Source: Candidatus Desulfaltia sp.
GTDB lineage: Bacteria; Acidobacteriota; Aminicenantia; Aminicenantales; UBA8522
DNA length: 64,000 nucleotides
Direction of reading: 5' to 3'
Assembly (NCBI GenBank): GCA_035528895.1
Contig: DATKXS010000038.1
Location: forward strand, 23,895-87,894
Shown here: piece after piece, positions 1-64,000 of the stretch
How the letters are laid out: each line of letters starts with the position of its first letter
Position numbering within the stretch: the first letter of the stretch is position 1
Notes under the pieces: generated by a model
The model's database searches: none
What the model saw: the letters and a program-made list of their open reading frames with translations, nothing else
Told to the model about the DNA's origin: nothing
Program-made: the position numbers and the translations under genes

Positions 1-209
1 TTGGCGACCGGGGAAGCCTCGCCGAGCGGCGCGAGAAGCTCGATCTGGGAGCCCTCGGCAAAACGGAGATGGACGAGACGCACCCCCTTTTCCGGGATCT
101 CTTCGATCGGACCCGGCACGGCTCCGAACAGGGCCGCCCATTTGGCCAGGCTCTCTTCCAGGTTGGAGACTGCGATCCCGATGTGGTGGATGCCTTTGAA
201 CTTCATCAT
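1..209 (-). CDS. mce: Methylmalonyl-CoA epimerase (glyoxalase/VOC family), N-terminal part; gene runs off the window edge
   Basis: Reverse-strand translation MMKFKGIHHIGIAVSNLEESLAKWAALFGAVPGPIEEIPEKGVRLVHLRF... is typical of the VOC-fold epimerase N-terminus. Its ATG overlaps the meaB stop (ATGA), suggesting translational coupling. Confidence 0.55.
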   Translation of the reverse strand, partial: MMKFKGIHHIGIAVSNLEESLAKWAALFGAVPGPIEEIPEKGVRLVHLRFAEGSQIELLAPLGEASPVA

Positions 210-1132
210 TTCTCCTTCAACCGGGAGATCAACTCATCAGCAACGGTGTAGGGATCGGTCTGGCGACGATAGATCCTGTCGATAAACCCCTCGAAGACCG
301 ACTCCGGAATGTCCCGGCTGATGAGCCGATCGATCTTCTCCCGCATCACATCCCTCAGCATCCAGGCGAGGAGCTTTTTCCGGCGGGCCTCTTGGAAGAG
401 ACGGTCCCTGGTGACGATGCGCCTCTCGATCTCGGCCATCAGCCCATTCATCCCTTTCCCCTTGGTAGCCACGGTCTTGACCACCGCCGGCTGCTCCTGG
501 GTGGGAAGACCCAGCTCGAGCATCGCCCGGATTTGCCGTTCCATTTTCTCTGCGCCCGGATGGTCGGCCTTGTTGATGACGAAGACGTCGGCGATCTCCA
601 TGATCCCGGCTTTGAAAGTCTGGATCTCATCGCCGGCTCCCGGAGTGAGGACGACAAGGATGAGGTCGGCCAGTTTGACGACCTCGACCTCGTCTTGACC
701 GACGCCGACCGTTTCGACCAGGACGTAGTCCTTGCCGGCCGCTTCGAAAATGGTGATGGCTTCTCCCGTGGCCTTGGCCAGGCCGCCGAGATGGCCGCGG
801 GTGGCCATGCTGCGGATGAAGACTTCGGCGTCGACGCTGTGCCGCATCATCCTGATCCGGTCGCCCAAGATGGCCCCCCCGCTGAAGGGAGACGAAGGGT
901 CGACGGCCACGATCCCGATCTTGCGGCGGGCCGCCCGGAGCCGTCCGATGAGCTGGTCGACCAGAGTACTCTTCCCGGTTCCCGGCGCTCCTGTTATCCC
1001 CAGCACAACGGCGTCTTTCCGCCAGGCAAATACCTGCTTCATCAAGCGCTGGGCGGTGTCCGCGTTGTTTTCCACGAGAGAGATAGCCTTGGCAATGGCC
1101 CGAGGGTTCCCTCTCCGGATCTCTCTGATCAA
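206..1132 (-). CDS. meaB: Methylmalonyl-CoA mutase-associated GTPase MeaB/ArgK (G3E family)
   Basis: P-loop GITGAPGTGKST, a VETVGVGQ switch and a NKAD motif; length and overall pattern match LAO/AO transport-system ATPases. Confidence 0.85.
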   Translation of the reverse strand: MIREIRRGNPRAIAKAISLVENNADTAQRLMKQVFAWRKDAVVLGITGAPGTGKSTLVDQLIGRLRAARRKIGIVAVDPSSPFSGGAILGDRIRMMRHSVDAEVFIRSMATRGHLGGLAKATGEAITIFEAAGKDYVLVETVGVGQDEVEVVKLADLILVVLTPGAGDEIQTFKAGIMEIADVFVINKADHPGAEKMERQIRAMLELGLPTQEQPAVVKTVATKGKGMNGLMAEIERRIVTRDRLFQEARRKKLLAWMLRDVMREKIDRLISRDIPESVFEGFIDRIYRRQTDPYTVADELISRLKEK

Positions 1133-1137
1133 ATCTC

Positions 1138-2283
1138 TTAGTACTCCGATAAGACCTTCTGGGCGATGATCCAGCGCTGGATCTCGGATGTCCCCTCCCC
1201 GATGGTTGCCAGCTTGGAATCCCGGTAGAACTTCTCCACGGGATAATCCTTGATAAAACCGTAGCCACCGAGGATCTGGACCGCGTTCGAGGAGGCCCGG
1301 ACGGCGAGCTCCGAGGCATAAAGCTTTGCCATGGCCGATTCTTTAGGGATCTTCTTCCCCTGGTCCTCTAAAAAGGCGGCGCGGAAGGTCAGCAGGCGGG
1401 CCGCTTCGAGCTCGGTGAACCCGTCGGCCAGCATCCACTGAATAGCCTGGAAATTGGCTATGGGCTGGTCGAACTGGACCCGCTCCTTGGCGTATTTCAG
1501 GGCCGCTTCCAGCGCGCCCGCCGCCACTCCCAGTGAAAAACCGGCGATGCTCACTCGGCCGCCGTCCAGGATGGCCATGGCCGCCCGGTAGCCCTCGTTC
1601 TCCTTGCCGAGCAGGTTCTCGGCGGGAACCTTGACGTCCTCAAAAACGAGCTCGGAGGTGTCGGCCGCCCGGATACCCAGCTTGTCCTCCTTCTTGCCCG
1701 GAAGGAATCCCGGCATCCCTTTTTCCAGGATGAACGCCGAAATGCCCTTCCTCCCCTTGGCCGGGTCGGTGAGCGCCATGACGACACAGATCTCGGCGAG
1801 AGATCCATTGGTGATGAACAGCTTGGTCCCGTTCAGGATCCAGTGGTCTCCCTTCTTCTCGGCCCGCGTCTTCATAGCGGCGGCATCGGAGCCCGCGGCG
1901 GCCTCCGTCAACCCCCAGGCGCCCAGCGTTTGGCCTTCGGCCAGCCGGGTCAGGTATTTCTTCTTCTGCTCCGGCGTGCCGAAGAGGCTGATATGGTTGG
2001 AGCAGAGAGAATTATGGGCGGCGACGACCAGCCCCACCGAAGGATCGACCTTGGAGAGCTCCTCCAATATGATGACATAATCGATGTTCGAATAGCCGCA
2101 GCCTGAATATTCTTGAGGAATGACGATCCCCAGAAGGCCCAGATCGGCCAGTTTTTTGGTCAAGACCTGCGGCCATTCTCCTTTCTCATCGAACTCCTTG
2201 ATGAGCGGCTGGACCTCTTTCTGAGCGAAATTGCGGATCGTCTCCCGGAGGCTCTTCTGTTCTTCGGACAACAAGAAATCCAT
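1138..2283 (-). CDS. Acyl-CoA dehydrogenase (short/branched-chain type)
   Basis: 381 aa with a GLTEAAAGSD-type motif, YGFIKDYPVEKFYRDSK, and a C-terminal flavin-binding region characteristic of acyl-CoA dehydrogenases. Confidence 0.85.
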   Translation of the reverse strand: MDFLLSEEQKSLRETIRNFAQKEVQPLIKEFDEKGEWPQVLTKKLADLGLLGIVIPQEYSGCGYSNIDYVIILEELSKVDPSVGLVVAAHNSLCSNHISLFGTPEQKKKYLTRLAEGQTLGAWGLTEAAAGSDAAAMKTRAEKKGDHWILNGTKLFITNGSLAEICVVMALTDPAKGRKGISAFILEKGMPGFLPGKKEDKLGIRAADTSELVFEDVKVPAENLLGKENEGYRAAMAILDGGRVSIAGFSLGVAAGALEAALKYAKERVQFDQPIANFQAIQWMLADGFTELEAARLLTFRAAFLEDQGKKIPKESAMAKLYASELAVRASSNAVQILGGYGFIKDYPVEKFYRDSKLATIGEGTSEIQRWIIAQKVLSEY

Positions 2284-2361
2284 GGGTCACTCCTTCCCTG
2301 TTTATAGCTTGTTTATCTTACTTTTTGAGGGATTGATAATCAAGCAGATTGTTGAGTCAGT

Positions 2362-4068
2362 TCAATGAGGCTTTTGTCCGTTCTCGACGGCGACCGAAAC
2401 GCCCCCCACGGCTCCGCTCCCCGTCTCCAGATTCCGGATGATCACCCGGCATTCATAAATTCCCGGGGCCAGCTTGAAATCGGCTTCATAGGTGTCTCGG
2501 TTTTTCAAGAACTCGGCGGATGATTCTTCTTCCCGCTTCAGCTCGACCGTGTTCCCGTTTTCGTCGAAAACGATGCTGACGATCTCGTATTTGCCCTGCA
2601 GGACTTCCCGGATTTTATCCAGAGGCAGTTCGGCGGAGAGGCAAAGATTGGAGGTCTTGTCCGGCGGACACGGCCTTCGCACAACTGCTAAGCTGACTGG
2701 CGTCTGGAAGACCGGCTCCTCGTTGAGGGCCAGGTCGACGAGATGAAGCATTTTTTCAAGCTCGTTATACTCTTTGAACAGCTTGGGATTATAGTATCCC
2801 TTCTGGGCGTGGACCTCACATTCCGGCCGGGCGATTTCGACCTTGATCGTGTGGAAGGCGCCGTCCCACTTCTCGTCAATGGCGTAGCCCAGGACGTAAT
2901 AACAGCCGGTCAAGTTCTGGATCTTCTCGATGTGTTCCTCATAGCGGTTGATGTTGCCGAAATACTTGCCTCCCGTGGCGCTGGTCATCTTTTGGAGGGT
3001 GAATACGCCCATCGTCCGGATTTCTTTCTTGAGACTCGCTCCAGCGTCTTCGGTATCCAACGCATAAATGAGGCAATTCGAAGCAGTCAATTCGTGGAGC
3101 ATGTCTTCGTACCGCTGTTTGAGGAGAGAATTCCCGAAGTCTCCAAAACGCACGTCTCCATAGGGGGCCTGGATTCCATAGATGAGGGAATAGGGAACTC
3201 CGGAAGAGAAAAGGACGATATTCTTCTGACCCGATATATAGCGCAGAGCCATGGCCAGTTCTTTGATGCGGTCGGCGAACATCACGGCGTGGAGCTCCCC
3301 TCTCTCTGCGAATTTCAGGGACTTGAGTTCCAACGATCTGTCGAGATCAGGCTTGGCGCCCATATCGGGCAGCCGTTTCTCCGGACCCCGGAGGGTCGCC
3401 CGGCCCCATGCCTCGATATCGACGGGATTCTGCCCCGTCACGGCTTCGTAATATTTTTCCTGGAGATTGTCCACCCGGCCGGAGAGTTTCTTCAGGCCAA
3501 AGGACTCGACGACCTCCCGCACTTTTTTATGGTCGGCCGTCAGATATTCCCAGAGCTCCAGGTTCTCCAAGCCGGAATAGGAGAGGATACCGACCTCATC
3601 CGTCGGCAGGAGGTGGGAGTCGATGAAATGAAGGGCCGCTTCCTTGGCCTTGATGAGCCCTTTGGGGCTATTATGGGCAAAATCGAAGAACAGGAAGAAT
3701 TTGCGCGGCATCAGGTGGCGCGGCGGCAGGAGGGGCGTCTCCTCCAAGCTCACCGGAAGTTCTACTGCACCCGGGGAAGGGAATTTCAAGGTATGCTTCT
3801 CGAATTCGGTGATGACCTGTTCCTTCCCGTTATCGAATATGTGGAAATCGTCCTTCCCTAGGTCCAGGACAGGATTGCCCTTTTTATCCACAACGAAAAC
3901 CTGGACCAGCTTCAGGGTTACGGTGACTTCATGACGGATCTCGGTTTTCTCCTGCGGGTTTTGCTGAGGATAGACGGGCCGCCCGGAAACAGAAAGTGCC
4001 CCTGATATCAGGATGGAAGCTGCGGTCGAAAGGAGAATGGATTTCATTTCCCCTGCTTTCTTTCTCAT
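2362..4068 (-). CDS. Secreted VWA-domain protein with N-terminal VWFA-related Acidobacterial domain
   Basis: Signal-peptide-like N-terminus (MRKKAGEMKSILLSTAASILISGALS). VTVTLKLVQVFVVDKKGNPVLDLGKDDFHIFDNGKEQVITEFE resembles the TIGR03436-type domain. Exact start (M18 vs M25) is uncertain. Confidence 0.6.
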   Translation of the reverse strand: MRKKAGEMKSILLSTAASILISGALSVSGRPVYPQQNPQEKTEIRHEVTVTLKLVQVFVVDKKGNPVLDLGKDDFHIFDNGKEQVITEFEKHTLKFPSPGAVELPVSLEETPLLPPRHLMPRKFFLFFDFAHNSPKGLIKAKEAALHFIDSHLLPTDEVGILSYSGLENLELWEYLTADHKKVREVVESFGLKKLSGRVDNLQEKYYEAVTGQNPVDIEAWGRATLRGPEKRLPDMGAKPDLDRSLELKSLKFAERGELHAVMFADRIKELAMALRYISGQKNIVLFSSGVPYSLIYGIQAPYGDVRFGDFGNSLLKQRYEDMLHELTASNCLIYALDTEDAGASLKKEIRTMGVFTLQKMTSATGGKYFGNINRYEEHIEKIQNLTGCYYVLGYAIDEKWDGAFHTIKVEIARPECEVHAQKGYYNPKLFKEYNELEKMLHLVDLALNEEPVFQTPVSLAVVRRPCPPDKTSNLCLSAELPLDKIREVLQGKYEIVSIVFDENGNTVELKREEESSAEFLKNRDTYEADFKLAPGIYECRVIIRNLETGSGAVGGVSVAVENGQKPH

Positions 4069-4144
4069 TTTAGCGCCGTTCTTCGAGAAAGACAAGAAGG
4101 CGTCTCGCCGCATTGACACCGGTCTTTCTTTCAGCTACATTCGA

Positions 4145-4417
4145 ATGATGATAGGCGGTCTCTTCCGGTTCCTCTTTTACTTCATCGTTGCCTACGTCAT
4201 TTATGTCTTTCTCCGCTTTTTGTTGTTCCCGCGGCGTCCTTCTCGTCCAGGCCGGTCGCGCCCGCAGCTTTCCGGAATCATGGTCAAGGATGAGGTTTGC
4301 AATACCTACCTTCCCCGAGACGAGGCCATCCTGGAAACGACGGACGGAGAGGACCATTATTTCTGCTCCCAGGAATGCCGGCGGAAATTCTTGGAGCAGC
4401 GAAAAAAGCGGAGCTGA
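4145..4417 (+). CDS. Small membrane protein with C-terminal YHS/TRASH-like metal-binding domain
   Basis: Hydrophobic N-terminus (MMIGGLFRFLFYFIVAYVIYVFL) followed by VKDEVCNTYLPRDEAILETTDGEDHYFCSQECRRKF, a YHS-type pattern. The longer 4013 start would overlap the upstream gene. Confidence 0.5.
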   Translation: MMIGGLFRFLFYFIVAYVIYVFLRFLLFPRRPSRPGRSRPQLSGIMVKDEVCNTYLPRDEAILETTDGEDHYFCSQECRRKFLEQRKKRS

Positions 4418-4426
4418 GTCTCTTGG

Positions 4427-4705
4427 TCAGCCCCAAACAACTCGGAAATCGCTGAACGCGTCCCGGCAATCTTCCCAGGTCACCGCGACATTCTCGACAA
4501 AGGCCGAGGGTGGCCCCTGTTTCAGTTTAGCGATGAGGGCCGCCAGGCTCTCCTTCTCGCCCTCCGCCAGGGCCTCCACCCGGCCGTCCGGCAAGTTCTT
4601 GACCCAGCCCGAAAGTCCCAGGGAGACCGCCCAGCGCCGAGTGTGGTCACGGAAAAATACGCCTTGAACCCGTCCGGAAACAAGGATACGGGCTCTTGCT
4701 TTCAT
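4427..4705 (-). CDS. acyP: Acylphosphatase
   Basis: MKARARILVSGRVQGVFFRDHTRRWAVSLGLSGWVKNLPDGRVE... carries the VQGVFFR and GWVKN signature motifs; about 92 aa counted from the internal Met. Confidence 0.85.
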   Translation of the reverse strand: MKARARILVSGRVQGVFFRDHTRRWAVSLGLSGWVKNLPDGRVEALAEGEKESLAALIAKLKQGPPSAFVENVAVTWEDCRDAFSDFRVVWG

Positions 4706-4796
4706 CGCTTTTGTCAATATGCTAACATAGGCCCGCCGGGTCGTAAAGCCTTGAGGCGATATTCTGAATGCATCTCTATTCTCAATAGGTTCTGTC

Positions 4797-5567
4797 TTGG
4801 ATAAAGTCCTCGTCTCGATCGCCGGATACGACCCTTCCGGCGGGGCCGGCGTTCTTCTGGACATCGCTGTTTTCCGGCGCTTAGGTTTCCCCGGCGGGGG
4901 CCTCCTGACCGCCGTAACCGCCCAGAACAGCCGAACGGTGGCCGCAGTCCGCTGCCTGGGCGGTTCCTTTCTTTATCGCCAGTATGAAACGCTCGTCCAG
5001 GATGTGGGTTTGGCCGGGATCAAGGTCGGCATGCTCGGCGGCCCGGGGAATATCGCTGCGCTGGGGCGCATCCTGGCCAATCACGAAGGCCTACCCGTCG
5101 TCGTCGACCCTGTGTTCCGGTCAAGCTCGGGCCGCTGGCTTCTGGATAAAAAAGCCGTTCCCTCCTACCTCGATAAGATCAAAGGCCGGATCACGCTCTT
5201 GACGCCGAATCTGGATGAGGCCTCTCTAATCTTTGGGCGCAGGCTGAGAAAACCCGTGGACATGAAAGAGGCTGCCCGCAAGATCGTCGACCTCGTCGCC
5301 GCACCCTGTTTGATCAAGGGCGGACACCTGGCCGGGAAAGCGGAGGACGTGCTCTACGACGGCCGTCGGTTCTTCCTCTTCCCTCACAAGAGAATTGCCA
5401 AGGACGTCCACGGCACAGGCTGCTTCCTCTCTTCGAGCCTGCTCTGCTATCTTGTCATGAAAAAATCATTGGTCGAAGCCTGTTCCCTCGCCTCTGAGTT
5501 CACCCAAGCGGCTATGAAAAAAGCCGTCCATCTGGGAAAGGGCCGGGCGATATTCCTCGAGTTCTAG
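4797..5567 (+). CDS. thiD: Hydroxymethylpyrimidine/phosphomethylpyrimidine kinase
   Basis: IAGYDPSGGAGVLLDIAVF N-terminal motif, VKVGMLG, and a C-terminal GTGC motif of the ThiD/PdxK ribokinase-like family. Confidence 0.8.
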   Translation: MDKVLVSIAGYDPSGGAGVLLDIAVFRRLGFPGGGLLTAVTAQNSRTVAAVRCLGGSFLYRQYETLVQDVGLAGIKVGMLGGPGNIAALGRILANHEGLPVVVDPVFRSSSGRWLLDKKAVPSYLDKIKGRITLLTPNLDEASLIFGRRLRKPVDMKEAARKIVDLVAAPCLIKGGHLAGKAEDVLYDGRRFFLFPHKRIAKDVHGTGCFLSSSLLCYLVMKKSLVEACSLASEFTQAAMKKAVHLGKGRAIFLEF

Positions 5568-5581
5568 GGAACCCGAATCCT

Positions 5582-6595
5582 TCACCGCTCGATTTCTGAC
5601 TGCTCTAAAGAGCCTTCCGACTTTATAATGTCATCCGCCCGCTCCAGTATCTGAGGCGAGAACCGGACGCCCTGCATGCCGGCGGCCGGAAGATTGAGGG
5701 AAAGCCGCACCCGGCTCATGGATTGAATGGGGATGCGGCCGGGGTCTTCGCCGTTCTTGATCCGTAGGGCGATCTCACCGGTCTTATAGCCCATCTCGAA
5801 AAAGTCCCAGCCCATGGCCGCGCAGGCACCCAGCCGGGTGAAGAGGGGGAATCCGCCGAACAGCGGGACCGCGTTTTCTATCGCCAGTCGTCCCAGGGAT
5901 TCGAAGGCGGCGTTGATCGTGTTGTCGGAAATCGGAAATATGGCATCGACCTTCTTGTTGAGCAGCATCTGTCCGGAGAGCAGGACTTCATTGGAGTTGG
6001 CCACGGGCAGAGCGATCACTTCGAGCCCCAACTCCGCGGCCCCTTCCCGCAACAAACGAAGATAGTACTCGGAGTTGATTTCGGCCGGCGTCCACAGCGT
6101 TCCGATCCGCCTCGCCTCCGGCAAAACCTCCTGGATAAAGGCGAGGGTCTGCTTGATCGGCCCGGTGGAAGCGACCCCGGTGACATTGCGGACATGGTTC
6201 TCGGCAGACCTGCCCACACCGAGAAGATACGGGTTGGCCACCGAGGTGAAGACGACAGGGACCTTCGGAGCGGCCATGATGGCCGCCTGCAGGCACTGCG
6301 TGGACATCGCCACGATCATGTCCGTTTTCTCCTCAACGAACTGCTGGGCGATCCGCTGGGCTTCGGTGATGTCGCCCCTGGCATTCCGCTGGATCAATCG
6401 GATATCGACCCCGTCCCTCAGGCCGCCGTCCGTCAAAGCCTGGACGAAGCCCTTCCGGGCCTCGTTCAGCGTTGGGGCGTCGGTCACCTGAAAGATGCCG
6501 AAGGTGTAGAGTTTTTGCTCCGATTTCCGGCAGCCCGGGAACAAGCCGCCCATCAGGAAAAAAAAGGCCAAGCCGACAAGGGCGCGTCTTCTCAT
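5582..6595 (-). CDS. ABC-transporter substrate-binding lipoprotein (PF04392-like)
   Basis: Lipoprotein signal (LFPGC), then YTFGIFQVTDAPTLNEARKGFVQAL, which matches the BMP-like 'ABC_sub_bind' pattern. Start chosen at the internal Met before the signal peptide. Confidence 0.55.
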   Translation of the reverse strand: MRRRALVGLAFFFLMGGLFPGCRKSEQKLYTFGIFQVTDAPTLNEARKGFVQALTDGGLRDGVDIRLIQRNARGDITEAQRIAQQFVEEKTDMIVAMSTQCLQAAIMAAPKVPVVFTSVANPYLLGVGRSAENHVRNVTGVASTGPIKQTLAFIQEVLPEARRIGTLWTPAEINSEYYLRLLREGAAELGLEVIALPVANSNEVLLSGQMLLNKKVDAIFPISDNTINAAFESLGRLAIENAVPLFGGFPLFTRLGACAAMGWDFFEMGYKTGEIALRIKNGEDPGRIPIQSMSRVRLSLNLPAAGMQGVRFSPQILERADDIIKSEGSLEQSEIER

Positions 6596-6652
6596 CCGGT
6601 TCTGCGATGAAATCATAGGCAAAAAGGCCGCAAAGAGCAAGGGCAAACCCGC

Positions 6653-7618
6653 TCAGGGAGAGCGCATGGCATCCCGGAAATCCCGGGCAGCGATGTTCCC
6701 GCCGCTGACCACCAGGACCGTCTTCTTCGCTTGAAAACGCGACCGGTCTTCCAGAAGGCCGGCGAGAGAGAGCGCTCCCGCCCCTTCCACCATCCTCTGA
6801 TGGAGCTCCAGGATCAAAGACATCGCCCTCTTGAGAAGAGGTTCTTCGACGAGGATTATTCGGTCTAGAAGCTCTCGGCACAGCGGGAATGTGATCGAGC
6901 CGGGCTCGATCCCGCCGGCGACGGCCTCGGCGATCGTCTCTCCTTCTTCGATCTCGACGATGTGTCCGGCGGCCAGTGAAGCCGCCATGAAGCCCGAGCA
7001 GGACGGTTCGACGCCGGAGACCTCGACGGTCCTGCCGGAGGCCTTGAGATAGCCGGCGATCCCGGCGATGAGCCCCCCCCCTCCGACCGGCACGAGCGCA
7101 GCCTCAACGTCGGGGAGGTCTTCGTAGATTTCCAGGCCGATCGTCCCCTGCCCGGCGATAATATCCTCGTCGTTGTAGGGAGAGATAAAGGTTTTCCCGG
7201 TCTCTTCGGCCAGGCACCGCGCCCAGATCTCCGCCTTATCGCAACTTTCCCCGTGGACAATGATCTCGGCCGGTCCTTCTTCCAGGCGCCTTTTTTTCTC
7301 TGCCGATACGTTTTGCGGCAGGACGAGCGCCAGCGGAAGGCTTTCCATCTCCGCGGCCAAGCTGATCCCCAGCCCGTGGTTCCCGGTCGACGCCGAGACG
7401 ACCCCCCGGTTCCTTTCCTCCGGCGAAAGAGACCGGATCTTGTTCAACGCTCCGCGGAACTTGAACGACCCGGTCCGCTGCTCGCTTTCCCATTTCAGGA
7501 AGACCTCTGCTCCCGTCAAGGCGCTCAAGGCGGGGGAAAATTCAAGAGGGGTGCGGCGGATGTCCGGGCCGATCCTTCCGTAGGCGGCAATGATTTTTTC
7601 CTGCCAATCCAGAGACAT
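6653..7618 (-). CDS. Threonine/serine dehydratase family (PLP fold-type II)
   Basis: SFKFRGALN PLP-lysine motif, GNHG, and the glycine-rich VGGGGLIAGIAG loop; about 320 aa with no ACT domain. Confidence 0.7.
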   Translation of the reverse strand: MSLDWQEKIIAAYGRIGPDIRRTPLEFSPALSALTGAEVFLKWESEQRTGSFKFRGALNKIRSLSPEERNRGVVSASTGNHGLGISLAAEMESLPLALVLPQNVSAEKKRRLEEGPAEIIVHGESCDKAEIWARCLAEETGKTFISPYNDEDIIAGQGTIGLEIYEDLPDVEAALVPVGGGGLIAGIAGYLKASGRTVEVSGVEPSCSGFMAASLAAGHIVEIEEGETIAEAVAGGIEPGSITFPLCRELLDRIILVEEPLLKRAMSLILELHQRMVEGAGALSLAGLLEDRSRFQAKKTVLVVSGGNIAARDFRDAMRSP

Positions 7619-7749
7619 TCCGGAATCCTTTCCCTCGAAAAGTTCCAGATTCTAGTCTAATCCTTTTGGAGATCATTTGCACGGCCGGCCATGGATCGAA
7701 CCTGGAGGCGCTTCCACCGGCGCCGACAAACGATTATAATAGAGGTTCC

Positions 7750-8649
7750 ATGAGCCGCTACTACATCGGGACCGCAGGCTGGAGTTATGCGGACTGGGAG
7801 GGGGTCGTCTACCCGCCGCATAAAGAGCGCGCCTTCCATCCCCTCACCTTCCTGGCCGCCTTCATCAACATGGTCGAGGTCAACAGTACCTTCTACCGCC
7901 CTCCGGCCGCCTCCATGTCGCTCTTATGGGTGAAGAGGCTGGCCGGCTTCCCGGATTTTCTCCTGGCCGTCAAGGCCCACCAAGTCTTCACCCATGACCG
8001 CGTCAACTGGTCGCAAAAGGATGTCGACGAGTTCCGGCTTGGGCTTGAACCCCTGCGGGCTCGGGAGCGCTTGGCGACACTCCTTTTCCAGTTTCCCTGG
8101 TCTTTTCATCACTCCGACGGCCACGCGGATTATCTGGCCCGGCTTTTTCGGGCCTTCTCCGGAGACCCGATGACGGTCGAGGTGCGGCATTCTTCCTGGG
8201 ACCATCCGGATTTCTACGAGATGCTCTCTCATCATCGGGTCTGTTTCTGCAACATCGACCAGCCGGTGATCGGCCAATCCATCGCCCCCGGCGCCCGGGC
8301 GACGATCCGGAACTTCTCCTACGTCAGGCTCCACGGCAGGAACTATAAAGACTGGTTCCGGGAAGAAGCCGGCCGCGACGACCGCTACAACTATCTTTAC
8401 AGCAGCGAAGAGCTCGGGGAATGGGTGGAAAGAATCAAGGACCTCGGCCGAAACACCGACAAGGTCTTCGTCATCACCAACAACCATTACCGCGGCCAGG
8501 CTCTGGCCAACGCCCTCCAGATCAAGAACAAGATCACCGGACAGCTGTTGAACATCCCCAGGACGATGATTCAGAAATATCCCGTCCTCATGGAGATCGC
8601 CAGGAAGCTGGCCAAAGGCCAGCTCGACCTATTCGAGGAAAAAGACTAG
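7750..8649 (+). CDS. DUF72 family protein (YecE-like)
   Basis: MSRYYIGTAGWSYADWEGVVYP... and the HSSW, NNHY motifs are typical of DUF72. Confidence 0.7.
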   Translation: MSRYYIGTAGWSYADWEGVVYPPHKERAFHPLTFLAAFINMVEVNSTFYRPPAASMSLLWVKRLAGFPDFLLAVKAHQVFTHDRVNWSQKDVDEFRLGLEPLRARERLATLLFQFPWSFHHSDGHADYLARLFRAFSGDPMTVEVRHSSWDHPDFYEMLSHHRVCFCNIDQPVIGQSIAPGARATIRNFSYVRLHGRNYKDWFREEAGRDDRYNYLYSSEELGEWVERIKDLGRNTDKVFVITNNHYRGQALANALQIKNKITGQLLNIPRTMIQKYPVLMEIARKLAKGQLDLFEEKD

Positions 8650-8663
8650 GGAAGGAGACCGGC

Positions 8664-9905
8664 GTGTGGTGGGAGAATGAATTCCTGCGGGTGCGGAGAC
8701 GGCGGCTTTATCTCGGCCGGGCCTCGGCCGAACATATCGTTGAGCAGAACGGCACTCCCCTTTTTGTTTACAGTCGGGCTCAGATCTTGTCGAACTACCA
8801 GACCCTGCGTCGGACGTTCTCGAGGCATTTGCGACAGCCGCTGCGGATCTGCTACGCCATGAAGGCCAATTCGCACCGTGGGATCCTGAGGCTGCTGCGG
8901 CGCCAGGGAGCCTGGATCGATGCCGTTTCTCCTCAAGAAGTCGAAGAAGCCCGCCGCGCCGGCTACCCCGGCGGCAAGATCCTCTTCACGGGGACTTCCC
9001 TCAGCGGCGAAGACCTCGGCCGCGTCTTCCGGATCGACGGGCTGACCGTGAATATCGACGCCCTGGAGCAACTGGAGTTGATGCGGGATCTGAAGAACAA
9101 GGGGTTCCGGGAGAAAAGAATCAGGGTCTCGATCCGCTGGAACCCGGGGATCGGACGGGGTTTCAACCCGAAAGTGGTCACGGCCGGGATCAGGTCGCCC
9201 GACGGGACGCCGGTCAAGTTCGGCATCGAAGAGAGCAAAGTCATAACGGCGCTGGAGAGGGCTTCGTCCTATGGATTTCTTCCCGTCGGTCTGCACCAGC
9301 ATCTCGGCTCCGGCTGGGTGAATGAGGACTATGAGGTGGTCAGCGCGGCCGTCGACAAGATAGTGGCCATGGCCCGTCGGGTGGAGAGAGAAGGCTTCCG
9401 GCTGGAGTTCCTGGATTTCGGAGGCGGGTTCGGGCCCCAATATGAAAGGAGTCAGAGAACCTTCCCGCTCGCCAGGTACGCTTCTCATATCGCCCGGCGC
9501 ATCACCGGCTCCGGGCTCCGGGTCGAGGCCGTGGTCATCGAACCCGGAAAATACCTGGTCGCGGACGCCGGCGTCCTGTTGCTCCGGGTCGAATACCTCA
9601 AGGAGAGCTACGGCCAGCTTTTCGCCTGTGTCAACGCCGGCACATTCAACAGCCTCCCCCGCCCGGCCATCTATCCCCAGGCCAAACACCATATCGTCCA
9701 TTGCGGACGTGTCTATAACGGCCGGATGAAGCCACTCACCGTGGCCGGCAACCTCTGTGAAACCGGAGATGTCTTCGCCAAGGAAATTCCGATGCCTCTG
9801 CCGCAGAGGGGTGACGTCCTGGCGGTTCTGTGCGCGGGAGCCTACGGCCGGAGCATGGCCTCCCATTTCAACCTGAGGGATATTCCCCGGGAGATCGTTA
9901 TCTGA
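8664..9905 (+). CDS. lysA: PLP-dependent Orn/DAP/Arg decarboxylase family (diaminopimelate decarboxylase-like)
   Basis: YAMKAN PLP-lysine motif, the EPGKYLVADAG motif and CETGD near the C-terminus. GTG start after a GGAAGGAG RBS. The annotated longer N-terminal extension overlaps DUF72 and was trimmed. Confidence 0.65.
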   Translation: MWWENEFLRVRRRRLYLGRASAEHIVEQNGTPLFVYSRAQILSNYQTLRRTFSRHLRQPLRICYAMKANSHRGILRLLRRQGAWIDAVSPQEVEEARRAGYPGGKILFTGTSLSGEDLGRVFRIDGLTVNIDALEQLELMRDLKNKGFREKRIRVSIRWNPGIGRGFNPKVVTAGIRSPDGTPVKFGIEESKVITALERASSYGFLPVGLHQHLGSGWVNEDYEVVSAAVDKIVAMARRVEREGFRLEFLDFGGGFGPQYERSQRTFPLARYASHIARRITGSGLRVEAVVIEPGKYLVADAGVLLLRVEYLKESYGQLFACVNAGTFNSLPRPAIYPQAKHHIVHCGRVYNGRMKPLTVAGNLCETGDVFAKEIPMPLPQRGDVLAVLCAGAYGRSMASHFNLRDIPREIVI

Positions 9906-10120
9906 GGATCTCCCGCAGCACGCTTTCAAGGTCAGCTTAAAGAAACTCAAACCCGGCCCCGAGCAGGGCCCGCGGCAGGATCCTTTGCCCGGCGAGAAGA
10001 GTCTCTTCGGCCATCGCACTGAAGAGGAGACGAAGCAGGTAAAAGATATAGGGCTCCAGGTTTTCGTTGGGACCATGGAGGCCGTCTTATCCCGGGGAGA
10101 AAAGCAAGCCTTTATCGGCC

Positions 10121-10149
10121 TTGACACTCCGCAAACAAAAAAATATAAC
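10121..10149 (+). promoter_or_regulatory. Sigma70-like promoter, TTGACA-17 nt-TATAAC, upstream of the DUF2961 gene
   Basis: Near-consensus -35 (10121-10126) and -10 (10144-10149) with a 17-nt spacer, about 50 nt upstream of an AAGGAGG RBS and TTG start at 10202. Confidence 0.4.
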
Positions 10150-10201
10150 TCCCCTGGGTGGCCTATCAAAACCATTCTCAAATCTCAAGAAAGGAGGCTC
10201 C

Positions 10202-11362
10202 TTGAAAAACAACGTCTTAAGAGTCGGCTTTGTTTTGCTCTTGGTCGCGTTCCTTGCTTATGGGGATGAAGACAAGCCGTTCAACGGGCTCAACCTCAGC
10301 CAAGGGAACCTGAGCCGCCTGTCCAAGGCCCAGACGCGCTCCATCAGCCCGGAAAACTTCAGCGGCGAGAAAGGCAAGGCCGGCATGTCGGTCGACGGCC
10401 CGGCCATGAAGGCGGCCCGCGACCTCGGCCAGGGCTGGAAAGTCTCCCCCTACGTGAGGATCCAGCCCAAGGAAACGTTCGTCATGGCTGACGTCAGGGG
10501 CGCGGGCGCCCTCCAACAGATCTGGCTGACCCCGGCCGGGGCCTGGAGGTTCGCCATCATCCGCTTCTACTGGGACGACGAAACCGAGCCCTCCGTCGAA
10601 TGTCCGGTCGGCGATTTCTTCGCCTGCGGCTGGGGACGGTACGCCCAGATATCGTCGCTGGCCGTCTGCGTCAATCCGGGGAGCGCCTTCAATTGCTACT
10701 GGCAGATGCCGTTCCGGAAGGGGTTCAAGGTTACGCTCGAGAACATTGCCGACGACAACTTCACCCTTTATTACCAGATCAACTACACGCTGACCGAGGT
10801 GCCCGACGACGCCGCCTATTTCCACGCCCAGTTCCGGCGGACGAACCCCCTGCCTTATAAGAGCGTCTACACGATCGTCGATGGGATCAAGGGATGGGGC
10901 CACTACGTCGGCACTTATATGGCCTGGGGTGTGAACAACAACGGCTGGTGGGGCGAGGGCGAGATCAAGTTCTACCTTGACGGCGACAAGGATTTCCCGA
11001 CGATCTGCGGCACGGGCACTGAGGACTACTTCTGCGGCTCCTATGACTTCGACACCAAGAGGCCGGACGGCACGGTCCAATACACCGAGCACACGACCCC
11101 CTACAGCGGCCTTGCCCAGGTCATCCGGGGTGATGGGCATTATGACGTCCAGCAGCGGTTCGGGCTCTACCGCTGGCACATTATGGACCCGATCCGGTTC
11201 GATAAGGACCTCAAGGTGACGATCCAGGCCCTGGGCTGGCGTTCGGGCGGACGGTATCTGCCGCTCCAAGATGATATCTCGTCCGTGGCCTTCTGGTACC
11301 AGCAGGAACCCCACGCACCGTTCCCGAAGCTGCCCGATAAGGATTATCTAGAAATCATCTGA
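10202..11362 (+). CDS. DUF2961 family secreted protein (proposed glycoside hydrolase, GH172-like)
   Basis: TTG start 4 nt after AAGGAGG, signal peptide (VLRVGFVLLLVAFLAYG). The about 385-aa body has the conserved aromatic/Gly-rich pattern of DUF2961. Confidence 0.5.
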   Translation: MKNNVLRVGFVLLLVAFLAYGDEDKPFNGLNLSQGNLSRLSKAQTRSISPENFSGEKGKAGMSVDGPAMKAARDLGQGWKVSPYVRIQPKETFVMADVRGAGALQQIWLTPAGAWRFAIIRFYWDDETEPSVECPVGDFFACGWGRYAQISSLAVCVNPGSAFNCYWQMPFRKGFKVTLENIADDNFTLYYQINYTLTEVPDDAAYFHAQFRRTNPLPYKSVYTIVDGIKGWGHYVGTYMAWGVNNNGWWGEGEIKFYLDGDKDFPTICGTGTEDYFCGSYDFDTKRPDGTVQYTEHTTPYSGLAQVIRGDGHYDVQQRFGLYRWHIMDPIRFDKDLKVTIQALGWRSGGRYLPLQDDISSVAFWYQQEPHAPFPKLPDKDYLEII

Positions 11363-11503
11363 ATCAGGCCGGGGCCGTTCCCCCCGCTACCATCCTCGGT
11401 TGCCCGGGGACGTCCTCCATTCTCTGCCTATCCCTTCTTGTCCGAATTGACAATTTCTATAACCAAACCTATATTTTGATTAGAGAAAGGGTTCGATTAA
11501 CCC

Positions 11504-14500
11504 CTATTTTTTGGGGTAAGCCGGCCGTTCCGGGAAATTCAGCGGATTCTCTCTGATCTTCTCCAGGATGACCTCGATGGCTTTCTCCAGCTGGAGGTCA
11601 CGCCCAGCCACGGCGGAACCGGGGTCATTGTCGATGAGAATATCCGGATCAGCGCCGTGGTTCTCGACCAGCCACTTCCCTTCCGGGCCGTAAAAGGCAT
11701 TGTTCGATTGTTCGACCCGGCCGTTGTCGATCGTCGTCTGACCGTTGAGGATACCGACCAAGCCACCCCAGGAAGGCACGCCGACCACGGTCCCCAGCTT
11801 CCGCGACTTGAAGTGCTCGACAAAAGCTTCTCCGTCGGACCCGTTGTTCTCATTGGATAGAACGACGTAATTGCCGTTTCCGGTCGATCCCGGATAGCGG
11901 AAGGGCACCATTCCCCGCAGGACGTTGAAGGAGTCCAGTTGCCTCTCCAGCTTGTCGATGAGGAAATACTCGGTCCAGCCGCCGGAGTTTCGCCGCAGGT
12001 CGAGGATGATCCCGTCCTTGTAGCGGAAGGCTCTCCAGTACTTGTCGAACTCGCCAATTCCGCCCGGGCCCATGGCGTTGATATGCATATACCCAACCCG
12101 TCCGTTAGTCGCCTCCGCGATGGTGCGGATGTTGTCCTGGATCCAGCGGAAGTAGCGGAGTTCCCGATCGCTGCGGATAGGCTCGACCTCGTATGTTTTG
12201 GCACCTTCCAGGGAGGGCCTGGCGTTTACCGTCACTTTGACCTTCTGTCCTCTGGTGACTTGGAGGAGCTTGAAATAACCATCCCCGGCCCGGAGCGGCA
12301 CACCGTTAATGGCCAGGAGGTAGTCATTCTCCTTGATGTCCATGTCCGGCCGGACAAGGGGTCCCGATAGGTCCAAGTTGACTTCGGTCGGGCCGTAAAT
12401 CCGGGCCAGCCTATAAAAGCCTGCCGCCGGATCAGCGACAAGGTCGGCCCCAAGAAGACCCGTGTAAAGGGGTGATCGCGGCGTCTCGGCCGGACCGTAG
12501 TCCCCCCCACCGATGTAGGTATGGGAGACACAAAGCTCGCCGACCATCTGCGACATGACCCAGTTGAGCTCCTCCCGCGATGAAAGATGGGGAATATAGG
12601 CCCGGTACTTTTCGCCCATGGCCTTCCAGTCGCGGCCGTGGAAACCGGCGTCATAGAAGAAATCCCGGTACCAGCGCCAGCAATCATTGAAGATCTGGTT
12701 CCATTCCTTCTGCAGATCAACACGATAGAGGAGAGTCGAAAGGTTAAGCTTCTCGCCCAATCCCTTGTTCTGATAGGCCTTATCAACGGATACCCAATAG
12801 ATGTCGTCTTCTTTCCGGATGATCAGCTGCCCGCCGTTTGTCGAGAGGTCGAACTCGCGTATTTTATCGCCAAGGATAACCTCTTTTCCGGCGGCGACAT
12901 CGAAGATGTGGAGGTCCCACTTGGTGGCGCCGCGGGGCGCGAAGATCTCCTCATACTCATCGTCGGTGAATTTGTCCACAGAGGCATAGAGAACCTTGCC
13001 CTTGCCAGCTTTGAGGTGGAAATAGTTACCCGCTGGAACGGGAAGCGGATAAACCCGCTTGGACAGTCCTTCAAGGTCGATGCGAAAAGGCCCGACTTCT
13101 CCTTTTTTATCGCTTTTTTCCTCCGGAGTCTCTCCCGCAAAAGGCGGCTTCTCTCCGGCCCTGAGCTGCACGGCCATGATCTGCTGGGGAGAAGCGATGA
13201 CGTGGTTGTCCTCATAGAAATCCATCTGGACGCCGAAATTCCGGCTGGACACAAAATAAAGATAGCGGCCCTCAGCATCGAAGGACGGGTAAAGATTATC
13301 GTAGAAATCGTCGGTGACGGCATGGCGTTTCTCCGTCTCCGTGTCGTACAGGAAGATCCGGCTGTTACGATTGTATTGGACGAGGCTGTAAGCGATCCAG
13401 CGGGAATCGGGCGCCCAGGAATAATCGCTGATCTCCCAGTAGAACTCGTCGTTCTTCATCTGGTTGGAGGAATCGATTTTCTTGAGTTTCTTGGACTCCA
13501 CGTCGATAACAAAGATCGAGAAATCCTTGTTGCCGAAGAGAATCTTCTTCCCGTCCGGCGACCAGAGGAGGTGATAAACCGTTCTATCGAGATCGCTGGT
13601 CAACGGCGTCCATTCTCCACCATCTGCTTTTTGGAGATAAAGCTGGTAATCGCCGCTCTTGTCCGAGAAGAACGCGATCCTTTTCCCATCGGGAGAGGGA
13701 GCCGGGTACATTTCGCGCGTGCCGGGTGTATTGGAGAGGTTGACCGCTGGCTCTTTCGCCGTGGGCACGGTGAAGACGTCTCCCCGAGCTTCGAGGACCA
13801 CGGCCTCGCCATCATCGGCGATCTTGAGATGGTGGATGTATTCGCGCGGGCTGATAACGCGGTCGCGAAGGGCCCAGCGGTCGGAGGGGACGAGCACTGC
13901 AATTTTATTTGATTGTCCGGACGCAACGTCGAGGACACGGAGATAGCCGTCCTGGACGTAAACGATCGTTTGGCCGTCGGTCTGGGGCATCATCACGTCG
14001 AAATCGGCATAGCTCGTGACGGGACGGACCTCACCGCCGCCGATCTTCTGGGCGTAGATGTTGGAAATCCCATTCCCCCGGTCGGAAACGAAATACATTG
14101 TCTCGCCAATCCACATCGGATAGCTGTTCTTGCCCACGTAGTCCGAGACGGGCGTATACTTCCGGGTGCGGCCGTCGTACATCCAGATGTCCTGGTAGCG
14201 TCCCCCTTTGTACCGTTTCCAGTAATATTCCTCGGTGCCGCGGCGGCAATAAAGAAAATTCTGTCCGTCGGGTGAGAAGCTGATGAGCACCCCTCGCTCC
14301 AGCGGCAAACGCTCGGGGGCGCCGCCCTTGACGGATACATAATAGAGGTTGGGATCGCGGCCGATGACGTTCTCGAACATCGACCGGAAAACGACCTTGG
14401 CGCCGTCAGGCGTCCAGCCCACGACATCGGCCGATCCCGGCTGGTAAGTCAGCCGGGTTGGAGCTCCTCCCTCGGCCGGCATGAGATAGACCGACGGGGA

Positions 14501-14755
14501 ACCGTCGTAGGTCGCAGAAAAGGCGATCCACTTCCCGTCCGGCGAGAATTTGGCAGAGGATTCATAGCCGGGGAAGGTCGTGATCCGCGAGGCCGTCCCG
14601 CCCTGAGCGGAGACGATCCAGAGGTCGCCTTCATAGGTAAAGACGATCTTGCCTTTCTGGATGCTCGGGTAGCGGAAGAACCGTCCCTCCTCTGCGGCCA
14701 GCGCCGTACCGGCTATCAGGACAAACGCAAATAGCATGACCAGAGCTTTTTTCAT
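11504..14755 (-). CDS. Tricorn protease homologue (S41 peptidase with beta-propeller, PDZ and C-terminal catalytic domains)
   Basis: 1083 aa with a signal peptide, repeated WSPDG/FSPDG propeller motifs, a PDZ-like region and a C-terminal S41 Ser/His region (GSDGEAFV). Confidence 0.8.
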   Translation of the reverse strand: MKKALVMLFAFVLIAGTALAAEEGRFFRYPSIQKGKIVFTYEGDLWIVSAQGGTASRITTFPGYESSAKFSPDGKWIAFSATYDGSPSVYLMPAEGGAPTRLTYQPGSADVVGWTPDGAKVVFRSMFENVIGRDPNLYYVSVKGGAPERLPLERGVLISFSPDGQNFLYCRRGTEEYYWKRYKGGRYQDIWMYDGRTRKYTPVSDYVGKNSYPMWIGETMYFVSDRGNGISNIYAQKIGGGEVRPVTSYADFDVMMPQTDGQTIVYVQDGYLRVLDVASGQSNKIAVLVPSDRWALRDRVISPREYIHHLKIADDGEAVVLEARGDVFTVPTAKEPAVNLSNTPGTREMYPAPSPDGKRIAFFSDKSGDYQLYLQKADGGEWTPLTSDLDRTVYHLLWSPDGKKILFGNKDFSIFVIDVESKKLKKIDSSNQMKNDEFYWEISDYSWAPDSRWIAYSLVQYNRNSRIFLYDTETEKRHAVTDDFYDNLYPSFDAEGRYLYFVSSRNFGVQMDFYEDNHVIASPQQIMAVQLRAGEKPPFAGETPEEKSDKKGEVGPFRIDLEGLSKRVYPLPVPAGNYFHLKAGKGKVLYASVDKFTDDEYEEIFAPRGATKWDLHIFDVAAGKEVILGDKIREFDLSTNGGQLIIRKEDDIYWVSVDKAYQNKGLGEKLNLSTLLYRVDLQKEWNQIFNDCWRWYRDFFYDAGFHGRDWKAMGEKYRAYIPHLSSREELNWVMSQMVGELCVSHTYIGGGDYGPAETPRSPLYTGLLGADLVADPAAGFYRLARIYGPTEVNLDLSGPLVRPDMDIKENDYLLAINGVPLRAGDGYFKLLQVTRGQKVKVTVNARPSLEGAKTYEVEPIRSDRELRYFRWIQDNIRTIAEATNGRVGYMHINAMGPGGIGEFDKYWRAFRYKDGIILDLRRNSGGWTEYFLIDKLERQLDSFNVLRGMVPFRYPGSTGNGNYVVLSNENNGSDGEAFVEHFKSRKLGTVVGVPSWGGLVGILNGQTTIDNGRVEQSNNAFYGPEGKWLVENHGADPDILIDNDPGSAVAGRDLQLEKAIEVILEKIRENPLNFPERPAYPKK

Positions 14756-15125
14756 GAGGAACCTCCTTTGAAAAATATTGCAATCGGCATGAAAATGATA
14801 TTTTTTCTCAATCGGATAGCCAAGTCAAATGAAGCTTCCAGAATCCGACCAACCGATCCGACTCATCCGGATGGGGCCTTCGCAAGGAAGGCAGATGAGG
14901 CCTAGCATAAAGCAGAACGCCATGAGAACAAGAGGGCAAACAGAATCAGCGCCAACCAAAAAGATTTCTTTTTTTTCAGAATCGATTTCAAGTCAAATCC
15001 AGTGACGTTTTCGGCCATCTCTTCCCCTCGTTAAATTCATGAATATTCGCCCCGTTGAGCGAGAGAAAAACATAACACCGGGGCCGAACTGATGTCAATT
15101 TCGCAAAACGACCCCGCGCCATCGC

Positions 15126-15350
15126 TTACAGGCTCAGCCGTAGCATAGTGAAATTGACGGCCTCGACCTGGGGGATGTCTTCATTGTCCCCCAGACTGTC
15201 CTCGATCCGCACCTGGATCGCCGTGCGGATATTCTCGAGGGCTTCTTCGTAGCTTTCACCGTGAGCTTCGCAGTCCGCGAACTCCGAGCACACAGCCAGC
15301 CAGCCGTTGCCGTTCTTGCCGATCACCACCGAGAATCGATAATCTTCCAT
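15126..15350 (-). CDS. HicB-like antitoxin-domain protein (UPF0150 family), apparently orphan
   Basis: YRFSVVIGKNGNGWLAVCSEFADCEAHGESYEEALENIRTAIQVRIE matches the HicB/UPF0150 pattern (xYxVVIEKDEDGGYxAxVPDLPGCxSQGDTxEEALxNxxEAI). It lies 56 nt downstream of dnaE2 on the same strand, with no HicA-like ORF adjacent. Confidence 0.55.
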   Translation of the reverse strand: MEDYRFSVVIGKNGNGWLAVCSEFADCEAHGESYEEALENIRTAIQVRIEDSLGDNEDIPQVEAVNFTMLRLSL

Positions 15351-15406
15351 CGTCTGCCTCCGCTGATTACGCAGCCATTTTCATGCCAAAATCGTCCACA
15401 TGAATC

Positions 15407-18400
15407 CTAAAATGTTTTTAAAAAGGAGCAGTTATGGATCTTGACCAGGCCGGCGCCGCCGCGGCGGACCTCTCCCCGGAGGCAGCAGACGGGCGGCTGT
15501 CCGAAGCTCAAACAACGCCTCTCCCCCACCCCCTCGAGAAGCCCGGTCTCGTCCTCAAATAAATAAAAATACTTACTGCCGTTGCTCGTGTCCTTGAGCC
15601 GAGCATCGACCACCCGCACCACGAGCTCTACTTGCTGTCCGAAGTAATTGCCCAAATCTTTGACCCGGAGCTCCGGCCTCTTCCCTTCGTAGAGCTCGAG
15701 GGAATCGGGCCCCGGGCTGAAGCCGAGGGAGTCGACGAGCATCTTGGCCTTCTCGAGCGAATTCATGTCCGCGACCTCCTCCATGTCCTCGAGCCCCTGG
15801 AAATAGCGCAATATCTGCCGCGTCCGCCGCGGCTCGAGGGAATCGAACACCCCGGCCTTGATGAGCGAAAGAAGCTCGGCCCTTCCGAGATGGACGCGGG
15901 CCAGGAAATCCTCGACCGAAGCGAACTCGCCATCCTTGCGCTCAGCGACGATCTTCTCTATCGTCTTGACCGCCAGCCCCTTGATCGAGGTCAAGCCGAC
16001 GCGGATGTTGGACCCCTCGACTTCGAAGAGATGGCCGCTCCGGTTGATGTCCGGGCCCAAGAATTTGATGCCGCGGCGTTTGGCCTCTTCGATGTACTCG
16101 CTGAGCGGGTAGTAGCCGCCGCCGGCGTTGAGCACCGCCGCAAGATAGGGCACGGTGTGATGGACCTTGAGGTAGACGGCCTGGTAGGACATGGCCGCGT
16201 AGGAGGCGCTGTGGGCCTTGTTGAAGGAGTAGCCGGAGAATTTCTCCATGGTCGCCCAGAGCTTTTCGATCTCGGCGGTCGGGTAGCCCCGCTCCCGCGC
16301 CTCGCGGAAGAACTTTTCTTTGAGCGCCGACCGGGTGCCGTTCTTTTTCTTGAGCGCCCGCCGCAGCAGGTCGCCTTCCTCGGGCGGCATCCCCGCCACC
16401 CGCTCCGCCACCTGCATCACCTGCTCCTCGTAGAGGAGAAGCCCGCCGGTCTCAGGCAGGATTTTCTCGAGGAGAGGCTCCCGGAACGTCTGCCGCTTCT
16501 CCCGCGCCCGGAGGAGCGCCTCTTTCATCCCGCTCTCGGTCGGGCCGGGCCGGATGAGGGCCAGGGCCTGGGTCAGTTCGTAGATTGTCTCCGGCTTCAT
16601 CCGCCGGAGGAGGTTCATCATGGCCGGACTCTCCACCTGGAAGCAGCCGATGGTCTGGGCTGTCTGGAGCAGCTTGTACGTCTTGGCGTCATCGGGCGGG
16701 ATGCTCCGGAGGCCAAGCCTCTCCCTGGTCTCGGAGATGGCCGCCAGCCCCCGCACCGAAAGGAGGTCGAGCTTGATGAGCTTCAGGTCCTCGACCGCGT
16801 CCCGGTCGAAATGGCTCATGACGAGCCCCTTGGCCGACTCCTCGAGCGGGAGGAAGCGGGTCGCCGGTGCGGGCGTGAGGATGACGCCTCCGACATGGAG
16901 CGAGATCTCGGCGTAGACGCCGCCAAGTTGGGAAGCCATCTTCCAGACCTCGAGATGGCCCGCGGCCGGCTTGTCCCGCCGCAGGAAATCGGGCTCGGCG
17001 AAGAACGGGATCCTCTTCGTCAGCGACCGCGCCTCTTCCGGCGGAATGCCGAAGGCCCGGGCCGTCTCATAGAGAGCGGAGCGGGCGCGGTAGTTCTTCA
17101 GGCTGCAGACAAAGGCCGCCCCCGTCCTCCCCTGCCCGTATTTTTTCAGGACATAGTTGAGGACCTCGTCGCGCCGGCGGGAGTCGAAATCGAGGTCGAT
17201 GTCCGGTGGGTCGTTCCGGCCGGCGTTGAGGAAGCGCTCGAAGTAGAGATCGAACTCGACCGGACTGACGTGGGAGACACCGAGGAGGTAGGCTAAGTAG
17301 GAGGAGGCACCCGAACCCTTGAGGTTGTGGAGGATGCGGTGGCGACGGGCGAACTCGATGACGTCGTGGACGATGAGGAAGTAAGGCGCAAACCCGGATT
17401 TCTCGATGACATCCAACTCCCGGCGGGCCCGCTGCCTCTCCCGCCAGCTCAAATCCTTCGCGCCGCGGAGCCGCTCCATGACGAGCCCGCGCAGCGGCGT
17501 GGGAAAGAGGTCGGGAGGGAGCGGCGGCACGATCTCCTCAAAGGCGAAGCGGCATTTTTCGGCGACCTCAAATGTCCTCTGGAAGGCATCCTTGACGGCG
17601 GGACCGAGCTTGCGGAGGGCGACTGTTTCCTGGTCCGGGCCGAAGAGCGTCGTCCTTTCCGCCAGCCTGTCCTTCTCCGGAGGATAAGGGACCTTCCTGG
17701 TGATGGCGTGGAGAAGGATGAGGCGCTCCGGGCTCTGGACGAATTTCAGCGGGTTGGCCCAGACGAGGGGAAGGCCATGGGTGCGGGACCATTCCGCCGC
17801 CCGACTGAAATTCGCAAAATCACAGCCCAGGTAGAAATCGCCATCGCTGAATGAATCGAGAACAACGCCGGTCCCGTTGCCTGAATTGACCTGAAAACCA
17901 GCGGCGTTCTTGCCGGGACGATTTTCCGCGATAATCTTGAACTCCGCCGGCAGGTCGATGTCCTCAGCCCTGGGAATATATACGGTGACGAGGCCCTCGG
18001 TCGCCAATCGAACCACTTTTTCCCCTGTTTCTTTCTCCCCTTCTGGCATCGATCCTCCCACTCCATTCCCAGCCTGAGTCTTTGCTTTCGCCGTTGCGCT
18101 CTTCCCGTCAACTGGCTTTCTTCCCCACTCTCCTGCTTGCCTTACCAAGGCTGCACTTTCCTCACGCGCTGTGTCTATTTTTCCTTCTCTCGTCTCTCCT
18201 TCTTCTTTCGGCCGCCGCCCCTTCTGGTTGAATATCTCCATCAAATTCCAGTAGCCCTCCCGGCTTTTGACGAGGAAGACAAACTGTCGGCCGCCGACCG
18301 CGAGCTCGCAACCGAAAAGGGGCCGCGCCCCCCGCGCTTCCGCCGCCCTCTTCCACTTCGCCCAGCCGTAGATATTCTCGATGTCGGCGAGGGCCGCCGC

Positions 18401-18505
18401 CCCTATCCTTTTCCGCGCCACCCACGCCGCCGCTTCCTCCAGCGTGACGCTCCCCTTCCCCCGGCTGTAAACCGAATGGAGACGCAGCGGGACGAACATG
18501 CTCAA
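15407..18505 (-). CDS. dnaE2: Error-prone DNA polymerase III alpha-subunit paralogue DnaE2 (ImuC)
   Basis: 1032 aa with an N-terminal PHP domain (MFVPLRLHSVYS), a Pol III alpha core, and no C-terminal tau-binding extension. Co-directional with dinB and lexA immediately upstream. Confidence 0.8.
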   Translation of the reverse strand: MSMFVPLRLHSVYSRGKGSVTLEEAAAWVARKRIGAAALADIENIYGWAKWKRAAEARGARPLFGCELAVGGRQFVFLVKSREGYWNLMEIFNQKGRRPKEEGETREGKIDTAREESAALVRQAGEWGRKPVDGKSATAKAKTQAGNGVGGSMPEGEKETGEKVVRLATEGLVTVYIPRAEDIDLPAEFKIIAENRPGKNAAGFQVNSGNGTGVVLDSFSDGDFYLGCDFANFSRAAEWSRTHGLPLVWANPLKFVQSPERLILLHAITRKVPYPPEKDRLAERTTLFGPDQETVALRKLGPAVKDAFQRTFEVAEKCRFAFEEIVPPLPPDLFPTPLRGLVMERLRGAKDLSWRERQRARRELDVIEKSGFAPYFLIVHDVIEFARRHRILHNLKGSGASSYLAYLLGVSHVSPVEFDLYFERFLNAGRNDPPDIDLDFDSRRRDEVLNYVLKKYGQGRTGAAFVCSLKNYRARSALYETARAFGIPPEEARSLTKRIPFFAEPDFLRRDKPAAGHLEVWKMASQLGGVYAEISLHVGGVILTPAPATRFLPLEESAKGLVMSHFDRDAVEDLKLIKLDLLSVRGLAAISETRERLGLRSIPPDDAKTYKLLQTAQTIGCFQVESPAMMNLLRRMKPETIYELTQALALIRPGPTESGMKEALLRAREKRQTFREPLLEKILPETGGLLLYEEQVMQVAERVAGMPPEEGDLLRRALKKKNGTRSALKEKFFREARERGYPTAEIEKLWATMEKFSGYSFNKAHSASYAAMSYQAVYLKVHHTVPYLAAVLNAGGGYYPLSEYIEEAKRRGIKFLGPDINRSGHLFEVEGSNIRVGLTSIKGLAVKTIEKIVAERKDGEFASVEDFLARVHLGRAELLSLIKAGVFDSLEPRRTRQILRYFQGLEDMEEVADMNSLEKAKMLVDSLGFSPGPDSLELYEGKRPELRVKDLGNYFGQQVELVVRVVDARLKDTSNGSKYFYLFEDETGLLEGVGERRCLSFGQPPVCCLRGEVRRGGAGLVKIHNCSFLKTF

Positions 18506-18653
18506 GCTCTATTCCCTCTCCCCCTCTCCTTCATCCTCCCCCGCCAACTAGAGAAGGAAGACGAGAGTCGCCGATCAATCCTCCTCCCCTGGTGGGAGGA
18601 GGTCGGGAGGAGGGGGATTTCTTTATTCAGAAGAGACACGCGCATCATGACGA

Positions 18654-19877
18654 TTACCTTGTCAACGACGCGGTCTTGAGGACGAACCCGCGCCTCTGCT
18701 CGAACTCGTAGACGGTGTCGAGCATCTTTTCCCGGACCGTCAGGAGCGAGCCGAACCCGTACTTCTCCCGCACCCGGTCGACGGCCGCACCCAGCCGCTC
18801 TTCCCGGTCCGAGTACGGCTCGAAGAGAGAAAGGGACCTGGCCCTGACCAGGTCCGAGGCCTTGACGCCGACGAGCCTCAAGGCCAGCCGCGACGAGGCG
18901 AAAAGATTCAGGAAAAGGTCCTCGGCGACCCGGTAGATCCCGCCCATCTCCTGGAGGGGTGTCAGCAGGAGGCGGCGCCGCACCTCGGTCTTGAAGTCGG
19001 AGTAGCGGGCCTTGACCTCGATGACGTGGGCGAAGAGGTGCTCCTGCCGCAGGCCGAGGGTCAGCCGGTCGCAGAGATAGGCGAGATGAGCGAGGAGCAG
19101 CCGCCTGTCCCAGAGGTCCTCGAGGAAGGTCGTCTCCCGCGAGACGGACTTGGGGACGGTGGGCGTAAACACGGGCCGGCTGTCGATCCCGCGCGACTGA
19201 AGATAGACCTCCTCGCCCTCGAGACCGAAGAGGGAGCGCAGCGCCGGCCGCGGCATCCCCCAGAGGTCGCCGATCTTGTGGATGTTGAGCATCCGGAGGA
19301 CGACCTGGGCCTTGGGCCCGATCCCGGGCAGGCTCTCGATGCCGAGGCCGCGGAGGAACTCCTCCTCGCAACCCTCCTCAACCTCGAAGAACCCGGCGGG
19401 CTTGGCCTTTTTGGTGGCCAGTTTGGCCAGGATCTTGTTGGGCGCCATACCAACCGAGACCTTGAGTCCGGTCGCTTTCTCAATGCGCGCCTTCATCTGC
19501 CGGGCGACGGCGGAGAAGGACGAATAGAGCGGCCGGCAGCGGGTGAAATCGAGGTAGGCCTCGTCGAGCGAGGCCTCCTCGACGTCGGGCGTGTACTCAT
19601 GGAGGATGCGGAAGAACTTCTCGGAGAAGGCCTGGTAAACCTGGTAGTTACCGCGGATGAAGAGGCCGTTCGGGCAGAGCTGGTAGGCCTTGCGCAGGGG
19701 CATGCCGGAGTGGACGCCGTAGCGGCGGGCCTCGTAGTTGCAGGTCGAGGCCACGCCCCGCTCGTGGGGCAGACCGCCGACGATGACCGGCTTCCCTTTC
19801 AGGGCGGGGTCGAGCAGCTCCTCGACGGCCGCGAAAAAGGCGTCGATGTCGATGTGGACGATCGAGCGGCGCTTCAT
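18654..19877 (-). CDS. dinB: Y-family DNA polymerase (DinB/Pol IV-like; occupies the ImuB position of the cassette)
   Basis: MKRRSIVHIDIDAFFAAVEE... and SLDEAYLDFT retain the catalytic Asp/Asp/Glu, followed by little-finger-like helix-hairpin-helix regions. The longer annotated N-terminal extension is not supported. Confidence 0.75.
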   Translation of the reverse strand: MKRRSIVHIDIDAFFAAVEELLDPALKGKPVIVGGLPHERGVASTCNYEARRYGVHSGMPLRKAYQLCPNGLFIRGNYQVYQAFSEKFFRILHEYTPDVEEASLDEAYLDFTRCRPLYSSFSAVARQMKARIEKATGLKVSVGMAPNKILAKLATKKAKPAGFFEVEEGCEEEFLRGLGIESLPGIGPKAQVVLRMLNIHKIGDLWGMPRPALRSLFGLEGEEVYLQSRGIDSRPVFTPTVPKSVSRETTFLEDLWDRRLLLAHLAYLCDRLTLGLRQEHLFAHVIEVKARYSDFKTEVRRRLLLTPLQEMGGIYRVAEDLFLNLFASSRLALRLVGVKASDLVRARSLSLFEPYSDREERLGAAVDRVREKYGFGSLLTVREKMLDTVYEFEQRRGFVLKTASLTR

Positions 19878-20071
19878 CCCGGCCTCGTTTTCATTTGAAT
19901 CGCTCTTCCGCCCTTCCCTTCTCCGTCCAGTTGTCATTGCGAGGAACCTTGTGACGAAGCAATCTCCAACTGAGATGGCTTCGCTAATGCTCGCCATGAC
20001 ATACTGTCGTACTGCATCCGCGATGACAAAAAGTCCTCCTGCAATCAGAGCCGCACATAGAGGGACCTCCC

Positions 20072-20689
20072 TCAGTACTTCCGCAGCAGGCCGACGACCC
20101 TGCCGACGACCCGAAGCTCCTTGACCTCGACTGGCGCGAACTCCGGGTTCTCGGGAACGAGGAGGATCCGGCCGTTCTCCTTGCGGAGCCTTTTCAACGT
20201 CACCGAGCCGTCGTCCAGGCGCGCCACGACCATCTCGCCGGACTGGGCCGTGTTCGTCCTCTCCAGGAGCACCCGGTCGCCGTCGTCGATGTAGGCGTCC
20301 ACCATGCTCTTCCCGGCGACGCGGACACAGAAGATGTTGCCGCGGCGGCGGCCGACCATCCACTCGGGCACGTCCACACTCTCGCCGAGAGAGTCGAAGA
20401 CCTCCTGGGCCCGGCCGGCGGGAGCGACGCCGACGAGGGGGACCTTGACCCGGTTCTCGAACGGCGAGGGGATCCCGGCGAGGCGCAACTCCCCGGCCTC
20501 ACGGCTGAGGTAGCCCTTCCTTTCCAGGCTCAGGACGTGCTTGAAGACGGCCGAGGGATTGGCCAGGCCCAGCTGTCTTCCGAGCTCGCGGATGGTCGGG
20601 GGAAAGCCGTGCTCGAGGACAAAGGCCTCGATGACCTGGAGGGCCTTTCTCTGGCGCTGGGTCAGCTCTTTGTACAATCTGTTCACCAT
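20072..20689 (-). CDS. lexA: LexA repressor
   Basis: N-terminal winged HTH (QRQRKALQVIEAFVLEHGFPPTIRELGRQLGL), a VAPAG cleavage-site region, and S24 peptidase Ser (GKSM) and Lys (TLKRL). ATG start with an AAGGTG RBS. The annotated upstream TTG start would overlap the -35 element. Confidence 0.85.
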   Translation of the reverse strand: MVNRLYKELTQRQRKALQVIEAFVLEHGFPPTIRELGRQLGLANPSAVFKHVLSLERKGYLSREAGELRLAGIPSPFENRVKVPLVGVAPAGRAQEVFDSLGESVDVPEWMVGRRRGNIFCVRVAGKSMVDAYIDDGDRVLLERTNTAQSGEMVVARLDDGSVTLKRLRKENGRILLVPENPEFAPVEVKELRVVGRVVGLLRKY

Positions 20690-20705
20690 TTTGTTCACCT
20701 TATAT

Positions 20706-20734
20706 ACAATAGGCCGCCGGGAGGCCCTTGTCAA
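20706..20734 (-). promoter_or_regulatory. Putative lexA promoter (TTGACA-17 nt-TATTGT on the minus strand)
   Basis: The -35 is the reverse complement of 20729-20734 and the -10 the reverse complement of 20706-20711, with a 17-nt spacer. A degenerate SOS-box-like element (TTGTTC-N7-ATACAA, 20691-20709) overlaps the -10 and start region. Confidence 0.35.
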
Positions 20735-20792
20735 GTATAAAATTCAGGGAAGGATTATTTTGCTTTTTCCTCTTGACAGAGGCTACAAATTA

Positions 20793-20832
20793 TTGTATAT
20801 AATCATACAATTAATTGTATTTTTTTATACAA
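20793..20832. promoter_or_regulatory. Two tandem palindromes TTGTAT-N6-ATACAA (candidate LexA operators / SOS boxes)
   Basis: Box 1 (20793-20810) is TTGTATATAATCATACAA and box 2 (20815-20832) is TTGTATTTTTTTATACAA. They resemble the gammaproteobacterial CTGT-N8-ACAG box. Box 1 overlaps the -10 of a TTGACA(20773-20778)-17 nt-TATATA plus-strand promoter. Confidence 0.5.
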
Positions 20833-20954
20833 ATAATCGCATGAACAATCGAGCAAATAAAGAACTCCTTTTAGCCAGACTGGCAGACTGGGACAGCTTT
20901 CTCAGAAGGCGGGTTAAGGGTATTTTTTAAAGCTTATCAAAGAGAGGAATTCAA

Positions 20955-21626
20955 ATGGAAAATAACGAAAATCTTCTTAAGAAGGTTCGCTGGCTTGGCT
21001 ATCCTCTATTTGAAACAGAGGAACATGAGGATGCCAATGAGATCTTGGCCGATGTTGTGAAAAGTGAGAACCCCCGACTTTGGCAGGGATTTCCAGTTAT
21101 GTTGGCCAACAGCGAGGAAAGAAATGTCTTCGATTACAATCGGGTTCTGTCTTTATTGAAAGCCCCGGATAAAAGAGACCATTTTCATCGTCTGCTGTTG
21201 GTGTCTTATGTCGTATACAAGATACAAAACCTGGAATCGGCTTGGGTCTCGGACCTGCAAAAGATTTTTGGGCCAGCCGATATAAAAGACATAGGAAAGC
21301 TCGTCAATCAATTCGTCGCCAAAGAGTATATCCAGGTGGGATCGGTTCGGTTGTCAAGCGAAAAAATCAAGACTGTTTTCCGGGACTATTTTGGGAAAGC
21401 TGGGTCCAGAATAGAAAATATATTATCTGTCCGGGAGGAATTCGGATTGGAATATTCCCTGTCGCAGATATTCTCTCCTTCGCAAAAAGAAATAATTCTA
21501 AAAAAGCTGAGACGGGAAAAGCTCTCAAAAACCGAGGCTGAATACTTTTCCAGAACGATCAAGAAAAAGCTGTTGGCCCTTGCAAATCCCGAGTTACAGC
21601 GCCTGGCCCGCCAGCTTATTGAATGA
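20955..21626 (+). CDS. Hypothetical protein (223 aa) on an AT-rich islet, transcribed divergently from lexA
   Basis: Clean ORF with a clearly lower GC content than its neighbours and no recognisable family motifs. A promoter overlapped by the SOS-like palindromes lies upstream. Confidence 0.5.
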   Translation: MENNENLLKKVRWLGYPLFETEEHEDANEILADVVKSENPRLWQGFPVMLANSEERNVFDYNRVLSLLKAPDKRDHFHRLLLVSYVVYKIQNLESAWVSDLQKIFGPADIKDIGKLVNQFVAKEYIQVGSVRLSSEKIKTVFRDYFGKAGSRIENILSVREEFGLEYSLSQIFSPSQKEIILKKLRREKLSKTEAEYFSRTIKKKLLALANPELQRLARQLIE

Positions 21627-21673
21627 ATATTCAAATTGAATTATTTAGCTGGTAGCCGTACGGACATCGCTAA

Positions 21674-22470
21674 GTGATTGACGCGCAGATTAAAGATAAG
21701 ACGGCCTTGATTACCGGGGCGAACACCGGGATCGGGAAGGCAACCGCCCTGGCCTTTGCCGCGAAAGGGACGAATGTCGTCATCCATTATCTCGGCCGAA
21801 AGGCTGAGATCAAAGAGCCCTTCCAGCCGGAATACGCTTGTGAGGGAAAGAGGGCGCCATGGAATTGGCCGGTCAAATCAAGAACAAAGGCGGCCAGGCG
21901 ATTATTACTGAAGCCAATTTGATGGTGCCCGAGGCCATTCCCGGGCTGTTCGATGAGGCGGACAAGGCTTTCGGCCGAGTCGATATCCCGGTCAATAATG
22001 CGGCCCACTGCGAACTGCCCGACGATATCTTCTCAGTGACGGCATCGAACATCGAGCGTCATTTTGCGGTCAACACGAGAGCGGCTGTGCTCTTGATTTC
22101 GGAATTCGTCAAGAGACACAAGTTGAGGGGCGGAGATTGGGGGCGAATAATCAATCTCAGTACAGACGCCGCTCAAGCCTTTGCCACTCAAATATCCTAT
22201 GGAGCCAGCAAGGCCGCCATCGAAGCCTATACAAGAAGCATTGCCTGGGAGGTCGGCCATCTCGGGATCACAGTCAATACAGTCGCGCCGGGGCCCGTTC
22301 AAACCGGATGGATGAGCGCCGAACTGGTGGATAAGGTCTTGCCGGACATTCCCCTCGGACGAGTCGGGACGCCGGAAGACATCGCCGACGTCATCGTCTT
22401 CCTCGCCTCAGACCAGGCCCGCTGGCTGACGGGCCAGGTCATCAAGGTCTCCGGCGGACCCAATCTCTAG
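21674..22470 (+). pseudogene. SDR-family oxidoreductase interrupted by a frameshift (or sequencing indel)
   Basis: The N-terminal fragment (TALITGANTGIGKATALAFAAKG...VVIHY, frame of 21674) and the C-terminal fragment (GGQAIITEANL...NNAA...YGASKAA...SGGPNL, frame of 21859) together form one classical SDR. The frame switch is near 21836-21848. Confidence 0.6.
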
Positions 22471-22526
22471 AAAGCTCTTTTTGCGTCGATAGGGGGCGAG
22501 GATGCTTTGTCTCGTTCGAGCCCGCC

Positions 22527-23960
22527 CTAGCGGTCGAGGGTGACCTCTTCGCGGTAGTCGATTGATATCTTGGGCCCTTTCTTCGATTTGAGCAGCTGAA
22601 TCGCCTTAAGATATAGCTCGTTCTTCTTCTGCCAGACCCGGTTCAGGTGCCTGGCATATCCGGCGATTCCTACGTCCAGCCATTTCCCTTTTATTAGTTT
22701 TCTCACCATTTGTTTGAGCGAGTAAAACTTCTTATGGCTGAAGATCTGGGCCCGTTGCAGGTCGAAAAGGGACAAGCGGGCGGGCTGGAAGACGACATGA
22801 TGGGCATCGTACAGAGCCCAATCCCGGAACTGAATCCGATTCTCGTGACTCACCTTGTCAAAAAATTCCGATCCGGGAAGCGGCGTCAGGATAAGGAATT
22901 GAGTGGAATTCAGCTTCGACCGCTTGGCGAACTTGACCGTCTGCTTGACGGTCTTCCAGTCGTCCTCGTCAAACCCATAAACGAACATCCCATGAATGCC
23001 GATCCGATGCTTCCGGAGGACTTTTATGGCGTCCGCTATTTCTTCGACGGTCTGCTTTTTCTTCATGGATCTTAGGCTCTCCGGGTTTACTGATTCAAAT
23101 CCGATGTAGAGCGTATGGCAGCCGGCCTTCTTCATCAGCCTGACCAGATCCAGGTCTTTGGCTACATCGGCGCGCACCTGGGTCGTCCACTTGAACTTGA
23201 ACCCCTCGCGGATCATCGCTTCCAACAATTCCTTGGCCCGTTTGCGGTCGGCGGTGAAATTATCATCATAGAAAAAAATGCGGTTTTTGCGCTCGTTATA
23301 GCGCCGCAGCTCTTCCATGATATTTTCGGTCGAGCGGAACCGGTATTTCTTGCCGAACATGCTCGTCACGGAGCAGAAGGAACAGTCAAACGGACAGCCC
23401 CTGCTTGTCTGGACGGGGATGCTGCTCAACCTGGATATCCCCTTTCTCGTCGATTTGAGCAAGGAGAGATCCGGGAACGGGATTTGATCGAGGTCCTTCA
23501 CGAACGGCCGCAGGACGTTGTGAATTTTCCGGCCGTTTTCTCTATAGGACAGACTGGGAATCCCGGTGAAACTCTCGCCTTTTTCCCAAGCGTCGATAAA
23601 AGCCATCAGGGTCTGTTCCCCTTCCCCGCGGACGATGAAGTCCGCGTGCTCCAGTGCTTCATCGGCCAGGAAGGTCACATGCGGCCCCCCCATCAGGACC
23701 GGGATCCCCCGCTTCCTGACCCTGTCCGCTATGGCATAGGCCCTGGGTGCAGTCGAGGTGATGGTCGAGATTCCTACCAGGTCAGCGGATTCGACAACCG
23801 CAAAGTCGATTTCCCGCAGTTCCTCTACGAAAATTTCCACCTCCCAGCCCCGCTCCTTCATCATCGTGCCCAGGATGATCGGGCCCAGCCGGGGCAGGGG
23901 GAAGCGCGAAAAAATGTGCAGGTTGGGAGCCTTGGGTTCGATGAAAACAATCTTGCTCAT
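22527..23960 (-). CDS. B12-binding domain radical SAM protein (class B)
   Basis: N-terminal cobalamin-binding Rossmann-like domain (GISTITSTAP...VLMGGPHVT...VRGEGE) and the radical SAM cluster motif CPFDCSFC. 4-nt overlap (ATGA) with the upstream MerR-like gene. Confidence 0.8.
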   Translation of the reverse strand: MSKIVFIEPKAPNLHIFSRFPLPRLGPIILGTMMKERGWEVEIFVEELREIDFAVVESADLVGISTITSTAPRAYAIADRVRKRGIPVLMGGPHVTFLADEALEHADFIVRGEGEQTLMAFIDAWEKGESFTGIPSLSYRENGRKIHNVLRPFVKDLDQIPFPDLSLLKSTRKGISRLSSIPVQTSRGCPFDCSFCSVTSMFGKKYRFRSTENIMEELRRYNERKNRIFFYDDNFTADRKRAKELLEAMIREGFKFKWTTQVRADVAKDLDLVRLMKKAGCHTLYIGFESVNPESLRSMKKKQTVEEIADAIKVLRKHRIGIHGMFVYGFDEDDWKTVKQTVKFAKRSKLNSTQFLILTPLPGSEFFDKVSHENRIQFRDWALYDAHHVVFQPARLSLFDLQRAQIFSHKKFYSLKQMVRKLIKGKWLDVGIAGYARHLNRVWQKKNELYLKAIQLLKSKKGPKISIDYREEVTLDR

Positions 23961-24679
23961 TTCACCCTCTCTTGCTTTTTCTTGCCGTCCCTCTTCAGGT
24001 TCTTGGCTTTCAGGCTCAAAATTTCCTTCCTTTTCTTCTTGAGCAGGTCTTCCCAGCGCTTGATACCCTTATCGAGAATTTCCATCTTGTCCAGGACGAC
24101 CTTGATCTCCATGAGCATGGCCTCCAGCTTGGTCGAAACCTCGGCCTTGGGGAAGCCCCCCAGATTTTCCTGGATAGCCAAGAAATATCGAAAATAATCG
24201 GATATCTCCTTAATTTCCTCGAGGGTGTAGCCGAAGAGCTGAAGGTCACGGATGAGTTCGCAAAGATAGATATAGCCTCCCGAATAGAGCCGAAACCCGC
24301 CCTCGCTGCGCATATCGGGCTCGATGATACCCTTGTCCTCCCAGTGTTTGATCGTCCGCGGGCTCAGCCCGACGCGTTCGGCCAGGTTCCCGATGGTCAG
24401 GTACTGGTCCGGATCCTCGGGTTTTCGCTTTCTTTCGGCGGTCTTCGGCAGCCCCACTTTTTTGAGAATTTTCTGAATATCCTCTGTTTCGTAACCGAGA
24501 TCGGTGAGCTTTTGAATATATCCGATCCTCTCCATCACCTCTTCCGAATAGAGAGGGACCCGGTCCTCGGTGAAACCGACCGGCTTCAGCAGTTTGGTCC
24601 TCTCCCATTCCCGGAGAGACGCCTCCTCGAGCTTAAACCTGGCGATAAACTCATCGCGGGTGAAGATGTGATTGTTCAA
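23957..24679 (-). CDS. MerR-family transcriptional regulator with tandem MerR-like HTH halves
   Basis: A clear MerR HTH (YLTIGNLAERVGLSPRTIKHWEDKGII...FRLY) in the second half, and a weaker MerR-like segment in the first half (FTRDEFIARFKLEEASLREWERTKLLKP...RVPLY). TTG start. Confidence 0.65.
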   Translation of the reverse strand: MNNHIFTRDEFIARFKLEEASLREWERTKLLKPVGFTEDRVPLYSEEVMERIGYIQKLTDLGYETEDIQKILKKVGLPKTAERKRKPEDPDQYLTIGNLAERVGLSPRTIKHWEDKGIIEPDMRSEGGFRLYSGGYIYLCELIRDLQLFGYTLEEIKEISDYFRYFLAIQENLGGFPKAEVSTKLEAMLMEIKVVLDKMEILDKGIKRWEDLLKKKRKEILSLKAKNLKRDGKKKQERVK

Positions 24680-24842
24680 ATAATACCTGCACGTATAATT
24701 ATATTACGCATCATTACAACCTATACGTATATGATTAATTGAATATTGTGCCCTTGTCAAGCTCTTTTTTCTATGCGGATTGGTGGTGAGACCTTTGTCC
24801 TGGCCCCTTGCCAAAAGAGATCGCGCATGCGATAAATAAACC

Positions 24843-25568
24843 ATGGCCAAAGAAAAGCAGCCCAACTCCGAACGACTAAAAAAAAGGCTCGACCTCGAGA
24901 CGCCCCTCATCGGCTTCTACGATGCCCCGGACCCGGCGATCTTCGAGCCGCTCGTCTCCCCCGAGGAACGCCAATGCGTCTATGCCTTTTATCAGTGCTG
25001 GCTCCGGGGCGAGACGCTCCATCTCACCAAGGATCGATACGGCTGCGGCGGCGCCGGTCATTGGATGTGGGGAGTGCAACTTCGGTCGAGAAAGGAATTC
25101 CTTGAATTCCTGGCCAACGATGAAGGGCTAAAGGTCTCGCGCTCGCTCATGGGAAAATGGATAGACGCCGCAAAACCCTACCGGGCCGAACACGCTCATC
25201 TCTTTCTCGGACCACTCAAGGAAGACGCCTGGCCCTATGCCAAATCCATCACCTTCCTGGTGAACCCGGACCAATTGAGCGCCCTGGCCATCGGCGCCCA
25301 GTACCGCAGCGCCCCCGAAGATCCTGCCCCGGTGATCGCCCCGTTCGGGTCGGGGTGTTCCCAAATCCTGCCGTTTGTAGATTTGAACATCGCCCAGGCA
25401 TCGATCGGGGCCACTGACATCGCCATGCGGCAACACCTTCCCCCGGACATGCTGAGCTTCACGGTCACGCGACTGATGTTCAAACAGCTCTGCGAGCTGG
25501 ACGAGAGGAGTTTTCTCTACAAGCCTTTCCTGGAGCGGCTGAAGCAATCCCGAGGCGGGAAGCTTTAA
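24843..25568 (+). CDS. DUF169 (COG2043) family protein
   Basis: About 240 aa with a Cys/Gly-rich core (CVYAFYQCW...YGCGGAGHWMWG) reminiscent of DUF169. No catalytic assignment possible. Confidence 0.4.
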   Translation: MAKEKQPNSERLKKRLDLETPLIGFYDAPDPAIFEPLVSPEERQCVYAFYQCWLRGETLHLTKDRYGCGGAGHWMWGVQLRSRKEFLEFLANDEGLKVSRSLMGKWIDAAKPYRAEHAHLFLGPLKEDAWPYAKSITFLVNPDQLSALAIGAQYRSAPEDPAPVIAPFGSGCSQILPFVDLNIAQASIGATDIAMRQHLPPDMLSFTVTRLMFKQLCELDERSFLYKPFLERLKQSRGGKL

Positions 25569-26281
25569 AGCTTCCAGGCACCGGCGACGATAAGATTCGT
25601 GCCGGTGATGTGAGCGGCCTTGTCGGAAGCCAGGAAGCGGACGGCCTCGGCAACGTCCATCTTCTTGCCGAAATATTCCGCTGACAGCTTCCCACCCGCG
25701 GGCATGATCCCGCCCTCGATCAGACCGGGCGACACCATGTTCACGGTGATCCCCGCTTTGAATTCCGAGGCGGCGGCGGAGCGGGTCAGAATGAGGAGAG
25801 CGGTCTTGGCCACGGCATAGGCGGTGATCTTGGAAAAGGCGGTGAGCTGTTCGACGCGGTGGTATCCGATGTTGATGATCCTGCCCCAACCGCGCCCTCT
25901 CATCTCCGGGAGCGCGGCCGTGATTCCCCAGGCGGCGCTCAGAAAAACGCTCCGGTACATCCGTTCCCAGTCGGCGGTCGTCAGCTCCTGCCAGGGCTTG
26001 ACGATGATCGGGCCGAAATTGTTGACCAGGACATCCAACCGGCCGAAATGCTCTTCCACTCCGCGGATCAACCCCCTGGCCTCCTGTTCAAAGGTCAGAT
26101 CGGCCGAGAACGCTTTGGCCGGCTTTCCTTTTTTCTCGATCTCAGTCATGACCTCAGCGGCGGCCTGCTCATTTTCTTTGTAGTGAACGGCAATGCCGGC
26201 CATGTCCTCAGCCAGCAAGACGGCGATCTCCCGGCCGATCCCCCGGCTGCTCCCGGTGACCAGAGCAATTCGCTTGTTCAT
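25565..26281 (-). CDS. SDR-family oxidoreductase
   Basis: TGSSRGIGREIA Rossmann motif, NNFG, and the Y-x3-K active-site pattern (YAVAKTA). Confidence 0.8.
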   Translation of the reverse strand: MNKRIALVTGSSRGIGREIAVLLAEDMAGIAVHYKENEQAAAEVMTEIEKKGKPAKAFSADLTFEQEARGLIRGVEEHFGRLDVLVNNFGPIIVKPWQELTTADWERMYRSVFLSAAWGITAALPEMRGRGWGRIINIGYHRVEQLTAFSKITAYAVAKTALLILTRSAAASEFKAGITVNMVSPGLIEGGIMPAGGKLSAEYFGKKMDVAEAVRFLASDKAAHITGTNLIVAGAWKL

Positions 26282-26375
26282 GACGGCCTCTCGTGCTTCC
26301 GGTTTTAGGCGATGACTCTATTATACTTAGAACTCGGTCAAACGGAATACCGATTTGAATTTTGACCGAGAGCCC

Positions 26376-27044
26376 TCAGGCTTTCTGGTCCAACAACTCG
26401 GAAATGTGCTTTTCGGCGGCAAAGAGGTCCGCGGCGATAAAATCGACGCCGCTGAAATCCTGCCCCTTCGAATATTCCGAGGGCACCGCGATCGTGTGGC
26501 AGCCCGCCCGCTTTCCGGCGAGGCAACCGTTGGAAGAATCCTCGAGCACAACACTCTGTCGGGGCGCGACACCGAGTTTCTCACAGGTCGCAAGATAGAT
26601 CTCCGGGTCCGGTTTTCCTTTTTTGACCTCGTCGGAGGCCTGGAGGACGTCAAACCTGTCCCGGATCTTCAGCCGGTCAATCACGATCTCCATGAATTCC
26701 CCCTGGGCTCCCGTACAGACGGCCAGTTTCAGTCGTCCGTGGAAGGTATTCAGAATATGGGTCAATCCCGGCATCGGCTCGGACTCGTTCCTGTATTTAT
26801 CACGCATCAGGTTATCCCTCATATCCAAACCCCGCTCAGCGGAAATGGGGAGCCCCACGTCCTGGACAAAAATCCTCATCCCCTCGATGGGCCGCCGGCC
26901 CATCATCTTCCAGAGCGTCTCCTCGCTGACCTTTTTGTCAAATTGGGCGGCCATGCCTTTTTCGACCTGCCAATAAAGGCGTTCGCTGTCGATCATCAAT
27001 CCGTCCATGTCGAAGATTAAGGCCCTATACAATGCAGTGCTCAA
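26376..27044 (-). CDS. HAD-IA family hydrolase (beta-phosphoglucomutase-like phosphatase)
   Basis: DMDGLMIDS motif I, a KGKPDPEIY motif III region and a C-terminal GxxT/D motif. Confidence 0.75.
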   Translation of the reverse strand: MSTALYRALIFDMDGLMIDSERLYWQVEKGMAAQFDKKVSEETLWKMMGRRPIEGMRIFVQDVGLPISAERGLDMRDNLMRDKYRNESEPMPGLTHILNTFHGRLKLAVCTGAQGEFMEIVIDRLKIRDRFDVLQASDEVKKGKPDPEIYLATCEKLGVAPRQSVVLEDSSNGCLAGKRAGCHTIAVPSEYSKGQDFSGVDFIAADLFAAEKHISELLDQKA

Positions 27045-27247
27045 ATCCCAAGTCTGCCTATAGAGCGCTTTCGTACATGCGAGCGAAGCGGGGCAATCCG
27101 GCTCTTTGGGCTGTCCCGAGGAGAGCGAGGGATCTCATCAAGCAGTAACCTTGATGGGATCGCCATGCTCCCAAAGGTCGCTCGCAATGACAACGTAACA
27201 TAGACAATTGCGCTTAGAATAGTATACCCATCGTTAGGACCGCAGGG

Positions 27248-28774
27248 CTATCTCAACTCGCCGACGGCTTTTTCCACGGCCTCGAGGACCTCTCCCCTCT
27301 CGACGACTTCCTTGAGCGTGTTGATGTCGTTATAGAGCGGCCGGTCTTCCTCGAGATGGGCGACATATTTCCGGATGACTTCATGAGCGGCTTGGACACC
27401 CCGGCTCGGCTTGAGCGGCGCCCGGAAATCGACGGCCTGGGCGCCGGCCATCATCTCGATGGCCAGGACCGCCTGGGCGTTGTCGATGATCTGCCTGGTC
27501 TTGAGCGCCGAGGTCCAGCCCATGCTGACAAAATCTTCCTGGTCGGCGGCGGCCGGTATGGAGCCGGTCGCGGCCGGGTGGGAGAGGATGCGGTTTTCGC
27601 AGACGAGCGCCCCGGCCGTGTACTGGGAGAGCATCATCCCCGAGAACATTCCCGCCCCTTTGGTCAGGAAGGCGGGCAGTCCGACGCTGAGATGCTGGTT
27701 CATCAGGCGGTTGAGGCGGCGCTCGGAGAGGACGGACACGGTCGTCACGGACGTTCCCAGGAGCTCAAGAGCAAAGGCCTGCGGCGTGCCCTGGAAATTC
27801 GCGCCCGTCAGGACGAGCTGTTCATCGGGGAAAAAGACGGGATTATCGGCGGCGTTGTTGAGTTCGATCTCGAGCATATAGCGGGCCCATTTGAGGGCAT
27901 CCCTGGCAGCTCCGGTGACCTGGGGAGTGCTCCGCAGGCTGTAAGCGTCCTGGACCTTTTTCTTGCCGAGTTCGGCCAGAAGCCCGCTTCCCTCGGTGAT
28001 CTTCCTGATATTTTCCGCTGCTTCGAGGGCGCCGGGATAGCCCCTCACCTTGTGTAGCCGCTCGTCGTAGGCCTTCATGTTGGCGTTCAGGACTTCGAGG
28101 GTCATGGCCGCGGCGATCTCGGAGTTCTTGAGCCAGCGGTGGACATCGTGGACTTCGAGCGCCCCCAGCCCGGTGATGAAATTCGAGCCGTTGATCATGG
28201 CCAGGCCGTCCCGGGCCGCGAGGACGACCGGTTTGATGCCGGCCCGTTTCAGCGCTTCGGCCGCGGCTAGCCGCTCACCCTGATAGAACGACTCCCCTTC
28301 TCCCATAGCGCCGAGAGCGATCTGGGACATCGGGGAGAGGTCGCCGCAGGCGCCGACCGAGCCTTTTTCACAGACGACCGGGGTTACCCCGCGGTTGAGC
28401 ATCTCCTTCATCGTCTCTGTCACCACCAGCCGCAAGCCCGAATGACCGTGACAATGGCAGGAGATACGGCTCAACATAGCCGCCCGGACGATCTCGGCCG
28501 GCAGAGCCTTCCCGTAGCCGGCGGCGTGGCTGTAGATGATATATCTTTGGTATTGTTCCACCTGCTCCGGGGTCAGGACGACTTCAGAGAGCTCGCCGAT
28601 TCCGGTATTGACCCCGTACATGATCTCGCCTTTCTGGATTTTGTCCTCGAGCAGGGCCCGGCATTTGTCGATCCTTTTCCTGGCTTCGGGATGAAGCTCG
28701 ACCGGCTCGTTCTCCCGGGCGACTTTGACCACCTGTCCGATAGTCAGGCTATGTCCGTCAACAATGATGGCCAT
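27248..28774 (-). CDS. Aromatic amino-acid ammonia-lyase family (HAL/PAL/TAL/aminomutase) with an Ala-Cys-Gly MIO triad
   Basis: 508 aa, GSVGACGDLSPMS in place of the canonical GSVGASGDLxPLS, plus family-wide core motifs (NTGIG, YSLR, NPVF). No hutU or hutI genes in the window. Confidence 0.75.
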   Translation of the reverse strand: MAIIVDGHSLTIGQVVKVARENEPVELHPEARKRIDKCRALLEDKIQKGEIMYGVNTGIGELSEVVLTPEQVEQYQRYIIYSHAAGYGKALPAEIVRAAMLSRISCHCHGHSGLRLVVTETMKEMLNRGVTPVVCEKGSVGACGDLSPMSQIALGAMGEGESFYQGERLAAAEALKRAGIKPVVLAARDGLAMINGSNFITGLGALEVHDVHRWLKNSEIAAAMTLEVLNANMKAYDERLHKVRGYPGALEAAENIRKITEGSGLLAELGKKKVQDAYSLRSTPQVTGAARDALKWARYMLEIELNNAADNPVFFPDEQLVLTGANFQGTPQAFALELLGTSVTTVSVLSERRLNRLMNQHLSVGLPAFLTKGAGMFSGMMLSQYTAGALVCENRILSHPAATGSIPAAADQEDFVSMGWTSALKTRQIIDNAQAVLAIEMMAGAQAVDFRAPLKPSRGVQAAHEVIRKYVAHLEEDRPLYNDINTLKEVVERGEVLEAVEKAVGELR

Positions 28775-28936
28775 TTTCTATTCCTCCTCGGATCTGAATG
28801 AAGGGGGCATTATAAGCCTTGTCCGGGTAAAAATAAAGGGAACGCTCCCTCCTTGGCGCCACCATAGCATCAACGCCATTGCGCTTTTCCATCTTTCCCA
28901 ATAAGATACCTTGTTGAACGACACGGAGGAGATGCG

Positions 28937-29662
28937 ATGATCGAGCTCGACCACGTTTCAAAAAGCTACAACAAAGGCGCCGTCCGGGCGGTCGACGACC
29001 TGTCGCTGACTGTCCCTCCGGGGGAGATCTTCGGCTTTCTCGGGCCCAACGGGGCCGGCAAGACGACGACGATCAAGATGATCGTCGGCATCCTCGAGCC
29101 CGATGCCGGGACGATCCGAATCAACGGCCTGGACAGCCGTGCCGAGGCCCTCCGCTGCAAGGCCATGACCGCCTACGTCCCCGACGAGCCGGAAATCTAC
29201 ACGCGTCTCAAGGGCATCGAATTCCTGAATTTCATCGGCGATGTCTACGGTGTCGCCGGCCCGGAGCGCCGGCAGCGGATCGAACACTGGCTCGAGGCCT
29301 TCGAACTTGCCCGGGCGGTGGCCGATCCGATCCAGACCTACTCCCACGGCATGCGCCAGAAAATCATTTTAACGGCCGCGCTTATGGTCAAGCCCCGGGT
29401 GTTCATTCTCGACGAGCCGATGGTCGGCCTCGACCCCCGCTCCTCCCACCTCCTCAAGGAAGCCATGCGGGAGCACTGCGAACAAGGCGGGACGCTGTTT
29501 TTCTCCACCCATATCATGGAGGTCGCCGAACGCCTGTGTGACCGGATCGGGATCATCCACAAAGGGCGTCTGGCGGCCTGGGGGACGATGGCCGAGCTCA
29601 GGGACCAGGCGAAAGACAAGGCCTCGCTGGAGAATATCTTTCTGGGGCTGACTGAATCATGA
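28937..29662 (+). CDS. ABC transporter ATP-binding protein
   Basis: Walker A (GPNGAGKTT), signature (YSHGMRQK), Walker B (ILDEP) and H-loop. Confidence 0.85.
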   Translation: MIELDHVSKSYNKGAVRAVDDLSLTVPPGEIFGFLGPNGAGKTTTIKMIVGILEPDAGTIRINGLDSRAEALRCKAMTAYVPDEPEIYTRLKGIEFLNFIGDVYGVAGPERRQRIEHWLEAFELARAVADPIQTYSHGMRQKIILTAALMVKPRVFILDEPMVGLDPRSSHLLKEAMREHCEQGGTLFFSTHIMEVAERLCDRIGIIHKGRLAAWGTMAELRDQAKDKASLENIFLGLTES

Positions 29663-31347
29663 GTCCGACCACCGCCCTGGTCAAGGCCGCGCTCAATTCC
29701 AATTTCGGCTGGACGATCCTTCGCCACCGTTTTCTCGTCCAGCGGCGTGACCTCTGGCTGATCCCCCTCATCTTGCTCGGCGTGGCCGGAGTCGTGCCGG
29801 TCCTGGTGCTTTATGTCCGCCTGATAGGCGATGCCTTTGACCTCCTCAGATCCATCGGCCAGGAAAAAGCCCTGCTGACACTGGCGGTCTTGGCCGGCCA
29901 ACTCATCATCCTCGTTTTCGGCCTGTTCTATCTCATCGCCACGTTCTATTTCTCCAGAGACCTGGAGTACCTCGTCTCCCTCCCTCTCAAGCCGTTCCAG
30001 GTCATGCTGTCCAAGTTCGCCGTCGTCCTGGTCAACGAGTACCTGACCATCGCCCCGATCATTCTGCCGGTCCTCGTCATCTACGGTTTCAAGAGTAAAG
30101 GCGGGTTGGAATATTGGATATCTCTGCTTCTGGCCTATGTACTTCTCCCGGTCATTCCCTTGGCGGCCTCCGGCCTGGTTGTCGTCGGGATGATGCGCCT
30201 GGTCAACATCGGCCGCAAGAAGGACCTGCTGATCGTCCTCGGATCGCTGGTGCTCATCGCCGCGGCCCTGTTTCTTCAGTTCGGCCTGAGTCGAGCGGCC
30301 GGAGCCCAGGACGTGGACAGCGAGAAGATCATTGCCCTCATCGCCTCCCCGGACGGGCTGGTCCAGTCGATCGGCCGCCGCTTTCCGCCGTCCATCTGGG
30401 CGACGCGCTTTCTTCATGACGGTCTGATGACCGGCTCAGGGTTGTCCGGCTTGGCCCTGTTTGCGAGTTTGTCAGTCCTTCTTTTCGGGGGTCTCATGGC
30501 CGGCGCCCAACGCCTCTTCTACAGGGGCTTGGTCGGCTTGAGCGAGCGCAGCGGCGGTTCTACCCGGAGGTCAAAAGCAAGGACGGCGCTCAAAGTCTCT
30601 TCCGGCCGCCATCCTGTTCGGGCGATCTTCCTGCGAGAGTTGCGCTTGATGAACCGGACGCCGATCTTCCTGCTCAACGGCGTCCTGGGTGTTCTCATGA
30701 TTCCGATCGTCTTTGCCCTGACCCTGAGCTCGAGCCGGTCAACAAGCGACAGCGCCGCGATCCTTCGCCTCATGACGACGGCCAAGCCGGTGACAACAGT
30801 CCTGGTGACAACCATGTTCGTGATCGTCTGTGCCACGGTGAGCGGAGTCGCCTCATCCTCCTTCTCCAGGGAAGGACGGCAATTCTGGATATCCAAGATC
30901 ATCCCGGTCGATTACCGTCAGCAGGTCCTGGCCAAGTTCATCCACTGCTGGAACGTAGCCCTGCTGGGAATCGCCAGCGCAACGGCGGTCCTGATCTTTC
31001 GTTTTCAACTCCCGGCGGGTCAATGGCTGCCCGCTCTTGCCCTCGCCCTGCCCGTCACGGCATTCCTGACCGTCCTGAACCTGGCGATCGACCTTGCCCG
31101 CCCGCTGCTCGATTGGATCAGCCCTCAGAAAGCGATGAAACAGAATCTCAATGTTCTTATCGCTATGCTTCTCGACGTGGGGTTCCTCTTTCTGTTCGGT
31201 CTGCTGTTCCTCGCCTTGGACAAGGCTGGACTCGGATTAGCCGGGGTGCTGATCATTCTGTTCGGACTCATCTTGGGCTTGGCCTGGCTCGCCTTCTTCC
31301 TCATCCGGCGCCTCTCCCTCCGCCGCTACCCGGCCATCGAAGTCTGA
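29659..31347 (+). CDS. ABC exporter permease (multi-TM, putative-ABC-exporter type)
   Basis: 562 aa, highly hydrophobic with about 10-12 predicted helices. 4-nt overlap with the upstream ATPase. Confidence 0.6.
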   Translation: MSPTTALVKAALNSNFGWTILRHRFLVQRRDLWLIPLILLGVAGVVPVLVLYVRLIGDAFDLLRSIGQEKALLTLAVLAGQLIILVFGLFYLIATFYFSRDLEYLVSLPLKPFQVMLSKFAVVLVNEYLTIAPIILPVLVIYGFKSKGGLEYWISLLLAYVLLPVIPLAASGLVVVGMMRLVNIGRKKDLLIVLGSLVLIAAALFLQFGLSRAAGAQDVDSEKIIALIASPDGLVQSIGRRFPPSIWATRFLHDGLMTGSGLSGLALFASLSVLLFGGLMAGAQRLFYRGLVGLSERSGGSTRRSKARTALKVSSGRHPVRAIFLRELRLMNRTPIFLLNGVLGVLMIPIVFALTLSSSRSTSDSAAILRLMTTAKPVTTVLVTTMFVIVCATVSGVASSSFSREGRQFWISKIIPVDYRQQVLAKFIHCWNVALLGIASATAVLIFRFQLPAGQWLPALALALPVTAFLTVLNLAIDLARPLLDWISPQKAMKQNLNVLIAMLLDVGFLFLFGLLFLALDKAGLGLAGVLIILFGLILGLAWLAFFLIRRLSLRRYPAIEV

Positions 31348-31501
31348 AGTCGGTGACCGTCCAGGAAAACTTTATCGGCGATATGACGTATTCTTCTATA
31401 TCATTTCTTCCAAGAGAGTGATGCGATCACCCTGGAGTGCGGTTGAAATGGCCAAGTGATTGTTGTAAAATGAAATTATAATTAGCTTGGAGGTAGGAAA
31501 T

Positions 31502-32323
31502 ATGAAAAAAATGAGATCTTTTGTCGGACTTATCCAAATTTTTGCCCTGTTGATCCTGGTACCGGCACTTCTTTCTGCCGGGGAGATCGTCCCGAGCAAA
31601 TGGGCGGCCCCGCCTCCCAGTATCGATGGTCAGATAGAGGAATGGCAGGGCGACACAATGACCTCCCAGAAAAACGTGGGTGTTGAGTATGCCCTGCGCA
31701 ACGACGGAAGCAACCTCTATGTTCTCTTCATTTTCAAAGATCCCAAGTATCTGAGCTCCCTCGAGATGACTGGGATGACGTTGTATGCCAGCACCTCCGG
31801 CAAGAAAGACAAAGACTACGCTGTGAAATTCGTTAAGAAAACGGTCAGCGGAGAGCAGCTCATCGCCTACATGGAAAAACAGGGACAGGCGCTATCGGAG
31901 GAAAGAAAACAAGAGATCATCGACAAGCCGCAATTCGTCGTTTTTGAGGCGACCGCCGTCAACAAGAAGGGTGAGGAGATCTTCCCCTCCGGCCCGGTCC
32001 CGGATGTCGACCTTCCCGGCTTCAGGAATGGGAGACAGCAGGATCAGATCATCTATGAATTCCGGATCCCCCTTTGCTCCCGCGATCTTCACCCGGCGGG
32101 AATCGGAGCCGAACCGGGAAAGGACGTCAAACTCGGGTTCGAATGGGGCGGAATGACCCCGGAGATGAAAGAGGCGATGAGAGGCCGGGGCGGCGCCGGG
32201 ACCGGAACAGATATGGCCGCAGAAAGAGCAACCGGAAGCTACACCGGCCAGGTCCCCGATGTTACAAGGGGCCCGAAGAAATACTCATTCTGGGTGGACG
32301 TGAAACTGGCCTCCGCGCAATAA
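31502..32323 (+). CDS. Secreted hypothetical protein (possible CBM9/DOMON-like fold)
   Basis: Signal peptide (MKKMRSFVGLIQIFALLILVPALLSAG). An IDGQIEEWQGD segment resembles the start of CBM9-like domains. TATAAT and GGAGG elements lie upstream. Confidence 0.4.
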   Translation: MKKMRSFVGLIQIFALLILVPALLSAGEIVPSKWAAPPPSIDGQIEEWQGDTMTSQKNVGVEYALRNDGSNLYVLFIFKDPKYLSSLEMTGMTLYASTSGKKDKDYAVKFVKKTVSGEQLIAYMEKQGQALSEERKQEIIDKPQFVVFEATAVNKKGEEIFPSGPVPDVDLPGFRNGRQQDQIIYEFRIPLCSRDLHPAGIGAEPGKDVKLGFEWGGMTPEMKEAMRGRGGAGTGTDMAAERATGSYTGQVPDVTRGPKKYSFWVDVKLASAQ

Positions 32324-32682
32324 GTTCATTTCACTGCTTACGGCATGACCGTCTGAACTCGAATCCTGGTCTTCATTCAGCCACCAGAGCATAGGAAACC
32401 GGGGGCTGGATTCTTTCTTAAAAATTGCGCTCGAATTCGGATTCGATTGTCTCGGGCGGGGTCCTTTCGTCGAGGAGAAACGTCCCATCCAGAGAAGCCC
32501 AGAGCGGGTTCGGCCGTCGGCGGGCGATTCAGAAGAACCGTTTCCGGGGAAACCTCGAAACCTTCCCGGCGGGCGATCTCGGCCGTGTTCGACCTGCGCC
32601 CAATGGAAAAACGCATGAGAGTCCTTGCCAGAACGGCCGCAAATAATTACAATCATGGTGAAGATGTGAGGAGCAATATCGC

Positions 32683-33801
32683 TTGAACAAGACTAAAGTC
32701 GCTCTCCTGAAGACTTCTCCTTCCACCGTCCTCGACGATATCGGTCGGCTTTTCGAGCTGGCGGGCGGACCTCTGGCTCTCGACAAATCCTGCCCGACCA
32801 TCCTCAAGGACAACATCTCCTGGCATTATCCCTTTCCGTCTGCGAACACGACGCCCTGGCAGCTCGAAGGGACGATCCTGGCTCTGAAGAAAAACGGTTT
32901 CTCTCCCCTTTCCTGCGTCCAGAACAAGACCGAGGTCACCAACGCCTACAAGGGTGAAGACCTGAACAACTTCAAGCCCGTCTTCGAAGCCCACGGGATC
33001 GAGGTTCTCTACAATTTCCGGAAAGAGGATATGAGATGGATCGCTTACACTCCTAGGGCCAAGATGCTTGTCCTGGACAAGATCTACAAGAAGGAGATCC
33101 GGATCCCCGAATTCTTTATCGGCAAGAACATGGTCCACCTGCCGACCGTCAAATGTCATATTTATACGACTACGACCGGCGCCATGAAGAACGCTTTCGG
33201 CGGGCTGCTGACTCATAAGCGCCACTGTACCCATACCCACATCCATGAAACCCTGGTCGACCTGCTGGCCATCCAGCGAGAGATTCATTCGGGGCTTTTC
33301 TGTATCATGGACGGCACGACCGCAGGCAATGGACCGGGGCCCCGGATCATGAAACCCGTCACCAAGAACGTCCTTCTGGCCAGTGCGGACCAGGTGGCCG
33401 TGGATGCCGTCGCCGCCAAGCTCATGGGATTCGAACCGATGGGCATACCCTATATCCGTCTGGCTCACGACGCCGGGCTGGGCGTCGGAAGGCCCGAAGA
33501 GATCCAGGTCGTCGGCGATCCTGACTTGGCAGCGCAGAACTGGGATTTTCGGGTCGGCCGGTCCTTCCACCGCTTGGCCGGATGGCTCACCTGGTTCGGC
33601 CCCACCCGCGTCTTCCAGAAGCTCCTGACCCGGCCGCCGCTTCTCTTCCTCTTGAATCTCTACTCCTTCATCTATCATGATGTTATTCACTGGCCGCTCC
33701 GAGAAGGCCGTGTTTTCAAGAGATGGCTCGCCGCTTCCGAATGGGGGCGGCTTTTCGTGGAGTATCGTGAGAAAGGAGCCCTGAGGGCGTTCCCGAAGTG
33801 A
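32683..33801 (+). CDS. DUF362 domain protein
   Basis: KVALLKTSP...ILKDNISWHYP... and the HxxTxxTGAMKNxFGG segment are typical of DUF362. TTG start after a GAGGAG RBS. Confidence 0.6.
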   Translation: MNKTKVALLKTSPSTVLDDIGRLFELAGGPLALDKSCPTILKDNISWHYPFPSANTTPWQLEGTILALKKNGFSPLSCVQNKTEVTNAYKGEDLNNFKPVFEAHGIEVLYNFRKEDMRWIAYTPRAKMLVLDKIYKKEIRIPEFFIGKNMVHLPTVKCHIYTTTTGAMKNAFGGLLTHKRHCTHTHIHETLVDLLAIQREIHSGLFCIMDGTTAGNGPGPRIMKPVTKNVLLASADQVAVDAVAAKLMGFEPMGIPYIRLAHDAGLGVGRPEEIQVVGDPDLAAQNWDFRVGRSFHRLAGWLTWFGPTRVFQKLLTRPPLLFLLNLYSFIYHDVIHWPLREGRVFKRWLAASEWGRLFVEYREKGALRAFPK

Positions 33802-33840
33802 AACTTATTGAGCCTGGCAGAAAAATGAGAGGAGACAGCC

Positions 33841-35073
33841 ATGGACCTTTTTGAGAAATGCAGGGGTTTCTATGATGATCCCGAGTACGCCCAGAGGTAT
33901 GGTTATCCCACCAATCCCCGGACCGCCCAATCCCTCGGCCTCTATCCCTATTTCATACCCATCGACCAGGCCGAGGGGCCGGAAGCCATCATCAAGGGCA
34001 AGCACTATATCATGATCGGCTCGAACAACTACCTCGGCTTGACGATTCACCCGAAAGTCAAAGAGGCCGCCATCAAAGCCATCCGCAAATACGGGACGAG
34101 CTGCACCGGATCCCGATTCCTCAACGGCACCCTCAACATCCACCTGGAGTTAGAAGAGAAGCTGGCGAAATTCGTCGGCCAGGAGGCCGCCCTCGTGAAC
34201 AGCACCGGCTTCCAGGTCAACCTCGGCACGATCCCGGCGATCGCCGACCGCGGAGACATCATCATCACCGACAAAGAGGTCCATGCCAGCATCGTCGACG
34301 GCGTCCGCCAGGCCAAGGTCCAGAAGAACGTCCACCCCCGCTATTTTCGCCACAACGATCCGACCGACCTGGAGAGGATCCTGAAGGCCTGCCCCCCCGA
34401 GCCGGCCAAGCTGGTCATCGTCGACGGGGTGTTCAGCATGGGTGGCGATATCGCTGCTCTGCCCGAGATCGCGCCCCTCTGTAAGGCCCACGGAGCGCGG
34501 CTCATGGTTGATGACGCCCACTCGCTGGGTGTGCTTGGGGGAGGGCGGGGGACGGCCCACCATTTTGGTATCCCAGAGGATGTCGACCTCGTCATGGGGA
34601 CGTTCAGCAAGTCCCTGGCTTCGGTGGGAGGTTTCATCGCCGGCCCCAAGGAAGCCATCCACTGGATCCAACATTTCTCCAGACCGTTCATCTTTAGTGC
34701 CAGCCTGCCTCCGGCGAACGTGGCTACCGTCCTGGCCTGTCTGGATGTTTTGGAAGAGGAGCCGGAGCGGGTCGAGCGCCTGACCAGGATCGGTGAGAGG
34801 ATGAGGACAGATCTCCAGGCCATGGGATACGATATCGGCCCCACCCAGACGCCGATCATTCCCATCGTCATCGGCGACCAGTTCAACACCATCAGAGCCT
34901 GGAAGATCCTCTTCGATGCCGGAATTTACACGAACGTCGCTCTTCCCCCGGCGGTCCCGCCCAACTTCGCCCTTCTCCGGACGAGCTACATGGCCACCCA
35001 TACGGACGCCCACTTGGAAAAGATCCTGGAGACCTTCAAACGGGTCAAAGACGAGCTCCACCTCGCCGTTTGA
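33841..35073 (+). CDS. Alpha-oxoamine synthase family PLP enzyme, serine-palmitoyltransferase-like
   Basis: GSNNYLGL, GSRFLNGT, the PLP-lysine block GTFSKSLASVGGF, and RPFIFSASLPP. The N-terminal and C-terminal regions (VALPPAVPPNFALLRTS) resemble bacterial SPT more than BioF. Confidence 0.65.
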   Translation: MDLFEKCRGFYDDPEYAQRYGYPTNPRTAQSLGLYPYFIPIDQAEGPEAIIKGKHYIMIGSNNYLGLTIHPKVKEAAIKAIRKYGTSCTGSRFLNGTLNIHLELEEKLAKFVGQEAALVNSTGFQVNLGTIPAIADRGDIIITDKEVHASIVDGVRQAKVQKNVHPRYFRHNDPTDLERILKACPPEPAKLVIVDGVFSMGGDIAALPEIAPLCKAHGARLMVDDAHSLGVLGGGRGTAHHFGIPEDVDLVMGTFSKSLASVGGFIAGPKEAIHWIQHFSRPFIFSASLPPANVATVLACLDVLEEEPERVERLTRIGERMRTDLQAMGYDIGPTQTPIIPIVIGDQFNTIRAWKILFDAGIYTNVALPPAVPPNFALLRTSYMATHTDAHLEKILETFKRVKDELHLAV

Positions 35074-35150
35074 TCATAAGCCAGTCAATAAGCCCTTCTG
35101 CTAAGCCCAAGAAGGGATCGTATCGGAAATAATCTGAACGAGGGCCGACG

Positions 35151-36719
35151 CTACCAGCGGTCTGTCCGGAAGGGAGAAGCCGGAAGCCCTCGCCTGTTCG
35201 CCAGGTTGGGAACGGCCGACTGGTGCCAGCCGAACCGGACTGCCTTTGGAGCGGCGACTCTAGGGCTGCTGACAACGACCGTCTCTCCGTCGATCTCAGC
35301 CACGGCCTTATGGAAAAGGTGGTCATCGGCGGCAATCTCGAACCACCTCAGGGGCTGCCTGTCGTTGGAGATCAGCCCGCCGGCCGCATGGTCAAAGGCG
35401 ATCCTGACCCGGTCCCCCTCAATGGACATTGACTTGAAGAGCGGCCCGGATGGGCAGAGGTTCGACTCCCCATAAATTCCAGCCCGCGCCCAGAGGGCCA
35501 GCCGGACTCCCACGTCTTTCTTGTTCCGGGGGTGGATGTCGTTGAGGTCGGTGATATCGGTCGTCACGGCCATCCCGGTGGCGGGAAGGCGAAGGATACG
35601 CGTCTGGGCTTCCCAAATCAGCGGCAAACGGAGGAAGTCAGGGACATCCCCCCCCGGGTCTTCCCTATCATAAGCATAGTTGTAGGGCGCAAGCTGGACG
35701 TAGTAAAAAGGAAAATCACCGAGATTCCAGACCTCCCGCCATCCCCGGATCAAGGCTTCCATCTTATGTTCGTAGGCCAGGCCGTCATTCCGGTTGCTTT
35801 CACCCTGGTACCAGATCGCCCCGCGAATGGCGAAACTGATGAGCGGATGGATCATCCCGTTGTAAAGGGTCGTGGGCGCCTGGGGATCATCGAGCGGATG
35901 CAAGGGGAATTCCGGTTTCATGGGTAGCTCGGTTTTTTCGGCAACGGCTTCCCGGCTCTCGCGAACCCAAGTTTCCCAGGAAGGAAGGGCTTCCGCCAGG
36001 CGGTTCCAATAGTCCCCGACCAGGCGCTCGAGCTCACCCAATATAGTCATGGTCTCCAGGAGGGCCGCAAACCCGGCCGGCGGAGTCCACGGCTCGATGG
36101 CCGTGCCTCCCCAGGCCGCTTCTATCAGGCCGATGGGTATCCCTAGTTTTTGATGGAGCTCCAGGCCGAAATAATAGCCGACGGCCGAAAAGGGAGCGGC
36201 GGTCTCGGGCGTACAGAGCGCCCATTTCGCGTCGACATCCTCTTGGGGTCTGTCGGCCGTCCGTCTGGGAACGAGGAAGAGACGAATCCCCGGGTGATCG
36301 GCCCGTAGGATCTCCGGAGTCGGGCTGGCGGTCAGCGACAGCGGCCACTCCATGTTGGACTGCCCCGAACATACCCAGACTTCGCCGACCAGGATGTCCT
36401 GGACAGCGATCTGGGGGCCTCTTTCGCCCTGCACGACCATCTCCAGAGGGCCGCCTCCGGCCTGGAGCGGTGGAAAGACCACCCGCCACCGACCATCATC
36501 ACGAGCTCGGGCGCTCATTTCCTGACCGGACAGCCGGACAGTAACCTTCTCCCCCGGTTCCGCCCATCCCCAGACCGGAACGGGCTTGTCCTGCTGCAGG
36601 ACCATATGATCGCCGATAACGCCCGGAAGCCGGATATCAGCCCGGAGGGCTTGAGGGAAAACCATCCAGCAGAAGACAATAAAAACAGAATGGAGAGCTT
36701 TTAGTTTTTTTATGGCCAC
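35151..36719 (-). CDS. Sialate O-acetylesterase-like carbohydrate esterase (SGNH/DUF303)
   Basis: Signal peptide, a GQSNMEW block and tandem esterase-like halves typical of 9-O-acetylesterases. Confidence 0.65.
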   Translation of the reverse strand: MAIKKLKALHSVFIVFCWMVFPQALRADIRLPGVIGDHMVLQQDKPVPVWGWAEPGEKVTVRLSGQEMSARARDDGRWRVVFPPLQAGGGPLEMVVQGERGPQIAVQDILVGEVWVCSGQSNMEWPLSLTASPTPEILRADHPGIRLFLVPRRTADRPQEDVDAKWALCTPETAAPFSAVGYYFGLELHQKLGIPIGLIEAAWGGTAIEPWTPPAGFAALLETMTILGELERLVGDYWNRLAEALPSWETWVRESREAVAEKTELPMKPEFPLHPLDDPQAPTTLYNGMIHPLISFAIRGAIWYQGESNRNDGLAYEHKMEALIRGWREVWNLGDFPFYYVQLAPYNYAYDREDPGGDVPDFLRLPLIWEAQTRILRLPATGMAVTTDITDLNDIHPRNKKDVGVRLALWARAGIYGESNLCPSGPLFKSMSIEGDRVRIAFDHAAGGLISNDRQPLRWFEIAADDHLFHKAVAEIDGETVVVSSPRVAAPKAVRFGWHQSAVPNLANRRGLPASPFRTDRW

Positions 36720-36785
36720 TCACTCCTCCTTACCGATGTCGAACTCCGCCCGCGGATCTTAGACATAGGCAAAGGGACAGGCTTT

Positions 36786-37400
36786 CTATGTTCCTTGATC
36801 GATGATCTTCTGATAAACGAAGGCCGCCCGGATGTAGGCTTCCGCCGCCCCTTCGTAGTCGTTCTGAGCAAGCGCGCGCTGGGCTTCGTCTTCGCTCTCC
36901 TTGGCCACATTGAAGAGCCAGGGGTCCGGTTTTGCCGAGGCCGATTTTTCTGCCGCCTTCTTCATGCCCTCCACCAGATCCGCCAAGACCTTCAGGCAGT
37001 TCCCCGGTTCTCGACACTGGCTGCTGAGACGGAGAACCCGCTCCAAGACAGAAGACAGCGCCCGGCTGCCGGAGAAATCGCTTTTGTTCAAGGCGTCTTC
37101 CGCGTCCCTCTCGTGTCGGCCGGCCACCCAGTAAAGTACGTTCCCTCTGTCCGTACCCATCGCCTCAACGCGGCTCTTGGTCTCGGCAAGCTGGGACTTT
37201 GCAGCCAACGCCTTTTCTCTTTCCGAGACCAAGTTCAAGAGCGACTGCATCTCCTCCTGGCCTTCCTGTCTCCGCTTTAACGCCTCTTCAAACCGTCCCT
37301 CCTCGCGGAGCTTCTGGCCCTCGCGGATATTCTGGTAAGCGCTGTCCCATCTCTGGCTGAAGACGGGCTCGTCGGGAATGGCCGTTTTGATATTAGCCAT
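36786..37400 (-). CDS. Hypothetical coiled-coil protein (possibly the C-terminal part of a degraded kinase-derived gene)
   Basis: 204 aa, Glu/Lys/Ala-rich helical sequence. Its reading frame stays open upstream into the kinase-fragment ORF in the +1 frame, and there is no convincing RBS. Confidence 0.35.
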   Translation of the reverse strand: MANIKTAIPDEPVFSQRWDSAYQNIREGQKLREEGRFEEALKRRQEGQEEMQSLLNLVSEREKALAAKSQLAETKSRVEAMGTDRGNVLYWVAGRHERDAEDALNKSDFSGSRALSSVLERVLRLSSQCREPGNCLKVLADLVEGMKKAAEKSASAKPDPWLFNVAKESEDEAQRALAQNDYEGAAEAYIRAAFVYQKIIDQGT

Positions 37401-37441
37401 ATGTTTTTCAAAATCCAGGATACCCTGGAGCTCTTTTTGAC

Positions 37442-37843
37442 TCAGTTGCCTGAGGCTTTCGGGGCTGAGAAAAGAGAGGATACTCCTGCCTGTCTCGGTT
37501 TTCGAAACCGCAGATTCTTCCGGGCGAACCTCAGCTCGTTTCGGAAACGGTCGATGGCCTGGTCGTTGACGCTGATCTCAGGATGGATAAGCTTGAGGGC
37601 GATAACCTCCTTGATCTTCTGGTCGTACACTCTGTAAACACGACCCATCCCTCCCCTGCCCAGTTCTTCGATGATCTCATAACGCTCGGAAACTAGGGTC
37701 CCCCGGGCCAGGGCGGCCGGAGGTCGCTCGAAGGTCAGGGTTTTATCGATAGCGCCGCCTTCTGCGGTCTGAAGGGGAGTCGCACAGCGGTGGCAGAAGC
37801 GGCTGTCGGGCCGGTTATCAGCGTTGCATTGGGGACAGTTCAT
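37442..37843 (-). pseudogene. Truncated Ser/Thr protein kinase paralogue (zinc ribbon plus N-lobe only)
   Basis: CPQCNADNRPDSRFCHRCATPL zinc ribbon, then YEIIEELGRGGMGRVYRVYD...ALKLI...DRFRNELRFARK. It ends before the catalytic and activation loops. Close paralogue of the 39151 kinase N-terminus. Confidence 0.55.
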
Positions 37844-38214
37844 TGTCCATACTCTTTTCTACAAATACACCGCCTCAAGCGCCTTGTCAATCTGGCCGGC
37901 CATACCTTAGACTCCGGATCACATCCACCCCATTTCTATTTAACCCGGCCGAGGCGAAAAGCGTTCCCCTGGAGGCCGACCAGGCCTCCAAAAATCACCC
38001 GGTAATGCCACGGCCCGTTTTTTCAGAGCTTTGAGAGAGGCTTTTCCTTCCGGTCGCCGACGATTTTTTCAAATTTGTCCCGAAGTCTGGTCTCAGATGA
38101 TGGTTCGGTCTTTATTCCTAAAGAAAATAATGACACCGGCCTTCTGAGCATTGCGAAATACAGGATTAGAGAGCGACCGCGTCCCTGACAGATCCAGAAG
38201 CCGGAAATTTAACC

Positions 38215-38985
38215 CTACTTCCGGTTGACGAGATTCGTCGAAGCCTGGTCGGTCGGCATGACGATCATCTCGCTGATGTTGACATGCGGGGGCCGCGTGG
38301 CGCAGTAGACGACGGCGTCAGCGATATCGTCCGGGGATAATGGAGTCAGTCCCTGATAAACCTTCCCGGCCCGCTCCTTGTCTCCTCGGAACCGGACCAG
38401 GCTGAATTCGGTTTCCACCATGCCCGGGGAGACCTGGCTCACTCGCAGTCCCGTCCCTGAGAGGTCCAGGCGCATCCCCTTCGATAGGGCGTCGACAGCA
38501 AACTTGGTGGCGCAATAGACATTCCCGCCGGGATAGACCTCGTGACCGGCGATGGAACCGATGTTGATGACATGGCCGCGGCCCCGCTTCACCATGCCAG
38601 GGATGACGGCGCGGCTGACATAGAGCAGGCCTTTGATGTTGGCGTCGATCATCTCTTCCCAATCCTCGAGCTTGCCTTCGTGGAGCTTGTCCAGTCCCCG
38701 GCTGAGCCCTGCATTGTTAACTAGGACATCGATCGCCACCCATTCGGCCGGGAGTCCATTCACGGCGCGTTCTACAGCAGGCTGGTCCCGGACATCGATC
38801 GCCAGCAGAAGGATATCTTCTCCCGGTTTCCGTTTGAGTTCGACCGCCAAGTCCTCGAGCCGCTGGAGACGGCGGGCGGACAGGATCAGCCGGGCTCCCG
38901 TCCCCGCAAACGCCCGGGCGCAGGACCTGCCGATCCCAGCGCTGGCACCCGTTATGAAAACGACCTTGTCTTTCAATGAATCCAT
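38215..38985 (-). CDS. SDR-family oxidoreductase
   Basis: MDSLKDKVVFITGASAGIGRSCA..., NNAG, and Y-x3-K (YCATKFA), after a GAGGAG RBS. The annotated 586-aa ORF is an artefactual N-terminal extension antisense to the kinase. Confidence 0.8.
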   Translation of the reverse strand: MDSLKDKVVFITGASAGIGRSCARAFAGTGARLILSARRLQRLEDLAVELKRKPGEDILLLAIDVRDQPAVERAVNGLPAEWVAIDVLVNNAGLSRGLDKLHEGKLEDWEEMIDANIKGLLYVSRAVIPGMVKRGRGHVINIGSIAGHEVYPGGNVYCATKFAVDALSKGMRLDLSGTGLRVSQVSPGMVETEFSLVRFRGDKERAGKVYQGLTPLSPDDIADAVVYCATRPPHVNISEMIVMPTDQASTNLVNRK

Positions 38986-39150
38986 CAATGTTTCTCCTCG
39001 CCTAAACGTCGAGGGAAAAGGATAATGAACCATCGGTGGCCTGTCAACCTGAGAGGTCGAATCCGGCGTTCTTGGGATTGTTGATTTAGGGAACACGAAT
39101 AAATTTCGGTTTCGTTCGAATTTGACTCCCGACCAAGTTTTGAATATTCT

Positions 39151-41958
39151 TTGGACGATACAAAAGGACCCAGGGTTATGGAATGTCTCAATTGTGGGTT
39201 TGACAACCCCTCTGCCAGCCGCTTCTGCAATAAGTGCGGCACACAAATCGCAGCGATCGAGGAAGCCCCGCATCCTGAGACGAAGACCATTCAGATTCAG
39301 ATTAAAGAACTCATCCCGGGAAGTACATTTGCCAAGAGATACCAAATCATCGAGGAATTGGGAAAAGGGGGTATGGGACGGGTTTATAAAGTTTTGGACA
39401 ATGAAATCGGAGAGAAAGTCGCGCTGAAGCTCCTCAACCCTGAAATCGCCGCCGAAAGCAAAACCATCGAGCGCTTCCGCAACGAGCTCAAGACCGCGCG
39501 CCAGATCTCCCACAAGAACGTCTGCCGCATGTACCACTTCGCCATGGAAGAAGGCACCTCCTACATCACTATGGAATACGTGCGGGGTGAAGACCTCAAG
39601 AGCATGCTCCGGATGATGGGGAGGCTCAGCCCGGGCCAGGCCATCTCGATCTCCAAGCAAGTCTGCGAGGGTCTGGCCGAAGCTCACAAGCTGGGAGTGG
39701 TGCACCGGGACCTCAAGCCTCATAACATCATGATCGACCGCGATGGCAACATCAAAATCATGGATTTCGGGATCGCCCGCTCGCTCAAAACGAAGGGAAT
39801 AACAGGAACCGGGGTGATGATCGGCACTCCGGAGTATATGTCCCCTGAGCAAGTTGAGGGTCATGAGACAGACGAACGCTCGGATATCTATGCGCTGGGA
39901 GTCGTTCTTTACGAAATGCTGACCGGGCGAGTTCCCTTTGAAGGAGAGACACCCCTCAGTGTCGCTTTGAAACACAAGACCGAAACCCCACTGAATCCAA
40001 GTAAAATTAATCCTCAGATACCCGAAGAGCTAGGTTGGCTGATCCTCCGATGCCTGGAGAAAGATAAACAGAGCCGATTCCAGACGGCCGAGGAGCTTAT
40101 CGCTGAGTTCGATAGAATCGAGAAGGGCATCCCCGCAGCAGAAAGAGTCCTGCCCAAGGGAAAGCCTCTCACTTCGAAAGAGATCACGATAAAATTCAAG
40201 AGGAGATGGAGAGCCGTCGCCGCCGTCGCACTCATCGCAGTTGCCGGCGCATCTGCCATCCTCTATTTTGGTCGAGGGACACCCGTTACGAAAGCAGCAA
40301 GAAATAGGATCGTCGTCCTCCCGTTTGAAAATCTGGGCGCACCCGAAGACCAATATTTCGCCGACGGCATCACCGATGAAATCACGGCGCGCCTTGCCAG
40401 CATCAGCCAGCTTGAGGTCATCGGCCGGACGAGCGCCGTTCAGTACAAAAAAACAGACAAAAGTCCGCGCCAAATTGGAGAAGAACTGGGAGTGAGCTAT
40501 ATCCTCTCTGGCACAGTGCGCTGGCAGCGACAGCCTGGAGGGGTAAGCAAAGTGCGAGTGACGCCTTTTCTCATCAGGGTATCAGACGCTACGCAAATAT
40601 GGGCGAATGCTTATGATGAAACAATAGCGGAGGTCTTTCAGGTTCAATCCGCCATCGCTAGGACCGTGGCCGAAGCCCTTAATGTGTCGATTCTTGGGCC
40701 CGAACGAAAGGTGGTCGAAGCCAAACTAACGAATAATCCGGAGGCCTATGACTACTACCTGCGGGCGCGTGAATATATCAATAGAGGCGTCGAGAGCAGA
40801 GAAAATCTCACCATGTCCATTGAATTGTTCGAGAAGGCGGTCAAGCTGGACACCAGCTTTGTTCAAGCATACGCCGGGCTCGCTAGATCTCATGCTCATA
40901 TGTATTGGTTTCATTTTGACCATTCAGAAGAACGAGCAACAAAGTCTAAAGAGGCCGCGGATAAGGCCATCCAGCTAGGCTCAGACGTAGCAGAGGCTCA
41001 TCTTGCTCTCGGGATTTACTATTATAATTGCAAACTGGACTTTGATCAGGCCCTCGAACAGCTATCCATGGCCCTGGAAAAACAGCCGAGGAACAGCGAG
41101 GCGTTAAGATATGTTGCTTATGTCAAGCGTCGCCAGGGAAAACTTGATGAAATAGCCTTAATTCAGAAAAAGGCCTTAGAAATCGATCCTCTCTCCATTG
41201 AGATAATTGCAAGCATAGGCGATACATACGGCCTTCTGCGAGATTATGTTGAGGCAGAGCGTTATTATATGCGGGCCATAATACTCTCTCCTGATTATCT
41301 CCCCTCATATATCTCTCCCGGTGGTTCGCTTGCTTGCCTCTATCTTTATCAAATGGGAGATACAACAAAAACAATCGAAGTCCTCAACGAAGCCTCTAAC
41401 GAGAATGTTGCACCCGATGAAGAAAATTGGCTTCACTTTCTCTGGGCTGCGGCAAGTATCTTCGATAAGGCTTATGGGGAAGCATTGAGGCACGTCCCTT
41501 TAATGCCCTCAGAGGCTTTAGATGATCAATTCAGGTTTGTCCCAAAGAGCCAACTCTATGCTCAAATTTATGGGTTAATGGGCGAAATCCAGAAAGAGCA
41601 AGAATATTATCAGTCCGCGCGCACATTTCTCGAAAATAGGGTTAAAGAACAGCCGGATGATTCTCGATTTTACAGTGCCTTGGGAATCGCCTGTGCTGGT
41701 CTTGGGCTCAAGGAGAAAGCTATCCAGGAAGCCACAAGAGCCACAGAGATCCTTCCCGTCTCCAAGGAATATTGGCGGGGCATTTATAGAGTTAAGGACC
41801 TGGCGCAAGTCTATGTCATGGTAGGCGAATACGACAAGGCCTTTGACCAGATCGAATATCTTCTATCGATCGCCGGCGAATTGTCAGTCACGCTCCTCAA
41901 GCTCGATCCCGTTTGGGCCCCGCTCCGCTCCCTCCCCCGTTTCCAGAAACTCCTCTAA
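39151..41958 (+). CDS. Ser/Thr protein kinase with N-terminal zinc ribbon, transmembrane segment and C-terminal TPR-like repeats
   Basis: CLNCGFDNPSASRFCNKCG, ELGKGGMGRVYK, VALK, HRDLKPHN, DFG and PEY motifs. A hydrophobic helix (WRAVAAVALIAVAGASAILYF) precedes a long TPR-like C-terminal region. Confidence 0.8.
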   Translation: MDDTKGPRVMECLNCGFDNPSASRFCNKCGTQIAAIEEAPHPETKTIQIQIKELIPGSTFAKRYQIIEELGKGGMGRVYKVLDNEIGEKVALKLLNPEIAAESKTIERFRNELKTARQISHKNVCRMYHFAMEEGTSYITMEYVRGEDLKSMLRMMGRLSPGQAISISKQVCEGLAEAHKLGVVHRDLKPHNIMIDRDGNIKIMDFGIARSLKTKGITGTGVMIGTPEYMSPEQVEGHETDERSDIYALGVVLYEMLTGRVPFEGETPLSVALKHKTETPLNPSKINPQIPEELGWLILRCLEKDKQSRFQTAEELIAEFDRIEKGIPAAERVLPKGKPLTSKEITIKFKRRWRAVAAVALIAVAGASAILYFGRGTPVTKAARNRIVVLPFENLGAPEDQYFADGITDEITARLASISQLEVIGRTSAVQYKKTDKSPRQIGEELGVSYILSGTVRWQRQPGGVSKVRVTPFLIRVSDATQIWANAYDETIAEVFQVQSAIARTVAEALNVSILGPERKVVEAKLTNNPEAYDYYLRAREYINRGVESRENLTMSIELFEKAVKLDTSFVQAYAGLARSHAHMYWFHFDHSEERATKSKEAADKAIQLGSDVAEAHLALGIYYYNCKLDFDQALEQLSMALEKQPRNSEALRYVAYVKRRQGKLDEIALIQKKALEIDPLSIEIIASIGDTYGLLRDYVEAERYYMRAIILSPDYLPSYISPGGSLACLYLYQMGDTTKTIEVLNEASNENVAPDEENWLHFLWAAASIFDKAYGEALRHVPLMPSEALDDQFRFVPKSQLYAQIYGLMGEIQKEQEYYQSARTFLENRVKEQPDDSRFYSALGIACAGLGLKEKAIQEATRATEILPVSKEYWRGIYRVKDLAQVYVMVGEYDKAFDQIEYLLSIAGELSVTLLKLDPVWAPLRSLPRFQKLL

Positions 41959-42040
41959 AAATATTGAATTTTGTCAAAATTATTTATCTCATCTCATAAA
42001 AAAGACGCCACTGAGCTCAACTGACCGTTAACCGATTGAA

Positions 42041-42583
42041 ATGGCCAGGCAAAAACCCAACATCCTTGTTACTGGCCTGCCCGGCGTAGGCAAGACTACT
42101 TTCATCATCAATCTTGCGAAGAAACTGAAGGATTTTTCGATGGCCGGCTTTTATACAGCCGAGATCCGCGAAGCGGGCGTGAGAAAAGGGTTTGAGCTCG
42201 TCAGCCTCGATCGGAGAAGGTCAATTCTTTCCCACGTCGATATCAAGAGCGACTTTCGGGTCGGGCGGTATGGCGTTGATGTCAAGACATTCGAGGCGTT
42301 CCTGGATTCTCTAGGCCTGGCCCAAAGCGACGCTGATATCCTTCTGATCGACGAGATCGGCAAGATGGAGTGTCATTCGAATAAATTCAGGCGTCTGATC
42401 ACTTCCCTTCTCGACTCAAAAAAACCCTTGATCGCGACGATTTCTCTCAGAAGTGAGGCATTTATCTCGGAAATCAAGCGACGCCCGGATGTCCAGGTCG
42501 TCGAACTGACTGCAGCCAACCGCGAATGCCTAGCGACCGAGCTGGCAAACTCTGTCCGAAGTCTGATGGAGAGCAAAATCTAG
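42041..42583 (+). CDS. NTPase, THEP1-like P-loop family
   Basis: ILVTGLPGVGKTT Walker A, an FYTAEIRE...GFELVSLD segment and Walker B (IDEIGKME); about 180 aa. Confidence 0.65.
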   Translation: MARQKPNILVTGLPGVGKTTFIINLAKKLKDFSMAGFYTAEIREAGVRKGFELVSLDRRRSILSHVDIKSDFRVGRYGVDVKTFEAFLDSLGLAQSDADILLIDEIGKMECHSNKFRRLITSLLDSKKPLIATISLRSEAFISEIKRRPDVQVVELTAANRECLATELANSVRSLMESKI

Positions 42584-42651
42584 GCGGAACAGCTTGCCCA
42601 GATTCCGTGATACCGCGTCCCGGGAATTCGTAACGCGCTTTTCAGCAGGAT

Positions 42652-43854
42652 TTAGTTAATAACCCCGTATTTCTTCCCGACTTTGGTGAAGGCCTCGATG
42701 GCTCTGTCGAGGTGCTCTTGCGAGTGGGCGGCGGAAAGCTGAACACGGATTCTCGCCTGACCCTTGGGAACAACGGGATAGTAGAATCCGATGACATAGA
42801 TCCCCTCGGTGAGCAAGTCGCGGGCCATATCCTGGGAGAGTTTGGCATCATTCTCAAACTTGCCCAGCATGATCGGGCAGATCGGATGGTCGCTGGCCGG
42901 GATCTCAAATCCCGCCTTGGCCATATGGCTGCGAAAGTACTTATAGTTGGACTCCAGCTTGTCGCGAAGCTCGGTGGTCTCAGAGAGAAGATCGAAAATG
43001 GCGATCGAGGTGGCGATGACAACCGGCGAGACAGTGTTGCTGAAGAGATATGGCCTGGAGCGCTGGCGGTAGAGTCCGATGACCTCCTTCCGGCCGGAAG
43101 CGAATCCTCCCGAGGACCCGCCCAGCGCTTTGCCCAAGGTTCCGGTGATGAGGTCGATTTTGCCCATGACGTTTCTATACTCGGGGGTGCCGCGTCCGGT
43201 TTTCCCGACGAACCCGGAAGCGTGGGCATCGTCGATCATGACCAGAGCGTCGTACTTTTCGGCCAGAGGAACGATCTCGTGGAGCTTGGCGATGTCGCCG
43301 TCCATCGAGAAAACGCCGTCGGTGGCGACCATCCGGTACCGTTTGCTTTGCGTCTCTTTGAGTTTGGCTTCGAGGTCGGCCATGTCGCCGTGTTTATAGA
43401 TGAATCGCTCCGCTTTGCACAGGCGGATGCCGTCTATGACGGAGGCATGGTTGAGCTGGTCGGTAATGATGGCGTCATCGGCCAAGAGCAGAGGCTCAAA
43501 AACGCCGCCATTGGCATCGAAGCAAGCCGCATAAAGAATGGTGTCTTCGGTCCCCAGGAACCGGCTGATTTTCTCTTCAAGGATCTTATGGATATCCTGG
43601 GTGCCGCAAATAAACCGGACAGAGCTCATACCGTAGCCCCATTTATCGAGCGCCTCGTGAGCCGCCTGAATAACCTTGGGATGGCTGGATAGACCTAAAT
43701 AATTGTTGGCGCAAAAGTTGAGGACTTTCCGGCCGCCTTTGACCTCGATCTCAGCACCCTGCGGGGTCATGATGATCCTTTCCTCTTTGAACAGGCCCGC
43801 GTCGCGGATGGACTGAAGCTCTTTGGAAAGATTGTCTTTCACGTTTCCATACAT
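42652..43854 (-). CDS. kbl: Glycine C-acetyltransferase (2-amino-3-ketobutyrate CoA ligase)
   Basis: Near-colinear match to Kbl: [47 protein letters not shown] and [19 protein letters not shown]. Confidence 0.9.
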
Positions 43855-44028
43855 ATAAACCTCCTTTTTTGAGACTTCAAACTATAGCTTCACTCTAGGA
43901 CTTTGTCAATTTTTTTCTAATATTTCTCAAACTTCAAATGGAATTGCCTTTGGGGTGGGCTTGTGTTATAAGTGAAACTCATTCGGTCTCTCTGATCGAG
44001 ACATTTTTATCCAGAGGGAGGTCATTCA

Positions 44029-45008
44029 TGAATACAGAAACCAAAAAAATCATGGTCACGGGAGCCGTCGGGCAGATCGGCTCCGAGCTCACCATGGCCC
44101 TGCGCGACAAATACGGAAACGACAGTGTCCTGGCCACCGGCCATAAAACCCAGCCCAGCAAAAAGCTGCTCGAATCCGGCCCCTTCGAGTTCATCAATGT
44201 TTCCAAACGCGAGACCTTCGACGACCTCATCAAGAAATACAAGATCGACACGATTTATCATATGTCGGCCATCCTCTCCGCTGCCGGGGAGAAGAATCCC
44301 AAGCTCTGCTGGGATGTCAATATGAACGGCACATACAACATCCTGGAAGCGGCCGTCGATCATAAACTGGTCAGGGTTTTTATCCCCAGCTCGATCGCCG
44401 CTTTTGGTCCGGAGACGCCGCGGGTGAACACCCCGAACGATACGATCCTTAAGCCCAAGACCATGTACGGCGTGACCAAGGTGGCGGGCGAGCTCCTCTG
44501 CGACTACTACGTCAAGCGTTTCAACGTCGATGTCCGCGGCTGCCGCTATCCCGGCATCATCAGCTATGAGACTTTTCCCGGAGGGGGCACGACAGACTAT
44601 GCTGTAGCCATCTTCTTCGAGGCGGTCAAGAACAAGAGCTACACCTGCTTTCTGCGTGAGGATTCAAGACTCCCGATGATGTACATGCCCGATTGCCTGA
44701 AGGCGACCTTCGACCTGATGGAAGCAGACTCCTCAAAGCTCAAGCACCATTCCGACTTTAACGTAACGGCGATGAGCTTCTCGGCCGGTGAACTCGCCGC
44801 CGAGATTAAAAAGCACATCCCGGAATTTCGGGTCGCCTATGAGCCTGACTTCAGGCAAGCGATCGCCGATTCCTGGCCGCAATCGATCGACGATTCCGCG
44901 GCCCAGCAAGAATGGGGCTGGAAGCCAGATTACGACCTGGCCAGGATGACGGCGGACATGCTCAGTGTCCTGAAGAAGCGACACGAAGCCGGCACTCTGG
45001 AATACTGA
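44029..45008 (+). CDS. tdh: L-threonine 3-dehydrogenase, NAD-dependent epimerase/dehydratase (extended-SDR) type
   Basis: KIMVTGAVGQIGSEL Rossmann motif, YGVTK catalytic Tyr/Lys, and overall similarity to GalE-like TDHs. ATG after a GAGGGAGG RBS, divergent from kbl. Confidence 0.75.
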
Positions 45009-45020
45009 GAGAAAGCCCGC

Positions 45021-45929
45021 TTATTCAAAAAACGCACGCGGCAGTGCGACTAAGTCAAGGGACTCATAGAAACGTTCAATTCGGACGGAGATCTCCTTGA
45101 TGGCGGCGAGGACCTCAACAGGAAGGACAAGCGCCGCCTTCGCCACTTCATCTTCATAAAGATTGTGGTGGAGATAGGCGGGCTCGGCTCGGCCGAACCA
45201 GATTTCCGCTTCCCATGATCTCTGGTTGAAGGAGCGGGTGACAAATTTGTCCTCGGATAGCCTGAGACAGTCTCCGGAATCAACATAGGCGAGTATTCCG
45301 TGATTGGAAAAGGGTCGGGAGGCCAGGTTGGCATACAGACAGACATGCCTGCCTCCGAAAGCGATGGAGCGGATGGAAAAAACATAGGCTCCGACGCGCG
45401 AATCAACCCACTCCTGGAGAAGACGGCTGTAATCCCGGGCGGTCTCCTCTCCCAGGTCCTCCGGGCTATCGATCAGCTTGAAATCCCGGCCGCCCCGGCC
45501 GAGCCGACGCTTTCCGACCAGCCGTCCTTTTTGAACGAGAAAACGCTCGGCCTCAGCACGGTTCCCAGGGTCGAAGACTCTTGTCTCTGGCATTGGTATC
45601 AAGGGACTAAGAATCTGATGTTGAACCCACTTGTCTTCGAGCCTCAGGGCAGGGTGGAAGGTTTCCGGAAACGGCCCCTGCGCGTCCAGCCAGAGCTTGA
45701 ACGGCTTTAGGCTTTCCAACCAAGGGGGGGAATGGAGATATTCCCGGAACGGCTTCCGATAAACCTCCCGGGAGATCTGTTCGATCGTCCGGAAGACGTC
45801 CGAGGGACGGCCGGTGTGGACGAGACAGGTCAGATCGTATTCCTGGGCGCCTCCGGGGAGTCCGAGGTTGACTTCAACAATGTATGGCCGGAGGTCCGGG
45901 GCGACCAGGAAATCGATCCCCAGGTACAT
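45021..45929 (-). CDS. Hypothetical protein beginning with an ATP-grasp-like C-terminal motif
   Basis: MYLGIDFLVAPDLRPYIVEVNLGLPGG resembles the end of an ATP-grasp fold. The rest is unrecognised, and the upstream ATP-grasp portion is absent. Starts 21 nt after the TonB-receptor stop, behind a G-run. Confidence 0.35.
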   Translation of the reverse strand: MYLGIDFLVAPDLRPYIVEVNLGLPGGAQEYDLTCLVHTGRPSDVFRTIEQISREVYRKPFREYLHSPPWLESLKPFKLWLDAQGPFPETFHPALRLEDKWVQHQILSPLIPMPETRVFDPGNRAEAERFLVQKGRLVGKRRLGRGGRDFKLIDSPEDLGEETARDYSRLLQEWVDSRVGAYVFSIRSIAFGGRHVCLYANLASRPFSNHGILAYVDSGDCLRLSEDKFVTRSFNQRSWEAEIWFGRAEPAYLHHNLYEDEVAKAALVLPVEVLAAIKEISVRIERFYESLDLVALPRAFFE

Positions 45930-45950
45930 CCCGCCCCCCCGTCGTCAGGA

Positions 45951-48110
45951 CTAGAACCTTGTTTTCAACGAGAGACCGACCGTCCTCCCGGCCACCGGAA
46001 ATCCAAAGCGCTCCTGGTATCTCGCATCGAACAGATTGCGGACAAAGGCATTGACCTCCAGGTTAGAAAAAACAGGATAGCGCAATTCCAGGTCAAACCG
46101 GGCATAGCCGGGCTGGCTGCGGACTCTCATCTGCGTATTGTAGAGAGTGTTGTTATTGTAGATGACCCTCTGCTCCGAGACCGCCTGGACGAAGAGCCCC
46201 AGGCTGGCGTTGTTCCGCATCCTGTAGCGGACGCCGAAATTCGCCTTGTGCGCAGGGAGACCGGGGATCTCGTCAAAAGCCGCGTCTTGCAGATCCACGA
46301 AGAGCGGGATGAACGTGTCCCCCTCTGTCCGGCTCCGCTGATAGCCGTAGTTCAGGAAAGTCGACCAGCCTCTCCCCCACTGCTGGACGATTTCCATCTC
46401 GATCCCGTAGAGCCGAGCGTCGTCGATATTGTAGGAAACGAAATTGATCAGGTCGAACTGGATGTAATTGCGGATCTTGTAAAAATAGGGCGAGATCTCA
46501 ATTTGCGTGTTCGTCGGCAACAGCGTCCGCCACCCGGCCTGCAACATGACCCCATCCTCGTGATGGAAAGGGAGGCCGCTCGTGTTGACGCCGGCATCAT
46601 CGGGATCATAATGCCAGTAGTGCTCAGGGGCCGTGGGCATTCGCAGCGCTCGGGCGAGGCTGAAATAAAGGGAACTGTCTCCGGAGTCCAGATAGGTTAT
46701 TTTCAACGAGGGGGCCCAACCGTTCATCCTTATATCGGGAATGAGCTCGAGCTCCCCGGCGGGGCCGGCCAGGCCTTTATAGGACATGTAGCGAAAGCCC
46801 GGGGTGATAAAAAGCCGGTCTTCCCAGACGTAAAGGTCGGTTAGCGCATAGAGCCCCAGATTTTGGGCAGAGACATAATTTCTATTGCGGAAAGGTGCCC
46901 GGAAATCATCTCCTTTGTTGGCATCACCCTCATCGCTGAGATCGTCGTAATCCAATCCGGCCAAAAAAACATGACGGCTCCAAGTGCGCCTGTAAGAGGC
47001 CGAAAATCCCTGCGACCTGTCATCGTAGAAGATCTTATGGAACACCCGGTCGAGAGAGGCGCGCGTGTTATAGGCTTCGCGATTCCCGTAATTTCGCCAA
47101 TAGAACAGGCTCAGCACTCCGTCTTTGCCCAGGCTCTGTTCATACCCGAGCTCGAACAGCCATTTGTATTTGGTCCACCAACTTCCTGTTTCGGGATAGG
47201 CGCCCATCCCCCCGTACATGAATTCCCCGTCGGAGGGAAGAAATCCCGGGTCTTTCGCCTGTTCGTACTCGCGGTCGTCCGGACTTTTGGACAGCCGGTT
47301 AGAGACGATGAAACCTTTCTTGATCCGCGAATAAGAGATGTCCAAGGTCAGCCGACCCCGGAAAGAGAAATCATAGCCGAGGTGAGTGTTGAAATAGCCG
47401 AAATTCGTATTTCCGTTCCACAGGTAGCCGTTGCTCCGGGTCAATCGGCCGGTGAGCGCATATTCAAAGGCTCCCGGTTTATAAGCGTGATAGATATTAA
47501 CTCCCAGGGTGTTGAAGCTGGCGGCCGACAGGTCGACTTCTGTGGTCGGGGACTCGGACGGAAGGCGGCGGGGGATCAGGTTGAGTATCCCTCCCAGTGA
47601 ATTTCCGTACCTCGCGTCGCCGATCCCCTTGACAATCTCCACTCGGTCCACGTCCGTCAGGGGAATCATGGTGAAGTCGATAAAATAGCCGCCGGCGGCT
47701 CCCGACGTATTGAGAAGGCGGCCGTCCCTCAGGACCTTGATGCGCCGGCCGCTCAGGCCGCGGATCTTGATGGAATCGTCGTCCATGGCCGTACCCACTT
47801 CCTGGATCCTCTGGACACTGACCCCGGCCTGCCGTTCCAGAGCGGTATCGATGGTCGTACCGATGCTCATCGGAAAAAGCTCCGGCTTGACGACGGTCAT
47901 GTTGGGGATCTCGACGTCGCGCATCTTTTCGATGACGTCGATGACGATCTCATCCAGCTGGAAGAGCTTGGTCTCCTCTTTTTCGGAGGTCTTCTGCTCG
48001 TCCTTGGCTTTCTCCTTCTTGGCCTGTTTTTCCTGGTCGGACCGGGTCCATCCGAAACCGGCCAGGAGGAGGACTGCCAAAGCACTGCTCAACAGATTCT
48101 TCCAAAACAT
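45951..48110 (-). CDS. TonB-dependent outer-membrane receptor
   Basis: Signal peptide, TonB-box-like LDEIVIDV, plug domain (IRGLSGRRIKVLRDG...GGILNLI) and a long beta-barrel ending in a C-terminal Phe. Confidence 0.85.
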   Translation of the reverse strand: MFWKNLLSSALAVLLLAGFGWTRSDQEKQAKKEKAKDEQKTSEKEETKLFQLDEIVIDVIEKMRDVEIPNMTVVKPELFPMSIGTTIDTALERQAGVSVQRIQEVGTAMDDDSIKIRGLSGRRIKVLRDGRLLNTSGAAGGYFIDFTMIPLTDVDRVEIVKGIGDARYGNSLGGILNLIPRRLPSESPTTEVDLSAASFNTLGVNIYHAYKPGAFEYALTGRLTRSNGYLWNGNTNFGYFNTHLGYDFSFRGRLTLDISYSRIKKGFIVSNRLSKSPDDREYEQAKDPGFLPSDGEFMYGGMGAYPETGSWWTKYKWLFELGYEQSLGKDGVLSLFYWRNYGNREAYNTRASLDRVFHKIFYDDRSQGFSASYRRTWSRHVFLAGLDYDDLSDEGDANKGDDFRAPFRNRNYVSAQNLGLYALTDLYVWEDRLFITPGFRYMSYKGLAGPAGELELIPDIRMNGWAPSLKITYLDSGDSSLYFSLARALRMPTAPEHYWHYDPDDAGVNTSGLPFHHEDGVMLQAGWRTLLPTNTQIEISPYFYKIRNYIQFDLINFVSYNIDDARLYGIEMEIVQQWGRGWSTFLNYGYQRSRTEGDTFIPLFVDLQDAAFDEIPGLPAHKANFGVRYRMRNNASLGLFVQAVSEQRVIYNNNTLYNTQMRVRSQPGYARFDLELRYPVFSNLEVNAFVRNLFDARYQERFGFPVAGRTVGLSLKTRF

Positions 48111-48261
48111 GACCGTCTCCTTCCTCTGTTGTGTCCTATGCCCTGTGCGGGCCCCTGCGTATTGGCAATAATTATAGCATATTTCTGCCCGAAGCGATTC
48201 TCGGCTGGGCCCGTCCGCTAACCGGCGTACGACTGTTCGGTTTGTCGATCACAGGAGCGCA

Positions 48262-49674
48262 TCACAGCCGGACTTTCTCTGGTGGAGCCTTCCATTTCAG
48301 GAGGTAGGACGGATCGATCGTGATGTTGAGCCAACGTTCCAGCGTCTGGATCACCAGGTCTTTCTGATCCAGGTCCCGGATCTTCAGGCTGTGATTGGCC
48401 CCGGGCTGGACGACCTTCAGGACATCCAGGCTGGTCGCGGGCTCGACGGCAGCGGCCGTCCAGGGGTCGATCCCACCGTATATGTAGATGATGCGCTGGC
48501 CCTGGGTTTGCAGCCAGGGGATGACGTCCTGCATCACCTCGGGCCGGAAGACCAGGGTCACTCCCCGGGGAGCGAAAGCGCGATAGTCGGGTTAGGGGAC
48601 AGCCTGCAGAAGGCCATTCAGGTGATCATATACGTATGGACAGTAACCGATCTCGGTGAAGGCCTGGTAAAAAAGCGGCTGAAAATAAAGGAAGCCTTGA
48701 TCTGCATAATAGGAAGGTGAGGATACCGCCACCAGATGATCCAGAGCTCGCTGGTCGCCCGCATCCGCTCCGGGGATAGCGGCACAGTCCGTCTCCCGGC
48801 CATATTGCCAGAAGGCGAACGGATATTCCAGGGCGCAATATTCGAAGGCCTCCTCCTCGGGGATGATGCCAAAGACATAGCCTTTGCTCTCAGCGTACTG
48901 CCTGAAAAGAGGCATCAAGCGGGAGCGGCGGGAGAGGACCAGGCGCTGGAAGTTCCAGAGCTTTTGGCGGCATCCGGCCGATCCTACCGTTGTGAAGAAA
49001 GGAGCGAACCGGGGGTCATCGGGAAAGGGCATGATCGGCGCGACGTAGGCAACGGTCGCTTCAACATCCTCGGGATGGAAGCGGCGGTAGAAGAGGGCGG
49101 TCATACCCCCTTTGCTACCTCCAGTGCTGACCCATTTCCCCGGATAGAGCTCTCTCAACGCTTCCCGGATTCGGTGCTGGTCGTCGGCCGCCTGGCGGAT
49201 GGTCAAATATTGCCAGGCGGGCGGGACCGCACCGGGAAAGAAGCGATGGACAAGCATTATCTGGTTGGCCTGGAGCAGGACGGATAGCTCCGGCTCAGAA
49301 TTGCGGTTGATCCCATACCCTGAGGTATAAAAGACCATCGGGGCGTCATCGGCCCGGAGAGAGAGATAGAAGCGCTGGCTGAAAGTTCCCGCGGACGGGT
49401 CGACATGGTCCACCGGTTGAGTGATATCGACCTGGAAGGAGCTGGTGAAACCCGAAAGCGTGGGGATCTGAACAGCCTGAACTCCGGGCAGCGCCTGCAG
49501 TTTCTGAAGAAGGGTCTGGGAAGTAGGAGTGGGCGCCGGTGTTTCATCGGTTTTGCGGGAGCAGGAAGCGATAATAAGGCTGACGAGGGCAAGTCCGGCC
49601 AGGGCTCGGCGGAAAAGGTGACGTCGCCGATTGAGGCTTCTTTCTTTCATCGGCCTGCCGCTTGCTTCATTCAT
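48262..49674 (-). pseudogene. S37-like (tripeptidyl-aminopeptidase-type alpha/beta hydrolase) secreted peptidase interrupted by a frameshift
   Basis: The 360-aa N-terminal ORF has a signal peptide and a GGSKGGM nucleophile-elbow-like motif. The 99-aa C-terminal ORF (IYIYGGIDPWTA...PGANH) is in another frame. Junction near 48561-48594. Confidence 0.5.
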
Positions 49675-49779
49675 TTCATTTATACCAGATTATGCTCAAA
49701 AAATGGAGTCTTCCGGAGTCCTGTCTCAAGTTGACAAGGCCATAGGCTATGGTAGAATAAAATTGAAGTCAGGCCGAAA

Positions 49780-50250
49780 ATGCTAAAGAGGGCGGGCTTT
49801 GTGGCCATGCTTATCTTTATCTCCGGATGCACTAACCCCTTTTCGCCCGACCACCCTTCACTCAAAGGCCTCCTTGCCGCTCCCGAAGAAATCACGATGG
49901 ACGGCCGGAGACTCACGCTGGAAACGTATCTCTGGCGTAACTTGATGCCCGGAGGAGAACAGGTAGAGCGCCCGCTCTTGGCCCTTATCCGTGTGACGGC
50001 CGTCGACAGGCTGCCTTTTCCCTCAACCGTCGACGCAGACCGCTTGTGGATAGTCTACCAGGGTGCCATATGGGAAAAAGAGCTTTTTGAAACCATGAAT
50101 GAAAGCCCGCATCAGCTCTCCAAGATGGCCAGAGAGGGGCCGGAATGGGGTCCCTCCGTATATGTGGATGCCATCGTGAGGATTGTCCACATCAGCGGGG
50201 GCAGATACCTGCTACGGGCTTCCCATCAGCTCATTGGCGCCGCCTACTGA
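49780..50250 (+). CDS. Lipoprotein, hypothetical
   Basis: Lipobox (MLIFISGC); no recognisable domain. Confidence 0.45.
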   Translation: MLKRAGFVAMLIFISGCTNPFSPDHPSLKGLLAAPEEITMDGRRLTLETYLWRNLMPGGEQVERPLLALIRVTAVDRLPFPSTVDADRLWIVYQGAIWEKELFETMNESPHQLSKMAREGPEWGPSVYVDAIVRIVHISGGRYLLRASHQLIGAAY

Positions 50251-50342
50251 AGAACCCCTTCAGTCTGCCAGTTCATCTCAGCGCCAGATTTGAACTTGAA
50301 AAGAGGCTCTTTTTTGTTTAGAGTTCTGCCCAGGAGGAGGAA

Positions 50343-51335
50343 ATGAAAAAGAGTCTGCTCGTACTTTTCGTCCTGATAATTGTGGTCTCCCTCCCTGCTC
50401 AGCAAAGAAGGATGAGACCGGTCCACACTTATTCGATTGTGGCCATTGACAGGGAAACGGGCGAGCTGGGTGCGGCGGTGCAATCCCACTGGTTCTCGGT
50501 CGGTTCGAGCGTCATCTGGGCGGAATCGGGAATCGGGGCGGTCTGTACCCAGTCTTTCATCGAGGCCTCATACGGCCCGCTCGGACTTGAGCTCATGCGG
50601 GCTGGAAAGACGGCCGAAGAGGCCCTGGCCGGGCTGCTCAAGGCTGACCGGTTCGAAGCCGTCCGTCAGGTGGCCATGATCGATGCCCAAGGTCGGGCGG
50701 CCGGGCACACAGGAAAAAGCTGTATCCCGGAAGCCGGGCATATCGTCGGCGACGGGTATAGCTGCCAGGCCAACCTGATGCTCAAGAATACGGTCTGGAA
50801 CGCCATGTCAAAAGCTTTTGAGAACACCAAAGGCGAACTCGTCGATCGCCTCATGGCCGCGCTCGAGGCCGCAGAGGGGGAAGGCGGCGATATCCGAGGC
50901 AGGCAGTCCGCGGCCATCATCGTCGTCAAGGGCATGAGCTCCGGGGCCTGGTGGAAGGACAGGATCTATGACCTCAGGGTCGAGGACCATCCCGCCCCCC
51001 TCGTCGAGCTCAAGAGGCTCATCCGGCTGAACAAAGCCTACAATTTCATGAACAAGGGCGATGAACTTCTGACCGAGAACAAGGTCGAGGAGGCCATGAA
51101 GTCTTACACCCGGGCGATGGAGATGTACCCGGATAATGCCGAGATGGTCTTCTGGCCGGCGGTCACGCTCGCCTCCACGGGAAAAGTGGAGGAGAGTCTG
51201 CCCTTATTCAAGAAAGTGTTCGCCATGGACCAAAATTGGGCCGTCCTGGTGCCGCGGCTTCCCCAGGTCGGTCAGCTCCCCAAGGACAAGGGACTGCTCA
51301 AGAAGATCTTGGCCCAAGCACCAAAAAAGCAATAG
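50343..51335 (+). CDS. DUF1028 family protein (Ntn-hydrolase-like) with C-terminal TPR-like tail
   Basis: Signal peptide, then HTYSIVAIDRETGELGAAVQSHWFSVGSSVIWAESGIGAVCTQ and QSAAIIVV, which match DUF1028 closely. Confidence 0.7.
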   Translation: MKKSLLVLFVLIIVVSLPAQQRRMRPVHTYSIVAIDRETGELGAAVQSHWFSVGSSVIWAESGIGAVCTQSFIEASYGPLGLELMRAGKTAEEALAGLLKADRFEAVRQVAMIDAQGRAAGHTGKSCIPEAGHIVGDGYSCQANLMLKNTVWNAMSKAFENTKGELVDRLMAALEAAEGEGGDIRGRQSAAIIVVKGMSSGAWWKDRIYDLRVEDHPAPLVELKRLIRLNKAYNFMNKGDELLTENKVEEAMKSYTRAMEMYPDNAEMVFWPAVTLASTGKVEESLPLFKKVFAMDQNWAVLVPRLPQVGQLPKDKGLLKKILAQAPKKQ

Positions 51336-51366
51336 CCTCCATTCCAGGCAGACGGACTTCTATCAA

Positions 51367-51433
51367 TGCAACAAATTTCGTTGCATCATCCCCTCTTCTA
51401 CCCTCCCCCCTCGCGGGGGAGGGTGAGGGAGAG
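51367..51433 (+). terminator. Two consecutive stem-loops downstream of the DUF1028 gene (possible terminator, no U-tract)
   Basis: ATGCAAC-aaatttc-GTTGCAT (51367-51387) and a GC-rich CCCTCCCC-cctcgcg-GGGGAGGG stem extended imperfectly (about 51395-51433). Confidence 0.3.
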
Positions 51434-51544
51434 GGGGGTATCAAAGACGATCGCATTCATGATAATAGTACAGACGGAACGCTGCGTGCTTTCATTTTAT
51501 TTGAAAAGAGGACGATCCTTTTAGGAACTAGCGAAGGAGGTCAG

Positions 51545-52927
51545 ATGTCAAAGTCGTCACCGGGTAAAGTGAATCGGAGGGAATTCCTGAAGATTGGGGT
51601 AGCGGCCGGTCTTGGAACCGCCTTGGGGAAACCGACCCTGGCTACGAACAAAACCACAGCCTCGCCGGGCGCAGGGTCCGCTGGGGACACGCTGATCGAA
51701 TTCAGGGTCCCCCCGATCGACCCCGTCCGCATCGGGTTCGTCGGCGTCGGCGGCATGGGTTCGGCCCACGTCCGCAATTTCCTCAAAGTCGAGGGCGTCG
51801 AGATCAAGGCGGTCTGCGATATCGTCGAGGACAAGGTCGCCCGCATCCAAAGCTGGTGCGAGGAAGCCGGCCGGCCCAGGCCGGAAGGCTATTCCCGCGG
51901 CGACCGGGACTTCCAGCGCCTCTGCGACCGCGATGACCTCGACCTCGTCTTCACGGCCACTCCCTGGGAATGGCATGTCCCCGTCTGCCTGGCCGCCATG
52001 AAGGCGGGCAAGCACGCCGCCACCGAAGTGCCGGCGGCCTATACGACCGACGACTGCTGGGCGCTCGTCGAGACCGCCGAGAAAACGCGGCGTCACTGCA
52101 TCATGATGGAGAACTGCTGCTACGACCGTCCCGAGATGCTCTGCCTGAACCTGGTCAAGAAGGGGCTCCTCGGCGAGATCTTACAGGCCGAGGCGGGGTA
52201 TCTGCACGACCTGCGCGGCGTCAAGTTCAGCGGTCAGGGCGAGGCCTTGTGGCGGCCGCAGCATTCGGTCAAGCGGAACGGCAACCTTTATCCCACGCAC
52301 GGGTTGGGTCCGGTCAGTCAGTGTCTGGACATCAACCGCGGTGACCGCTTCGACTATCTCGTTTCGGTGAGCAGCAAGTCGATGGGGCTCAACCTCTACT
52401 GCGCCAAGAAATTCGGGCCGGACAGCCCCCAGGCCAGGCAGAAATACGCCCTCGGCGACGTCAATGTCTCGCTCATCCGGACGGTCAACGGCAAGGTCAT
52501 CACCCTCTACCACGACACCTCCTCGCCCCGCCCCTACAGCCGCATCCACATCGTCCAGGGAACGCAGGGGATCTTCGAGAAATATCCGGACCGTGTCTAT
52601 ATCGAAAGCCGAAGTCCCGCAGATGAATGGGAAGTGCTTGACAGCTACTATATCGAACACGACCATCCCGTCTGGAAGCGGCTCGAAGAGAGATCGAAAG
52701 GCGCCGGGCATGGAGGTATGGACTTCATCGAGGATTTCCGTCTTGTCGAAGCCCTGCGCAACGGCCGGCCCCTCGATATGGACGTCTATGACGCGGCCGC
52801 CTGGAGTGTCGTCACTCCGCTCAGCGAGAGATCAGCCGCCAAGCGTGGCCGGCCGCTGGATTTCCCCGACTTCACGCGAGGGCGCTGGAAAGAGCCGCGG
52901 CCGCTCCACGTCATGGAGGTTACCTGA
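51545..52927 (+). CDS. Tat-secreted Gfo/Idh/MocA-family NAD-binding oxidoreductase, GH109-like
   Basis: ATG after a GAAGGAGG RBS. Twin-arginine signal (RREFLKIGVAAGLG) and a GFVGVGGMGSAHV Rossmann motif. Architecture typical of GH109 alpha-N-acetylgalactosaminidase-like enzymes. Confidence 0.65.
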   Translation: MSKSSPGKVNRREFLKIGVAAGLGTALGKPTLATNKTTASPGAGSAGDTLIEFRVPPIDPVRIGFVGVGGMGSAHVRNFLKVEGVEIKAVCDIVEDKVARIQSWCEEAGRPRPEGYSRGDRDFQRLCDRDDLDLVFTATPWEWHVPVCLAAMKAGKHAATEVPAAYTTDDCWALVETAEKTRRHCIMMENCCYDRPEMLCLNLVKKGLLGEILQAEAGYLHDLRGVKFSGQGEALWRPQHSVKRNGNLYPTHGLGPVSQCLDINRGDRFDYLVSVSSKSMGLNLYCAKKFGPDSPQARQKYALGDVNVSLIRTVNGKVITLYHDTSSPRPYSRIHIVQGTQGIFEKYPDRVYIESRSPADEWEVLDSYYIEHDHPVWKRLEERSKGAGHGGMDFIEDFRLVEALRNGRPLDMDVYDAAAWSVVTPLSERSAAKRGRPLDFPDFTRGRWKEPRPLHVMEVT

Positions 52928-53678
52928 GCACGAGCTTGCGCCCGTTCCAGTCGAGGATCTTCATTCTCATCCCGTAAACGCTCTCCAGCAGCGGCTCCTG
53001 GAAGATCTCGTCCGGCCGGCCGCTGGCGACCACCTCCCCGTTCTTCATGAAGACCATGGAGTCCGCATACTGAACCGCCATCTCCAGGCTGTGCAGGGTG
53101 ACCAGGATCGTCTTTTGCTTTTCGATCGCCAGTTTCCTGACCAGCTGCAGGACCTCGGTCTCATGTTTGGGGTCGAGAAAAGTGGTCGGCTCGTCCATCA
53201 ACAGGATCGCTGATTTCTGGGCCAGAGCCCGGGCGATCAACACGAGTCGGCGCTCCCCGCTGCTGAGCTCGCTGATCGAACGTCCGGTGTATTCGCTCAG
53301 GCCGACGAACTCGAGCGCCTCCTCGGCGGCCTTTATATCTTCCTGCGACGGCAGGGCGAAAGGCGAGATATAGGCCGCCCGCCCCATTAAAACGAAATCG
53401 GCGACCTGGTAGTTGAAGACCGTGTCGTGCTCCTGGGGAACATAGCCGATGAGCCGGGCCCGCTCCTGGCTTCTCAAAGACATGATGTCCCGGCCGTCGA
53501 TGAACAGCGATCCTTTTGAGGCCGGAAGGACGGCCCCGATGCATTTCAGGAAGGTCGTCTTCCCGGCGCCGTTCGGCCCGACGATCGCTGTGATTTTGGC
53601 GCTCTCGAACTTGAGCGCCTCCACCTTGAGCGTAAAATTCTTATAGCTGAAGGACAGGTTTACGACGCGAACGCTCAC
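52920..53678 (-). CDS. ABC importer ATP-binding protein (iron-siderophore/cobalamin FecE/BtuD type)
   Basis: Walker A (GPNGAGKTT), signature (LSSGERR) and Walker B (LLMDEP). Confidence 0.85.
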   Translation of the reverse strand: MSVRVVNLSFSYKNFTLKVEALKFESAKITAIVGPNGAGKTTFLKCIGAVLPASKGSLFIDGRDIMSLRSQERARLIGYVPQEHDTVFNYQVADFVLMGRAAYISPFALPSQEDIKAAEEALEFVGLSEYTGRSISELSSGERRLVLIARALAQKSAILLMDEPTTFLDPKHETEVLQLVRKLAIEKQKTILVTLHSLEMAVQYADSMVFMKNGEVVASGRPDEIFQEPLLESVYGMRMKILDWNGRKLVLR

Positions 53679-54694
53679 AGCCAGACCTTCTTGGTTTTTT
53701 TCAGCAAAGCAAGGAAGATGGGAATCCCGACCAGGCTGGTGAAGATGCCGATCGGGATCTCGAGCGCGGAGACTCCCCGGATGATGTCGTCGGCCACCAG
53801 CATGATGCTCGCTCCCATGGCGGCGGACATAGGGATGACCAGCCGGTTGTCCGCCCCGAACATCAACCGGACGAAATGCGGCACGATGAACCCCACCCAG
53901 CCGATGATGCCGACGATGGACGTCCCGGCCGCGGTGATCAGGGTCGTGGCCGCGATGACCAGCATTTTCTCCCGGCGGACGTTGACGCCGAGGGAGCGGG
54001 CCTCTTCATCGCTCATCGACAGGACATTCAGCCGCCAGCGGAGCAGGAACAGAAGGATGAGCCCGACGGCGATGAGCGGCAGGGAGATGGCCAGGTCCTT
54101 CCAGGAGGCCAGCGACAGGCTGCCCATCAGCCAGAAGAAGAGGGCCTGGAGGACGTAGGGGCTGGCAAAAAATTCGACCAGGGACAGAAGCGCCGAAAAG
54201 AAGGCGGTCACGATGATCCCGGTGAGGAGGAGCGAAATGAAGTGGGACTCGGCCTGGCCGGAGATCAGGAGGACCACCCCGACCGCGACGAAGGCGAAAA
54301 CGAAGGCCCCGATCTGAGGAGGGAACGCCCGACCCAGGAAGACCAGGGAGAGCGCCGCGCCGAAAGCCGCCCCGGAGGAGATGCCGAGGATGTATTCATT
54401 GACCAGCGGATTTTTGAAGAGCGCTTGTAGCGAGGCCCCGGACACAGAGAGGGCGGCGCCGATGGCCACGGCCAAAAGGAGCCGGGGAAGCCGGATGCGC
54501 AGCAGGATATCGCGGTAAGCATCCGGCACCTCCGGATGGGAAGAGGGCGAAAACAGGGAAATCACGGTTTTATAAAGACCGCCCGGAGAGATCGCATAGC
54601 TGCCGATGCTCAACGAAATCAGGAAGAGGAGCAGCGGCAGGGCCAGGAAGAAAACGCGCCAGGCCTTTCCTCGCTTAGAGGCTTGTCCAATCAT
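53675..54694 (-). CDS. FecCD-family ABC importer permease
   Basis: 339 aa, 9-10 hydrophobic helices, FecCD/BtuC-like pattern. 4-nt overlap with the ATPase gene. Confidence 0.8.
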   Translation of the reverse strand: MIGQASKRGKAWRVFFLALPLLLFLISLSIGSYAISPGGLYKTVISLFSPSSHPEVPDAYRDILLRIRLPRLLLAVAIGAALSVSGASLQALFKNPLVNEYILGISSGAAFGAALSLVFLGRAFPPQIGAFVFAFVAVGVVLLISGQAESHFISLLLTGIIVTAFFSALLSLVEFFASPYVLQALFFWLMGSLSLASWKDLAISLPLIAVGLILLFLLRWRLNVLSMSDEEARSLGVNVRREKMLVIAATTLITAAGTSIVGIIGWVGFIVPHFVRLMFGADNRLVIPMSAAMGASIMLVADDIIRGVSALEIPIGIFTSLVGIPIFLALLKKTKKVWL

Positions 54695-55766
54695 CGAAAT
54701 CCAGGGTTTTTAGCAGAGTCGAAAAAATATTTTTCTTGCGGTAAAACGTCTCGAAAATCGCGTTGCCCTCTTTCTCGAGGTCGAGCCGGCCGAACTTTTC
54801 GGGGTGGAAAAGCCGGGCCAGGTAGAGTGTCTCGGCCAGCACGCCGGCCGGGTCCCACCAATACCAGAACCCGAACGTGTAGTAGACTTTTTTCGAACGG
54901 ACCGCTCTTACGGACCGAAGCCGAGCGTCACTGCTCACTCCCTCCACGGTGACCTGTCTCTCTCCGGGAAGGTAATTTCCGTGGATGAGAATGATCTCAG
55001 GGTCCCATTTGAGGATCTGCTCGAGGTTGACGATCGTCCCGATGGCCCCCGAAAAAGAAGGCAGGAGGTTTTCAGCGATGTTCCTCCCGCCGGCTGTGTC
55101 GACGGGCTCGTAAAAGACCGGGGTGCGGACCAGGGAAGACCAGAAAGCGAGGTAGACGACCGGTTTCTCTTCCTCCGGCAGCGGGCCGACGGAGTCGGTG
55201 ATGAACCGAACCTTCCGGCGGAAATAGCGGACCAGTTCCCCGGCCCGTTCCTCCAGGCCAGTCAAAGCCCCCACCAATTCGATCTCTTCAAGCAGCTTGT
55301 CGAACCTTCCCATGGAAGCGACCGCCGCCACCGGGATACCGAGGCTCCGCTCGATGGAATCCGGGACCTGCTGCTCGGTCGGTGAGCAAAAAATAACGTC
55401 CGGGTCGAGCCGGACGACCAGCTCCCTGTTCAAGCTTTCGTCCGGCTGGGAGACGACCGGCAGCTGCGCTCCTTCGGGGAAGATGATCTTGAACAGATGG
55501 TCGTTGCGCTTAACGAAATAATCCAACCCCACTAGGCGTTCCCCTGCCCCGAGAGCAATGAGGATCCGCGTGATCTCCGGCTGGAGAGAGAGGATCCGCT
55601 CCGCCCGGGGGGGGATGGCCACGTTGCGGCCGAGGGTGTCCCTGAGACCCGGTTTTTGGCCTGGCCGGGCGGCCCAGGAAAAAACGGCCGCCGCCAATAA
55701 AAGGATCGGGACAATACCCCAGGGAACAACGGCGTTCCGCAAACTGCTGGGACGTATTTCATTCAT
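54675..55766 (-). CDS. Periplasmic substrate-binding protein (class III, FhuD/BtuF-like) for the FecCD importer
   Basis: Signal peptide, then an ERILSLQPEITRILIALGAGERLVGLD block typical of siderophore/cobalamin-binding proteins. Start placed at the internal Met. Confidence 0.65.
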   Translation of the reverse strand: MNEIRPSSLRNAVVPWGIVPILLLAAAVFSWAARPGQKPGLRDTLGRNVAIPPRAERILSLQPEITRILIALGAGERLVGLDYFVKRNDHLFKIIFPEGAQLPVVSQPDESLNRELVVRLDPDVIFCSPTEQQVPDSIERSLGIPVAAVASMGRFDKLLEEIELVGALTGLEERAGELVRYFRRKVRFITDSVGPLPEEEKPVVYLAFWSSLVRTPVFYEPVDTAGGRNIAENLLPSFSGAIGTIVNLEQILKWDPEIILIHGNYLPGERQVTVEGVSSDARLRSVRAVRSKKVYYTFGFWYWWDPAGVLAETLYLARLFHPEKFGRLDLEKEGNAIFETFYRKKNIFSTLLKTLDFDDWTSL

Positions 55767-55904
55767 CGGCCAACTGCAAAACAACACCTCATTATAGGGG
55801 ATTCGGGGCAAAACTTAAACGCCCCCTTCTTCCTGATTCTTCACTCCCCTCTGCGATTTCTCTCAATAGACAGGGAATCGAAATGCGGCTGGGATGGCTA
55901 GGAC

Positions 55905-56612
55905 CTACAAAAACAGGAGGCGGCCGAATGAATCGGGGCGATGAAAATCCGGCCTGTCCGATGCCACCGGGCTCCAGGCGCCGTAATGAGGGATCTCCGT
56001 CTCATCCCCGCACTTGTAGAAATTCGCTCGGGCGATATGACCCGGAGCGATTCTTTCTCCGTAGTGCTTTTCGAACACGCTGAGCGGCAGCCGGTAGGCC
56101 AAGGCCCAGAATTCAGCCCCGTGGACACCTTCAACAGGTTGGCTGACTGACGGGGCGATCTGGAAATCCTTGATGTCTTCACGGGCTATGGCCTTCCGCC
56201 GAGCGCGGTCGGGCCCGATGGCGATGAGGGCCGCCCCCAAGGCGTTCGTCTCGAGATTGATATACCCGATCGTCTTTTCCGGAAAGGGGTCGATGAACAG
56301 CTCGACACAGCTGTCCTTGTAAACAGGGTTCTGGAATCCGGTGAACCGGGCCCTGATCTTCGACTCGAACACCTTGAAAAAGAGATAGAGGTACCGGCGG
56401 CTGTAGCAGGCGCGGATTTCGACCCGCGGGCGGTAGCCGTTGTCGAGCCAGAGGTAGTGGTCGATGGTCGTGACCGGGAGGGCGTTCCAGAAGGAGGGCT
56501 TCCCGGGAACGAGAAAATCCCCGTCGATCCTGGCGACTCGATATTCGGGACGCTCCTCCATCCAACGTCTCCGAATGGGGGAGCCTGTATCCTGCTCCTC
56601 AGGCCGTTTCAC
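55905..56612 (-). CDS. Hypothetical protein with CBM9-like domain features
   Basis: An ARIDGDFLVPGKPSFWNALP start and an FHRPDSFG ending resemble CBM9/DOMON-like modules; otherwise unrecognised. Confidence 0.35.
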   Translation of the reverse strand: MKRPEEQDTGSPIRRRWMEERPEYRVARIDGDFLVPGKPSFWNALPVTTIDHYLWLDNGYRPRVEIRACYSRRYLYLFFKVFESKIRARFTGFQNPVYKDSCVELFIDPFPEKTIGYINLETNALGAALIAIGPDRARRKAIAREDIKDFQIAPSVSQPVEGVHGAEFWALAYRLPLSVFEKHYGERIAPGHIARANFYKCGDETEIPHYGAWSPVASDRPDFHRPDSFGRLLFL

Positions 56613-57435
56613 GCTGCGCCCGGTCTTTCAGGAATTCGGGCAGGGCGAAGGCGGCACGATGGACGTCCAGGTTGTAGAACTTCAGCTTTTTCGGAGGACG
56701 CCTTCGCTGGGTTCGCAAGGGATCAATGCGGTCGGAGAGAAAAGCATAGCACCACAGCCCCCCTGGATATGTCGGCACCGGCCCGAGATAATAGAGGGCC
56801 GACTTGAAGAGCGCCTTGAGAAAGCGCCTCTTTTTTCTGAGATGCTCGAGGTGATAGAGCGGCGCGCCGGCCTGGGCGGCGATCGTCCCGTCCGGCCGGA
56901 GACACCTCTTCAGCGCTGCGAAAAAACTCTTCTGGTGCAGGATGGCCGAGGGTCCGACGGGATCGGAGGAATCCACCACGATGACGTCGAACCGGCGGTC
57001 GGTCTCACGGATGTAACGGTTCCCGTCGTCCACGACGATCTCCGCCCGGCGGTCCCCGAACGACGCCGCCAGCCCGGGAAATTGCTTCCGGCAGACTTCG
57101 ATCACCCGGACGTCGATCTCCACCAGCACGGCACTCTTCACCGGATAACGAAGGACCTCCCGGAGGGCTCCCCCGTCCCCGCCGCCGACGACCAGGACAT
57201 CCTCGGGACGCGGGTGTGACATCATGGCCGGGTGGACGAGCATCTCGTGATAGAAGAATTCGTCCTTCTCTGTCGTCTGCACCAGACTATCCAGGAGCAG
57301 TACACGGCCGTAGGAATCGGTCTCGTAAACCTCCATTTTCTGGTAGGGCGTCCTCTCGGAGAGAAGCCTCCGCCTCGCCCGGAAAAAGATCCCGTTCGAC
57401 GGGGTGTGAAATTCCCGGATCTCGGTTATTTTCAT
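56599..57435 (-). CDS. speE: Spermidine synthase (polyamine aminopropyltransferase)
   Basis: VLVVGGGDGGALREV signature, DVIVVDSSDP and a conserved C-terminal region. Start at the internal Met (MKITEIREF). Confidence 0.8.
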   Translation of the reverse strand: MKITEIREFHTPSNGIFFRARRRLLSERTPYQKMEVYETDSYGRVLLLDSLVQTTEKDEFFYHEMLVHPAMMSHPRPEDVLVVGGGDGGALREVLRYPVKSAVLVEIDVRVIEVCRKQFPGLAASFGDRRAEIVVDDGNRYIRETDRRFDVIVVDSSDPVGPSAILHQKSFFAALKRCLRPDGTIAAQAGAPLYHLEHLRKKRRFLKALFKSALYYLGPVPTYPGGLWCYAFLSDRIDPLRTQRRRPPKKLKFYNLDVHRAAFALPEFLKDRAQRETA

Positions 57436-57502
57436 GACTCTCGACCCTCGGCGCAATTATAGTGAGGCCCTTCCGCGGTTGTCAATTGAAGAAGAACGGG
57501 GC

Positions 57503-59719
57503 TCAGTACTGGCGGGTGATCTTGACGTCCCGGTAGTACTTCTTGAGGATCTCTTTGTAGCTCGCCCCGGACTGGGCCATCCGGAAGGCGCCCACCTGGC
57601 AGAGACCGACGCCGTGTCCCCATCCTCTCCCTGAGAACAGGTAATGAGTCACCCGGCCCCCTTCATCGAACTCCCTGTCCAGCGTGAAGAGGATATCGCG
57701 CAACCCCAGGACCCAGCGAATCTTTAGGCCTTTGACGATAACCTGGCTCTCTGTCCCGATGATCTGAAGCTCCGTGACCCGCCGCGACTTGCCCCTCGCC
57801 TGGACGACGATATCCTGGAGCTCTCCGATCGGGTAATATTCGTTGATCCTCTTCTCCAGTTCTAGGCGAGTCTGCCGGACCTGCCAGCGGTGATACGGCG
57901 AGCCCCGGTCCAGGGTCGCGGAGACGGCCGGATAAGAGACCTCCAGGAAACGGATCTCGCCCCCCTTCTCGATCCAGCGGACATCCTCGCCGCCGAGGAG
58001 ATAGAGCCTGGCGGCAGGAGAGGTCTCGCCGGCCTGGGTGCGGAAGAGAAAGACGTCAGGCGATAGGGGGATGATCCGACTCTCGCCGTCCACTTCCACA
58101 TCCATCTCTCGCTTCTTGTTCAGGCTGCGGAACCGACCCTTTTCCCGCGGGTCGAAATAGTTGCGGATAGCCTTGCTCAGGATATACACCATTTCACCCC
58201 GCGTGGCCGTCCGGGTTTCATCCACCATCTCGGGCAATGAGGGGAAGATGCCGCTGTGGATGAGGTAAGCAAGGCTGCCCCTGGTCTTGGCGCTGACCGG
58301 CGGGAAATCCCGGAGGACGAATTCGACTTCGCTGGGCAGCATCAGGTTGTTGACCCTGTCCTCCCACTGGAAAGACGTGACGATCAGCCGGGCAAGGTTC
58401 GAGAAATTCAGGATGGTTTCTTCAGGAAGGGATACCTCGCGGGACCGGCCGACCAAGGCGAGCGCCCGCTCGATCCAGCGAGAGGCTTCTTCGGACCTCG
58501 CCGGCTCCAGGAAATAAGAGGGATTGGTTTCGCGCGGGATGACTCCCGCGCCGATCAGCATGGCCGCCTCGCGCTCGATCGCTCGCCCGTTCATCCAGAG
58601 GGAAACGAGCGGCCGGGTTTCGAGAGTCCATTCTTTTTGCTTCTCGTAGGTGCATTCGGTGCTCTTGAGATACGGCTGGGGCCGGCCCTCGAAAACATTT
58701 TCGACGTCCTCGGTCATCCCGCCGCAGGTGCTGGTATAGAGGGCGTTGATAAGCTTGCCCTTGTAGACGGCCACTTCCCCTCTGGTTTCCTCCACGGCCC
58801 GGCTGCTCTCGGCATGTTCGGCGCTCAGGCCGCCGTAAACCTGGCATTTCGGGGTGTCGCAAAGGTCGAACCCAAGGGTCCGGTTTTGCCCCATGTTCTT
58901 GATGGCGTAAGTCCGGGCGGCGACCGCCTGGGCCTTGAGCGCCTCGAAGGAATTGAATTGGTCCGGAGACATCTCTTCGGGGACGACGCCCCTGAGGTAG
59001 TTCTCCAGGTTCAGGATGTTCACGAGAACGAGCCCTTTGGGGCTGGCGCGTAAAACAAAGATTCCCCTGTATTGAATCCCGTTATAAAAGAGATAGCTTT
59101 GCTGGTCCGAAGGTATGAAATAGATAACGGTCTCTTTGTTCAAGGTTTTGAGCTCGTCGCCGACCAGGACCCAGACAGGATGGGATTCCTCCTCGGTGAC
59201 TTCCTCCCTCAGGATCCAGGCTTCCTTGATGCCCAGCCGGTTCAGCTCCTTGATAAAACCGAGGGCCTCGCTGCGAGTGAGGAAATCCCCGACCCGGACC
59301 TGGTAAAGGGTGTCTGCCCCGGCTTCATGCTCAGAAACGACAGATACCATCCGGCTGACATCCGGGCGGAGCCGGGCGGCCAGCCTTTCGGCCTCTACCC
59401 TCTTGGCTGTCTGAGCGACCTGAAGAACGAATTTTTCGGTGAGTTTTTCCTTGTGCCCCTTGACGTTGATCTCATCCATGTCCCTGGCCAGGAGCCGGTA
59501 ATCGGCGCCGACTTCATAGACCTTCATGCCGGAAGAAGCCCGGATGGTGAGCGTCTCGAGGTTAACGCCCAGCCCGATTTTGATGACCGGATTCTTGATT
59601 AAAAAGCCCTGAAAAAACTGGTTCTCCTCTCCGAACTCGGGCGGTTTCCCGGCCAGGAAAAAAAGGGCAAGGAACGCCCCGATAAAGTACTTGCCGTGCC
59701 TGGGGTGTGGCTTGATCAT
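57503..59719 (-). CDS. SpoIID/LytB-domain protein with SPOR-like domain
   Basis: LYTSTCGGMTE and GRGWGHGVGLCQVGA hallmark motifs. An earlier SPOR-like segment (YQVRVGDFLTRSEALGFIKELNRLG). Confidence 0.75.
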   Translation of the reverse strand: MIKPHPRHGKYFIGAFLALFFLAGKPPEFGEENQFFQGFLIKNPVIKIGLGVNLETLTIRASSGMKVYEVGADYRLLARDMDEINVKGHKEKLTEKFVLQVAQTAKRVEAERLAARLRPDVSRMVSVVSEHEAGADTLYQVRVGDFLTRSEALGFIKELNRLGIKEAWILREEVTEEESHPVWVLVGDELKTLNKETVIYFIPSDQQSYLFYNGIQYRGIFVLRASPKGLVLVNILNLENYLRGVVPEEMSPDQFNSFEALKAQAVAARTYAIKNMGQNRTLGFDLCDTPKCQVYGGLSAEHAESSRAVEETRGEVAVYKGKLINALYTSTCGGMTEDVENVFEGRPQPYLKSTECTYEKQKEWTLETRPLVSLWMNGRAIEREAAMLIGAGVIPRETNPSYFLEPARSEEASRWIERALALVGRSREVSLPEETILNFSNLARLIVTSFQWEDRVNNLMLPSEVEFVLRDFPPVSAKTRGSLAYLIHSGIFPSLPEMVDETRTATRGEMVYILSKAIRNYFDPREKGRFRSLNKKREMDVEVDGESRIIPLSPDVFLFRTQAGETSPAARLYLLGGEDVRWIEKGGEIRFLEVSYPAVSATLDRGSPYHRWQVRQTRLELEKRINEYYPIGELQDIVVQARGKSRRVTELQIIGTESQVIVKGLKIRWVLGLRDILFTLDREFDEGGRVTHYLFSGRGWGHGVGLCQVGAFRMAQSGASYKEILKKYYRDVKITRQY

Positions 59720-59926
59720 GAGCTGACAGAATCCGGACCAGATTATAAGAGACGAAGAACGATTTTGTCAAGTAAAATCTTCAATCTGTGCTACCTCAGA
59801 ATATGCTGACTACAAGATATTGTAGTTAATATCAGCTATTTACACTTTTATTATATATCATAAAAGGAGGATTTTGTCAACCTCACACCTCAGCCCAACC
59901 GGCCGGCAGGCAGGCAATCGTAATCT

Positions 59927-61201
59927 CTATTCGAGCCGGCGCAGCTCCGGCACAAAAACAGCGATCAGCGAACAAAAAACGAGCAGAATGCCCCCGTTGA
60001 CCAAGACCGCCGCCGTCTCTCCGAAATGCTGGGCGACGGCTCCGATCCAGAGCGCTCCGATCGGCAAAAAACCGAAAAAGGTCAAGCTGTAAAGACCCAT
60101 GACCCGGCCGCGGAGCTCGTCCCTGACCAGCGTCTGGATCAGAGCGTTGGCCAGGTTGAAGATGAGAATTGCCGCCGCTCCGTTGCCGATCAAGACGACG
60201 AGCGTCAGAGGCAGCCAGCGGATCCAGGCAAATGCGAGGATCAGGCTCGGAAAAACGAATGATCCCAGGGTGAGCAGCCGGCCCCTGAAATCAAAGCGGC
60301 CGAGGGAAGCGATGAGAAGAGCGCCGATGAGGGCGCCGGCTCCCCGCGCCGAGTACATCCAGCCGTTCGTCGCCGCGTTGCCCTGGAGGATTTTCACCGC
60401 CCAGGCGGGAAGAAGCACGATAAAGGAGACTCCGAAGAGGCTCGTCACTACAACCAGACCGATCAGAGCACGAATCATCTTATGGCCGAGCACATAGCAG
60501 AAACCCTCTTTGAGATCATGGAGAGAGGAGGTCAGCGGAGCCGGCCGAGCGAGGCGCTCCAGTCGCATCAGGCAGAGGGCGGCGATGACGGCGCCGAAGG
60601 AGATGCCGTTGATCACGAAGCACCAAGCCGGGCCGGCAAGCGCATAGGTTATCCCGGCCACGGCCGGGCCGACCGCCGTGGCCGAATTGAAGATCGTCGA
60701 GTTGAGGGCGATGGCATTGGTCAGGTCGTCCCGCCCTACCATTTCGGGGACAAAGGCATGCCGGGCGGGAGCGTCGAAGGCATTGGCGACTCCGAGGAGG
60801 AAGGCCAACAGGACGATGTGCCACGGACGGACAATCCCCAGAAAGCTCAAAGCCGCCAAGAGAAAAGCAAGGATCATCATCGAGGTCTGGGTGATGAGAA
60901 GGAGGGTTCGCCGCGGCACCCTGTCGGCGACGACTCCGCCATAGGGCATGAAAAACCAGCTTGGCAGGCCGGCGGCGAATCCAACAAAGCCCAGGTAGGC
61001 CGAGGAATGGGTGAGCTCGTAGACGAGGAAACCCTGGGCCGTGACTTGCATCCAGGTGCCGAAGAGGGACACCATCTGCCCCCAGAACCAGAGCCTGTAG
61101 TTGCGATGATGCAAAGATGTAAAAATCTGCCGGAAACTGAGCTGGCGCCGGAAACTCTCGAACGGAGCGATGATCATAACTGTGTTCTGAAAATCCGGCA
61201 T
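59927..61201 (-). CDS. MFS transporter
   Basis: 424 aa with 12 predicted helices and a GGVVADRVPRR-type loop motif between TM2 and TM3. Confidence 0.8.
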   Translation of the reverse strand: MPDFQNTVMIIAPFESFRRQLSFRQIFTSLHHRNYRLWFWGQMVSLFGTWMQVTAQGFLVYELTHSSAYLGFVGFAAGLPSWFFMPYGGVVADRVPRRTLLLITQTSMMILAFLLAALSFLGIVRPWHIVLLAFLLGVANAFDAPARHAFVPEMVGRDDLTNAIALNSTIFNSATAVGPAVAGITYALAGPAWCFVINGISFGAVIAALCLMRLERLARPAPLTSSLHDLKEGFCYVLGHKMIRALIGLVVVTSLFGVSFIVLLPAWAVKILQGNAATNGWMYSARGAGALIGALLIASLGRFDFRGRLLTLGSFVFPSLILAFAWIRWLPLTLVVLIGNGAAAILIFNLANALIQTLVRDELRGRVMGLYSLTFFGFLPIGALWIGAVAQHFGETAAVLVNGGILLVFCSLIAVFVPELRRLE

Positions 61202-61323
61202 TCTATCGCAATCTGTTCCCTAAGACAATAGGTTCATCTCCGAGAAGGAGATGCTTCCTTTTTCATTTGAAAATCGGGAGCGGTTCCATTACAATCAATG
61301 GACATATCGAACAGGAGGAAAGC

Positions 61324-62055
61324 ATGAAGAAATCATTGTCTCTTATCGTTTGTGCGGTCTTTCTTCTGGCCCTTGTTTCGGCTCCTGCTTATTCCCAGAC
61401 GGCGCAAGACATCCTGGCCAAGCATATCGAAGCCCAGGGTGGGGCGAAGGCGCTGGCGGCAGTCAAGGACACGACCATCAGCGGCACCATGGATTTGGTC
61501 TCGTATGGGATGAGCGCCACCCTGACGATGTACCAGAAAGAGCCCAACAAGATGCGCATGGACATCGAGGTGATGGGCATGGTCATCACCCAGGCCTATG
61601 ACGGCGAGATCGCCTGGACGGTCAATCCCCAGACCGGCGCGACGGAGCAGATGCCCGAAAACATGACTCAAGAATTCAAACGGCAGGCCATGGGCAACGA
61701 CGCTCTCCTCAACCCCGAAAAATGGGGGATCAAGTACGACTTCATGGGCAAAGAAAAGATCGATGACAAGGAGTGCCTTGTCCTGACCCAGACGACATCA
61801 GACGGGCATGTCACGACAATGTACCTTGACCCCGTCACCTACCTGACCTACAAGACAAAGGGAAAAACGATCGGACAGGACGGTGGGGAAGTCATGGCCG
61901 AGTCGATCGTCGGTGACTACAAGAAGGTCGATGGCATCCTCGTCGCCCATTCCATGACCACCTACCAGAACGGCCAGGAGTTCATGAGGATGACGATCAC
62001 CAAGGTCGCCTTTAACTCGGGCCTGGAAGATTCCCTTTTCCAGATGGCCAAATAG
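61324..62055 (+). CDS. Secreted LolA-like (outer-membrane lipoprotein-sorting family) protein, putative
   Basis: Signal peptide, then ILAKHIEAQGGAKALAAVKD...MYQKEPNKMRMDIEVMG...YDGEIAW, which resembles LolA-like DUF-type periplasmic proteins. Confidence 0.4.
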   Translation: MKKSLSLIVCAVFLLALVSAPAYSQTAQDILAKHIEAQGGAKALAAVKDTTISGTMDLVSYGMSATLTMYQKEPNKMRMDIEVMGMVITQAYDGEIAWTVNPQTGATEQMPENMTQEFKRQAMGNDALLNPEKWGIKYDFMGKEKIDDKECLVLTQTTSDGHVTTMYLDPVTYLTYKTKGKTIGQDGGEVMAESIVGDYKKVDGILVAHSMTTYQNGQEFMRMTITKVAFNSGLEDSLFQMAK

Positions 62056-62220
62056 GATTTGGTCAGAGAGCCCTGTCGAGCGCATCGATGGGCTCGTCTA
62101 CGGAGATGATCTCCGTCAGGGGTATGTTGAGGGCCGGACTTTCTCCCATCCGGAGTCGGCCTTCTCCTTTGTCGTTCCCGGCGGCTGGAAGGTCGCCAAC
62201 ACACCGGCCCAGGTCGTGCG

Positions 62221-63135
62221 CTAACTCCCGGCCTCTTTAAGCACGCTGTGGGCCAGTCGGAGCGCCCGCAGGCCCTCCTCGCCCGTGACCTTAGAGGTTT
62301 TGCCGAGCCGAATGCAGTCGAGGAAGTTCCGGAGCTCTTTCTTGAGCGGCTCCTCTTTCTGGATTTTCAGTGTCTTGATGTTGGTCTGGCGGCGGTCCAA
62401 GGGAAAGACGACGACCTCCTGGTCGATGTAATCGATCGAATAATAGACGGTCGGTTCAAAGATCCTCAGCTTCCTCACCTTCCCCTGGTGAACGCGGCTG
62501 GCCGTCAGGGTGGCCACGCACCCCCCCTTGAACTCCAGACGGGCGTTGGCGATATCGACCTTCTCGGAGAGCACGTGAATCCCCGACGCCCGGATGACGC
62601 TCACCTCGTCCTTGATCAAGGCCATAATGATATCGAGGTCATGGATCATCAGGTCAAGGACGACGTCGATATCGAGCGAACGGGCCGAGAACGAACCCAG
62701 CCGCTGGACCTCGACGAACCGCGGTTCCCGGATCAGCGTCTCTACGGCTTCAACGGCCGGGTTGAACCTCTCCAGATGCCCGACCTGAAAGACTTGACCG
62801 CTGGCCCTGGCCTCCTCGACAAGCTGCTCGGCCTGCTCGACAGTCTCGGTGATCGGCTTCTCCACCAGGACCGATTTTCCGTTGCGCAGGAGTTTCAGGG
62901 AGACGGAAAAATGCTCCGAGGTCGGCGTGGCCACGATGGCCGCGTCGACTTCGTCCATCATCTCCTCGTAGTTCTGGTAATAAGCGACGCCGTGCCGGTT
63001 CCCGATCTCCACGGCCTTCTTGAAATCGACATCGGCCACTCCCTTGAGATCCGCTTCCTCCAGATAGGAAAGGATGCGCGCATGCTGGGTTCCCAGATAG
63101 CCGACACCGATAATCCCGACTCTGACCTGATCCAT
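62221..63135 (-). CDS. Gfo/Idh/MocA-family oxidoreductase
   Basis: VGIIGVGYLGTQHA Rossmann motif and an EKP motif. Adjacent to lpxI, as in some lipid A clusters. Confidence 0.75.
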   Translation of the reverse strand: MDQVRVGIIGVGYLGTQHARILSYLEEADLKGVADVDFKKAVEIGNRHGVAYYQNYEEMMDEVDAAIVATPTSEHFSVSLKLLRNGKSVLVEKPITETVEQAEQLVEEARASGQVFQVGHLERFNPAVEAVETLIREPRFVEVQRLGSFSARSLDIDVVLDLMIHDLDIIMALIKDEVSVIRASGIHVLSEKVDIANARLEFKGGCVATLTASRVHQGKVRKLRIFEPTVYYSIDYIDQEVVVFPLDRRQTNIKTLKIQKEEPLKKELRNFLDCIRLGKTSKVTGEEGLRALRLAHSVLKEAGS

Positions 63136-63150
63136 CGATTTCCTCCGAAT

Positions 63151-63963
63151 TCAGCCGAGCGCCCGAACCACGATAGCCGCGCCGTGGGCGTCCGCCAGGG
63201 CGACCGCCGCTTCCCGCTGGAAGAAGGCGACCTTGGCGGCTTCGAGTCCGAGCGCGGCCCCTCCCGAGCGGACGAGCGCCCTCACCGTGTCCAGGCCGAC
63301 GGCCGGGACATCGAGCCTCATATCCTGGGCTGTCCGGCCGGCCTTGACCACAACGAAGCCGGGTCCGGCCAGGCGCCCGCCTCTCCTGATCGTCACGTCC
63401 GTCCCCTCGATGCCCTCCACCGCCACGATCGACCTGCCCTTGACGATCAGCGTCTGGCCGATCTCCAAATCGGCGAGCCGACGGGCCATCCTCAGCCCGA
63501 AATCGATGTCTCCCAGCACGTCCGGCGAAAGGATTTTCCGAGTGAGCACTCCCGGCCTGCAGAAATGGGACTCCAGAAGAGAGCCGGGATTCAAGATCTT
63601 GAGTCCGCCGGCCTCCAGGAAGCCGAAGGCGGCTTCGAGAAGCGCCGTGGCCGATCGTTCTTTGACTCCCCTTAAGAGCTTCCGGGTTTCAGCGTCCATA
63701 AGATCCGGCCGGAAAACGACGCTCGGCCGGACCTTGCCCAAAAACATGATCTCGGAAACCTCGTTTTTCTTGAAAAAGGCCAAGGCCTTTCCGAGCTCTC
63801 CCGGCTTGACCGCTGCGAACACCTCGGCCGTCCTCTTGACTCCCGGCCGGGTTTCCCCATCGATCCCGAGAACGACAGGGCAGAGCCCGCTACGACGCAG
63901 GTCGGACACGGCTGCGGCTACGAACCGGCCCGAACCGGCGACTATCCCGATTCGTCGTCCCAT
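63151..63963 (-). CDS. lpxI: LpxI-family UDP-2,3-diacylglucosamine hydrolase (DUF1009)
   Basis: RIGIVAGSGRFVAAAV N-terminus and overall DUF1009 pattern; 270 aa. Confidence 0.65.
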   Translation of the reverse strand: MGRRIGIVAGSGRFVAAAVSDLRRSGLCPVVLGIDGETRPGVKRTAEVFAAVKPGELGKALAFFKKNEVSEIMFLGKVRPSVVFRPDLMDAETRKLLRGVKERSATALLEAAFGFLEAGGLKILNPGSLLESHFCRPGVLTRKILSPDVLGDIDFGLRMARRLADLEIGQTLIVKGRSIVAVEGIEGTDVTIRRGGRLAGPGFVVVKAGRTAQDMRLDVPAVGLDTVRALVRSGGAALGLEAAKVAFFQREAAVALADAHGAAIVVRALG

Positions 63964-64000
63964 GTCCCCGACGGCTTCTTGATAATACCTCTCTTGGAGG

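Follow-up and report, generated by a model that had tools for sequence, protein, structure and literature searches.

Results

A HicB-like Gene Lies Directly behind a lexA-dinB-dnaE2 Cluster

On the minus strand of the window (the whole 64-kb stretch of DNA analyzed), lexA heads a cluster that continues with dinB, dnaE2, and a small HicB-like gene (Table 1). As the initial annotation had described, the last of these begins 56 nt past the dnaE2 stop codon on the same strand, and the physical tie that had been drawn between it and a LexA-headed, error-prone polymerase cluster is borne out by the lexA-dinB-dnaE2 arrangement directly upstream. The Y-family gene is not imuB. It encodes a catalytically intact DinB/DNA polymerase IV, scoring 305 bits against a cut-off of 256 with the NCBIfam Pol IV model and retaining the DxD and DE motifs in HIDIDAFFAAVE and SLDEAYLD, and no ORF for ImuA was found between lexA and dinB. 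The cluster is lexA-dinB-dnaE2, not imuA-imuB-dnaE2.

Table 1. Features of the HicB-like Gene, Its Flanks, and the Upstream Polymerase Cluster
Feature	Position	Strand	Description and basis
Downstream gap before tricorn-protease gene	14756..15125	minus	370 nt; six-frame Pfam, tblastn, promoter scan
HicB-like gene	15126..15350	minus	ATG start; 74-aa protein MEDYRFSVVIGKNGNGW...; HicB N-terminal domain only
dnaE2-HicB-like spacer	15351..15406	minus	56 nt; contains putative promoter element and RBS
GGAGG Shine-Dalgarno of HicB-like gene	15357..15361	minus	6 nt 5' of ATG; direct sequence reading
Sigma-54-type -24/-12 element (putative)	15374..15388	minus	TGGCATGAAAATGGC (GG-N10-GC); ends 23 nt before ATG
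dnaE2 (DnaE2-like C-family polymerase, 1032 aa)	15407..18505	minus	Pfam PHP / DNA_pol3_alpha / finger / HHH_6
dinB (DNA polymerase IV, 407 aa)	18654..19877	minus	NCBIfam NF002677, 305 bits (cut-off 256)
lexA, first gene of cluster	20072..20698	minus	Pfam LexA_DNA_bind and Peptidase_S24; TIGR00498, 163.7 bits (cut-off 110.95)
lexA promoter region	20680..20734	minus	Alignment of 17 loci

In the dnaE2 product, sequence reading revealed degenerate PHP metal ligands (PLRLHS, ADIEN) and neither a tau-binding C-terminal domain nor anything else past the OB region; the PHP region also contains a low-complexity insertion. Against NCBIfam it scored 537 bits with the DnaE model and 491 bits with the error-prone model, both under the cut-offs. 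We call it DnaE2-like, a type that the lexA and PolY context fits. Its 80 orthologs in Aminicenantes are 60-92% identical.

The lexA promoter region contains TTGACA (20734-20729), a 17-nt spacer, and TATTGT (20711-20706), and the lexA start is covered by an invariant 19-nt motif, GTGAACAAAATGGTGAACA (20698-20680), which occurs in exactly one copy per locus, only at lexA, in ~60 species. That this motif is the LexA operator is only a guess, because its conservation stems partly from coding sequence and Shine-Dalgarno. No copy lies near the HicB-like gene, and a match with two mismatches at 14924-14942 was set aside as being at chance level. We infer SOS control of the cluster by LexA from gene order only, i.e., from lexA coming first.

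The Protein Consists of a HicB N-Terminal Domain Alone

The product of the HicB-like gene is acidic (net charge -10, pI 4.2) and belongs to the HicB N-terminal domain family. The "clear HicB/UPF0150 signature" that had been claimed for it is real, but it is weaker on the window protein alone, which matched Pfam PF15919 (HicB_lk_antitox) over profile positions 9-62 of 123 with 25.0 bits (E = 2.3e-5), where the gathering cut-off is 27, and which matched no NCBIfam profile. In a comparison with HicB/UPF0150 models, as had been proposed, PF15919 was matched at E <= 0.01 by all 18 family members tested (alignment A2; best 4.5e-8), the window protein itself being below the gathering score, and PF21748 (UPF0150) was also matched by six of them. 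The modeled structure, with a 21-residue helix, has the partial RNase-H-like beta-beta-beta-alpha(-beta) fold. The protein stops after this N-terminal domain, at 74 aa, and the C-terminal RHH/HTH DNA-binding domain used in classical HicB autoregulation is absent; it therefore cannot be a repressor.

A GGAG at the Shine-Dalgarno position is kept across alignments of related loci. The GC content of the gene (~0.57) is close to that of the neighboring genes, and a foreign origin on grounds of composition was rejected. We also rejected the C-terminal ...FTxLRLSL as a beta-clamp-binding motif; because HicBs linked to hicA end in the equivalent ...LTSLEVAV, this segment represents the last strand of the fold.

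No HicA Partner Accompanies the Gene

The initial annotation had found no HicA-like partner, and a six-frame Pfam scan of the downstream gap together with tblastn of the 64-kb window upheld this. No HicA was detected in the 370-nt gap (six frames of 14741-15140, E <= 10), and the suggested search for a degraded hicA, run by tBLASTn with three HicA sequences, gave nothing credible in the window; a weak match at 2530-2634 (E = 0.18) was discarded, as it lies inside a 585-aa ORF. The position upstream is occupied by dnaE2, with no room for hicA. Across ~170 loci no hicA lies beside the HicB-like gene, nor is there one in ~105 dnaE2-linked loci, the exception being L002/L018, where a separate, complete hicBA module is found close by, 490 nt away. 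The adjacent hicA that marks a type II HicAB system is missing from the flanks, from the 64-kb window, and from beside the gene in the ~170 loci.

The downstream gap had been credited with small ORFs of 28 and 38 aa. The 38-aa hydrophobic ORF is present (14902..15018), but the other is 44 aa long (14988..15122). Neither is conserved in any of ~170 related loci, nor does the gap resemble relatives at the nucleotide level; both were rejected as partners. The promoter scan gave a sigma-70-like match within the gap (15098..15069). No known RNA family (Rfam) was found in 14500-15700, and no terminator-like site in 14600-15600.

The Solo Family Is Related to Compact HicBs Paired with hicA

The HicB-like protein is ~49% identical to the nearest relatives of its family, short HicBs with a Pfam-verified hicA directly after them. 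Homologs P0068-P0074 are 45-50% identical over their full length (E ~1e-14), and for P0070 the next gene in five loci is a PF07927 (HicA_toxin) gene with a 4-bp overlap. The solo family, made up of clades A and B, was monophyletic in 80 of 80 bootstraps. It has invariant residues of its own (W17, F24, and the motif EDxLGD[DN]E); where its members have W17, F24, and LGD[DN]E, the hicA-linked relatives have Y, L, and LESGE. Helix alpha1 ([ST]YEEAL-N[IL]R-AI--[IV]ED) is mostly common to solo and hicA-paired HicBs, and the best-conserved part of the protein is the helix by which canonical HicBs contact HicA. These comparisons show that the solo family descends from compact hicB-hicA modules that lost hicA.

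The Gene Is Kept behind dnaE2 under Purifying Selection

A survey of dnaE2 neighborhoods, one of the checks suggested at the outset, recovered the same tail gene: an intact ORF of 72-86 aa lies directly 3' of dnaE2 in 25 of ~70 informative Aminicenantes species, distributed over two DnaE2 clades, and in 81 of 84 further loci with the gene, as well as in the most divergent family member examined, the gene immediately upstream is dnaE2. The 75 close homologs are of near-constant length, and intact ORFs, mostly of 72-75 aa, were found in >100 loci, the DnaE2 proteins of the sampled species being 60-90% identical. Values of dN/dS were 0.11 in clade A and 0.26 in clade B, compared with 0.11 and 0.23, respectively, for dnaE2; the HicB-like gene is under purifying selection. 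The downstream neighbors vary by locus (radical SAM, kinase-sulfatase, sulfatase, or tricorn protease). In the only lineage without dnaE2 upstream (L004, L005, L115), the gene carries a TAG at codon 7 and the promoter motif is degenerate.

About two-thirds of the Aminicenantes species with the same cassette have no HicB-like gene; the cassette can therefore operate without it. Three clade A species have lost it cleanly, and no remnants were found in clade A species that are without it. When loci with and without the gene were compared, no DnaE2 residue separated them at a 90%/10% threshold, one weak DinB column did so at 85%/15%, and the length of the PHP insertion differed in median only.

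Two origins had been put forward in the initial annotation. Recruitment to the cassette fits the exact position kept in two clades, the purifying selection, and the apparent decay where the cassette is absent. The idea of a toxin-antitoxin remnant survives as regards descent from a compact hicBA module with hicA lost, but not as regards a leftover, the gene being intact at a DnaE2 identity of ~60%.

A Putative Sigma-54-Type Promoter Element Precedes the Gene at Most Loci

The -24/-12 element in the spacer is a new finding, beyond the initial annotation; from its sequence we take it to be a putative sigma-54-type promoter. The motif TGGCAY-N7-GC lies upstream of the HicB-like gene in 70 of 90 further loci and in 15 of 26 genome loci, where 0.04 would be expected by chance, and an element of this type is present in ~75-80% of loci, in both clades. 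Of the 28 matches to the motif in 1.7 Mb of loci, half are the sites at the HicB-like gene. The consensus is TTTGGCAyGAAAnnTGC in clade A and TTGGCACGnTTnTGGCAG in clade B. In most clade A loci the element has a constant spacing of 23-26 nt to the ATG, whereas in many clade B loci it is more distant; the predicted leader in clade A is only ~12 nt. Among relatives, the spacer between dnaE2 and the HicB-like gene ranges from 12 to ~330 nt, and at least eight loci without the element have 12-18 nt between the two genes.

Other readings of the element were rejected. As a sigma-70 promoter (TTGGCA ... TAAnnn) it would have a spacer of 13-14 nt and a leader excluding the Shine-Dalgarno, and as a hairpin its pairing is not conserved between the clades. 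A search backed by a positive control found no gene for an NtrC-type AAA+ activator, whether in the window or flanking ~170 loci, although an activator may be encoded elsewhere, and no rpoN was found within the window or the loci. Nor did the 3' end of dnaE2 reveal an upstream activator site, there being no drop in synonymous-codon entropy over its last 200 nt. The gene had been described as the cotranscribed, terminal gene of the operon. Its same-strand tail position agrees with this, but because a sigma-54-type element is present at most loci, including the window, the description is only part of the picture.

Discussion

HicB proteins of classes 1 and 2, which are without a DNA-binding domain, are functional antitoxins of 60-90 aa (Gerdes, 2024; PMC10865869), and solitary hicB genes occur in defense islands (PMC10865869). 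The protein described here is like the compact class 1/2 HicAB systems in domain, size, and beta-beta-beta-alpha(-beta) fold, in its 45-50% identity to hicA-linked members, and in its acidity (net charge about -9 to -11 for both). It is unlike them in that its family stands alone, without hicA, in ~105 dnaE2-linked loci and at a fixed position behind dnaE2, and in having its own invariant residues (W17, F24, EDxLGD[DN]E). The promoters also differ, the solo family having the putative sigma-54 type, whereas the hicBA relative L011 has a sigma-70-like -10 box. Single-domain proteins of ~70 aa with the same fold are also represented by the UPF0150 proteins TTHA1756 (2yzt), TTHA0281 (2dsy), and TTHA1013 (1wv8) of Thermus thermophilus. 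We know of no link between these three proteins and polymerase genes.

A gene derived from a toxin-antitoxin system directly 3' of a LexA-controlled gene for a translesion polymerase has a parallel in dinB-yafN-yafO-yafP of E. coli (PMC2814082, PMC3105422), LexA control in our case being suggested by gene order. There, yafNO transcription starts at two promoters, the SOS promoter of dinB and a proximal one of its own (PMC2814082), and a similar pair of sources, upstream SOS and proximal, is predicted here from sequence. However, yafNO is a complete toxin-antitoxin pair of the RelE type, of an unrelated family, with a proximal sigma-70 promoter autoregulated by the antitoxin, whereas the HicB-like locus comprises an antitoxin domain only, which cannot bind DNA, and a proximal element of putative sigma-54 type.

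Small standalone ImuB-C proteins are accessory factors in PolY/DnaE2 cassettes (PMC3765255, PMC12926913, PMC8072749). In Deinococcus, ImuB-C is encoded within a lexA-imuY-imuB-C-dnaE2 cluster (PMC3765255, PMC6511836, PMC12926913, PMC8072749), and the HicB-like protein is likewise a protein of ~75-80 aa whose gene lies within or borders a lexA-PolY-dnaE2 cluster without imuA. Its gene, too, is conserved together with the cassette, and by analogy an accessory role may be proposed. The gene, however, lies after dnaE2 rather than between PolY and dnaE2. ImuB-C is an all-beta barrel of novel fold, with a conserved C-terminal Trp and basic residues (PMC3765255, PMC12926913), whereas the HicB-like protein is beta-beta-beta-alpha, acidic, and related to HicB; compared through the published description of ImuB-C, its fold and composition rule out that it is itself a standalone ImuB-C. 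A 2026 survey of polymerase modules makes no mention of HicB or any antitoxin and has no Aminicenantes entry.

We propose, as a quite plausible reading rather than a probable one, that the gene encodes a domesticated, toxin-less HicB domain, a small modulator that binds protein and is linked to the translesion cassette. The ancestor was a compact hicB-hicA module, in which HicB was only the 60-90-aa domain that clamps the HicA RNase. After loss of hicA in an ancestor within Aminicenantes, the remaining gene became fixed immediately 3' of the lexA-dinB-dnaE2 cassette and was then kept intact in two clades. Its expression may follow two routes, i.e., read-through from the LexA-headed cluster, with which the 12-18-nt spacers of some relatives are consistent, and initiation at its own putative sigma-54-type -24/-12 promoter, at most loci including the window. 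The protein appears to keep the face, made of helix and sheet, with which canonical HicB holds its partner protein, and because this face is kept while the DNA-binding domain is absent, we favor a modulator that acts by binding protein. Its likeliest role would be that of a small acidic modulator of, e.g., DnaE2, DinB, or an associated factor, comparable in size and location to ImuB-C where it stands alone in other DnaE2 cassettes, and its function would depend on the polymerase cassette.

Weighing against a modulator are the lack of any DnaE2 or DinB residue that covaries with presence of the gene, the presence of the cassette without the gene in about two-thirds of species, and the conserved HicA-contact helix, which would fit a HicA-like partner equally well. 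The sigma-54 part of the proposal has against it the absence of a linked activator gene and of a conserved upstream activator site, and the ~12-nt leader in clade A. A bolder form of the proposal, which we consider unlikely, is that the protein is an unrecognized accessory or regulatory subunit of a DinB-DnaE2 module lacking ImuA and ImuB. Under this reading the error-prone polymerase would be bound and tuned by an exapted domain that once clamped a toxin, and supply of the protein would be gated by both a sigma-54 activator and LexA, so that mutagenic synthesis would need two independent stress signals.

The main rival is that the protein is a trans-acting orphan antitoxin that neutralizes HicA-type RNases encoded elsewhere or arriving via mobile elements or phages, its site behind dnaE2 being a historical accident kept by the short spacer. 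The 45-50% identity to hicA-paired HicBs agrees with this, as does the largely common helix alpha1, which is packed onto HicA in the complexes of solved structure (PMC10865869); defense islands contain solitary hicB genes, a full hicBA module lies 490 nt away in the relative L002/L018, and a promoter of its own would let expression uncouple from the polymerase genes. We nevertheless find it doubtful. A positional accident leaves unexplained why 81 of 84 loci keep dnaE2 adjacent while the downstream genes reshuffle, and why the sole lineage without dnaE2 upstream carries a nonsense mutation. The family-specific invariant residues (W17, F24, LGD[DN]E), borne by a branch that was recovered in 80 of 80 bootstraps, and the lack of any hicA within the 64-kb window also speak against it.

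The same linkage bears on whether the gene is simply a conserved neighbor, i.e., a sigma-54-regulated small protein of unrelated role for which a spacer of 12-200 nt offers little target for rearrangement. The promoter element of its own in ~75-80% of loci, the lack of covarying residues in DnaE2 or DinB, and the presence of the cassette without the gene in most Aminicenantes agree with this. Yet the at least eight loci without the element are packed in the manner of an operon, with 12-18 nt between the genes, the linkage outlasts ~40% divergence of DnaE2 when that of the downstream neighbors does not, and only a pseudogene is left where the cassette is missing; we judge this account improbable. 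That the gene is a decaying remnant of hicBA, or a chance ORF, is hardly credible. The lack of hicA and the window protein's Pfam score, which is below threshold, would suit it, and nothing else does. Against it stand intact ORFs of near-constant length in >100 loci, dN/dS values of 0.11-0.26 that are comparable to those of dnaE2, a conserved RBS and promoter element, and no trace of hicA in any frame. Redundant sampling of one population is likewise an unlikely source of the pattern, because the DnaE2 proteins sampled are only 60-90% identical.

In many bacteria, damage-induced mutagenesis proceeds mainly through DnaE2 cassettes. The catalog of small accessory proteins for these cassettes (ImuA, ImuB-C, YolD, SRAP) is still growing, and none that we found described derives from a toxin-antitoxin system. 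Our results suggest that an antitoxin domain has been put to new use behind dnaE2, and a toxin-less HicB family kept for so long at this one site would provide a clean natural example of the domestication of such a domain. If the protein were instead an orphan antitoxin, it would be a solo antitoxin maintained for a very long time at a fixed chromosomal site, which is relevant to the "anti-addiction" idea. If the sigma-54-type promoter is real, it would add a second, activator-dependent input to a LexA-headed cluster. For an uncultured phylum, the family supplies a definite and testable candidate for a new modulator of polymerases.

The HicB-like gene and its neighbourhood

The features of the region are collected in the table below. 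From 5' to 3' on the minus strand, the order was lexA, a Y-family polymerase gene, a DnaE-family polymerase gene, a 56-nt spacer and the HicB-like ORF; a 370-nt gap separated the latter from a tricorn-protease gene downstream, which also lies on the minus strand. The initial annotation had correctly described the position of the ORF, on the same strand as the dnaE2-like gene and directly behind it, and had left unsaid that the whole cluster lies on the minus strand.

Features of the HicB-like gene and the polymerase cassette
Feature	Position	Strand	Remarks
lexA	20072..20698	minus	Pfam LexA_DNA_bind and Peptidase_S24; TIGR00498 over cut-off
Y-family polymerase (dinB)	18654..19877	minus	
DnaE-family polymerase (dnaE2-like)	15407..18505	minus	
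Spacer, dnaE2-like gene to HicB-like ORF		minus	56 nt
Putative sigma-54-type element TGGCATGAAAATGGC	15388-15374	minus	ends 23 nt ahead of HicB-like ATG
Shine-Dalgarno GGAGG		minus	6 nt ahead of HicB-like ATG
HicB-like ORF	15126..15350	minus	ATG start, 74 codons

The dinB-dnaE2 gap was 148 nt in the window (18506-18653), compared with 6 nt in the related loci L001, L002 and L006. On the minus strand downstream of the HicB-like ORF, within 14902-15098, a sequence resembling a sigma-70 promoter with a TG (TTGACA-18-TATGTT, 15098-15069) preceded a hydrophobic ORF of 38 aa that has a GGGGA ribosome-binding site of its own. JGI calls this ORF in the near-identical contig L181, and it was conserved in no other related locus. 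A protein identical to that of the window (P0001) carries the NCBI source label 'Candidatus Desulfaltia sp.' (Thermodesulfobacteriota), whereas all relatives of the HicB-like gene and of the flanking DnaE2 were from Aminicenantes, which suggests that the source MAG was binned or labelled inconsistently.

Judged by its sequence, the Y-family protein is an active-type DinB, not ImuB: it scored over the NCBIfam Pol IV equivalog cut-off (305 bits vs 256 bits) and retains HIDIDAFFAAVE and SLDEAYLD. No imuA was present in the cassette. The DnaE-family protein fell under the NCBIfam cut-offs of both the DnaE and the error-prone polymerase models; read off the sequence, its PHP ligand positions (motif as defined in PMC12926913) are degenerate (PLRLHS, ADIEN), and no domain follows the OB region. 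On these grounds the label 'DnaE2-like' appears reasonable, not proven. Published DnaE2 modules contain ImuA-ImuB, an inactive PolY with RecA, or an active PolY with a standalone ImuB-C and RecA (PMC6511836, PMC12926913, PMC3765255, PMC8072749); those surveys include no HicB-type protein, and a full-text literature search found no relevant work joining HicB with dnaE2. The C-terminal extension of DinB, nearly invariant in the Aminicenantes compared, ends ...RGFVLKTASLT[KR] (window 18654-18730, all of L016-L095), and may correspond to a motif of RecA-NT type known from Y-family polymerases.

A compact HicB fold without a toxin gene

Against Pfam PF15919 the window protein scored 25.0 bits (E = 2.3e-5), slightly under the 27-bit gathering score, and an NCBIfam scan gave no match. 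Among 5.8 billion proteins searched there were 75 homologues. Most had exactly 74 aa and 73-88% identity, and originated from MAGs of Aminicenantes or from metagenomes of sediments or wetlands; a smaller set had 45-50% identity. P0070, a protein of the latter set, was followed in five independent contigs by a 76-aa gene with a Pfam HicA_toxin match and a 4-bp overlap. PF15919 was matched by 18/18 members of the family alignment, and PDB entries matched by the family profile were Thermus TTHA1756 (E = 4.5e-4) and a HicB of Burkholderia. An AlphaFold2 model (pLDDT 75.8) had three strands and then a 21-residue helix; the protein stops short of the DNA-binding domain (RHH or HTH) with which classical HicBs continue, as do the 'class 1/2' compact HicBs (Gerdes, PMC10865869). 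Although the single-protein HMM score was just sub-threshold, the homologues, family profile and model agreed with the HicB-like assignment made initially: the fold is that of the HicB N-terminal part, and a DNA-binding domain is absent.

Because the compact relatives have the gene order hicB then hicA, a lost partner would be expected downstream of 15126. A six-frame search of 14741-15140, using all stop-to-stop segments of at least 33 aa, found no HicA at E <= 10, and tblastn of three HicA sequences against the 64-kb window gave nothing credible. The sole tblastn match (E = 0.18) lay inside a 585-aa ORF and was rejected. A 44-aa ORF of the downstream gap was, like the 38-aa ORF, conserved in no related locus, and no Rfam families were matched in the HicB-like gene region. 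Among ~170 loci, HicA occurred near the solo gene only in L002/L018, as part of a separate, complete hicB(68 aa)-hicA module ~490 nt beyond the 74-aa gene. This second module (L002 7717-8158, equivalent to L018, JBBILQ010000027.1) comprises a basic 68-aa HicB (pI 8.6) and a HicA ORF of 73 aa that gene callers had missed (MAEIPLLKPREVIKAFKKLGW...GSH...).

Distribution, selection and origin

A species survey (one genome per species, DnaE2-like protein as query) yielded 80 Aminicenantes dnaE2-like loci of 60-92% identity, nearly all with lexA and a Y-family gene upstream. An intact 72-86-aa HicB-like ORF, starting 18-258 nt past the dnaE2 stop, was present in 25 and absent from ~45 having enough downstream sequence. 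The carriers formed two clades on the DnaE2 tree: clade A, which includes the window (11/14 members, with no gene remnant in the other three), and clade B (15/15). These were not sisters (neighbour-joining, midpoint-rooted), so that either the common ancestor had the gene and some descendants lost it, or the cassette was transferred. In a DnaE2 clade without the HicB-like gene (L035, L036, L037, L039, L041, L044, L073, L083), a same-strand ORF of ~220-240 aa recurred 120-470 nt past dnaE2.

A reciprocal scan, in which metagenomes were searched with the HicB-like alignment and contigs looked up, added 90 loci. Where there was enough upstream sequence, dnaE2 lay directly upstream in 81 of 84, as it also did in the most divergent family member examined; downstream neighbours varied by locus (radical SAM, kinase/FGE-sulfatase, sulfatase, tricorn protease). 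The exceptions, without polymerase genes upstream, were L004, L005 and L115, one lineage and the only one not behind dnaE2. Their downstream neighbour (kinase-FGE-sulfatase) was the same as in L006, which suggests that the polymerase cassette was lost there. Their solo gene (L004, ~6977-7201; L005; L115, ~4001) reads MDDYRF-TAG, with the TAG at codon 7, so that automated calls begin at a GTG inside the gene and give a 66-aa product, and their sigma-54-type motif is degenerate (TGGTAT...). Loss of the cassette thus seems to go with decay of the HicB-like gene.

Pairwise dN/dS of the HicB-like gene was 0.11 for clade A and 0.26 for clade B, compared with 0.11 and 0.23 for the last 600 codons of dnaE2 from these genomes. 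In a neighbour-joining tree, both clades and the further representatives formed one group in 80/80 bootstrap replicates, set apart from hicA-linked compact HicBs. Invariant residues peculiar to the solo family were W17, F24 and an EDxLGD[DN]E motif, and the alpha1 helix pattern was common to it and its canonical relatives. The tree, residues and dN/dS indicate that the solo family arose once from a hicBA module via hicA loss and has been maintained since, and is no leftover.

Promoter elements

The lexA promoter was conserved (TTGACA-17-TATTGT; window 20680-20734, minus strand). Across the lexA start codon lay a 19-nt sequence, GTGAACAAAATGGT[GAT]AACA, invariant in ~60 Aminicenantes species, present exactly once per locus and similar to GTGAACA repeated in direct orientation. 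A LexA operator, a translation-initiation region or both may be represented by this sequence. Part of its conservation is due to the Shine-Dalgarno sequence and the MVN codons.

Alignment of the spacers between dnaE2 and the HicB-like gene revealed, in both clades, a conserved element that fits the sigma-54 -24/-12 pattern GG-N10-GC (consensus TTTGGCAyGAAAnnTGC in clade A, TTGGCACGnTTnTGGCAG in clade B). TGGCAY-N7-GC was found upstream of the HicB-like gene in 15/26 genome loci (vs 0.04 expected), and these sites accounted for half of the 28 matches that 1.7 Mb of locus sequence contained; it was also found in 70/90 further loci. Loci lacking the element mostly had just 12-18 nt between the two genes, and a hicA-linked relative, L011, had a sigma-70-like -10 box in its place. 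Neither the window nor the flanks of the loci contained a gene for an enhancer-binding protein or rpoN, and no constrained synonymous sites marked an activator site in the 3' end of dnaE2. The predicted clade A leader is only ~12 nt. From these alignments and counts we infer, with good support, a sigma-54 promoter ahead of the HicB-like gene. The gene would be expressed both by read-through from the cluster and from this proximal promoter, much as has been shown experimentally for E. coli yafNO behind dinB (PMC2814082).

Other elements were seen in the spacers. In clade B, L061, L064, L072 and L076 had a perfect hairpin, GGGGACAyGTAC-N6-GTACrTGTCCCC, directly past the dnaE2 stop. Several clade A spacers (L018, L026, L084) had an inserted repeat-like element (CCCTCTCCC...GGGAGAGGGTCGGGGTGAGGG). 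A clade B subset (L137, L146, L147, L148, L154, L155) had a longer leader, with 68-69 nt from the -12 GC to the ATG, containing a 13-codon upstream ORF (e.g., MSEIQERMKRRLR*) that ends in a TGA overlapping the ATG of the HicB-like gene (ATGA). Such an ORF may be incidental to conservation of the Shine-Dalgarno region. The leader of L069, L074 and L142 had a ~45-nt inverted-repeat element (GGTGACA...TGTCACC).

Discussion

The HicB-like gene has no toxin gene alongside, occupies a fixed position and is under purifying selection. We propose, at slightly less than even confidence, that its product would work by binding to another protein, one with a link to the DinB-DnaE2 module. Within the PHP region of the DnaE2-like protein lies a low-complexity insertion (residues ~95-235), for which the aligned segment was 56-171 aa across species, with a median of 90 aa with the HicB-like gene vs 61 aa without it and overlapping ranges. 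As the insertion is longer only on average, and no DnaE2 or DinB residues co-varying with the HicB-like gene were found, there is no direct support for contact with a polymerase.

The main alternative, that the protein still neutralises HicA toxins encoded elsewhere, is favoured by the alpha1 helix common to both groups and by the hicBA module neighbouring the solo gene in L002. Counting against it are the constant location behind dnaE2, the residues peculiar to the solo family and the pseudogene lineage, and we consider it rather unlikely. Somewhat less probable still is neutral linkage, with no functional connection to the cassette. A decaying remnant or chance ORF is very improbable, given an intact family with dN/dS values (0.11-0.26) like those of dnaE2.

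The observation in the initial annotation was confirmed, and its interpretation partly supported. Of the two origins it offered, a toxin-antitoxin remnant was not supported, and recruitment to the cassette was, by the fixed position, purifying selection and apparent decay without the cassette. Its picture of a co-transcribed operon tail is incomplete: read-through stays in the model, and most loci have their own sigma-54-type promoter element besides.

Solo antitoxin genes are already known, the HicB-like family is confined to part of one phylum, and its role is a proposal; the conservation of the solo gene and its sigma-54-type promoter are unexpected and testable. In this uncultured phylum, then, a translesion cassette has become associated with a family of domesticated HicB domains that have no toxin.

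What the first reader, a model, noticed from the sequence alone, without database searches (positions are those of the whole stretch)
15407..20689. lexA-dinB(Y-family)-dnaE2 mutagenesis cassette lacking imuA and carrying a catalytically intact Y-family member
lexA, a Y-family polymerase and DnaE2 (PHP domain, no tau-binding tail) are co-directional with short gaps (194 and 148 nt). This matches the known imuA-imuB-dnaE2 / lexA-linked adaptive mutagenesis cassette. Here there is no imuA-like gene, and the Y-family protein keeps the DinB catalytic Asp/Asp/Glu (DIDAFF..., SLDEAYLD). ImuB proteins are usually degenerate at these positions. A GC-rich inverted repeat (CCTCCTCCC...GGGAGGAGG) lies in the dinB-dnaE2 spacer.
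Basis: partly seen in the sequence, partly recalled or inferred. Interest (0 to 1): 0.5.

Follow-up and report, generated by a model that had tools for sequence, protein, structure and literature searches.

The report
LexA, DinB-like and DnaE2-like polymerase operon
This is a real, strongly conserved three-gene DNA-damage operon of Aminicenantes bacteria (a repressor, an active DinB-like polymerase and a second, tail-less DnaE-type polymerase); it is a new lineage of a two-polymerase "mutasome" type already described in Bacteroidetes, not a new kind of system.

Summary
Three co-directional genes lie on the minus strand: lexA (20072-20689), a Y-family polymerase (18654-19877) and a C-family DnaE-type polymerase (15407-18499). 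The gaps are 194 and 148-154 nt.

- **Y-family protein.** It passes NCBIfam's Pol IV equivalog cut-off. It keeps D10/D12/D105/E106, which are invariant in 61 orthologues, whereas two reference ImuB proteins lack them.
- **DnaE-type protein.** It keeps the polymerase aspartates. It has no tau-binding C-terminal domain, no QxxLF clamp motif, a degenerate PHP HxH motif and a variable low-complexity insert. It passes neither the DnaE1 nor the DnaE2 NCBIfam cut-off.
- **Conservation.** The host is Candidatus Aminicenantes (Acidobacteriota). PolY sits directly upstream of dnaE in 58 of 59 loci, and lexA upstream of that in 48 of 49.
- **Missing parts.** No ImuA, ImuB or RecA homologue was found in the window or in about 88 related loci.
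- **PolY tail.** It has a clamp-like SLSLF, a RecA-N-terminus-like motif and an invariant GFVLKTASLTR end.

This matches the ImuA-less "PolY-DnaE2" (DnaE2B-PolY-RecA) module of Timinskas and Venclovas (2019, 2026), known mainly from Bacteroidetes. Aminicenantes is absent from the supplementary files of theirs that I could search. The spacer inverted repeat is real but lineage-restricted.

Verdict: new member of a known kind, of modest interest.

The parts
20706..20734 (-). sigma-70-type promoter of the operon: TTGACA, 17 nt, TATTGT
   Evidence: Consensus scan, 10 of 12 matches. The -35 TTGACA is at a fixed distance from the lexA ATG in 54 of 55 Aminicenantes loci. Function is inferred.
20680..20699 (-). 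invariant element GGTGAACAAAATGGTGAACA spanning the 5' leader, the Shine-Dalgarno region and the first lexA codons; candidate LexA operator (direct repeat GGTGAACA-N4-GGTnAACA)
   Evidence: GGTGAACAAAATGGT.AACA is invariant in 55 lexA upstream regions whose other positions have diverged. It is the only close match in the window: 1 mismatch to the 20-nt pattern, and the next best site has 5. A distant relative, L090, has GGCGAAAATTAGGCGAAAATATG at the same place. Operator function is inferred, and part of the conservation is due to coding and to ribosome binding.
20072..20689 (-). lexA, 205 aa, autocleavable SOS repressor
   Evidence: TIGR00498 equivalog above cut-off; Pfam LexA_DNA_bind plus Peptidase_S24. 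The Ala91-Gly92 cleavage site (VAPAGR), Ser128 (GKSM) and Lys166 (LKRL) are present.
19932..20001 (.). nested imperfect palindrome in the lexA-polY spacer (TGTCATTGCGAG...CGAAGCAATCTC / GAGATGGCTTCG...CTCGCCATGACA); not a conserved part of the system
   Evidence: Two nested arm pairs, each 92% complementary. The lexA-polY spacer length ranges from 7 to 556 nt among orthologous loci. Similar ...TCGCAATGAC... strings occur in other loci's intergenic DNA.
18654..19877 (-). polY, a catalytically intact DinB-like Y-family polymerase, 407 aa
   Evidence: NF002677 Pol IV scores 305.7 against a cut-off of 256. The best PDB match is Pol IV 7YLL at 2.8e-73. H8, D10, D12, F14, F15, E19, D105, E106 and Y108 are invariant in 61 orthologues.
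18822..18836 (-). SLSLF (aa 348-352), beta-clamp-binding-like motif of PolY
   Evidence: It resembles the QL[SD]LF consensus quoted in PMC3919608. L349, L351 and F352 are conserved in the orthologues. Binding is inferred.
18729..18806 (-). RecA-N-terminus-like motif of PolY (aa 358-383, REERLGAAVDRVREKYGFGSLLTVRE)
   Evidence: A profile built from 31 published RecA-NT motif strings (Table S4 of PMC6511836) hits aa 364-378 of the window protein (E = 4.5e-4). It hits the same place in most of the 61 orthologues (59 of 63 hits have E < 0.02). It also hits E. coli RecA residues 8-29, but not E. coli DinB.
18657..18728 (-). C-terminal tail of PolY ending in the invariant GFVLKTASLTR
   Evidence: K401-L405 are invariant in 61 orthologues. 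The same tail is found in PolY genes upstream of DnaE-type genes in distant contigs L087, L088, L090 and L091 (42-54% identical), and it is absent from E. coli DinB. Its role as the docking peptide for the DnaE partner is inferred.
18500..18653 (-). polY-dnaE spacer with a pyrimidine-rich half, a purine-rich half and the hairpin CCTCCTCCC-ACCAG-GGGAGGAGG (18580-18602)
   Evidence: The sequence is shown. The hairpin is part of the minimum-free-energy fold, but z is only -0.72. The spacer is shared only with the closest relatives, L007 and L008 (85% mean column identity). Most orthologues have 3-21 nt here.
15407..18499 (-). dnaE2-type C-family polymerase, 1030 aa from the ATG (1032 from the TTG at 18505)
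   Evidence: Pfam PHP, DNA_pol3_alpha, finger and HHH_6 domains. The catalytic PPDIDLDFD (aa 433-439; nt 17183-17203) and KLDLLS (aa 576-581; nt 16757-16774) align with E. coli D401/D403/D405 and D555. The PHP motif is FVPLRLHS where the canonical form has HxH. Nothing aligns with the QADMF clamp motif, and the protein ends at about E. coli residue 1074.
17855..18220 (-). variable low-complexity insert inside the PHP domain of the DnaE-type protein (aa ~94-215)
   Evidence: tblastn alignments to most orthologues break between query residues ~93 and ~166-221, and typical orthologues are 933 aa. The sequence is rich in K, E, G and A.

Best explanation
This is a LexA-controlled translesion-synthesis operon, lexA-polY-dnaE2, of Candidatus Aminicenantes. 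It belongs to the ImuA-less 'PolY-DnaE2' class, called DnaE2B-PolY-RecA by Timinskas and Venclovas.

Shown here:
- The three genes are what they appear to be.
- Both polymerases keep their catalytic residues.
- The arrangement is conserved throughout the lineage.

Inferred mechanism:
1. LexA represses its own promoter, probably through the invariant GGTGAACA-N4-GGTnAACA element at the transcription and translation start.
2. DNA damage activates RecA, LexA cleaves itself at Ala91-Gly92, and the three genes are transcribed as one unit.
3. The active DinB-like PolY takes the scaffold role that the dead ImuB plays in canonical cassettes. It binds the beta clamp through SLSLF, binds RecA (in place of ImuA) through its RecA-N-terminus-like helix, and binds the DnaE2-type polymerase through its invariant C-terminal tail and/or thumb.
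4. The DnaE2-type enzyme has no clamp motif, no tau-binding domain and a decayed PHP domain, so it is brought to the clamp only through PolY.
5. The two polymerases share lesion bypass, for example insertion by one and extension by the other.
For: - Gene identities and family cut-offs.
- Catalytic residues of PolY aligned to solved Pol IV structures, against ImuB references that lack them. They are invariant in 61 orthologues.
- DnaE catalytic aspartates kept; no C-terminal domain, no clamp motif, degenerate PHP.
- Synteny: PolY directly upstream of dnaE in 58 of 59 loci, lexA upstream of that in 48 of 49. The polY-dnaE gap is 21 nt or less in 42 of 61 loci.
- The same lexA-PolY-DnaE order occurs in more distant contigs, L090 and L091 (DnaE 45% and 37% identical; 31% for L091 by blastp), with the same PolY tail.
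- RecA-NT-like motif detected with a profile of published instances.
- No promoter-like site in either spacer, and one strong promoter upstream of lexA.
- No ImuA or ImuB homologue in the window or in about 88 related loci.
- One Aminicenantes genome (L075) also carries a plain DinB without the tail next to the cassette, so the cassette PolY is a specialised paralogue.
- Published precedent for the same composition: PMC6511836 section 17 and PMC12926913 sections 20 and 22. Actual Bacteroidetes dinB-dnaE pairs were retrieved from plasmids. Their PolY is the closest outside relative in the plasmid collection (39% identity and 251 bits, against 166 bits for E. coli DinB).
Against: - The DnaE-type protein fails both NCBIfam cut-offs and is about equally distant (31-36% identity) from Bacteroidetes DnaE2B, proteobacterial DnaE2 and E. 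coli DnaE1.
- Its grouping with Bacteroidetes DnaE2B has only 58% neighbour-joining bootstrap support.
- It lacks the C-terminal SRDF[H/R] motif that about 77% of DnaE2 proteins carry.
- I could not check whether the same genomes hold a separate replicative DnaE1, or imuA/imuB elsewhere.
- No second copy of the candidate operator was found that would define a regulon, and part of its conservation is explained by the ribosome-binding site and by the codons for Met-Val-Asn.
- In this window the 148-nt spacer, and in 19 of 61 loci spacers of 50-390 nt, loosen the coupling of polY and dnaE.
- Complex formation, co-transcription and damage induction are all untested.
Confidence: 0.7

Rival explanations
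1. The three genes are co-regulated SOS genes, but the two polymerases act independently. On this view it is a Geobacter-style lexA-dinB operon that happens to be followed by a second translesion polymerase, with no PolY-DnaE complex.
For: PolY is a complete, active-looking Pol IV that passes the equivalog cut-off. lexA-polY operons without dnaE2 are known in Geobacter (PMC6511836). Spacers of 50-390 nt separate polY and dnaE in 19 of 61 loci, including this window. P0124, a member of the same DnaE clade, stands alone without a PolY neighbour. One genome (L051) keeps dnaE while polY is truncated.
Against: Near-universal adjacency (58 of 59 loci), with gaps of 3-21 nt in most. The DnaE-type protein has no clamp motif of its own. 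PolY carries an invariant extra tail that co-occurs with the DnaE neighbour across 42-54% identical relatives and is missing from the stand-alone DinB of L075. Published AlphaFold models support complexes for this module type (PMC12926913).
Confidence: 0.2
2. It is a split canonical ImuA-ImuB-DnaE2 system. imuA and an inactive imuB lie elsewhere in the genome, and the adjacent DinB is a passenger.
For: Split cassettes are known (PMC3919608 introduction). Only 64 kb of this genome and flanks of up to 10 kb of the related genomes were examined. tblastn with two proteobacterial ImuA sequences is insensitive to divergent ImuA.
Against: No ImuA or ImuB hit in the window or in about 88 loci. The DnaE-type protein lacks the SRDF[H/R] C-terminal motif typical of ImuA/ImuB-associated DnaE2 and fails the NF004225 model. 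PolY itself carries the clamp and RecA-NT motifs that ImuB would provide. In the 2026 survey, DnaE2 proteins associated with active PolY occur in genomes without imuA or imuB.
Confidence: 0.05
3. The DnaE-type gene is the organism's replicative Pol III alpha subunit (a truncated DnaE1), and its position after lexA-dinB is incidental.
For: It scores slightly higher on the DnaE1 model than on the DnaE2 model (537 against 491 bits). A few DnaE1 proteins truncated after the OB domain are known (PMC3919608). I could not show a second dnaE in these genomes.
Against: No tau-binding domain, nothing at the clamp-motif position, a decayed PHP HxH motif and a hypervariable low-complexity insert. The gene sits in a lexA-headed operon in 48 of 49 loci. 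The whole clade scores barely half the DnaE1 cut-off. In one genome the neighbouring genes have decayed.
Confidence: 0.04

Closest known systems
PolY-DnaE2 operons of Bacteroidetes ('Bacteroid_PolY2' + DnaE2; DnaE2B-PolY-RecA module) - Timinskas & Venclovas 2019 (PMC6511836) and 2026 (PMC12926913). Examples retrieved here: Emticicia oligotrophica pEMTOL01 (L092) and an Adhaeribacter swui plasmid (L093)
   Same: [quoted passage not shown] There is no ImuA and no ImuB-C. A RecA-NT-like motif sits in the PolY C-terminal extension, and the system is linked to SOS. Bacteroidetes PolY2 is the nearest outside relative of the window PolY in the plasmid collection.
   Different: - A canonical LexA is encoded at the head of the operon. 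Bacteroidetes have no canonical LexA and use phage-repressor-like regulators (PMC8565304).
- The host lineage is different (Aminicenantes/Acidobacteriota), and it is absent from the supplementary files of both surveys that I could search.
- The PolY tail (GFVLKTASLTR) differs from the Bacteroidetes tails.
- The DnaE proteins are only 34-36% identical, and the sister relationship is weakly supported (58%).
- The cassette is chromosomal here, whereas the two retrieved Bacteroidetes examples are on plasmids.
Canonical lexA-regulated imuA-imuB-dnaE2 (imuABC) mutagenesis cassette. References retrieved here: Burkholderia glumae plasmid (L003) and Rhizobium leguminosarum plasmid (L004)
   Same: SOS-linked gene order with a Y-family gene followed by a dnaE2-type gene. 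The DnaE2-type enzyme lacks the tau-binding domain. The Y-family member carries clamp-binding and RecA-NT-like motifs.
   Different: There is no ImuA. The Y-family member is catalytically intact and has no ImuB-C beta-barrel domain (25 aa after the RecA-NT motif, against more than 100 aa). The DnaE lacks the SRDF[H/R] motif and fails the NF004225 cut-off.
Geobacter sulfurreducens lexA-imuB-C-polY operon (GeoPolY-like group)
   Same: [quoted passage not shown]
   Different: The Geobacter operon has a stand-alone ImuB-C and no dnaE2. The present operon has dnaE2 and no ImuB-C.
E. coli DinB (Pol IV)
   Same: Same catalytic core and the same NCBIfam equivalog family. D8/D103/E104 and the steric-gate Phe are conserved.
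   Different: Only 33-37% identical. The window protein has about 55 extra C-terminal residues, comprising the RecA-NT-like motif and the conserved tail, and it is encoded between lexA and a DnaE-type gene.

Membership tests
Canonical ImuA-ImuB-DnaE2 cassette | imuA (inactive RecA homologue) in the cassette or nearby | tested here: not met
   tblastn with two ImuA references finds nothing in the 64-kb window (best E = 1.1) or in about 88 related loci with flanks of up to 10 kb. The neighbouring ORFs have other families or none. Sensitivity to very divergent ImuA is limited, and the rest of the genome was not seen.
Canonical ImuA-ImuB-DnaE2 cassette | Y-family member is ImuB: catalytic acidic residues lost, long ImuB-C domain | tested here: not met
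   D10, D12, D105 and E106 are present and invariant. Only 24 residues follow the RecA-NT-like motif. There is no BLASTP similarity to two ImuB references.
Canonical ImuA-ImuB-DnaE2 cassette | DnaE2 recognised by the NCBIfam 'error-prone DNA polymerase' model NF004225, and the C-terminal SRDF[H/R] motif (about 77% of DnaE2) | tested here: not met
   491 bits against a cut-off of 939. The C-terminus is ...IHNCSFLKTF. The motif definition comes from PMC3919608.
DnaE2 group in the broad sense (Timinskas et al. 2014) | Polymerase aspartates conserved, no C-terminal (tau-binding) domain, PHP metal site not conserved, clamp motif weak or absent | tested here: met
   PPDIDLDFD and KLDLL align with D401/D403/D405/D555. 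The protein ends at about E. coli residue 1074. The PHP motif is PLRLH in place of the canonical HxH. Only this first PHP motif was checked, not all nine metal-binding positions. There is a deletion at the QADMF position.
DnaE2 group in the broad sense (Timinskas et al. 2014) | Co-occurs with a replicative DnaE1 in the same genome | not testable with these tools
   Only flanks of up to 10 kb of related genomes could be read, and no second dnaE lies in them.
DnaE2B-PolY-RecA module (PMC6511836; PMC12926913) | Apparently active PolY encoded next to, and co-directional with, the DnaE2-type gene | tested here: met
   In the window, in 58 of 59 Aminicenantes loci, and in the outgroup contigs L087, L090 and L091.
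DnaE2B-PolY-RecA module (PMC6511836; PMC12926913) | RecA-NT-like motif in the PolY C-terminal extension | tested here: met
   A profile of 31 published motif instances hits aa 364-378 (E = 4.5e-4 in a 67-sequence set) and the same position in most orthologues (59 of 63 hits have E < 0.02). It also hits RecA residues 8-29, but not E. coli DinB.
DnaE2B-PolY-RecA module (PMC6511836; PMC12926913) | Genome encodes no ImuA, ImuB or ImuB-C | tested here: inconclusive
   None was found in the window or in the flanks of about 88 loci.
DnaE2B-PolY-RecA module (PMC6511836; PMC12926913) | DnaE falls in the DnaE2B clade of the DnaE2 phylogeny | tested here: inconclusive
   Neighbour-joining tree on 842 ungapped columns: the Aminicenantes-type clade has 100% support, its sister grouping with two Bacteroidetes DnaE2B has 58%, and its separation from DnaE2A plus DnaE1 has 69%. 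Pairwise scores to all three groups are similar. The published reference tree was not available.
DinB / DNA polymerase IV | NCBIfam equivalog score above cut-off; catalytic Asp/Asp/Glu and steric-gate Phe | tested here: met
   NF002677 scores 305.7 against 256. The alignments to 7YLL and 4IRC are, and the residues are invariant in 61 orthologues.
LexA | Winged-helix DNA-binding domain plus S24 peptidase domain, with an Ala-Gly cleavage site and a Ser/Lys dyad | tested here: met
   TIGR00498 scores 163.7 against 110.95, with PF01726 and PF00717. A91-G92, S128 and K166 are present. Self-cleavage and DNA binding were not tested.

The most novel reading that the evidence does not exclude
The Aminicenantes-type operon and its relatives (the P0122-P0125 clade) could be a separate lineage of two-polymerase mutasome, distinct from both DnaE2A and Bacteroidetes DnaE2B systems. 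Three features would define it:
- an invariant PolY C-terminal peptide (G[FY]VLKTASLTR) that docks a DnaE with no clamp motif and a decayed PHP domain;
- a canonical LexA encoded in the operon;
- a previously undescribed direct-repeat LexA operator (GGTGAACA-N4-GGTnAACA, 12-bp period) placed over the transcription and translation start.
Probability: 0.3. Interest if true: 0.5.

Novelty: new member of a known kind. Interest (0 to 1): 0.3.

Why it matters
This extends the ImuA-less, two-active-polymerase type of SOS mutasome to a large uncultured lineage, Aminicenantes (class Aminicenantia, Acidobacteriota), and to related environmental contigs. Until now the type was documented mainly in Bacteroidetes.

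The module is almost universal in the Aminicenantes loci examined and is headed by a canonical lexA. It therefore offers a clean natural case of an active DinB-like enzyme apparently doing ImuB's scaffolding job. It also yields two concrete, testable handles:
- a short invariant PolY tail that may be the DnaE-docking element;
- an invariant promoter element that may be the Aminicenantes LexA box.

It does not change the current picture of translesion synthesis. It fills a taxonomic gap and sharpens hypotheses that the 2019 and 2026 computational surveys already raised.

Tried and rejected
1. I tried to settle DnaE1 versus DnaE2 with curated HMMs. Both cut-offs are failed, and the nearest cluster representatives are equally ambiguous. 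No DnaE2 structure turned up in the PDB sequence search.
2. I tried to find an Aminicenantes DnaE1 among long representatives from the exhaustive protein search by looking up their cluster names. The only taxon name returned was a Chloroflexia MAG for one protein, so co-occurrence stays untested.
3. I considered the paired TTGTAT-N6-ATACAA palindromes upstream of lexA as the LexA box. I rejected this because they occur only where the divergent unknown gene (20955-21626) is the neighbour (window, L013, L040) and are absent from the other lexA promoters.
4. I searched for further copies of the invariant GGTGAACAAAATGGT element to define a regulon. None was found in the window or in the flanks of 81 Aminicenantes loci.
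5. I tested the spacer inverted repeat as a structured RNA or terminator. The fold is no better than shuffles (z = -0.72), no T-run follows it, and it is not conserved beyond the closest relatives.
6. I checked the unknown 223-aa neighbour as a possible hidden ImuA. It has no family hit even at E = 5 and no similarity to the ImuA references, and it is present in only 3 loci.
7. The Erill et al. 2006 cassette paper (PMC1326238) is not held in the library. A search for Aminicenantes plus LexA found no paper.
8. My first bootstrap calculation was invalid because the trees were rooted inconsistently. I redid it on unrooted splits.

Full report
**What is in the sequence.**
The region 15407-20689 holds three long ORFs, all on the minus strand.

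- The first, 20072-20689, is a 205-aa LexA. It passes the TIGR00498 equivalog (163.7 bits against a cut-off of 110.95) and has Pfam LexA_DNA_bind and Peptidase_S24 domains. It keeps the Ala-Gly cleavage site (VAPAGR, A91-G92), the nucleophile Ser128 (GKSM) and Lys166 (LKRL).
- The second, 18654-19877, is a 407-aa Y-family polymerase. It passes the NCBIfam DNA polymerase IV equivalog NF002677 (305.7 against 256) and has IMS and IMS_C domains.
- The third, 15407-18499 from the ATG (18505 if an upstream TTG is used), is a Pol III alpha homologue with PHP, DNA_pol3_alpha, finger and HHH_6 domains.

The only missing detail was the strand.

**The Y-family protein is an active-type polymerase, not an ImuB.**
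In the phmmer alignment to E. coli Pol IV (PDB 4IRC), query D10 falls on D8 and D105/E106 fall on D103/E104. The FF steric-gate pair is also kept. The best solved relative is a Pol IV, 7YLL, at E = 2.8e-73.

I retrieved two canonical imuA-imuB-dnaE2 cassettes, from a Burkholderia glumae plasmid and a Rhizobium leguminosarum plasmid, as references. In a joint alignment both ImuB proteins have non-acidic residues at these columns. They show no BLASTP similarity to the window protein.

Among 61 orthologues taken from related genomes, H8, D10, D12, F14, F15, E19, D105, E106 and Y108 are invariant.

**The DnaE-type protein.**
- The catalytic aspartates are present. PPDIDLDFD (aa 433-439) and KLDLLS (aa 576-581) align with E. 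coli D401, D403, D405 and D555.
- The first PHP motif is FVPLRLHS where the canonical form has HxH.
- The position of the E. coli clamp motif QADMF is deleted.
- The protein ends at about E. coli residue 1074, straight after the OB fold, so there is no tau-binding domain.
- Residues ~94-215 are a low-complexity insert that most orthologues lack. These are typically 933 aa.

These are the architectural marks of DnaE2 given by Timinskas et al. 2014. However, the protein fails both curated models: DnaE1 NF004226 scores 537 against 1002, and error-prone polymerase NF004225 scores 491 against 939. It also lacks the C-terminal SRDF[H/R] motif.

It is 31-36% identical to proteobacterial DnaE2, Bacteroidetes DnaE2 and E. 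coli DnaE1 alike. In an exhaustive search of 1.84 billion representatives, the nearest clusters outside Aminicenantes are four proteins of 903-951 aa at 43-47% identity. These are equally ambiguous on the curated models.

In a neighbour-joining analysis, the Aminicenantes proteins and these four form a clade with 100% support. Its sister grouping with two Bacteroidetes DnaE2 sequences gets only 58% (one search was a faulty first attempt).

**Whose genome it is, and conservation.**
The closest homologues are annotated as Candidatus Aminicenantes or Aminicenantales. A scan of one genome per GTDB species returned 80 loci. Those with informative titles are Aminicenantes, Aminicenantales, Saccharicenans or Acidobacteriota. 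The rest are titled uncultured Eubacteriales, Clostridiales or uncultured bacterium, which I take to be mislabelled MAGs.

- In 58 of 59 loci with enough upstream sequence, a full PolY gene lies directly upstream of the DnaE-type gene.
- In 48 of 49 loci, lexA lies upstream of that.
- The one exception, L051 (CP070750.1), keeps dnaE but has only a PolY remnant and no lexA.
- The polY-dnaE gap is 3-21 nt in 42 of 61 loci and 50-390 nt in the rest. The lexA-polY gap ranges from 7 to 556 nt.

Beyond Aminicenantes, contig L090 (DnaE 45% identical) has lexA-PolY-DnaE. L091 (37% identical; 31% by blastp) has the same order with two small inserted genes. L087 has a PolY C-terminus that overlaps the DnaE start. 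P0124 stands alone.

**What is absent.**
tblastn with two ImuA sequences, two ImuB sequences and E. coli RecA finds no ImuA-like or RecA-like gene. The only ImuB matches are weak ones to PolY itself. This holds for the 64-kb window and for about 88 related loci.

The window's immediate neighbours are an unknown 223-aa protein, an SDR, a B12-radical SAM enzyme, a HicB-like protein and a Tricorn-type protease. I could not examine whole genomes.

**The PolY C-terminal extension.**
After the little-finger domain, the protein carries three elements:
- SLSLF (aa 348-352), close to the QL[SD]LF clamp consensus;
- REERLGAAVDRVREKYGFGSLLTVRE (aa 358-383), which resembles the RecA N-terminus ([24 protein letters not shown]);
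- a 24-residue tail ending in GFVLKTASLTR.

I built a profile from 31 RecA-NT-like motif strings listed in Table S4 of Timinskas & Venclovas 2019. It hits aa 364-378 of the window protein (E = 4.5e-4) and the same position in most of the 61 orthologues (E from 2e-7 upward; four score E > 0.1). It also hits E. coli RecA residues 8-29, and it does not hit E. coli DinB.

The last residues, K401-L405, are invariant in the 61 orthologues. The tail recurs in the PolY genes of L087, L088, L090 and L091, which are only 42-54% identical overall. One Aminicenantes genome (L075) also has a second, ordinary DinB near the cassette. That DinB lacks both the motif and the tail. So the cassette PolY is a specialised paralogue.

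**Regulation.**
One strong sigma-70-like promoter lies upstream of lexA: TTGACA, 17 nt, TATTGT, at 20734-20706. No promoter-like site lies in either spacer.

Across 55 Aminicenantes loci the -35 box, a TATnnT -10 box and the 20-nt string GGTGAACAAAATGGTnAACA are conserved, while the rest of the upstream region is not. The string reads as a direct repeat with a 12-bp period. It covers the leader, the ribosome-binding site and the codons for Met-Val-Asn. L090 has GGCGAAAATTAGGCGAAAATATG at the equivalent place.

I take this as a candidate LexA operator, but only as an inference. Coding and translation signals explain part of the conservation. No second site was found that would define a regulon.

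CCTCCTCCC (18602-18594) and GGGAGGAGG (18588-18580) do form a 9-bp hairpin, and the pyrimidine-rich half of the spacer can pair with its purine-rich half. The predicted energy is no better than that of shuffled sequence (z = -0.72), and there is no T-run. The spacer is shared only with the two closest relatives. It is a lineage-restricted insertion. It could modulate dnaE translation, but it is not part of the conserved system.

**Comparison with what is known.**
[quoted passage not shown] These lack ImuA, often include lexA, and have RecA-NT-like motifs in the Y-family member. One variant, in Bacteroidetes, has two apparently active polymerases (PolY2 and DnaE2) and no ImuB-C.

The 2026 survey from the same group (PMC12926913) names this the DnaE2B-PolY-RecA module. 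It states that such DnaE2 proteins occur in genomes without imuA or imuB, and it supports complexes with AlphaFold models. Sanchez-Osuna et al. 2021 (PMC8565304) show SOS regulation of dinB-dnaE operons in Bacteroidetes by non-canonical LexA proteins.

I retrieved two such pairs from Bacteroidetes plasmids. Their PolY is the closest outside relative of the window PolY in the plasmid collection.

Aminicenantes does not appear in the supplementary files of either survey that I could search, and no paper in the library combines Aminicenantes and LexA.

The present operon is the same in composition and in presumed logic. It differs in four ways:
- it has a canonical lexA in the operon;
- the host lineage is different;
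- the PolY tail is different;
- the DnaE clade is very divergent.

**Verdict.**
I file it as a new member of a known kind.

My best explanation, at 0.7 confidence, is an SOS-controlled module in which an active DinB-like PolY is the clamp-bound, RecA-binding scaffold for a DnaE2-type partner.

- Gene identities, catalytic residues, motifs and synteny are shown.
- Operon transcription, LexA control, RecA and clamp binding, the PolY-DnaE complex and the division of labour are inferred.
- The main open points are the presence of a separate DnaE1, the genome-wide absence of imuA and imuB, and the true phylogenetic position of the DnaE.

Noticed in passing
window 20793-20810 and 20815-20832: Two perfect TTGTAT-N6-ATACAA palindromes lie 4 nt apart, between lexA and the divergent unknown gene 20955-21626 (3 matches in the window against 0.35 expected). 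Similar pairs occur only in L013 and L040, the only other loci that have this divergent gene. They are therefore probably the operator of that gene, not a LexA box.
   Followed up: yes
window 20955-21626 (+): A 223-aa protein with no Pfam or NCBIfam family even at E = 5. It is conserved (82% and 68% identity) next to lexA in only two other Aminicenantes loci. Its helical C-terminal part and the adjacent palindromes suggest an unclassified DNA-binding regulator.
   Followed up: partly
window 19932-20001: A nested imperfect palindrome of about 70 nt (TGTCATTGCGAG ... CTCGCCATGACA, with an inner pair CGAAGCAATCTC / GAGATGGCTTCG) lies in the lexA-polY spacer. Related ...TCGCAATGAC... strings occur in intergenic DNA of other Aminicenantes loci (L025, L028, L035), and there is one further exact CTCGCAATGAC at window 27181-27191. 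It looks like a small dispersed palindromic repeat.
   Followed up: partly
window 17855-18220 (aa ~94-215 of the DnaE-type protein): A lysine/glutamate/glycine-rich low-complexity insert lies inside the PHP domain. Its length varies greatly between orthologues (proteins of 903-1045 aa), and most 933-aa orthologues lack it.
   Followed up: partly
L075 13763-14860 (-): One Aminicenantes genome carries a second, ordinary DinB (36% identical to E. coli DinB, catalytic residues intact, no RecA-NT-like motif or tail). It lies about 1 kb downstream of the cassette on the opposite strand.
   Followed up: yes
L051 (CP070750.1) 9182-9646 and 10007-12820: This is a decayed copy of the cassette. Only the C-terminal 155 residues of PolY remain and lexA is missing, yet the DnaE-type gene is intact (937 aa).
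   Followed up: partly
window 15126-15350 (-) and 11504-14755 (-): A 74-aa HicB-like antitoxin fragment and a 1083-aa Tricorn-type protease follow the operon. The same two genes follow it in L002/L017, so this part of the context is shared by a subset of genomes.
   Followed up: no
L092 (Emticicia oligotrophica pEMTOL01) 4411-10160: The Bacteroidetes dinB-dnaE pair lies on a conjugative plasmid, next to an SOS-response-associated peptidase and a divergent helix-turn-helix gene. This type of two-polymerase module can therefore be mobile.
   Followed up: no
L001 7795-7925: A long inverted repeat (arms of about 25 nt, GGTCAGGTCTACACTTTTAACTTA ... TAAGTTAAAAGTGTAGACCTGACC) lies just upstream of the lexA promoter in the complete genome CP070825.1. 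Its nature is unknown.
   Followed up: no

Follow-up and report, generated by a model that had tools for sequence, protein, structure and literature searches.

Results

Genes and regulatory features of the AT-rich islet

The window, by which we mean the whole 64-kb stretch of DNA that was analysed, contains beside lexA a short AT-rich islet with a single intact gene. In relatives this gene is the second of a two-gene cassette whose first gene encodes an NTase, and it is referred to here as the partner gene. The features of the locus are listed below in order of position.

20072 to 20689, minus strand: lexA, a neighbour outside the cassette (TIGR00498, E 4e-48)
20734 to 20729 and 20711 to 20706, minus strand: promoter of lexA itself, TTGACA and TATTGT with a 17-nt spacer
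20700 to 21660, no strand assigned: AT-rich islet delimited by GC content, read here as the cassette remainder (promoter/operator, NTase stub and partner gene)
20773 to 20778, plus strand: -35 box TTGACA; in 72 unique loci the spacing between CTTGACA and the operator is constant
20793 to 20810, no strand assigned: palindrome 1, TTGTATATAATCATACAA, with perfect arms (half-sites h1, TTGTAT, and h2, ATACAA), over the -10 box
20796 to 20801, plus strand: -10 box TATATA (TATACT in most relatives), inside palindrome 1, separated from the -35 box by a 17-nt spacer
20815 to 20832, no strand assigned: palindrome 2, TTGTATTTTTTTATACAA, with perfect arms (half-sites h3 and h4), 22 nt after palindrome 1
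20837 to 20843, plus strand: decayed fifth half-site TCGCATG (TTGTATG in relatives), over the NTase start codon
20841 to 20930, plus strand: NTase stub of 29 codons, MNNRANKELLLARLADWDSFLRRRVKGIF and stop, between the operator and the intact reading frame; its first 26 or so codons match the N-terminus of the intact NTase
20919 to 20922, no strand assigned: junction of an internal deletion of 463 bp by which NTase codons about 27 to about 188 were lost, placed by alignments with relatives
20942 to 20948, plus strand: Shine-Dalgarno-like GAGAGGA of the partner gene; in intact cassettes this element falls within the 3'-terminal part of the NTase gene
20955 to 21626, plus strand: partner gene, 223 aa, intact, ATG start; a putative neutraliser/autorepressor with a helical N-terminal domain and a basic, conserved C-terminal helical domain

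GC content in 300-nt windows was 0.36-0.46 over positions 20550-21750, compared with 0.65-0.69 just upstream and 0.53-0.61 downstream, in agreement with the original prediction of an AT-rich segment. The partner gene has a GC content of 0.44 against 0.59 for its flanks, and a gap of 0.13-0.17 below the flanks is repeated in the window and in all of its syntenic relatives, which form a GC-rich clade, confirming that the gene is compositionally foreign. In most hosts the cassette likewise lies below its flanks in GC content (mean gap 0.05), and the wider gap in the clade of the window is consistent with a low-GC donor as the source of the cassette. No Rfam match was found in positions 20500-21800.

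The neighbourhood is as it had been described, with lexA on the minus strand, divergent from the 223-aa reading frame and followed by dinB-like and dnaE2-like genes. The single reading frame proposed for the islet was recovered with an ATG start and the GAGAGGA element ahead of it, and so was the TTGACA/TATATA promoter with one palindrome over its -10 box and another downstream at a 22-nt offset. Palindrome 2 lies downstream of the predicted transcription start. With palindromes over the -10 box and just after the promoter, the region has the architecture of a tightly repressed gene, and in this respect too the prediction held.

Both palindromes have the form TTGTAT-N6-ATACAA. When up to two mismatches were allowed, this motif gave three matches in 64 kb where 0.35 were expected, and none of 100 shuffled sequences reached three. 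The half-sites alternate at a 22-nt register, and ATACAA-N4-TTGTAT (20805-20820) forms a perfect 16-mer; because the array alternates in this way, pairing the half-sites as ATACAA-N4-TTGTAT is equally valid.

The 223-aa protein belongs to a widespread family of constant length

Scans of the Pfam, NCBIfam, PHROGs and PADLOC families with the 223-aa protein returned nothing significant, a profile of its family matched no PDB sequence below E 0.2, and no fold match was found for the partner, including none to a HEPN-like fold. The earlier description of a protein of no recognisable family is therefore correct for Pfam, NCBIfam, PHROGs and PADLOC, but the protein does have a family: a metagenome-scale search recovered 251 homologues, all of 220-225 aa. 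Given this number of homologues of constant length, the gene is not the orphan that it had been taken for. A profile search of 1.8 billion representatives yielded 481 clusters at 50% identity, and a scan of one genome per species found relatives in 273 species, most of them Omnitrophota, with some in Elusimicrobiota, Planctomycetota, Desulfobacterota (Thermodesulfobacteriota) and CPR. One homologue, from a Candidatus Desulfaltia sp. MAG (Thermodesulfobacteriota), is 100% identical to the window protein; identity is 88% for the homologue at locus L001, 79% for that at L004 and 52% for the distant one at L006.

Conservation in the partner is highest over the last 60 or so residues, a region predicted to be helical. 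The C-terminal 52 aa have a pI of about 10.4 across the family, and the corresponding domain of the window protein (residues about 172-223) has a pI of 10.3. Searching the isolated C-terminal domain against Pfam at E values up to 10 revealed no HTH family. A profile search with this domain recovered short fragments or decayed copies only, so it provides no evidence on domain architecture beyond a fusion to an HNH_3 endonuclease, in which the same C-terminal domain is found on the viral contig L087. This contig was the one, partial, match in IMG/VR, and neither PLSDB plasmids nor INPHARED phages gave a tblastn match to the 223-aa protein. Judged from its architecture, the HNH fusion is a setting typical of DNA-binding modules. 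Decayed fragments of the cassette sit within toxin-antitoxin-rich islands.

Relative to the near-invariant residues of the family, the window protein departs at three positions only (L87V, V202I and H215Q). The presence of glutamine at the near-invariant His215 counts against the toxin-antitoxin-like reading proposed below.

In relatives the partner gene follows a DUF6036 NTase gene

At loci L001 and L004 the order of genes is dnaE2, dinB and lexA, followed divergently by a 195-aa DUF6036 NTase gene and the 223-aa gene. The same pair is found at L006 among transposase, DUF1016, ORF6N and ars genes, with no lexA. The partner ATG lies 11 nt (L001, L004) or 4 nt (L006) inside the NTase gene, and this overlap suggests translational coupling. 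The NTase of L001 matches Pfam PF19502 (DUF6036) with E 3e-9 and 37.2 bits against a gathering cut-off of 23.6, and PF19502 is carried by all of the listed NTase homologues but P0350. Intact NTases are ~190 aa long and contain all of the polymerase-beta-type catalytic motifs; their fold is MenT1-like, and the best structural match is a toxin.

The association of the two genes was assessed from both sides. With the partner as query, an NTase gene was paired with it in about 63 of 74 assessable genome loci, and with the NTase as query the partner was found directly downstream in all of 79 assessable metagenome loci. Of 86 loci examined by tblastn, the great majority have a full-length NTase gene immediately ahead of the partner. 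The flanking genes differ widely from locus to locus, with 118 flanking ORFs representing 141 Pfam families; AAA_14-DUF4143, Fic/Doc, AbiEii, ORF6N and Gp49/HigB are recurrent neighbour types, and all of these but ORF6N were counted as toxin-antitoxin or defence genes. Within the same 86 loci, lexA adjoins the cassette only in the small clade of the window itself (L001, L002, L004, L007, L008 and L010); it is a chance neighbour of the insertion site in one lineage.

Alignment of the window to L001, L004 and L008 showed that the window keeps the promoter and operator together with the start of the NTase gene, from its ATG (20841) over about 26 codons, and that after a gap of 463 bp the alignment resumes about 30 nt before the partner ATG. 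Consistent with this, tblastn with the NTase matched the stub at 20841-20918, and the distance between the two start codons is about 115 nt in the window compared with 578 nt in intact relatives. Neither the NTase nor the partner gene has a second copy in the 64-kb window.

The half-site array is conserved ahead of the cassette across phyla

In nearly all loci that cover the region, two copies of TTGTAT-N6-ATACA(A/G) stand in tandem, 22 nt apart, directly upstream of the NTase ATG, and the motif is almost absent elsewhere in those loci of roughly 10 kb. The consensus of 72 unique promoter regions reads CTTGACA, 17 nt, TTGTATACTTTAATACAG, N4, TTGTAT-N6-ATACAA, N4, TTGTATG, in which the -10 box TATACT falls within palindrome 1 and the final ATG of TTGTATG is the NTase start. 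In these promoter regions the information content of all five half-sites approaches the maximum and the spacers vary; the conserved array extends over the -10 box and the +1 region and includes the ATG. Most copies have no Shine-Dalgarno sequence adjoining the NTase ATG. In the lexA-adjacent clade, 14 of 20 columns vary in the spacers but only 1 of 24 in the half-sites (p = 4e-6), so the half-sites are under selection even in a clade that includes NTase-less copies. Since the NTase is gone from three of the six lexA-adjacent loci and the half-sites are still conserved there, the protein that reads the operator would be the partner or a host protein.

The original prediction had taken the palindromes for LexA operators and the 223-aa gene for a DNA-damage-inducible member of the SOS regulon. 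Several features invite that reading: the gene is divergent from an adjoining lexA, AT-rich palindromes occlude its -10 box and +1 region, their arms bear a loose likeness to the TGTAT...ATACA core of the SOS box in E. coli, and an extra half-site, TATACAA, is present at the -10 box of lexA itself (20700-20711). However, at about 70 loci with no lexA within 5 kb, in Omnitrophota, Elusimicrobiota, Planctomycetota and others, the same array stands ahead of the cassette with its -35 and -10 boxes, and to our knowledge LexA motifs are not conserved across such phyla. An array that is shared by several phyla with no lexA nearby, where LexA motifs differ between phyla, is best understood as an operator intrinsic to the cassette. 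The lone half-site near lexA reads TATAAAA in four of six syntenic relatives. The E. coli-type LexA box is a 16-bp element, CTGT-N8-ACAG, whereas the palindrome here is 18 bp long, has an arm that opens with TTG rather than CTG, and is linked to the cassette rather than to lexA. The palindrome had also been expected at other SOS genes, but scanning the 64-kb window revealed no copy of the motif beyond the two at this promoter. With an array that travels with the cassette and is absent from the lexA promoter, and an 18-bp, TTG-armed motif unlike the E. coli box, the SOS reading is unsupported, and we regard repression by LexA as close to untenable. When an alternative LexA box was sought, the only conserved element near lexA was TGTTCAC-N5-TGTTCAC over its start codon, a direct repeat of 12-nt period with one occurrence in the window, a count equalled in 13 of 100 shuffles. 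The consequence is that a false lead to the SOS response is removed and the window holds no new SOS gene.

Taken together, these observations make it almost certain that the islet is what survives of a horizontally acquired NTase-partner cassette from which the NTase has been deleted, and that the palindromes are the operator of the cassette itself and not LexA boxes.

The NTase gene is lost repeatedly and the partner gene is kept

In addition to the window, the NTase is deleted in 9 of the 74 assessable genome loci, each with a different breakpoint. The distances between start codons are 136, 122, 106, 285, 279, 143, 13 and 175 nt at eight of these loci, and at the remaining one every trace of the NTase is gone; two further loci appear disrupted, which would possibly raise the count to 11 of 74. 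The partner was missing in none of 79 loci when the NTase was used as query, an asymmetry (Fisher p = 0.001 to 0.0002) between samples that were drawn from different databases, the 74 being genome loci and the 79 metagenome loci.

The deletions carried by the window, L010 and L007 within the lexA-adjacent clade differ from one another, and a neighbour-joining tree of partner proteins has NTase-less copies interleaved with intact ones. A single deletion common to the window and L010 was considered and rejected, because their breakpoints differ (115 versus 122 nt between start codons) and L010 groups with L008, in which the NTase is intact. The partner gene is kept under purifying selection, with dN/dS values of 0.07-0.16 that include pairs of NTase-less copies (0.15 for the window versus L010 and 0.16 for the window versus L007).

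Discussion

Relation to known NTase systems

The cassette found in intact relatives, whose NTase is deleted in the window, is a two-gene operon with overlapping frames, and its first gene encodes an NTase of the polymerase-beta fold whose catalytic motifs are intact and whose structure is MenT/AbiEii-like. These properties invite comparison with AbiE and MenAT. The abiE operon is bicistronic, encodes an NTase toxin and is negatively autoregulated by the AbiEi antitoxin (PMC3985639); AbiE autoregulation is reported to work through cooperative binding to inverted repeats in the promoter (PMC7319586). MenT toxins pair with antitoxins of different protein families, and MenA1 is a protein of 68 aa with no apparent DNA-binding domain (PMC10435456).

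The cassette NTase is similar in fold to MenT1 of the MenAT1 system (MenT1/Rv0078A toxin and MenA1/Rv0078B antitoxin, from the M. tuberculosis MenAT family), but it has no detectable sequence similarity to MenT1 and belongs to DUF6036, not DUF1814, and its partner has 223 aa and an unmatched fold compared with the 68 aa of MenA1. The likeness to AbiE lies in the bicistronic overlapping operon, in a predicted NTase effector with polymerase-beta motifs and in a weak PADLOC AbiEii match (E 0.006, over the core only). However, the cassette partner is not COG5340/AbiEi and has no N-terminal winged HTH. The AbiE operator consists of two 23-bp inverted repeats, whereas that of the cassette has five 6-bp half-sites at a 22-bp register. 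Compared with both MenAT1 and AbiE, the gene order is reversed, with the NTase first. This order, like the lack of DUF1814/AbiEii membership, weighs against the toxin-antitoxin-like reading proposed below. The cassette resembles AbiE and MenAT in function as proposed, but judged by defining sequence features, the DUF6036 NTase, the unrelated partner and the reversed gene order place it outside both families.

Two assignments were tried and rejected: membership of the NTase in DUF1814/PF08843 (AbiEii), because it matches PF19502 DUF6036 with E 3e-9 and has no Pfam AbiEii hit, and identification of the partner as COG5340/AbiEi or MenA1-like, because it has no match in Pfam, NCBIfam or PADLOC and no fold match.

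A putative toxin-antitoxin-like cassette and its orphan partner

We propose that the parent cassette would be expressed from a sigma-70-type promoter with the -10 box in the first of two palindromes, and would be controlled through five alternating half-sites at a 22-bp register, the last over the ATG of the first gene. A DUF6036 NTase of about 190 aa would be made first, followed by the product of about 222 aa of the overlapping partner gene. In this model the NTase may be a growth-inhibiting effector that the partner neutralises, and the basic C-terminal helical domain of the partner would bind the half-site array and repress its own promoter, as in AbiE and MenAT. DNA binding by the partner is suggested by its basic, conserved C-terminus, by the HNH_3 fusion, and by its being the sole cassette protein left where the operator is conserved; on these grounds the partner probably does bind the operator and autorepress. 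With similar confidence, and from sequence comparison, the islet is likely to represent a decayed NTase toxin-antitoxin-like cassette in which the partner serves as neutraliser and autorepressor. The more specific proposal, in which the NTase would be a toxic effector of the MenT kind neutralised by the partner and the window gene an orphan antitoxin, is favoured somewhat less firmly, with the balance tilting slightly towards it; the asymmetric gene loss (NTase in 9-11 of 74 loci, partner in 0 of 79) bears on it indirectly.

In the window, a 463-bp deletion has taken the NTase gene and left the partner intact behind an intact promoter and operator. With the putative effector deleted and the putative neutraliser/repressor kept, the window copy would be an orphan antitoxin or autorepressor, and its retention may reflect immunity to newly arriving cassettes or co-option. 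The toxin or defence-type function that had been predicted for the islet thus fits in part: the locus is of a mobile toxin/defence kind, but the 223-aa gene itself probably encodes the neutraliser or regulator rather than a toxin. Orphan (solitary) antitoxins are known from surveys of toxin-antitoxin systems. The case described here resembles them in the deletion of the effector, in the retention of neutraliser and promoter, in the purifying selection and in its repeated, independent occurrence, with the difference that the parent cassette is itself a putative toxin-antitoxin system.

The main rival to this proposal holds that there is no toxin-antitoxin pair. The NTase would instead modify a small molecule, such as an antibiotic or metabolite in the manner of ANT(2'')- or Lnu-like enzymes, and the partner would be a dedicated repressor or sensor, with only this regulator kept in the window. 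Structural scores to ANT(2'') and LnuA favour such a role, but the best structural match of the NTase is a toxin. A regulator with nothing but itself to regulate would not be expected to show dN/dS of about 0.15 in many independent NTase-less lineages, nor does the rival lead one to expect that an NTase without a partner would be seen in none of 79 loci, that the genes would overlap, or that the neighbourhoods would be variable and rich in toxin-antitoxin and defence genes. We consider it unlikely, while giving it more weight than the other alternatives. A second possibility is that the roles are reversed, in the style of the type VII HepT-MntA (HEPN-MNT) system, with the 223-aa protein as toxin and the NTase as modifying antitoxin. 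An NTase gene in first place and a gene for an all-helical partner in second is indeed the MNT-HEPN order. Here, however, no Rx4-6H HEPN motif is conserved in the alignment of partner proteins and no HEPN-like fold was matched. At least 10 genomes that have deleted the NTase keep the partner intact behind an intact promoter and under purifying selection, a pattern of loss that marks the NTase rather than the partner as the dispensable or dangerous component. A toxin would thus have to persist alone and lack both HEPN motif and fold, which makes the reversal of roles very unlikely.

It is also conceivable that the repeats act mainly in RNA, as leader hairpins controlling translation of the first gene, and not as a DNA operator bound by protein. 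Half-sites h3, h4 and h5 do lie in the predicted 5' leader, where nested or alternative hairpins that include the AUG are predicted at -6 to -13 kcal/mol, and the scarcity of Shine-Dalgarno sequences beside the NTase ATG would suit a control of this kind. Yet these stems are weak and AU-rich, h1 and h2 are as conserved as h3-h5 although they lie in the -10 region, upstream of the likely start, and the arms are conserved as sequence, with no pattern of compensatory change. The 22-bp register, two turns of the helix, points to a protein on one face of the DNA, and the array is kept where the first gene is gone and has no Rfam match. RNA-level control as the main function is accordingly extremely unlikely, and we retain the reading of the array as a DNA operator, with the partner as its candidate ligand.

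Wider significance of the cassette

A full-text search for DUF6036 and PF19502 found no paper in the literature library covered. On this basis the cassette is undescribed, and its partner protein is without a curated family; the window copy is a degenerate example. As a tentative proposal, for which we would claim somewhat less than even confidence, the DUF6036 NTase and its 222-aa partner may make up a widespread family of toxin-antitoxin or abortive-infection systems of the NTase type, as yet undescribed and with its centre in Omnitrophota and other uncultured lineages. The antitoxin of such a family would combine a new fold with a new C-terminal DNA-binding domain, one shared with a phage HNH endonuclease, the five-half-site operator would be almost invariant across phyla, and the system would decay repeatedly to a selectively kept orphan antitoxin, which may provide immunity to re-invasion.

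The cassette is compact and is present in the genomes of at least 273 species. Its characterisation would tie a domain of unknown function to MenT-like NTase toxins and would add a new antitoxin/regulator fold. For biochemistry the operator is unusually clean, in that its 6-bp half-sites are invariant and phased at 22 bp while its spacers vary, and the repeated, independent loss of the NTase with the partner kept is a natural experiment on the persistence of orphan antitoxins.

The C-terminal domain outside the cassette, and decayed cassettes

The C-terminal domain of the 223-aa partner family was also found outside the cassette. A viral contig from IMG/VR (L087, 2842-3258) encodes a 138-aa protein in which an HNH_3 endonuclease domain is joined to this C-terminal domain (56% identity to the partner family over 55 residues), and a RecA-like gene adjoins the fusion gene. 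The fusion shows the domain to be an independent module, and one that probably binds DNA.

The C-terminal part of the partner alone was identified in short ORFs at further loci (L168/L169 3001-3171, L170 2024-3279 and L171 761-1003), which are decayed cassettes; in L170 the partner fragment is preceded by a truncated DUF6036 gene. The neighbours of the L168 fragment (HigB/HTH_3, an ImmA-like M78 peptidase with HTH_31, and AbiEii with DUF6577) form a toxin-antitoxin or defence island.

Leader and lexA start region

In Omnitrophota-type operator leaders (e.g. L066 4369-4415 and the distant homologue L006 5057-5105), the NTase ATG has no adjacent Shine-Dalgarno sequence; a purine-rich AGAGGA/AGAGAA lies between operator half-sites h2 and h3, ~28 nt upstream of this ATG. 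The leader can be folded as nested hairpins pairing h2 with h5 and h3 with h4 (-7 to -13 kcal/mol), and these hairpins may provide an extra, RNA-level layer of control.

At the start of lexA, a TGTTCAC-N5-TGTTCAC direct repeat with a period of 12 nt (20675-20698; on the lexA strand, GGTGAACA-N4-GGTGAACA) overlaps the RBS and the ATG, and it is kept in all six of the syntenic loci. It could be the actual LexA site of this lineage, or its retention could reflect mere coding and RBS conservation; since it occurs only once across the window, the repeat is uninformative.

Flanking genes

The dinB-like gene beside lexA was assessed from its longest ORF:

18654-20363, - strand, dinB-like gene, GTG start, 569 aa, overlapping lexA

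Its IMS domain begins only at residue 171 and its homologues in the lexA-adjacent loci L001 and L004 are shorter (427 and 407 aa, respectively), indicating that the real start probably lies well downstream of that GTG, close to the lexA end.

Directly 3′ of the islet, the reading frame of a short-chain dehydrogenase (SDR) gene is broken: ORFs at 21674-21922 and 21859-22470 overlap, and each has an adh_short match. The split reflects either an assembly error or a frameshift that has made the gene a pseudogene. Comparing window 21660-24840 with L001 6672-7027, the window carries an additional ~3.2 kb between the islet and DUF169, which contains this SDR (pseudo)gene and the first two genes listed here, whereas both L001 and L004 have DUF169 next after the cassette and then an adh_short gene on the reverse strand.

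Genes downstream of the split SDR gene
22527-23960, B12-binding radical SAM gene, within the extra segment
23957-24679, MerR-type regulator, within the extra segment
24843-25568, DUF169 gene, counterpart follows the cassette in L001 and L004
25565-26281, adh_short gene, reverse-strand counterpart in L001 and L004

A second AT-rich dip (~24640-24840) corresponds to the intergenic region of the divergent MerR and DUF169 genes.

The nearest relatives of the window locus (L007-L011) come from MAGs labelled 'uncultured Eubacteriales' or 'Bathyarchaeia'. They have dnaE2-dinB-lexA synteny in common with the Candidatus Desulfaltia window, with LexA identities of 85-91%, and their bin labels are probably unreliable.
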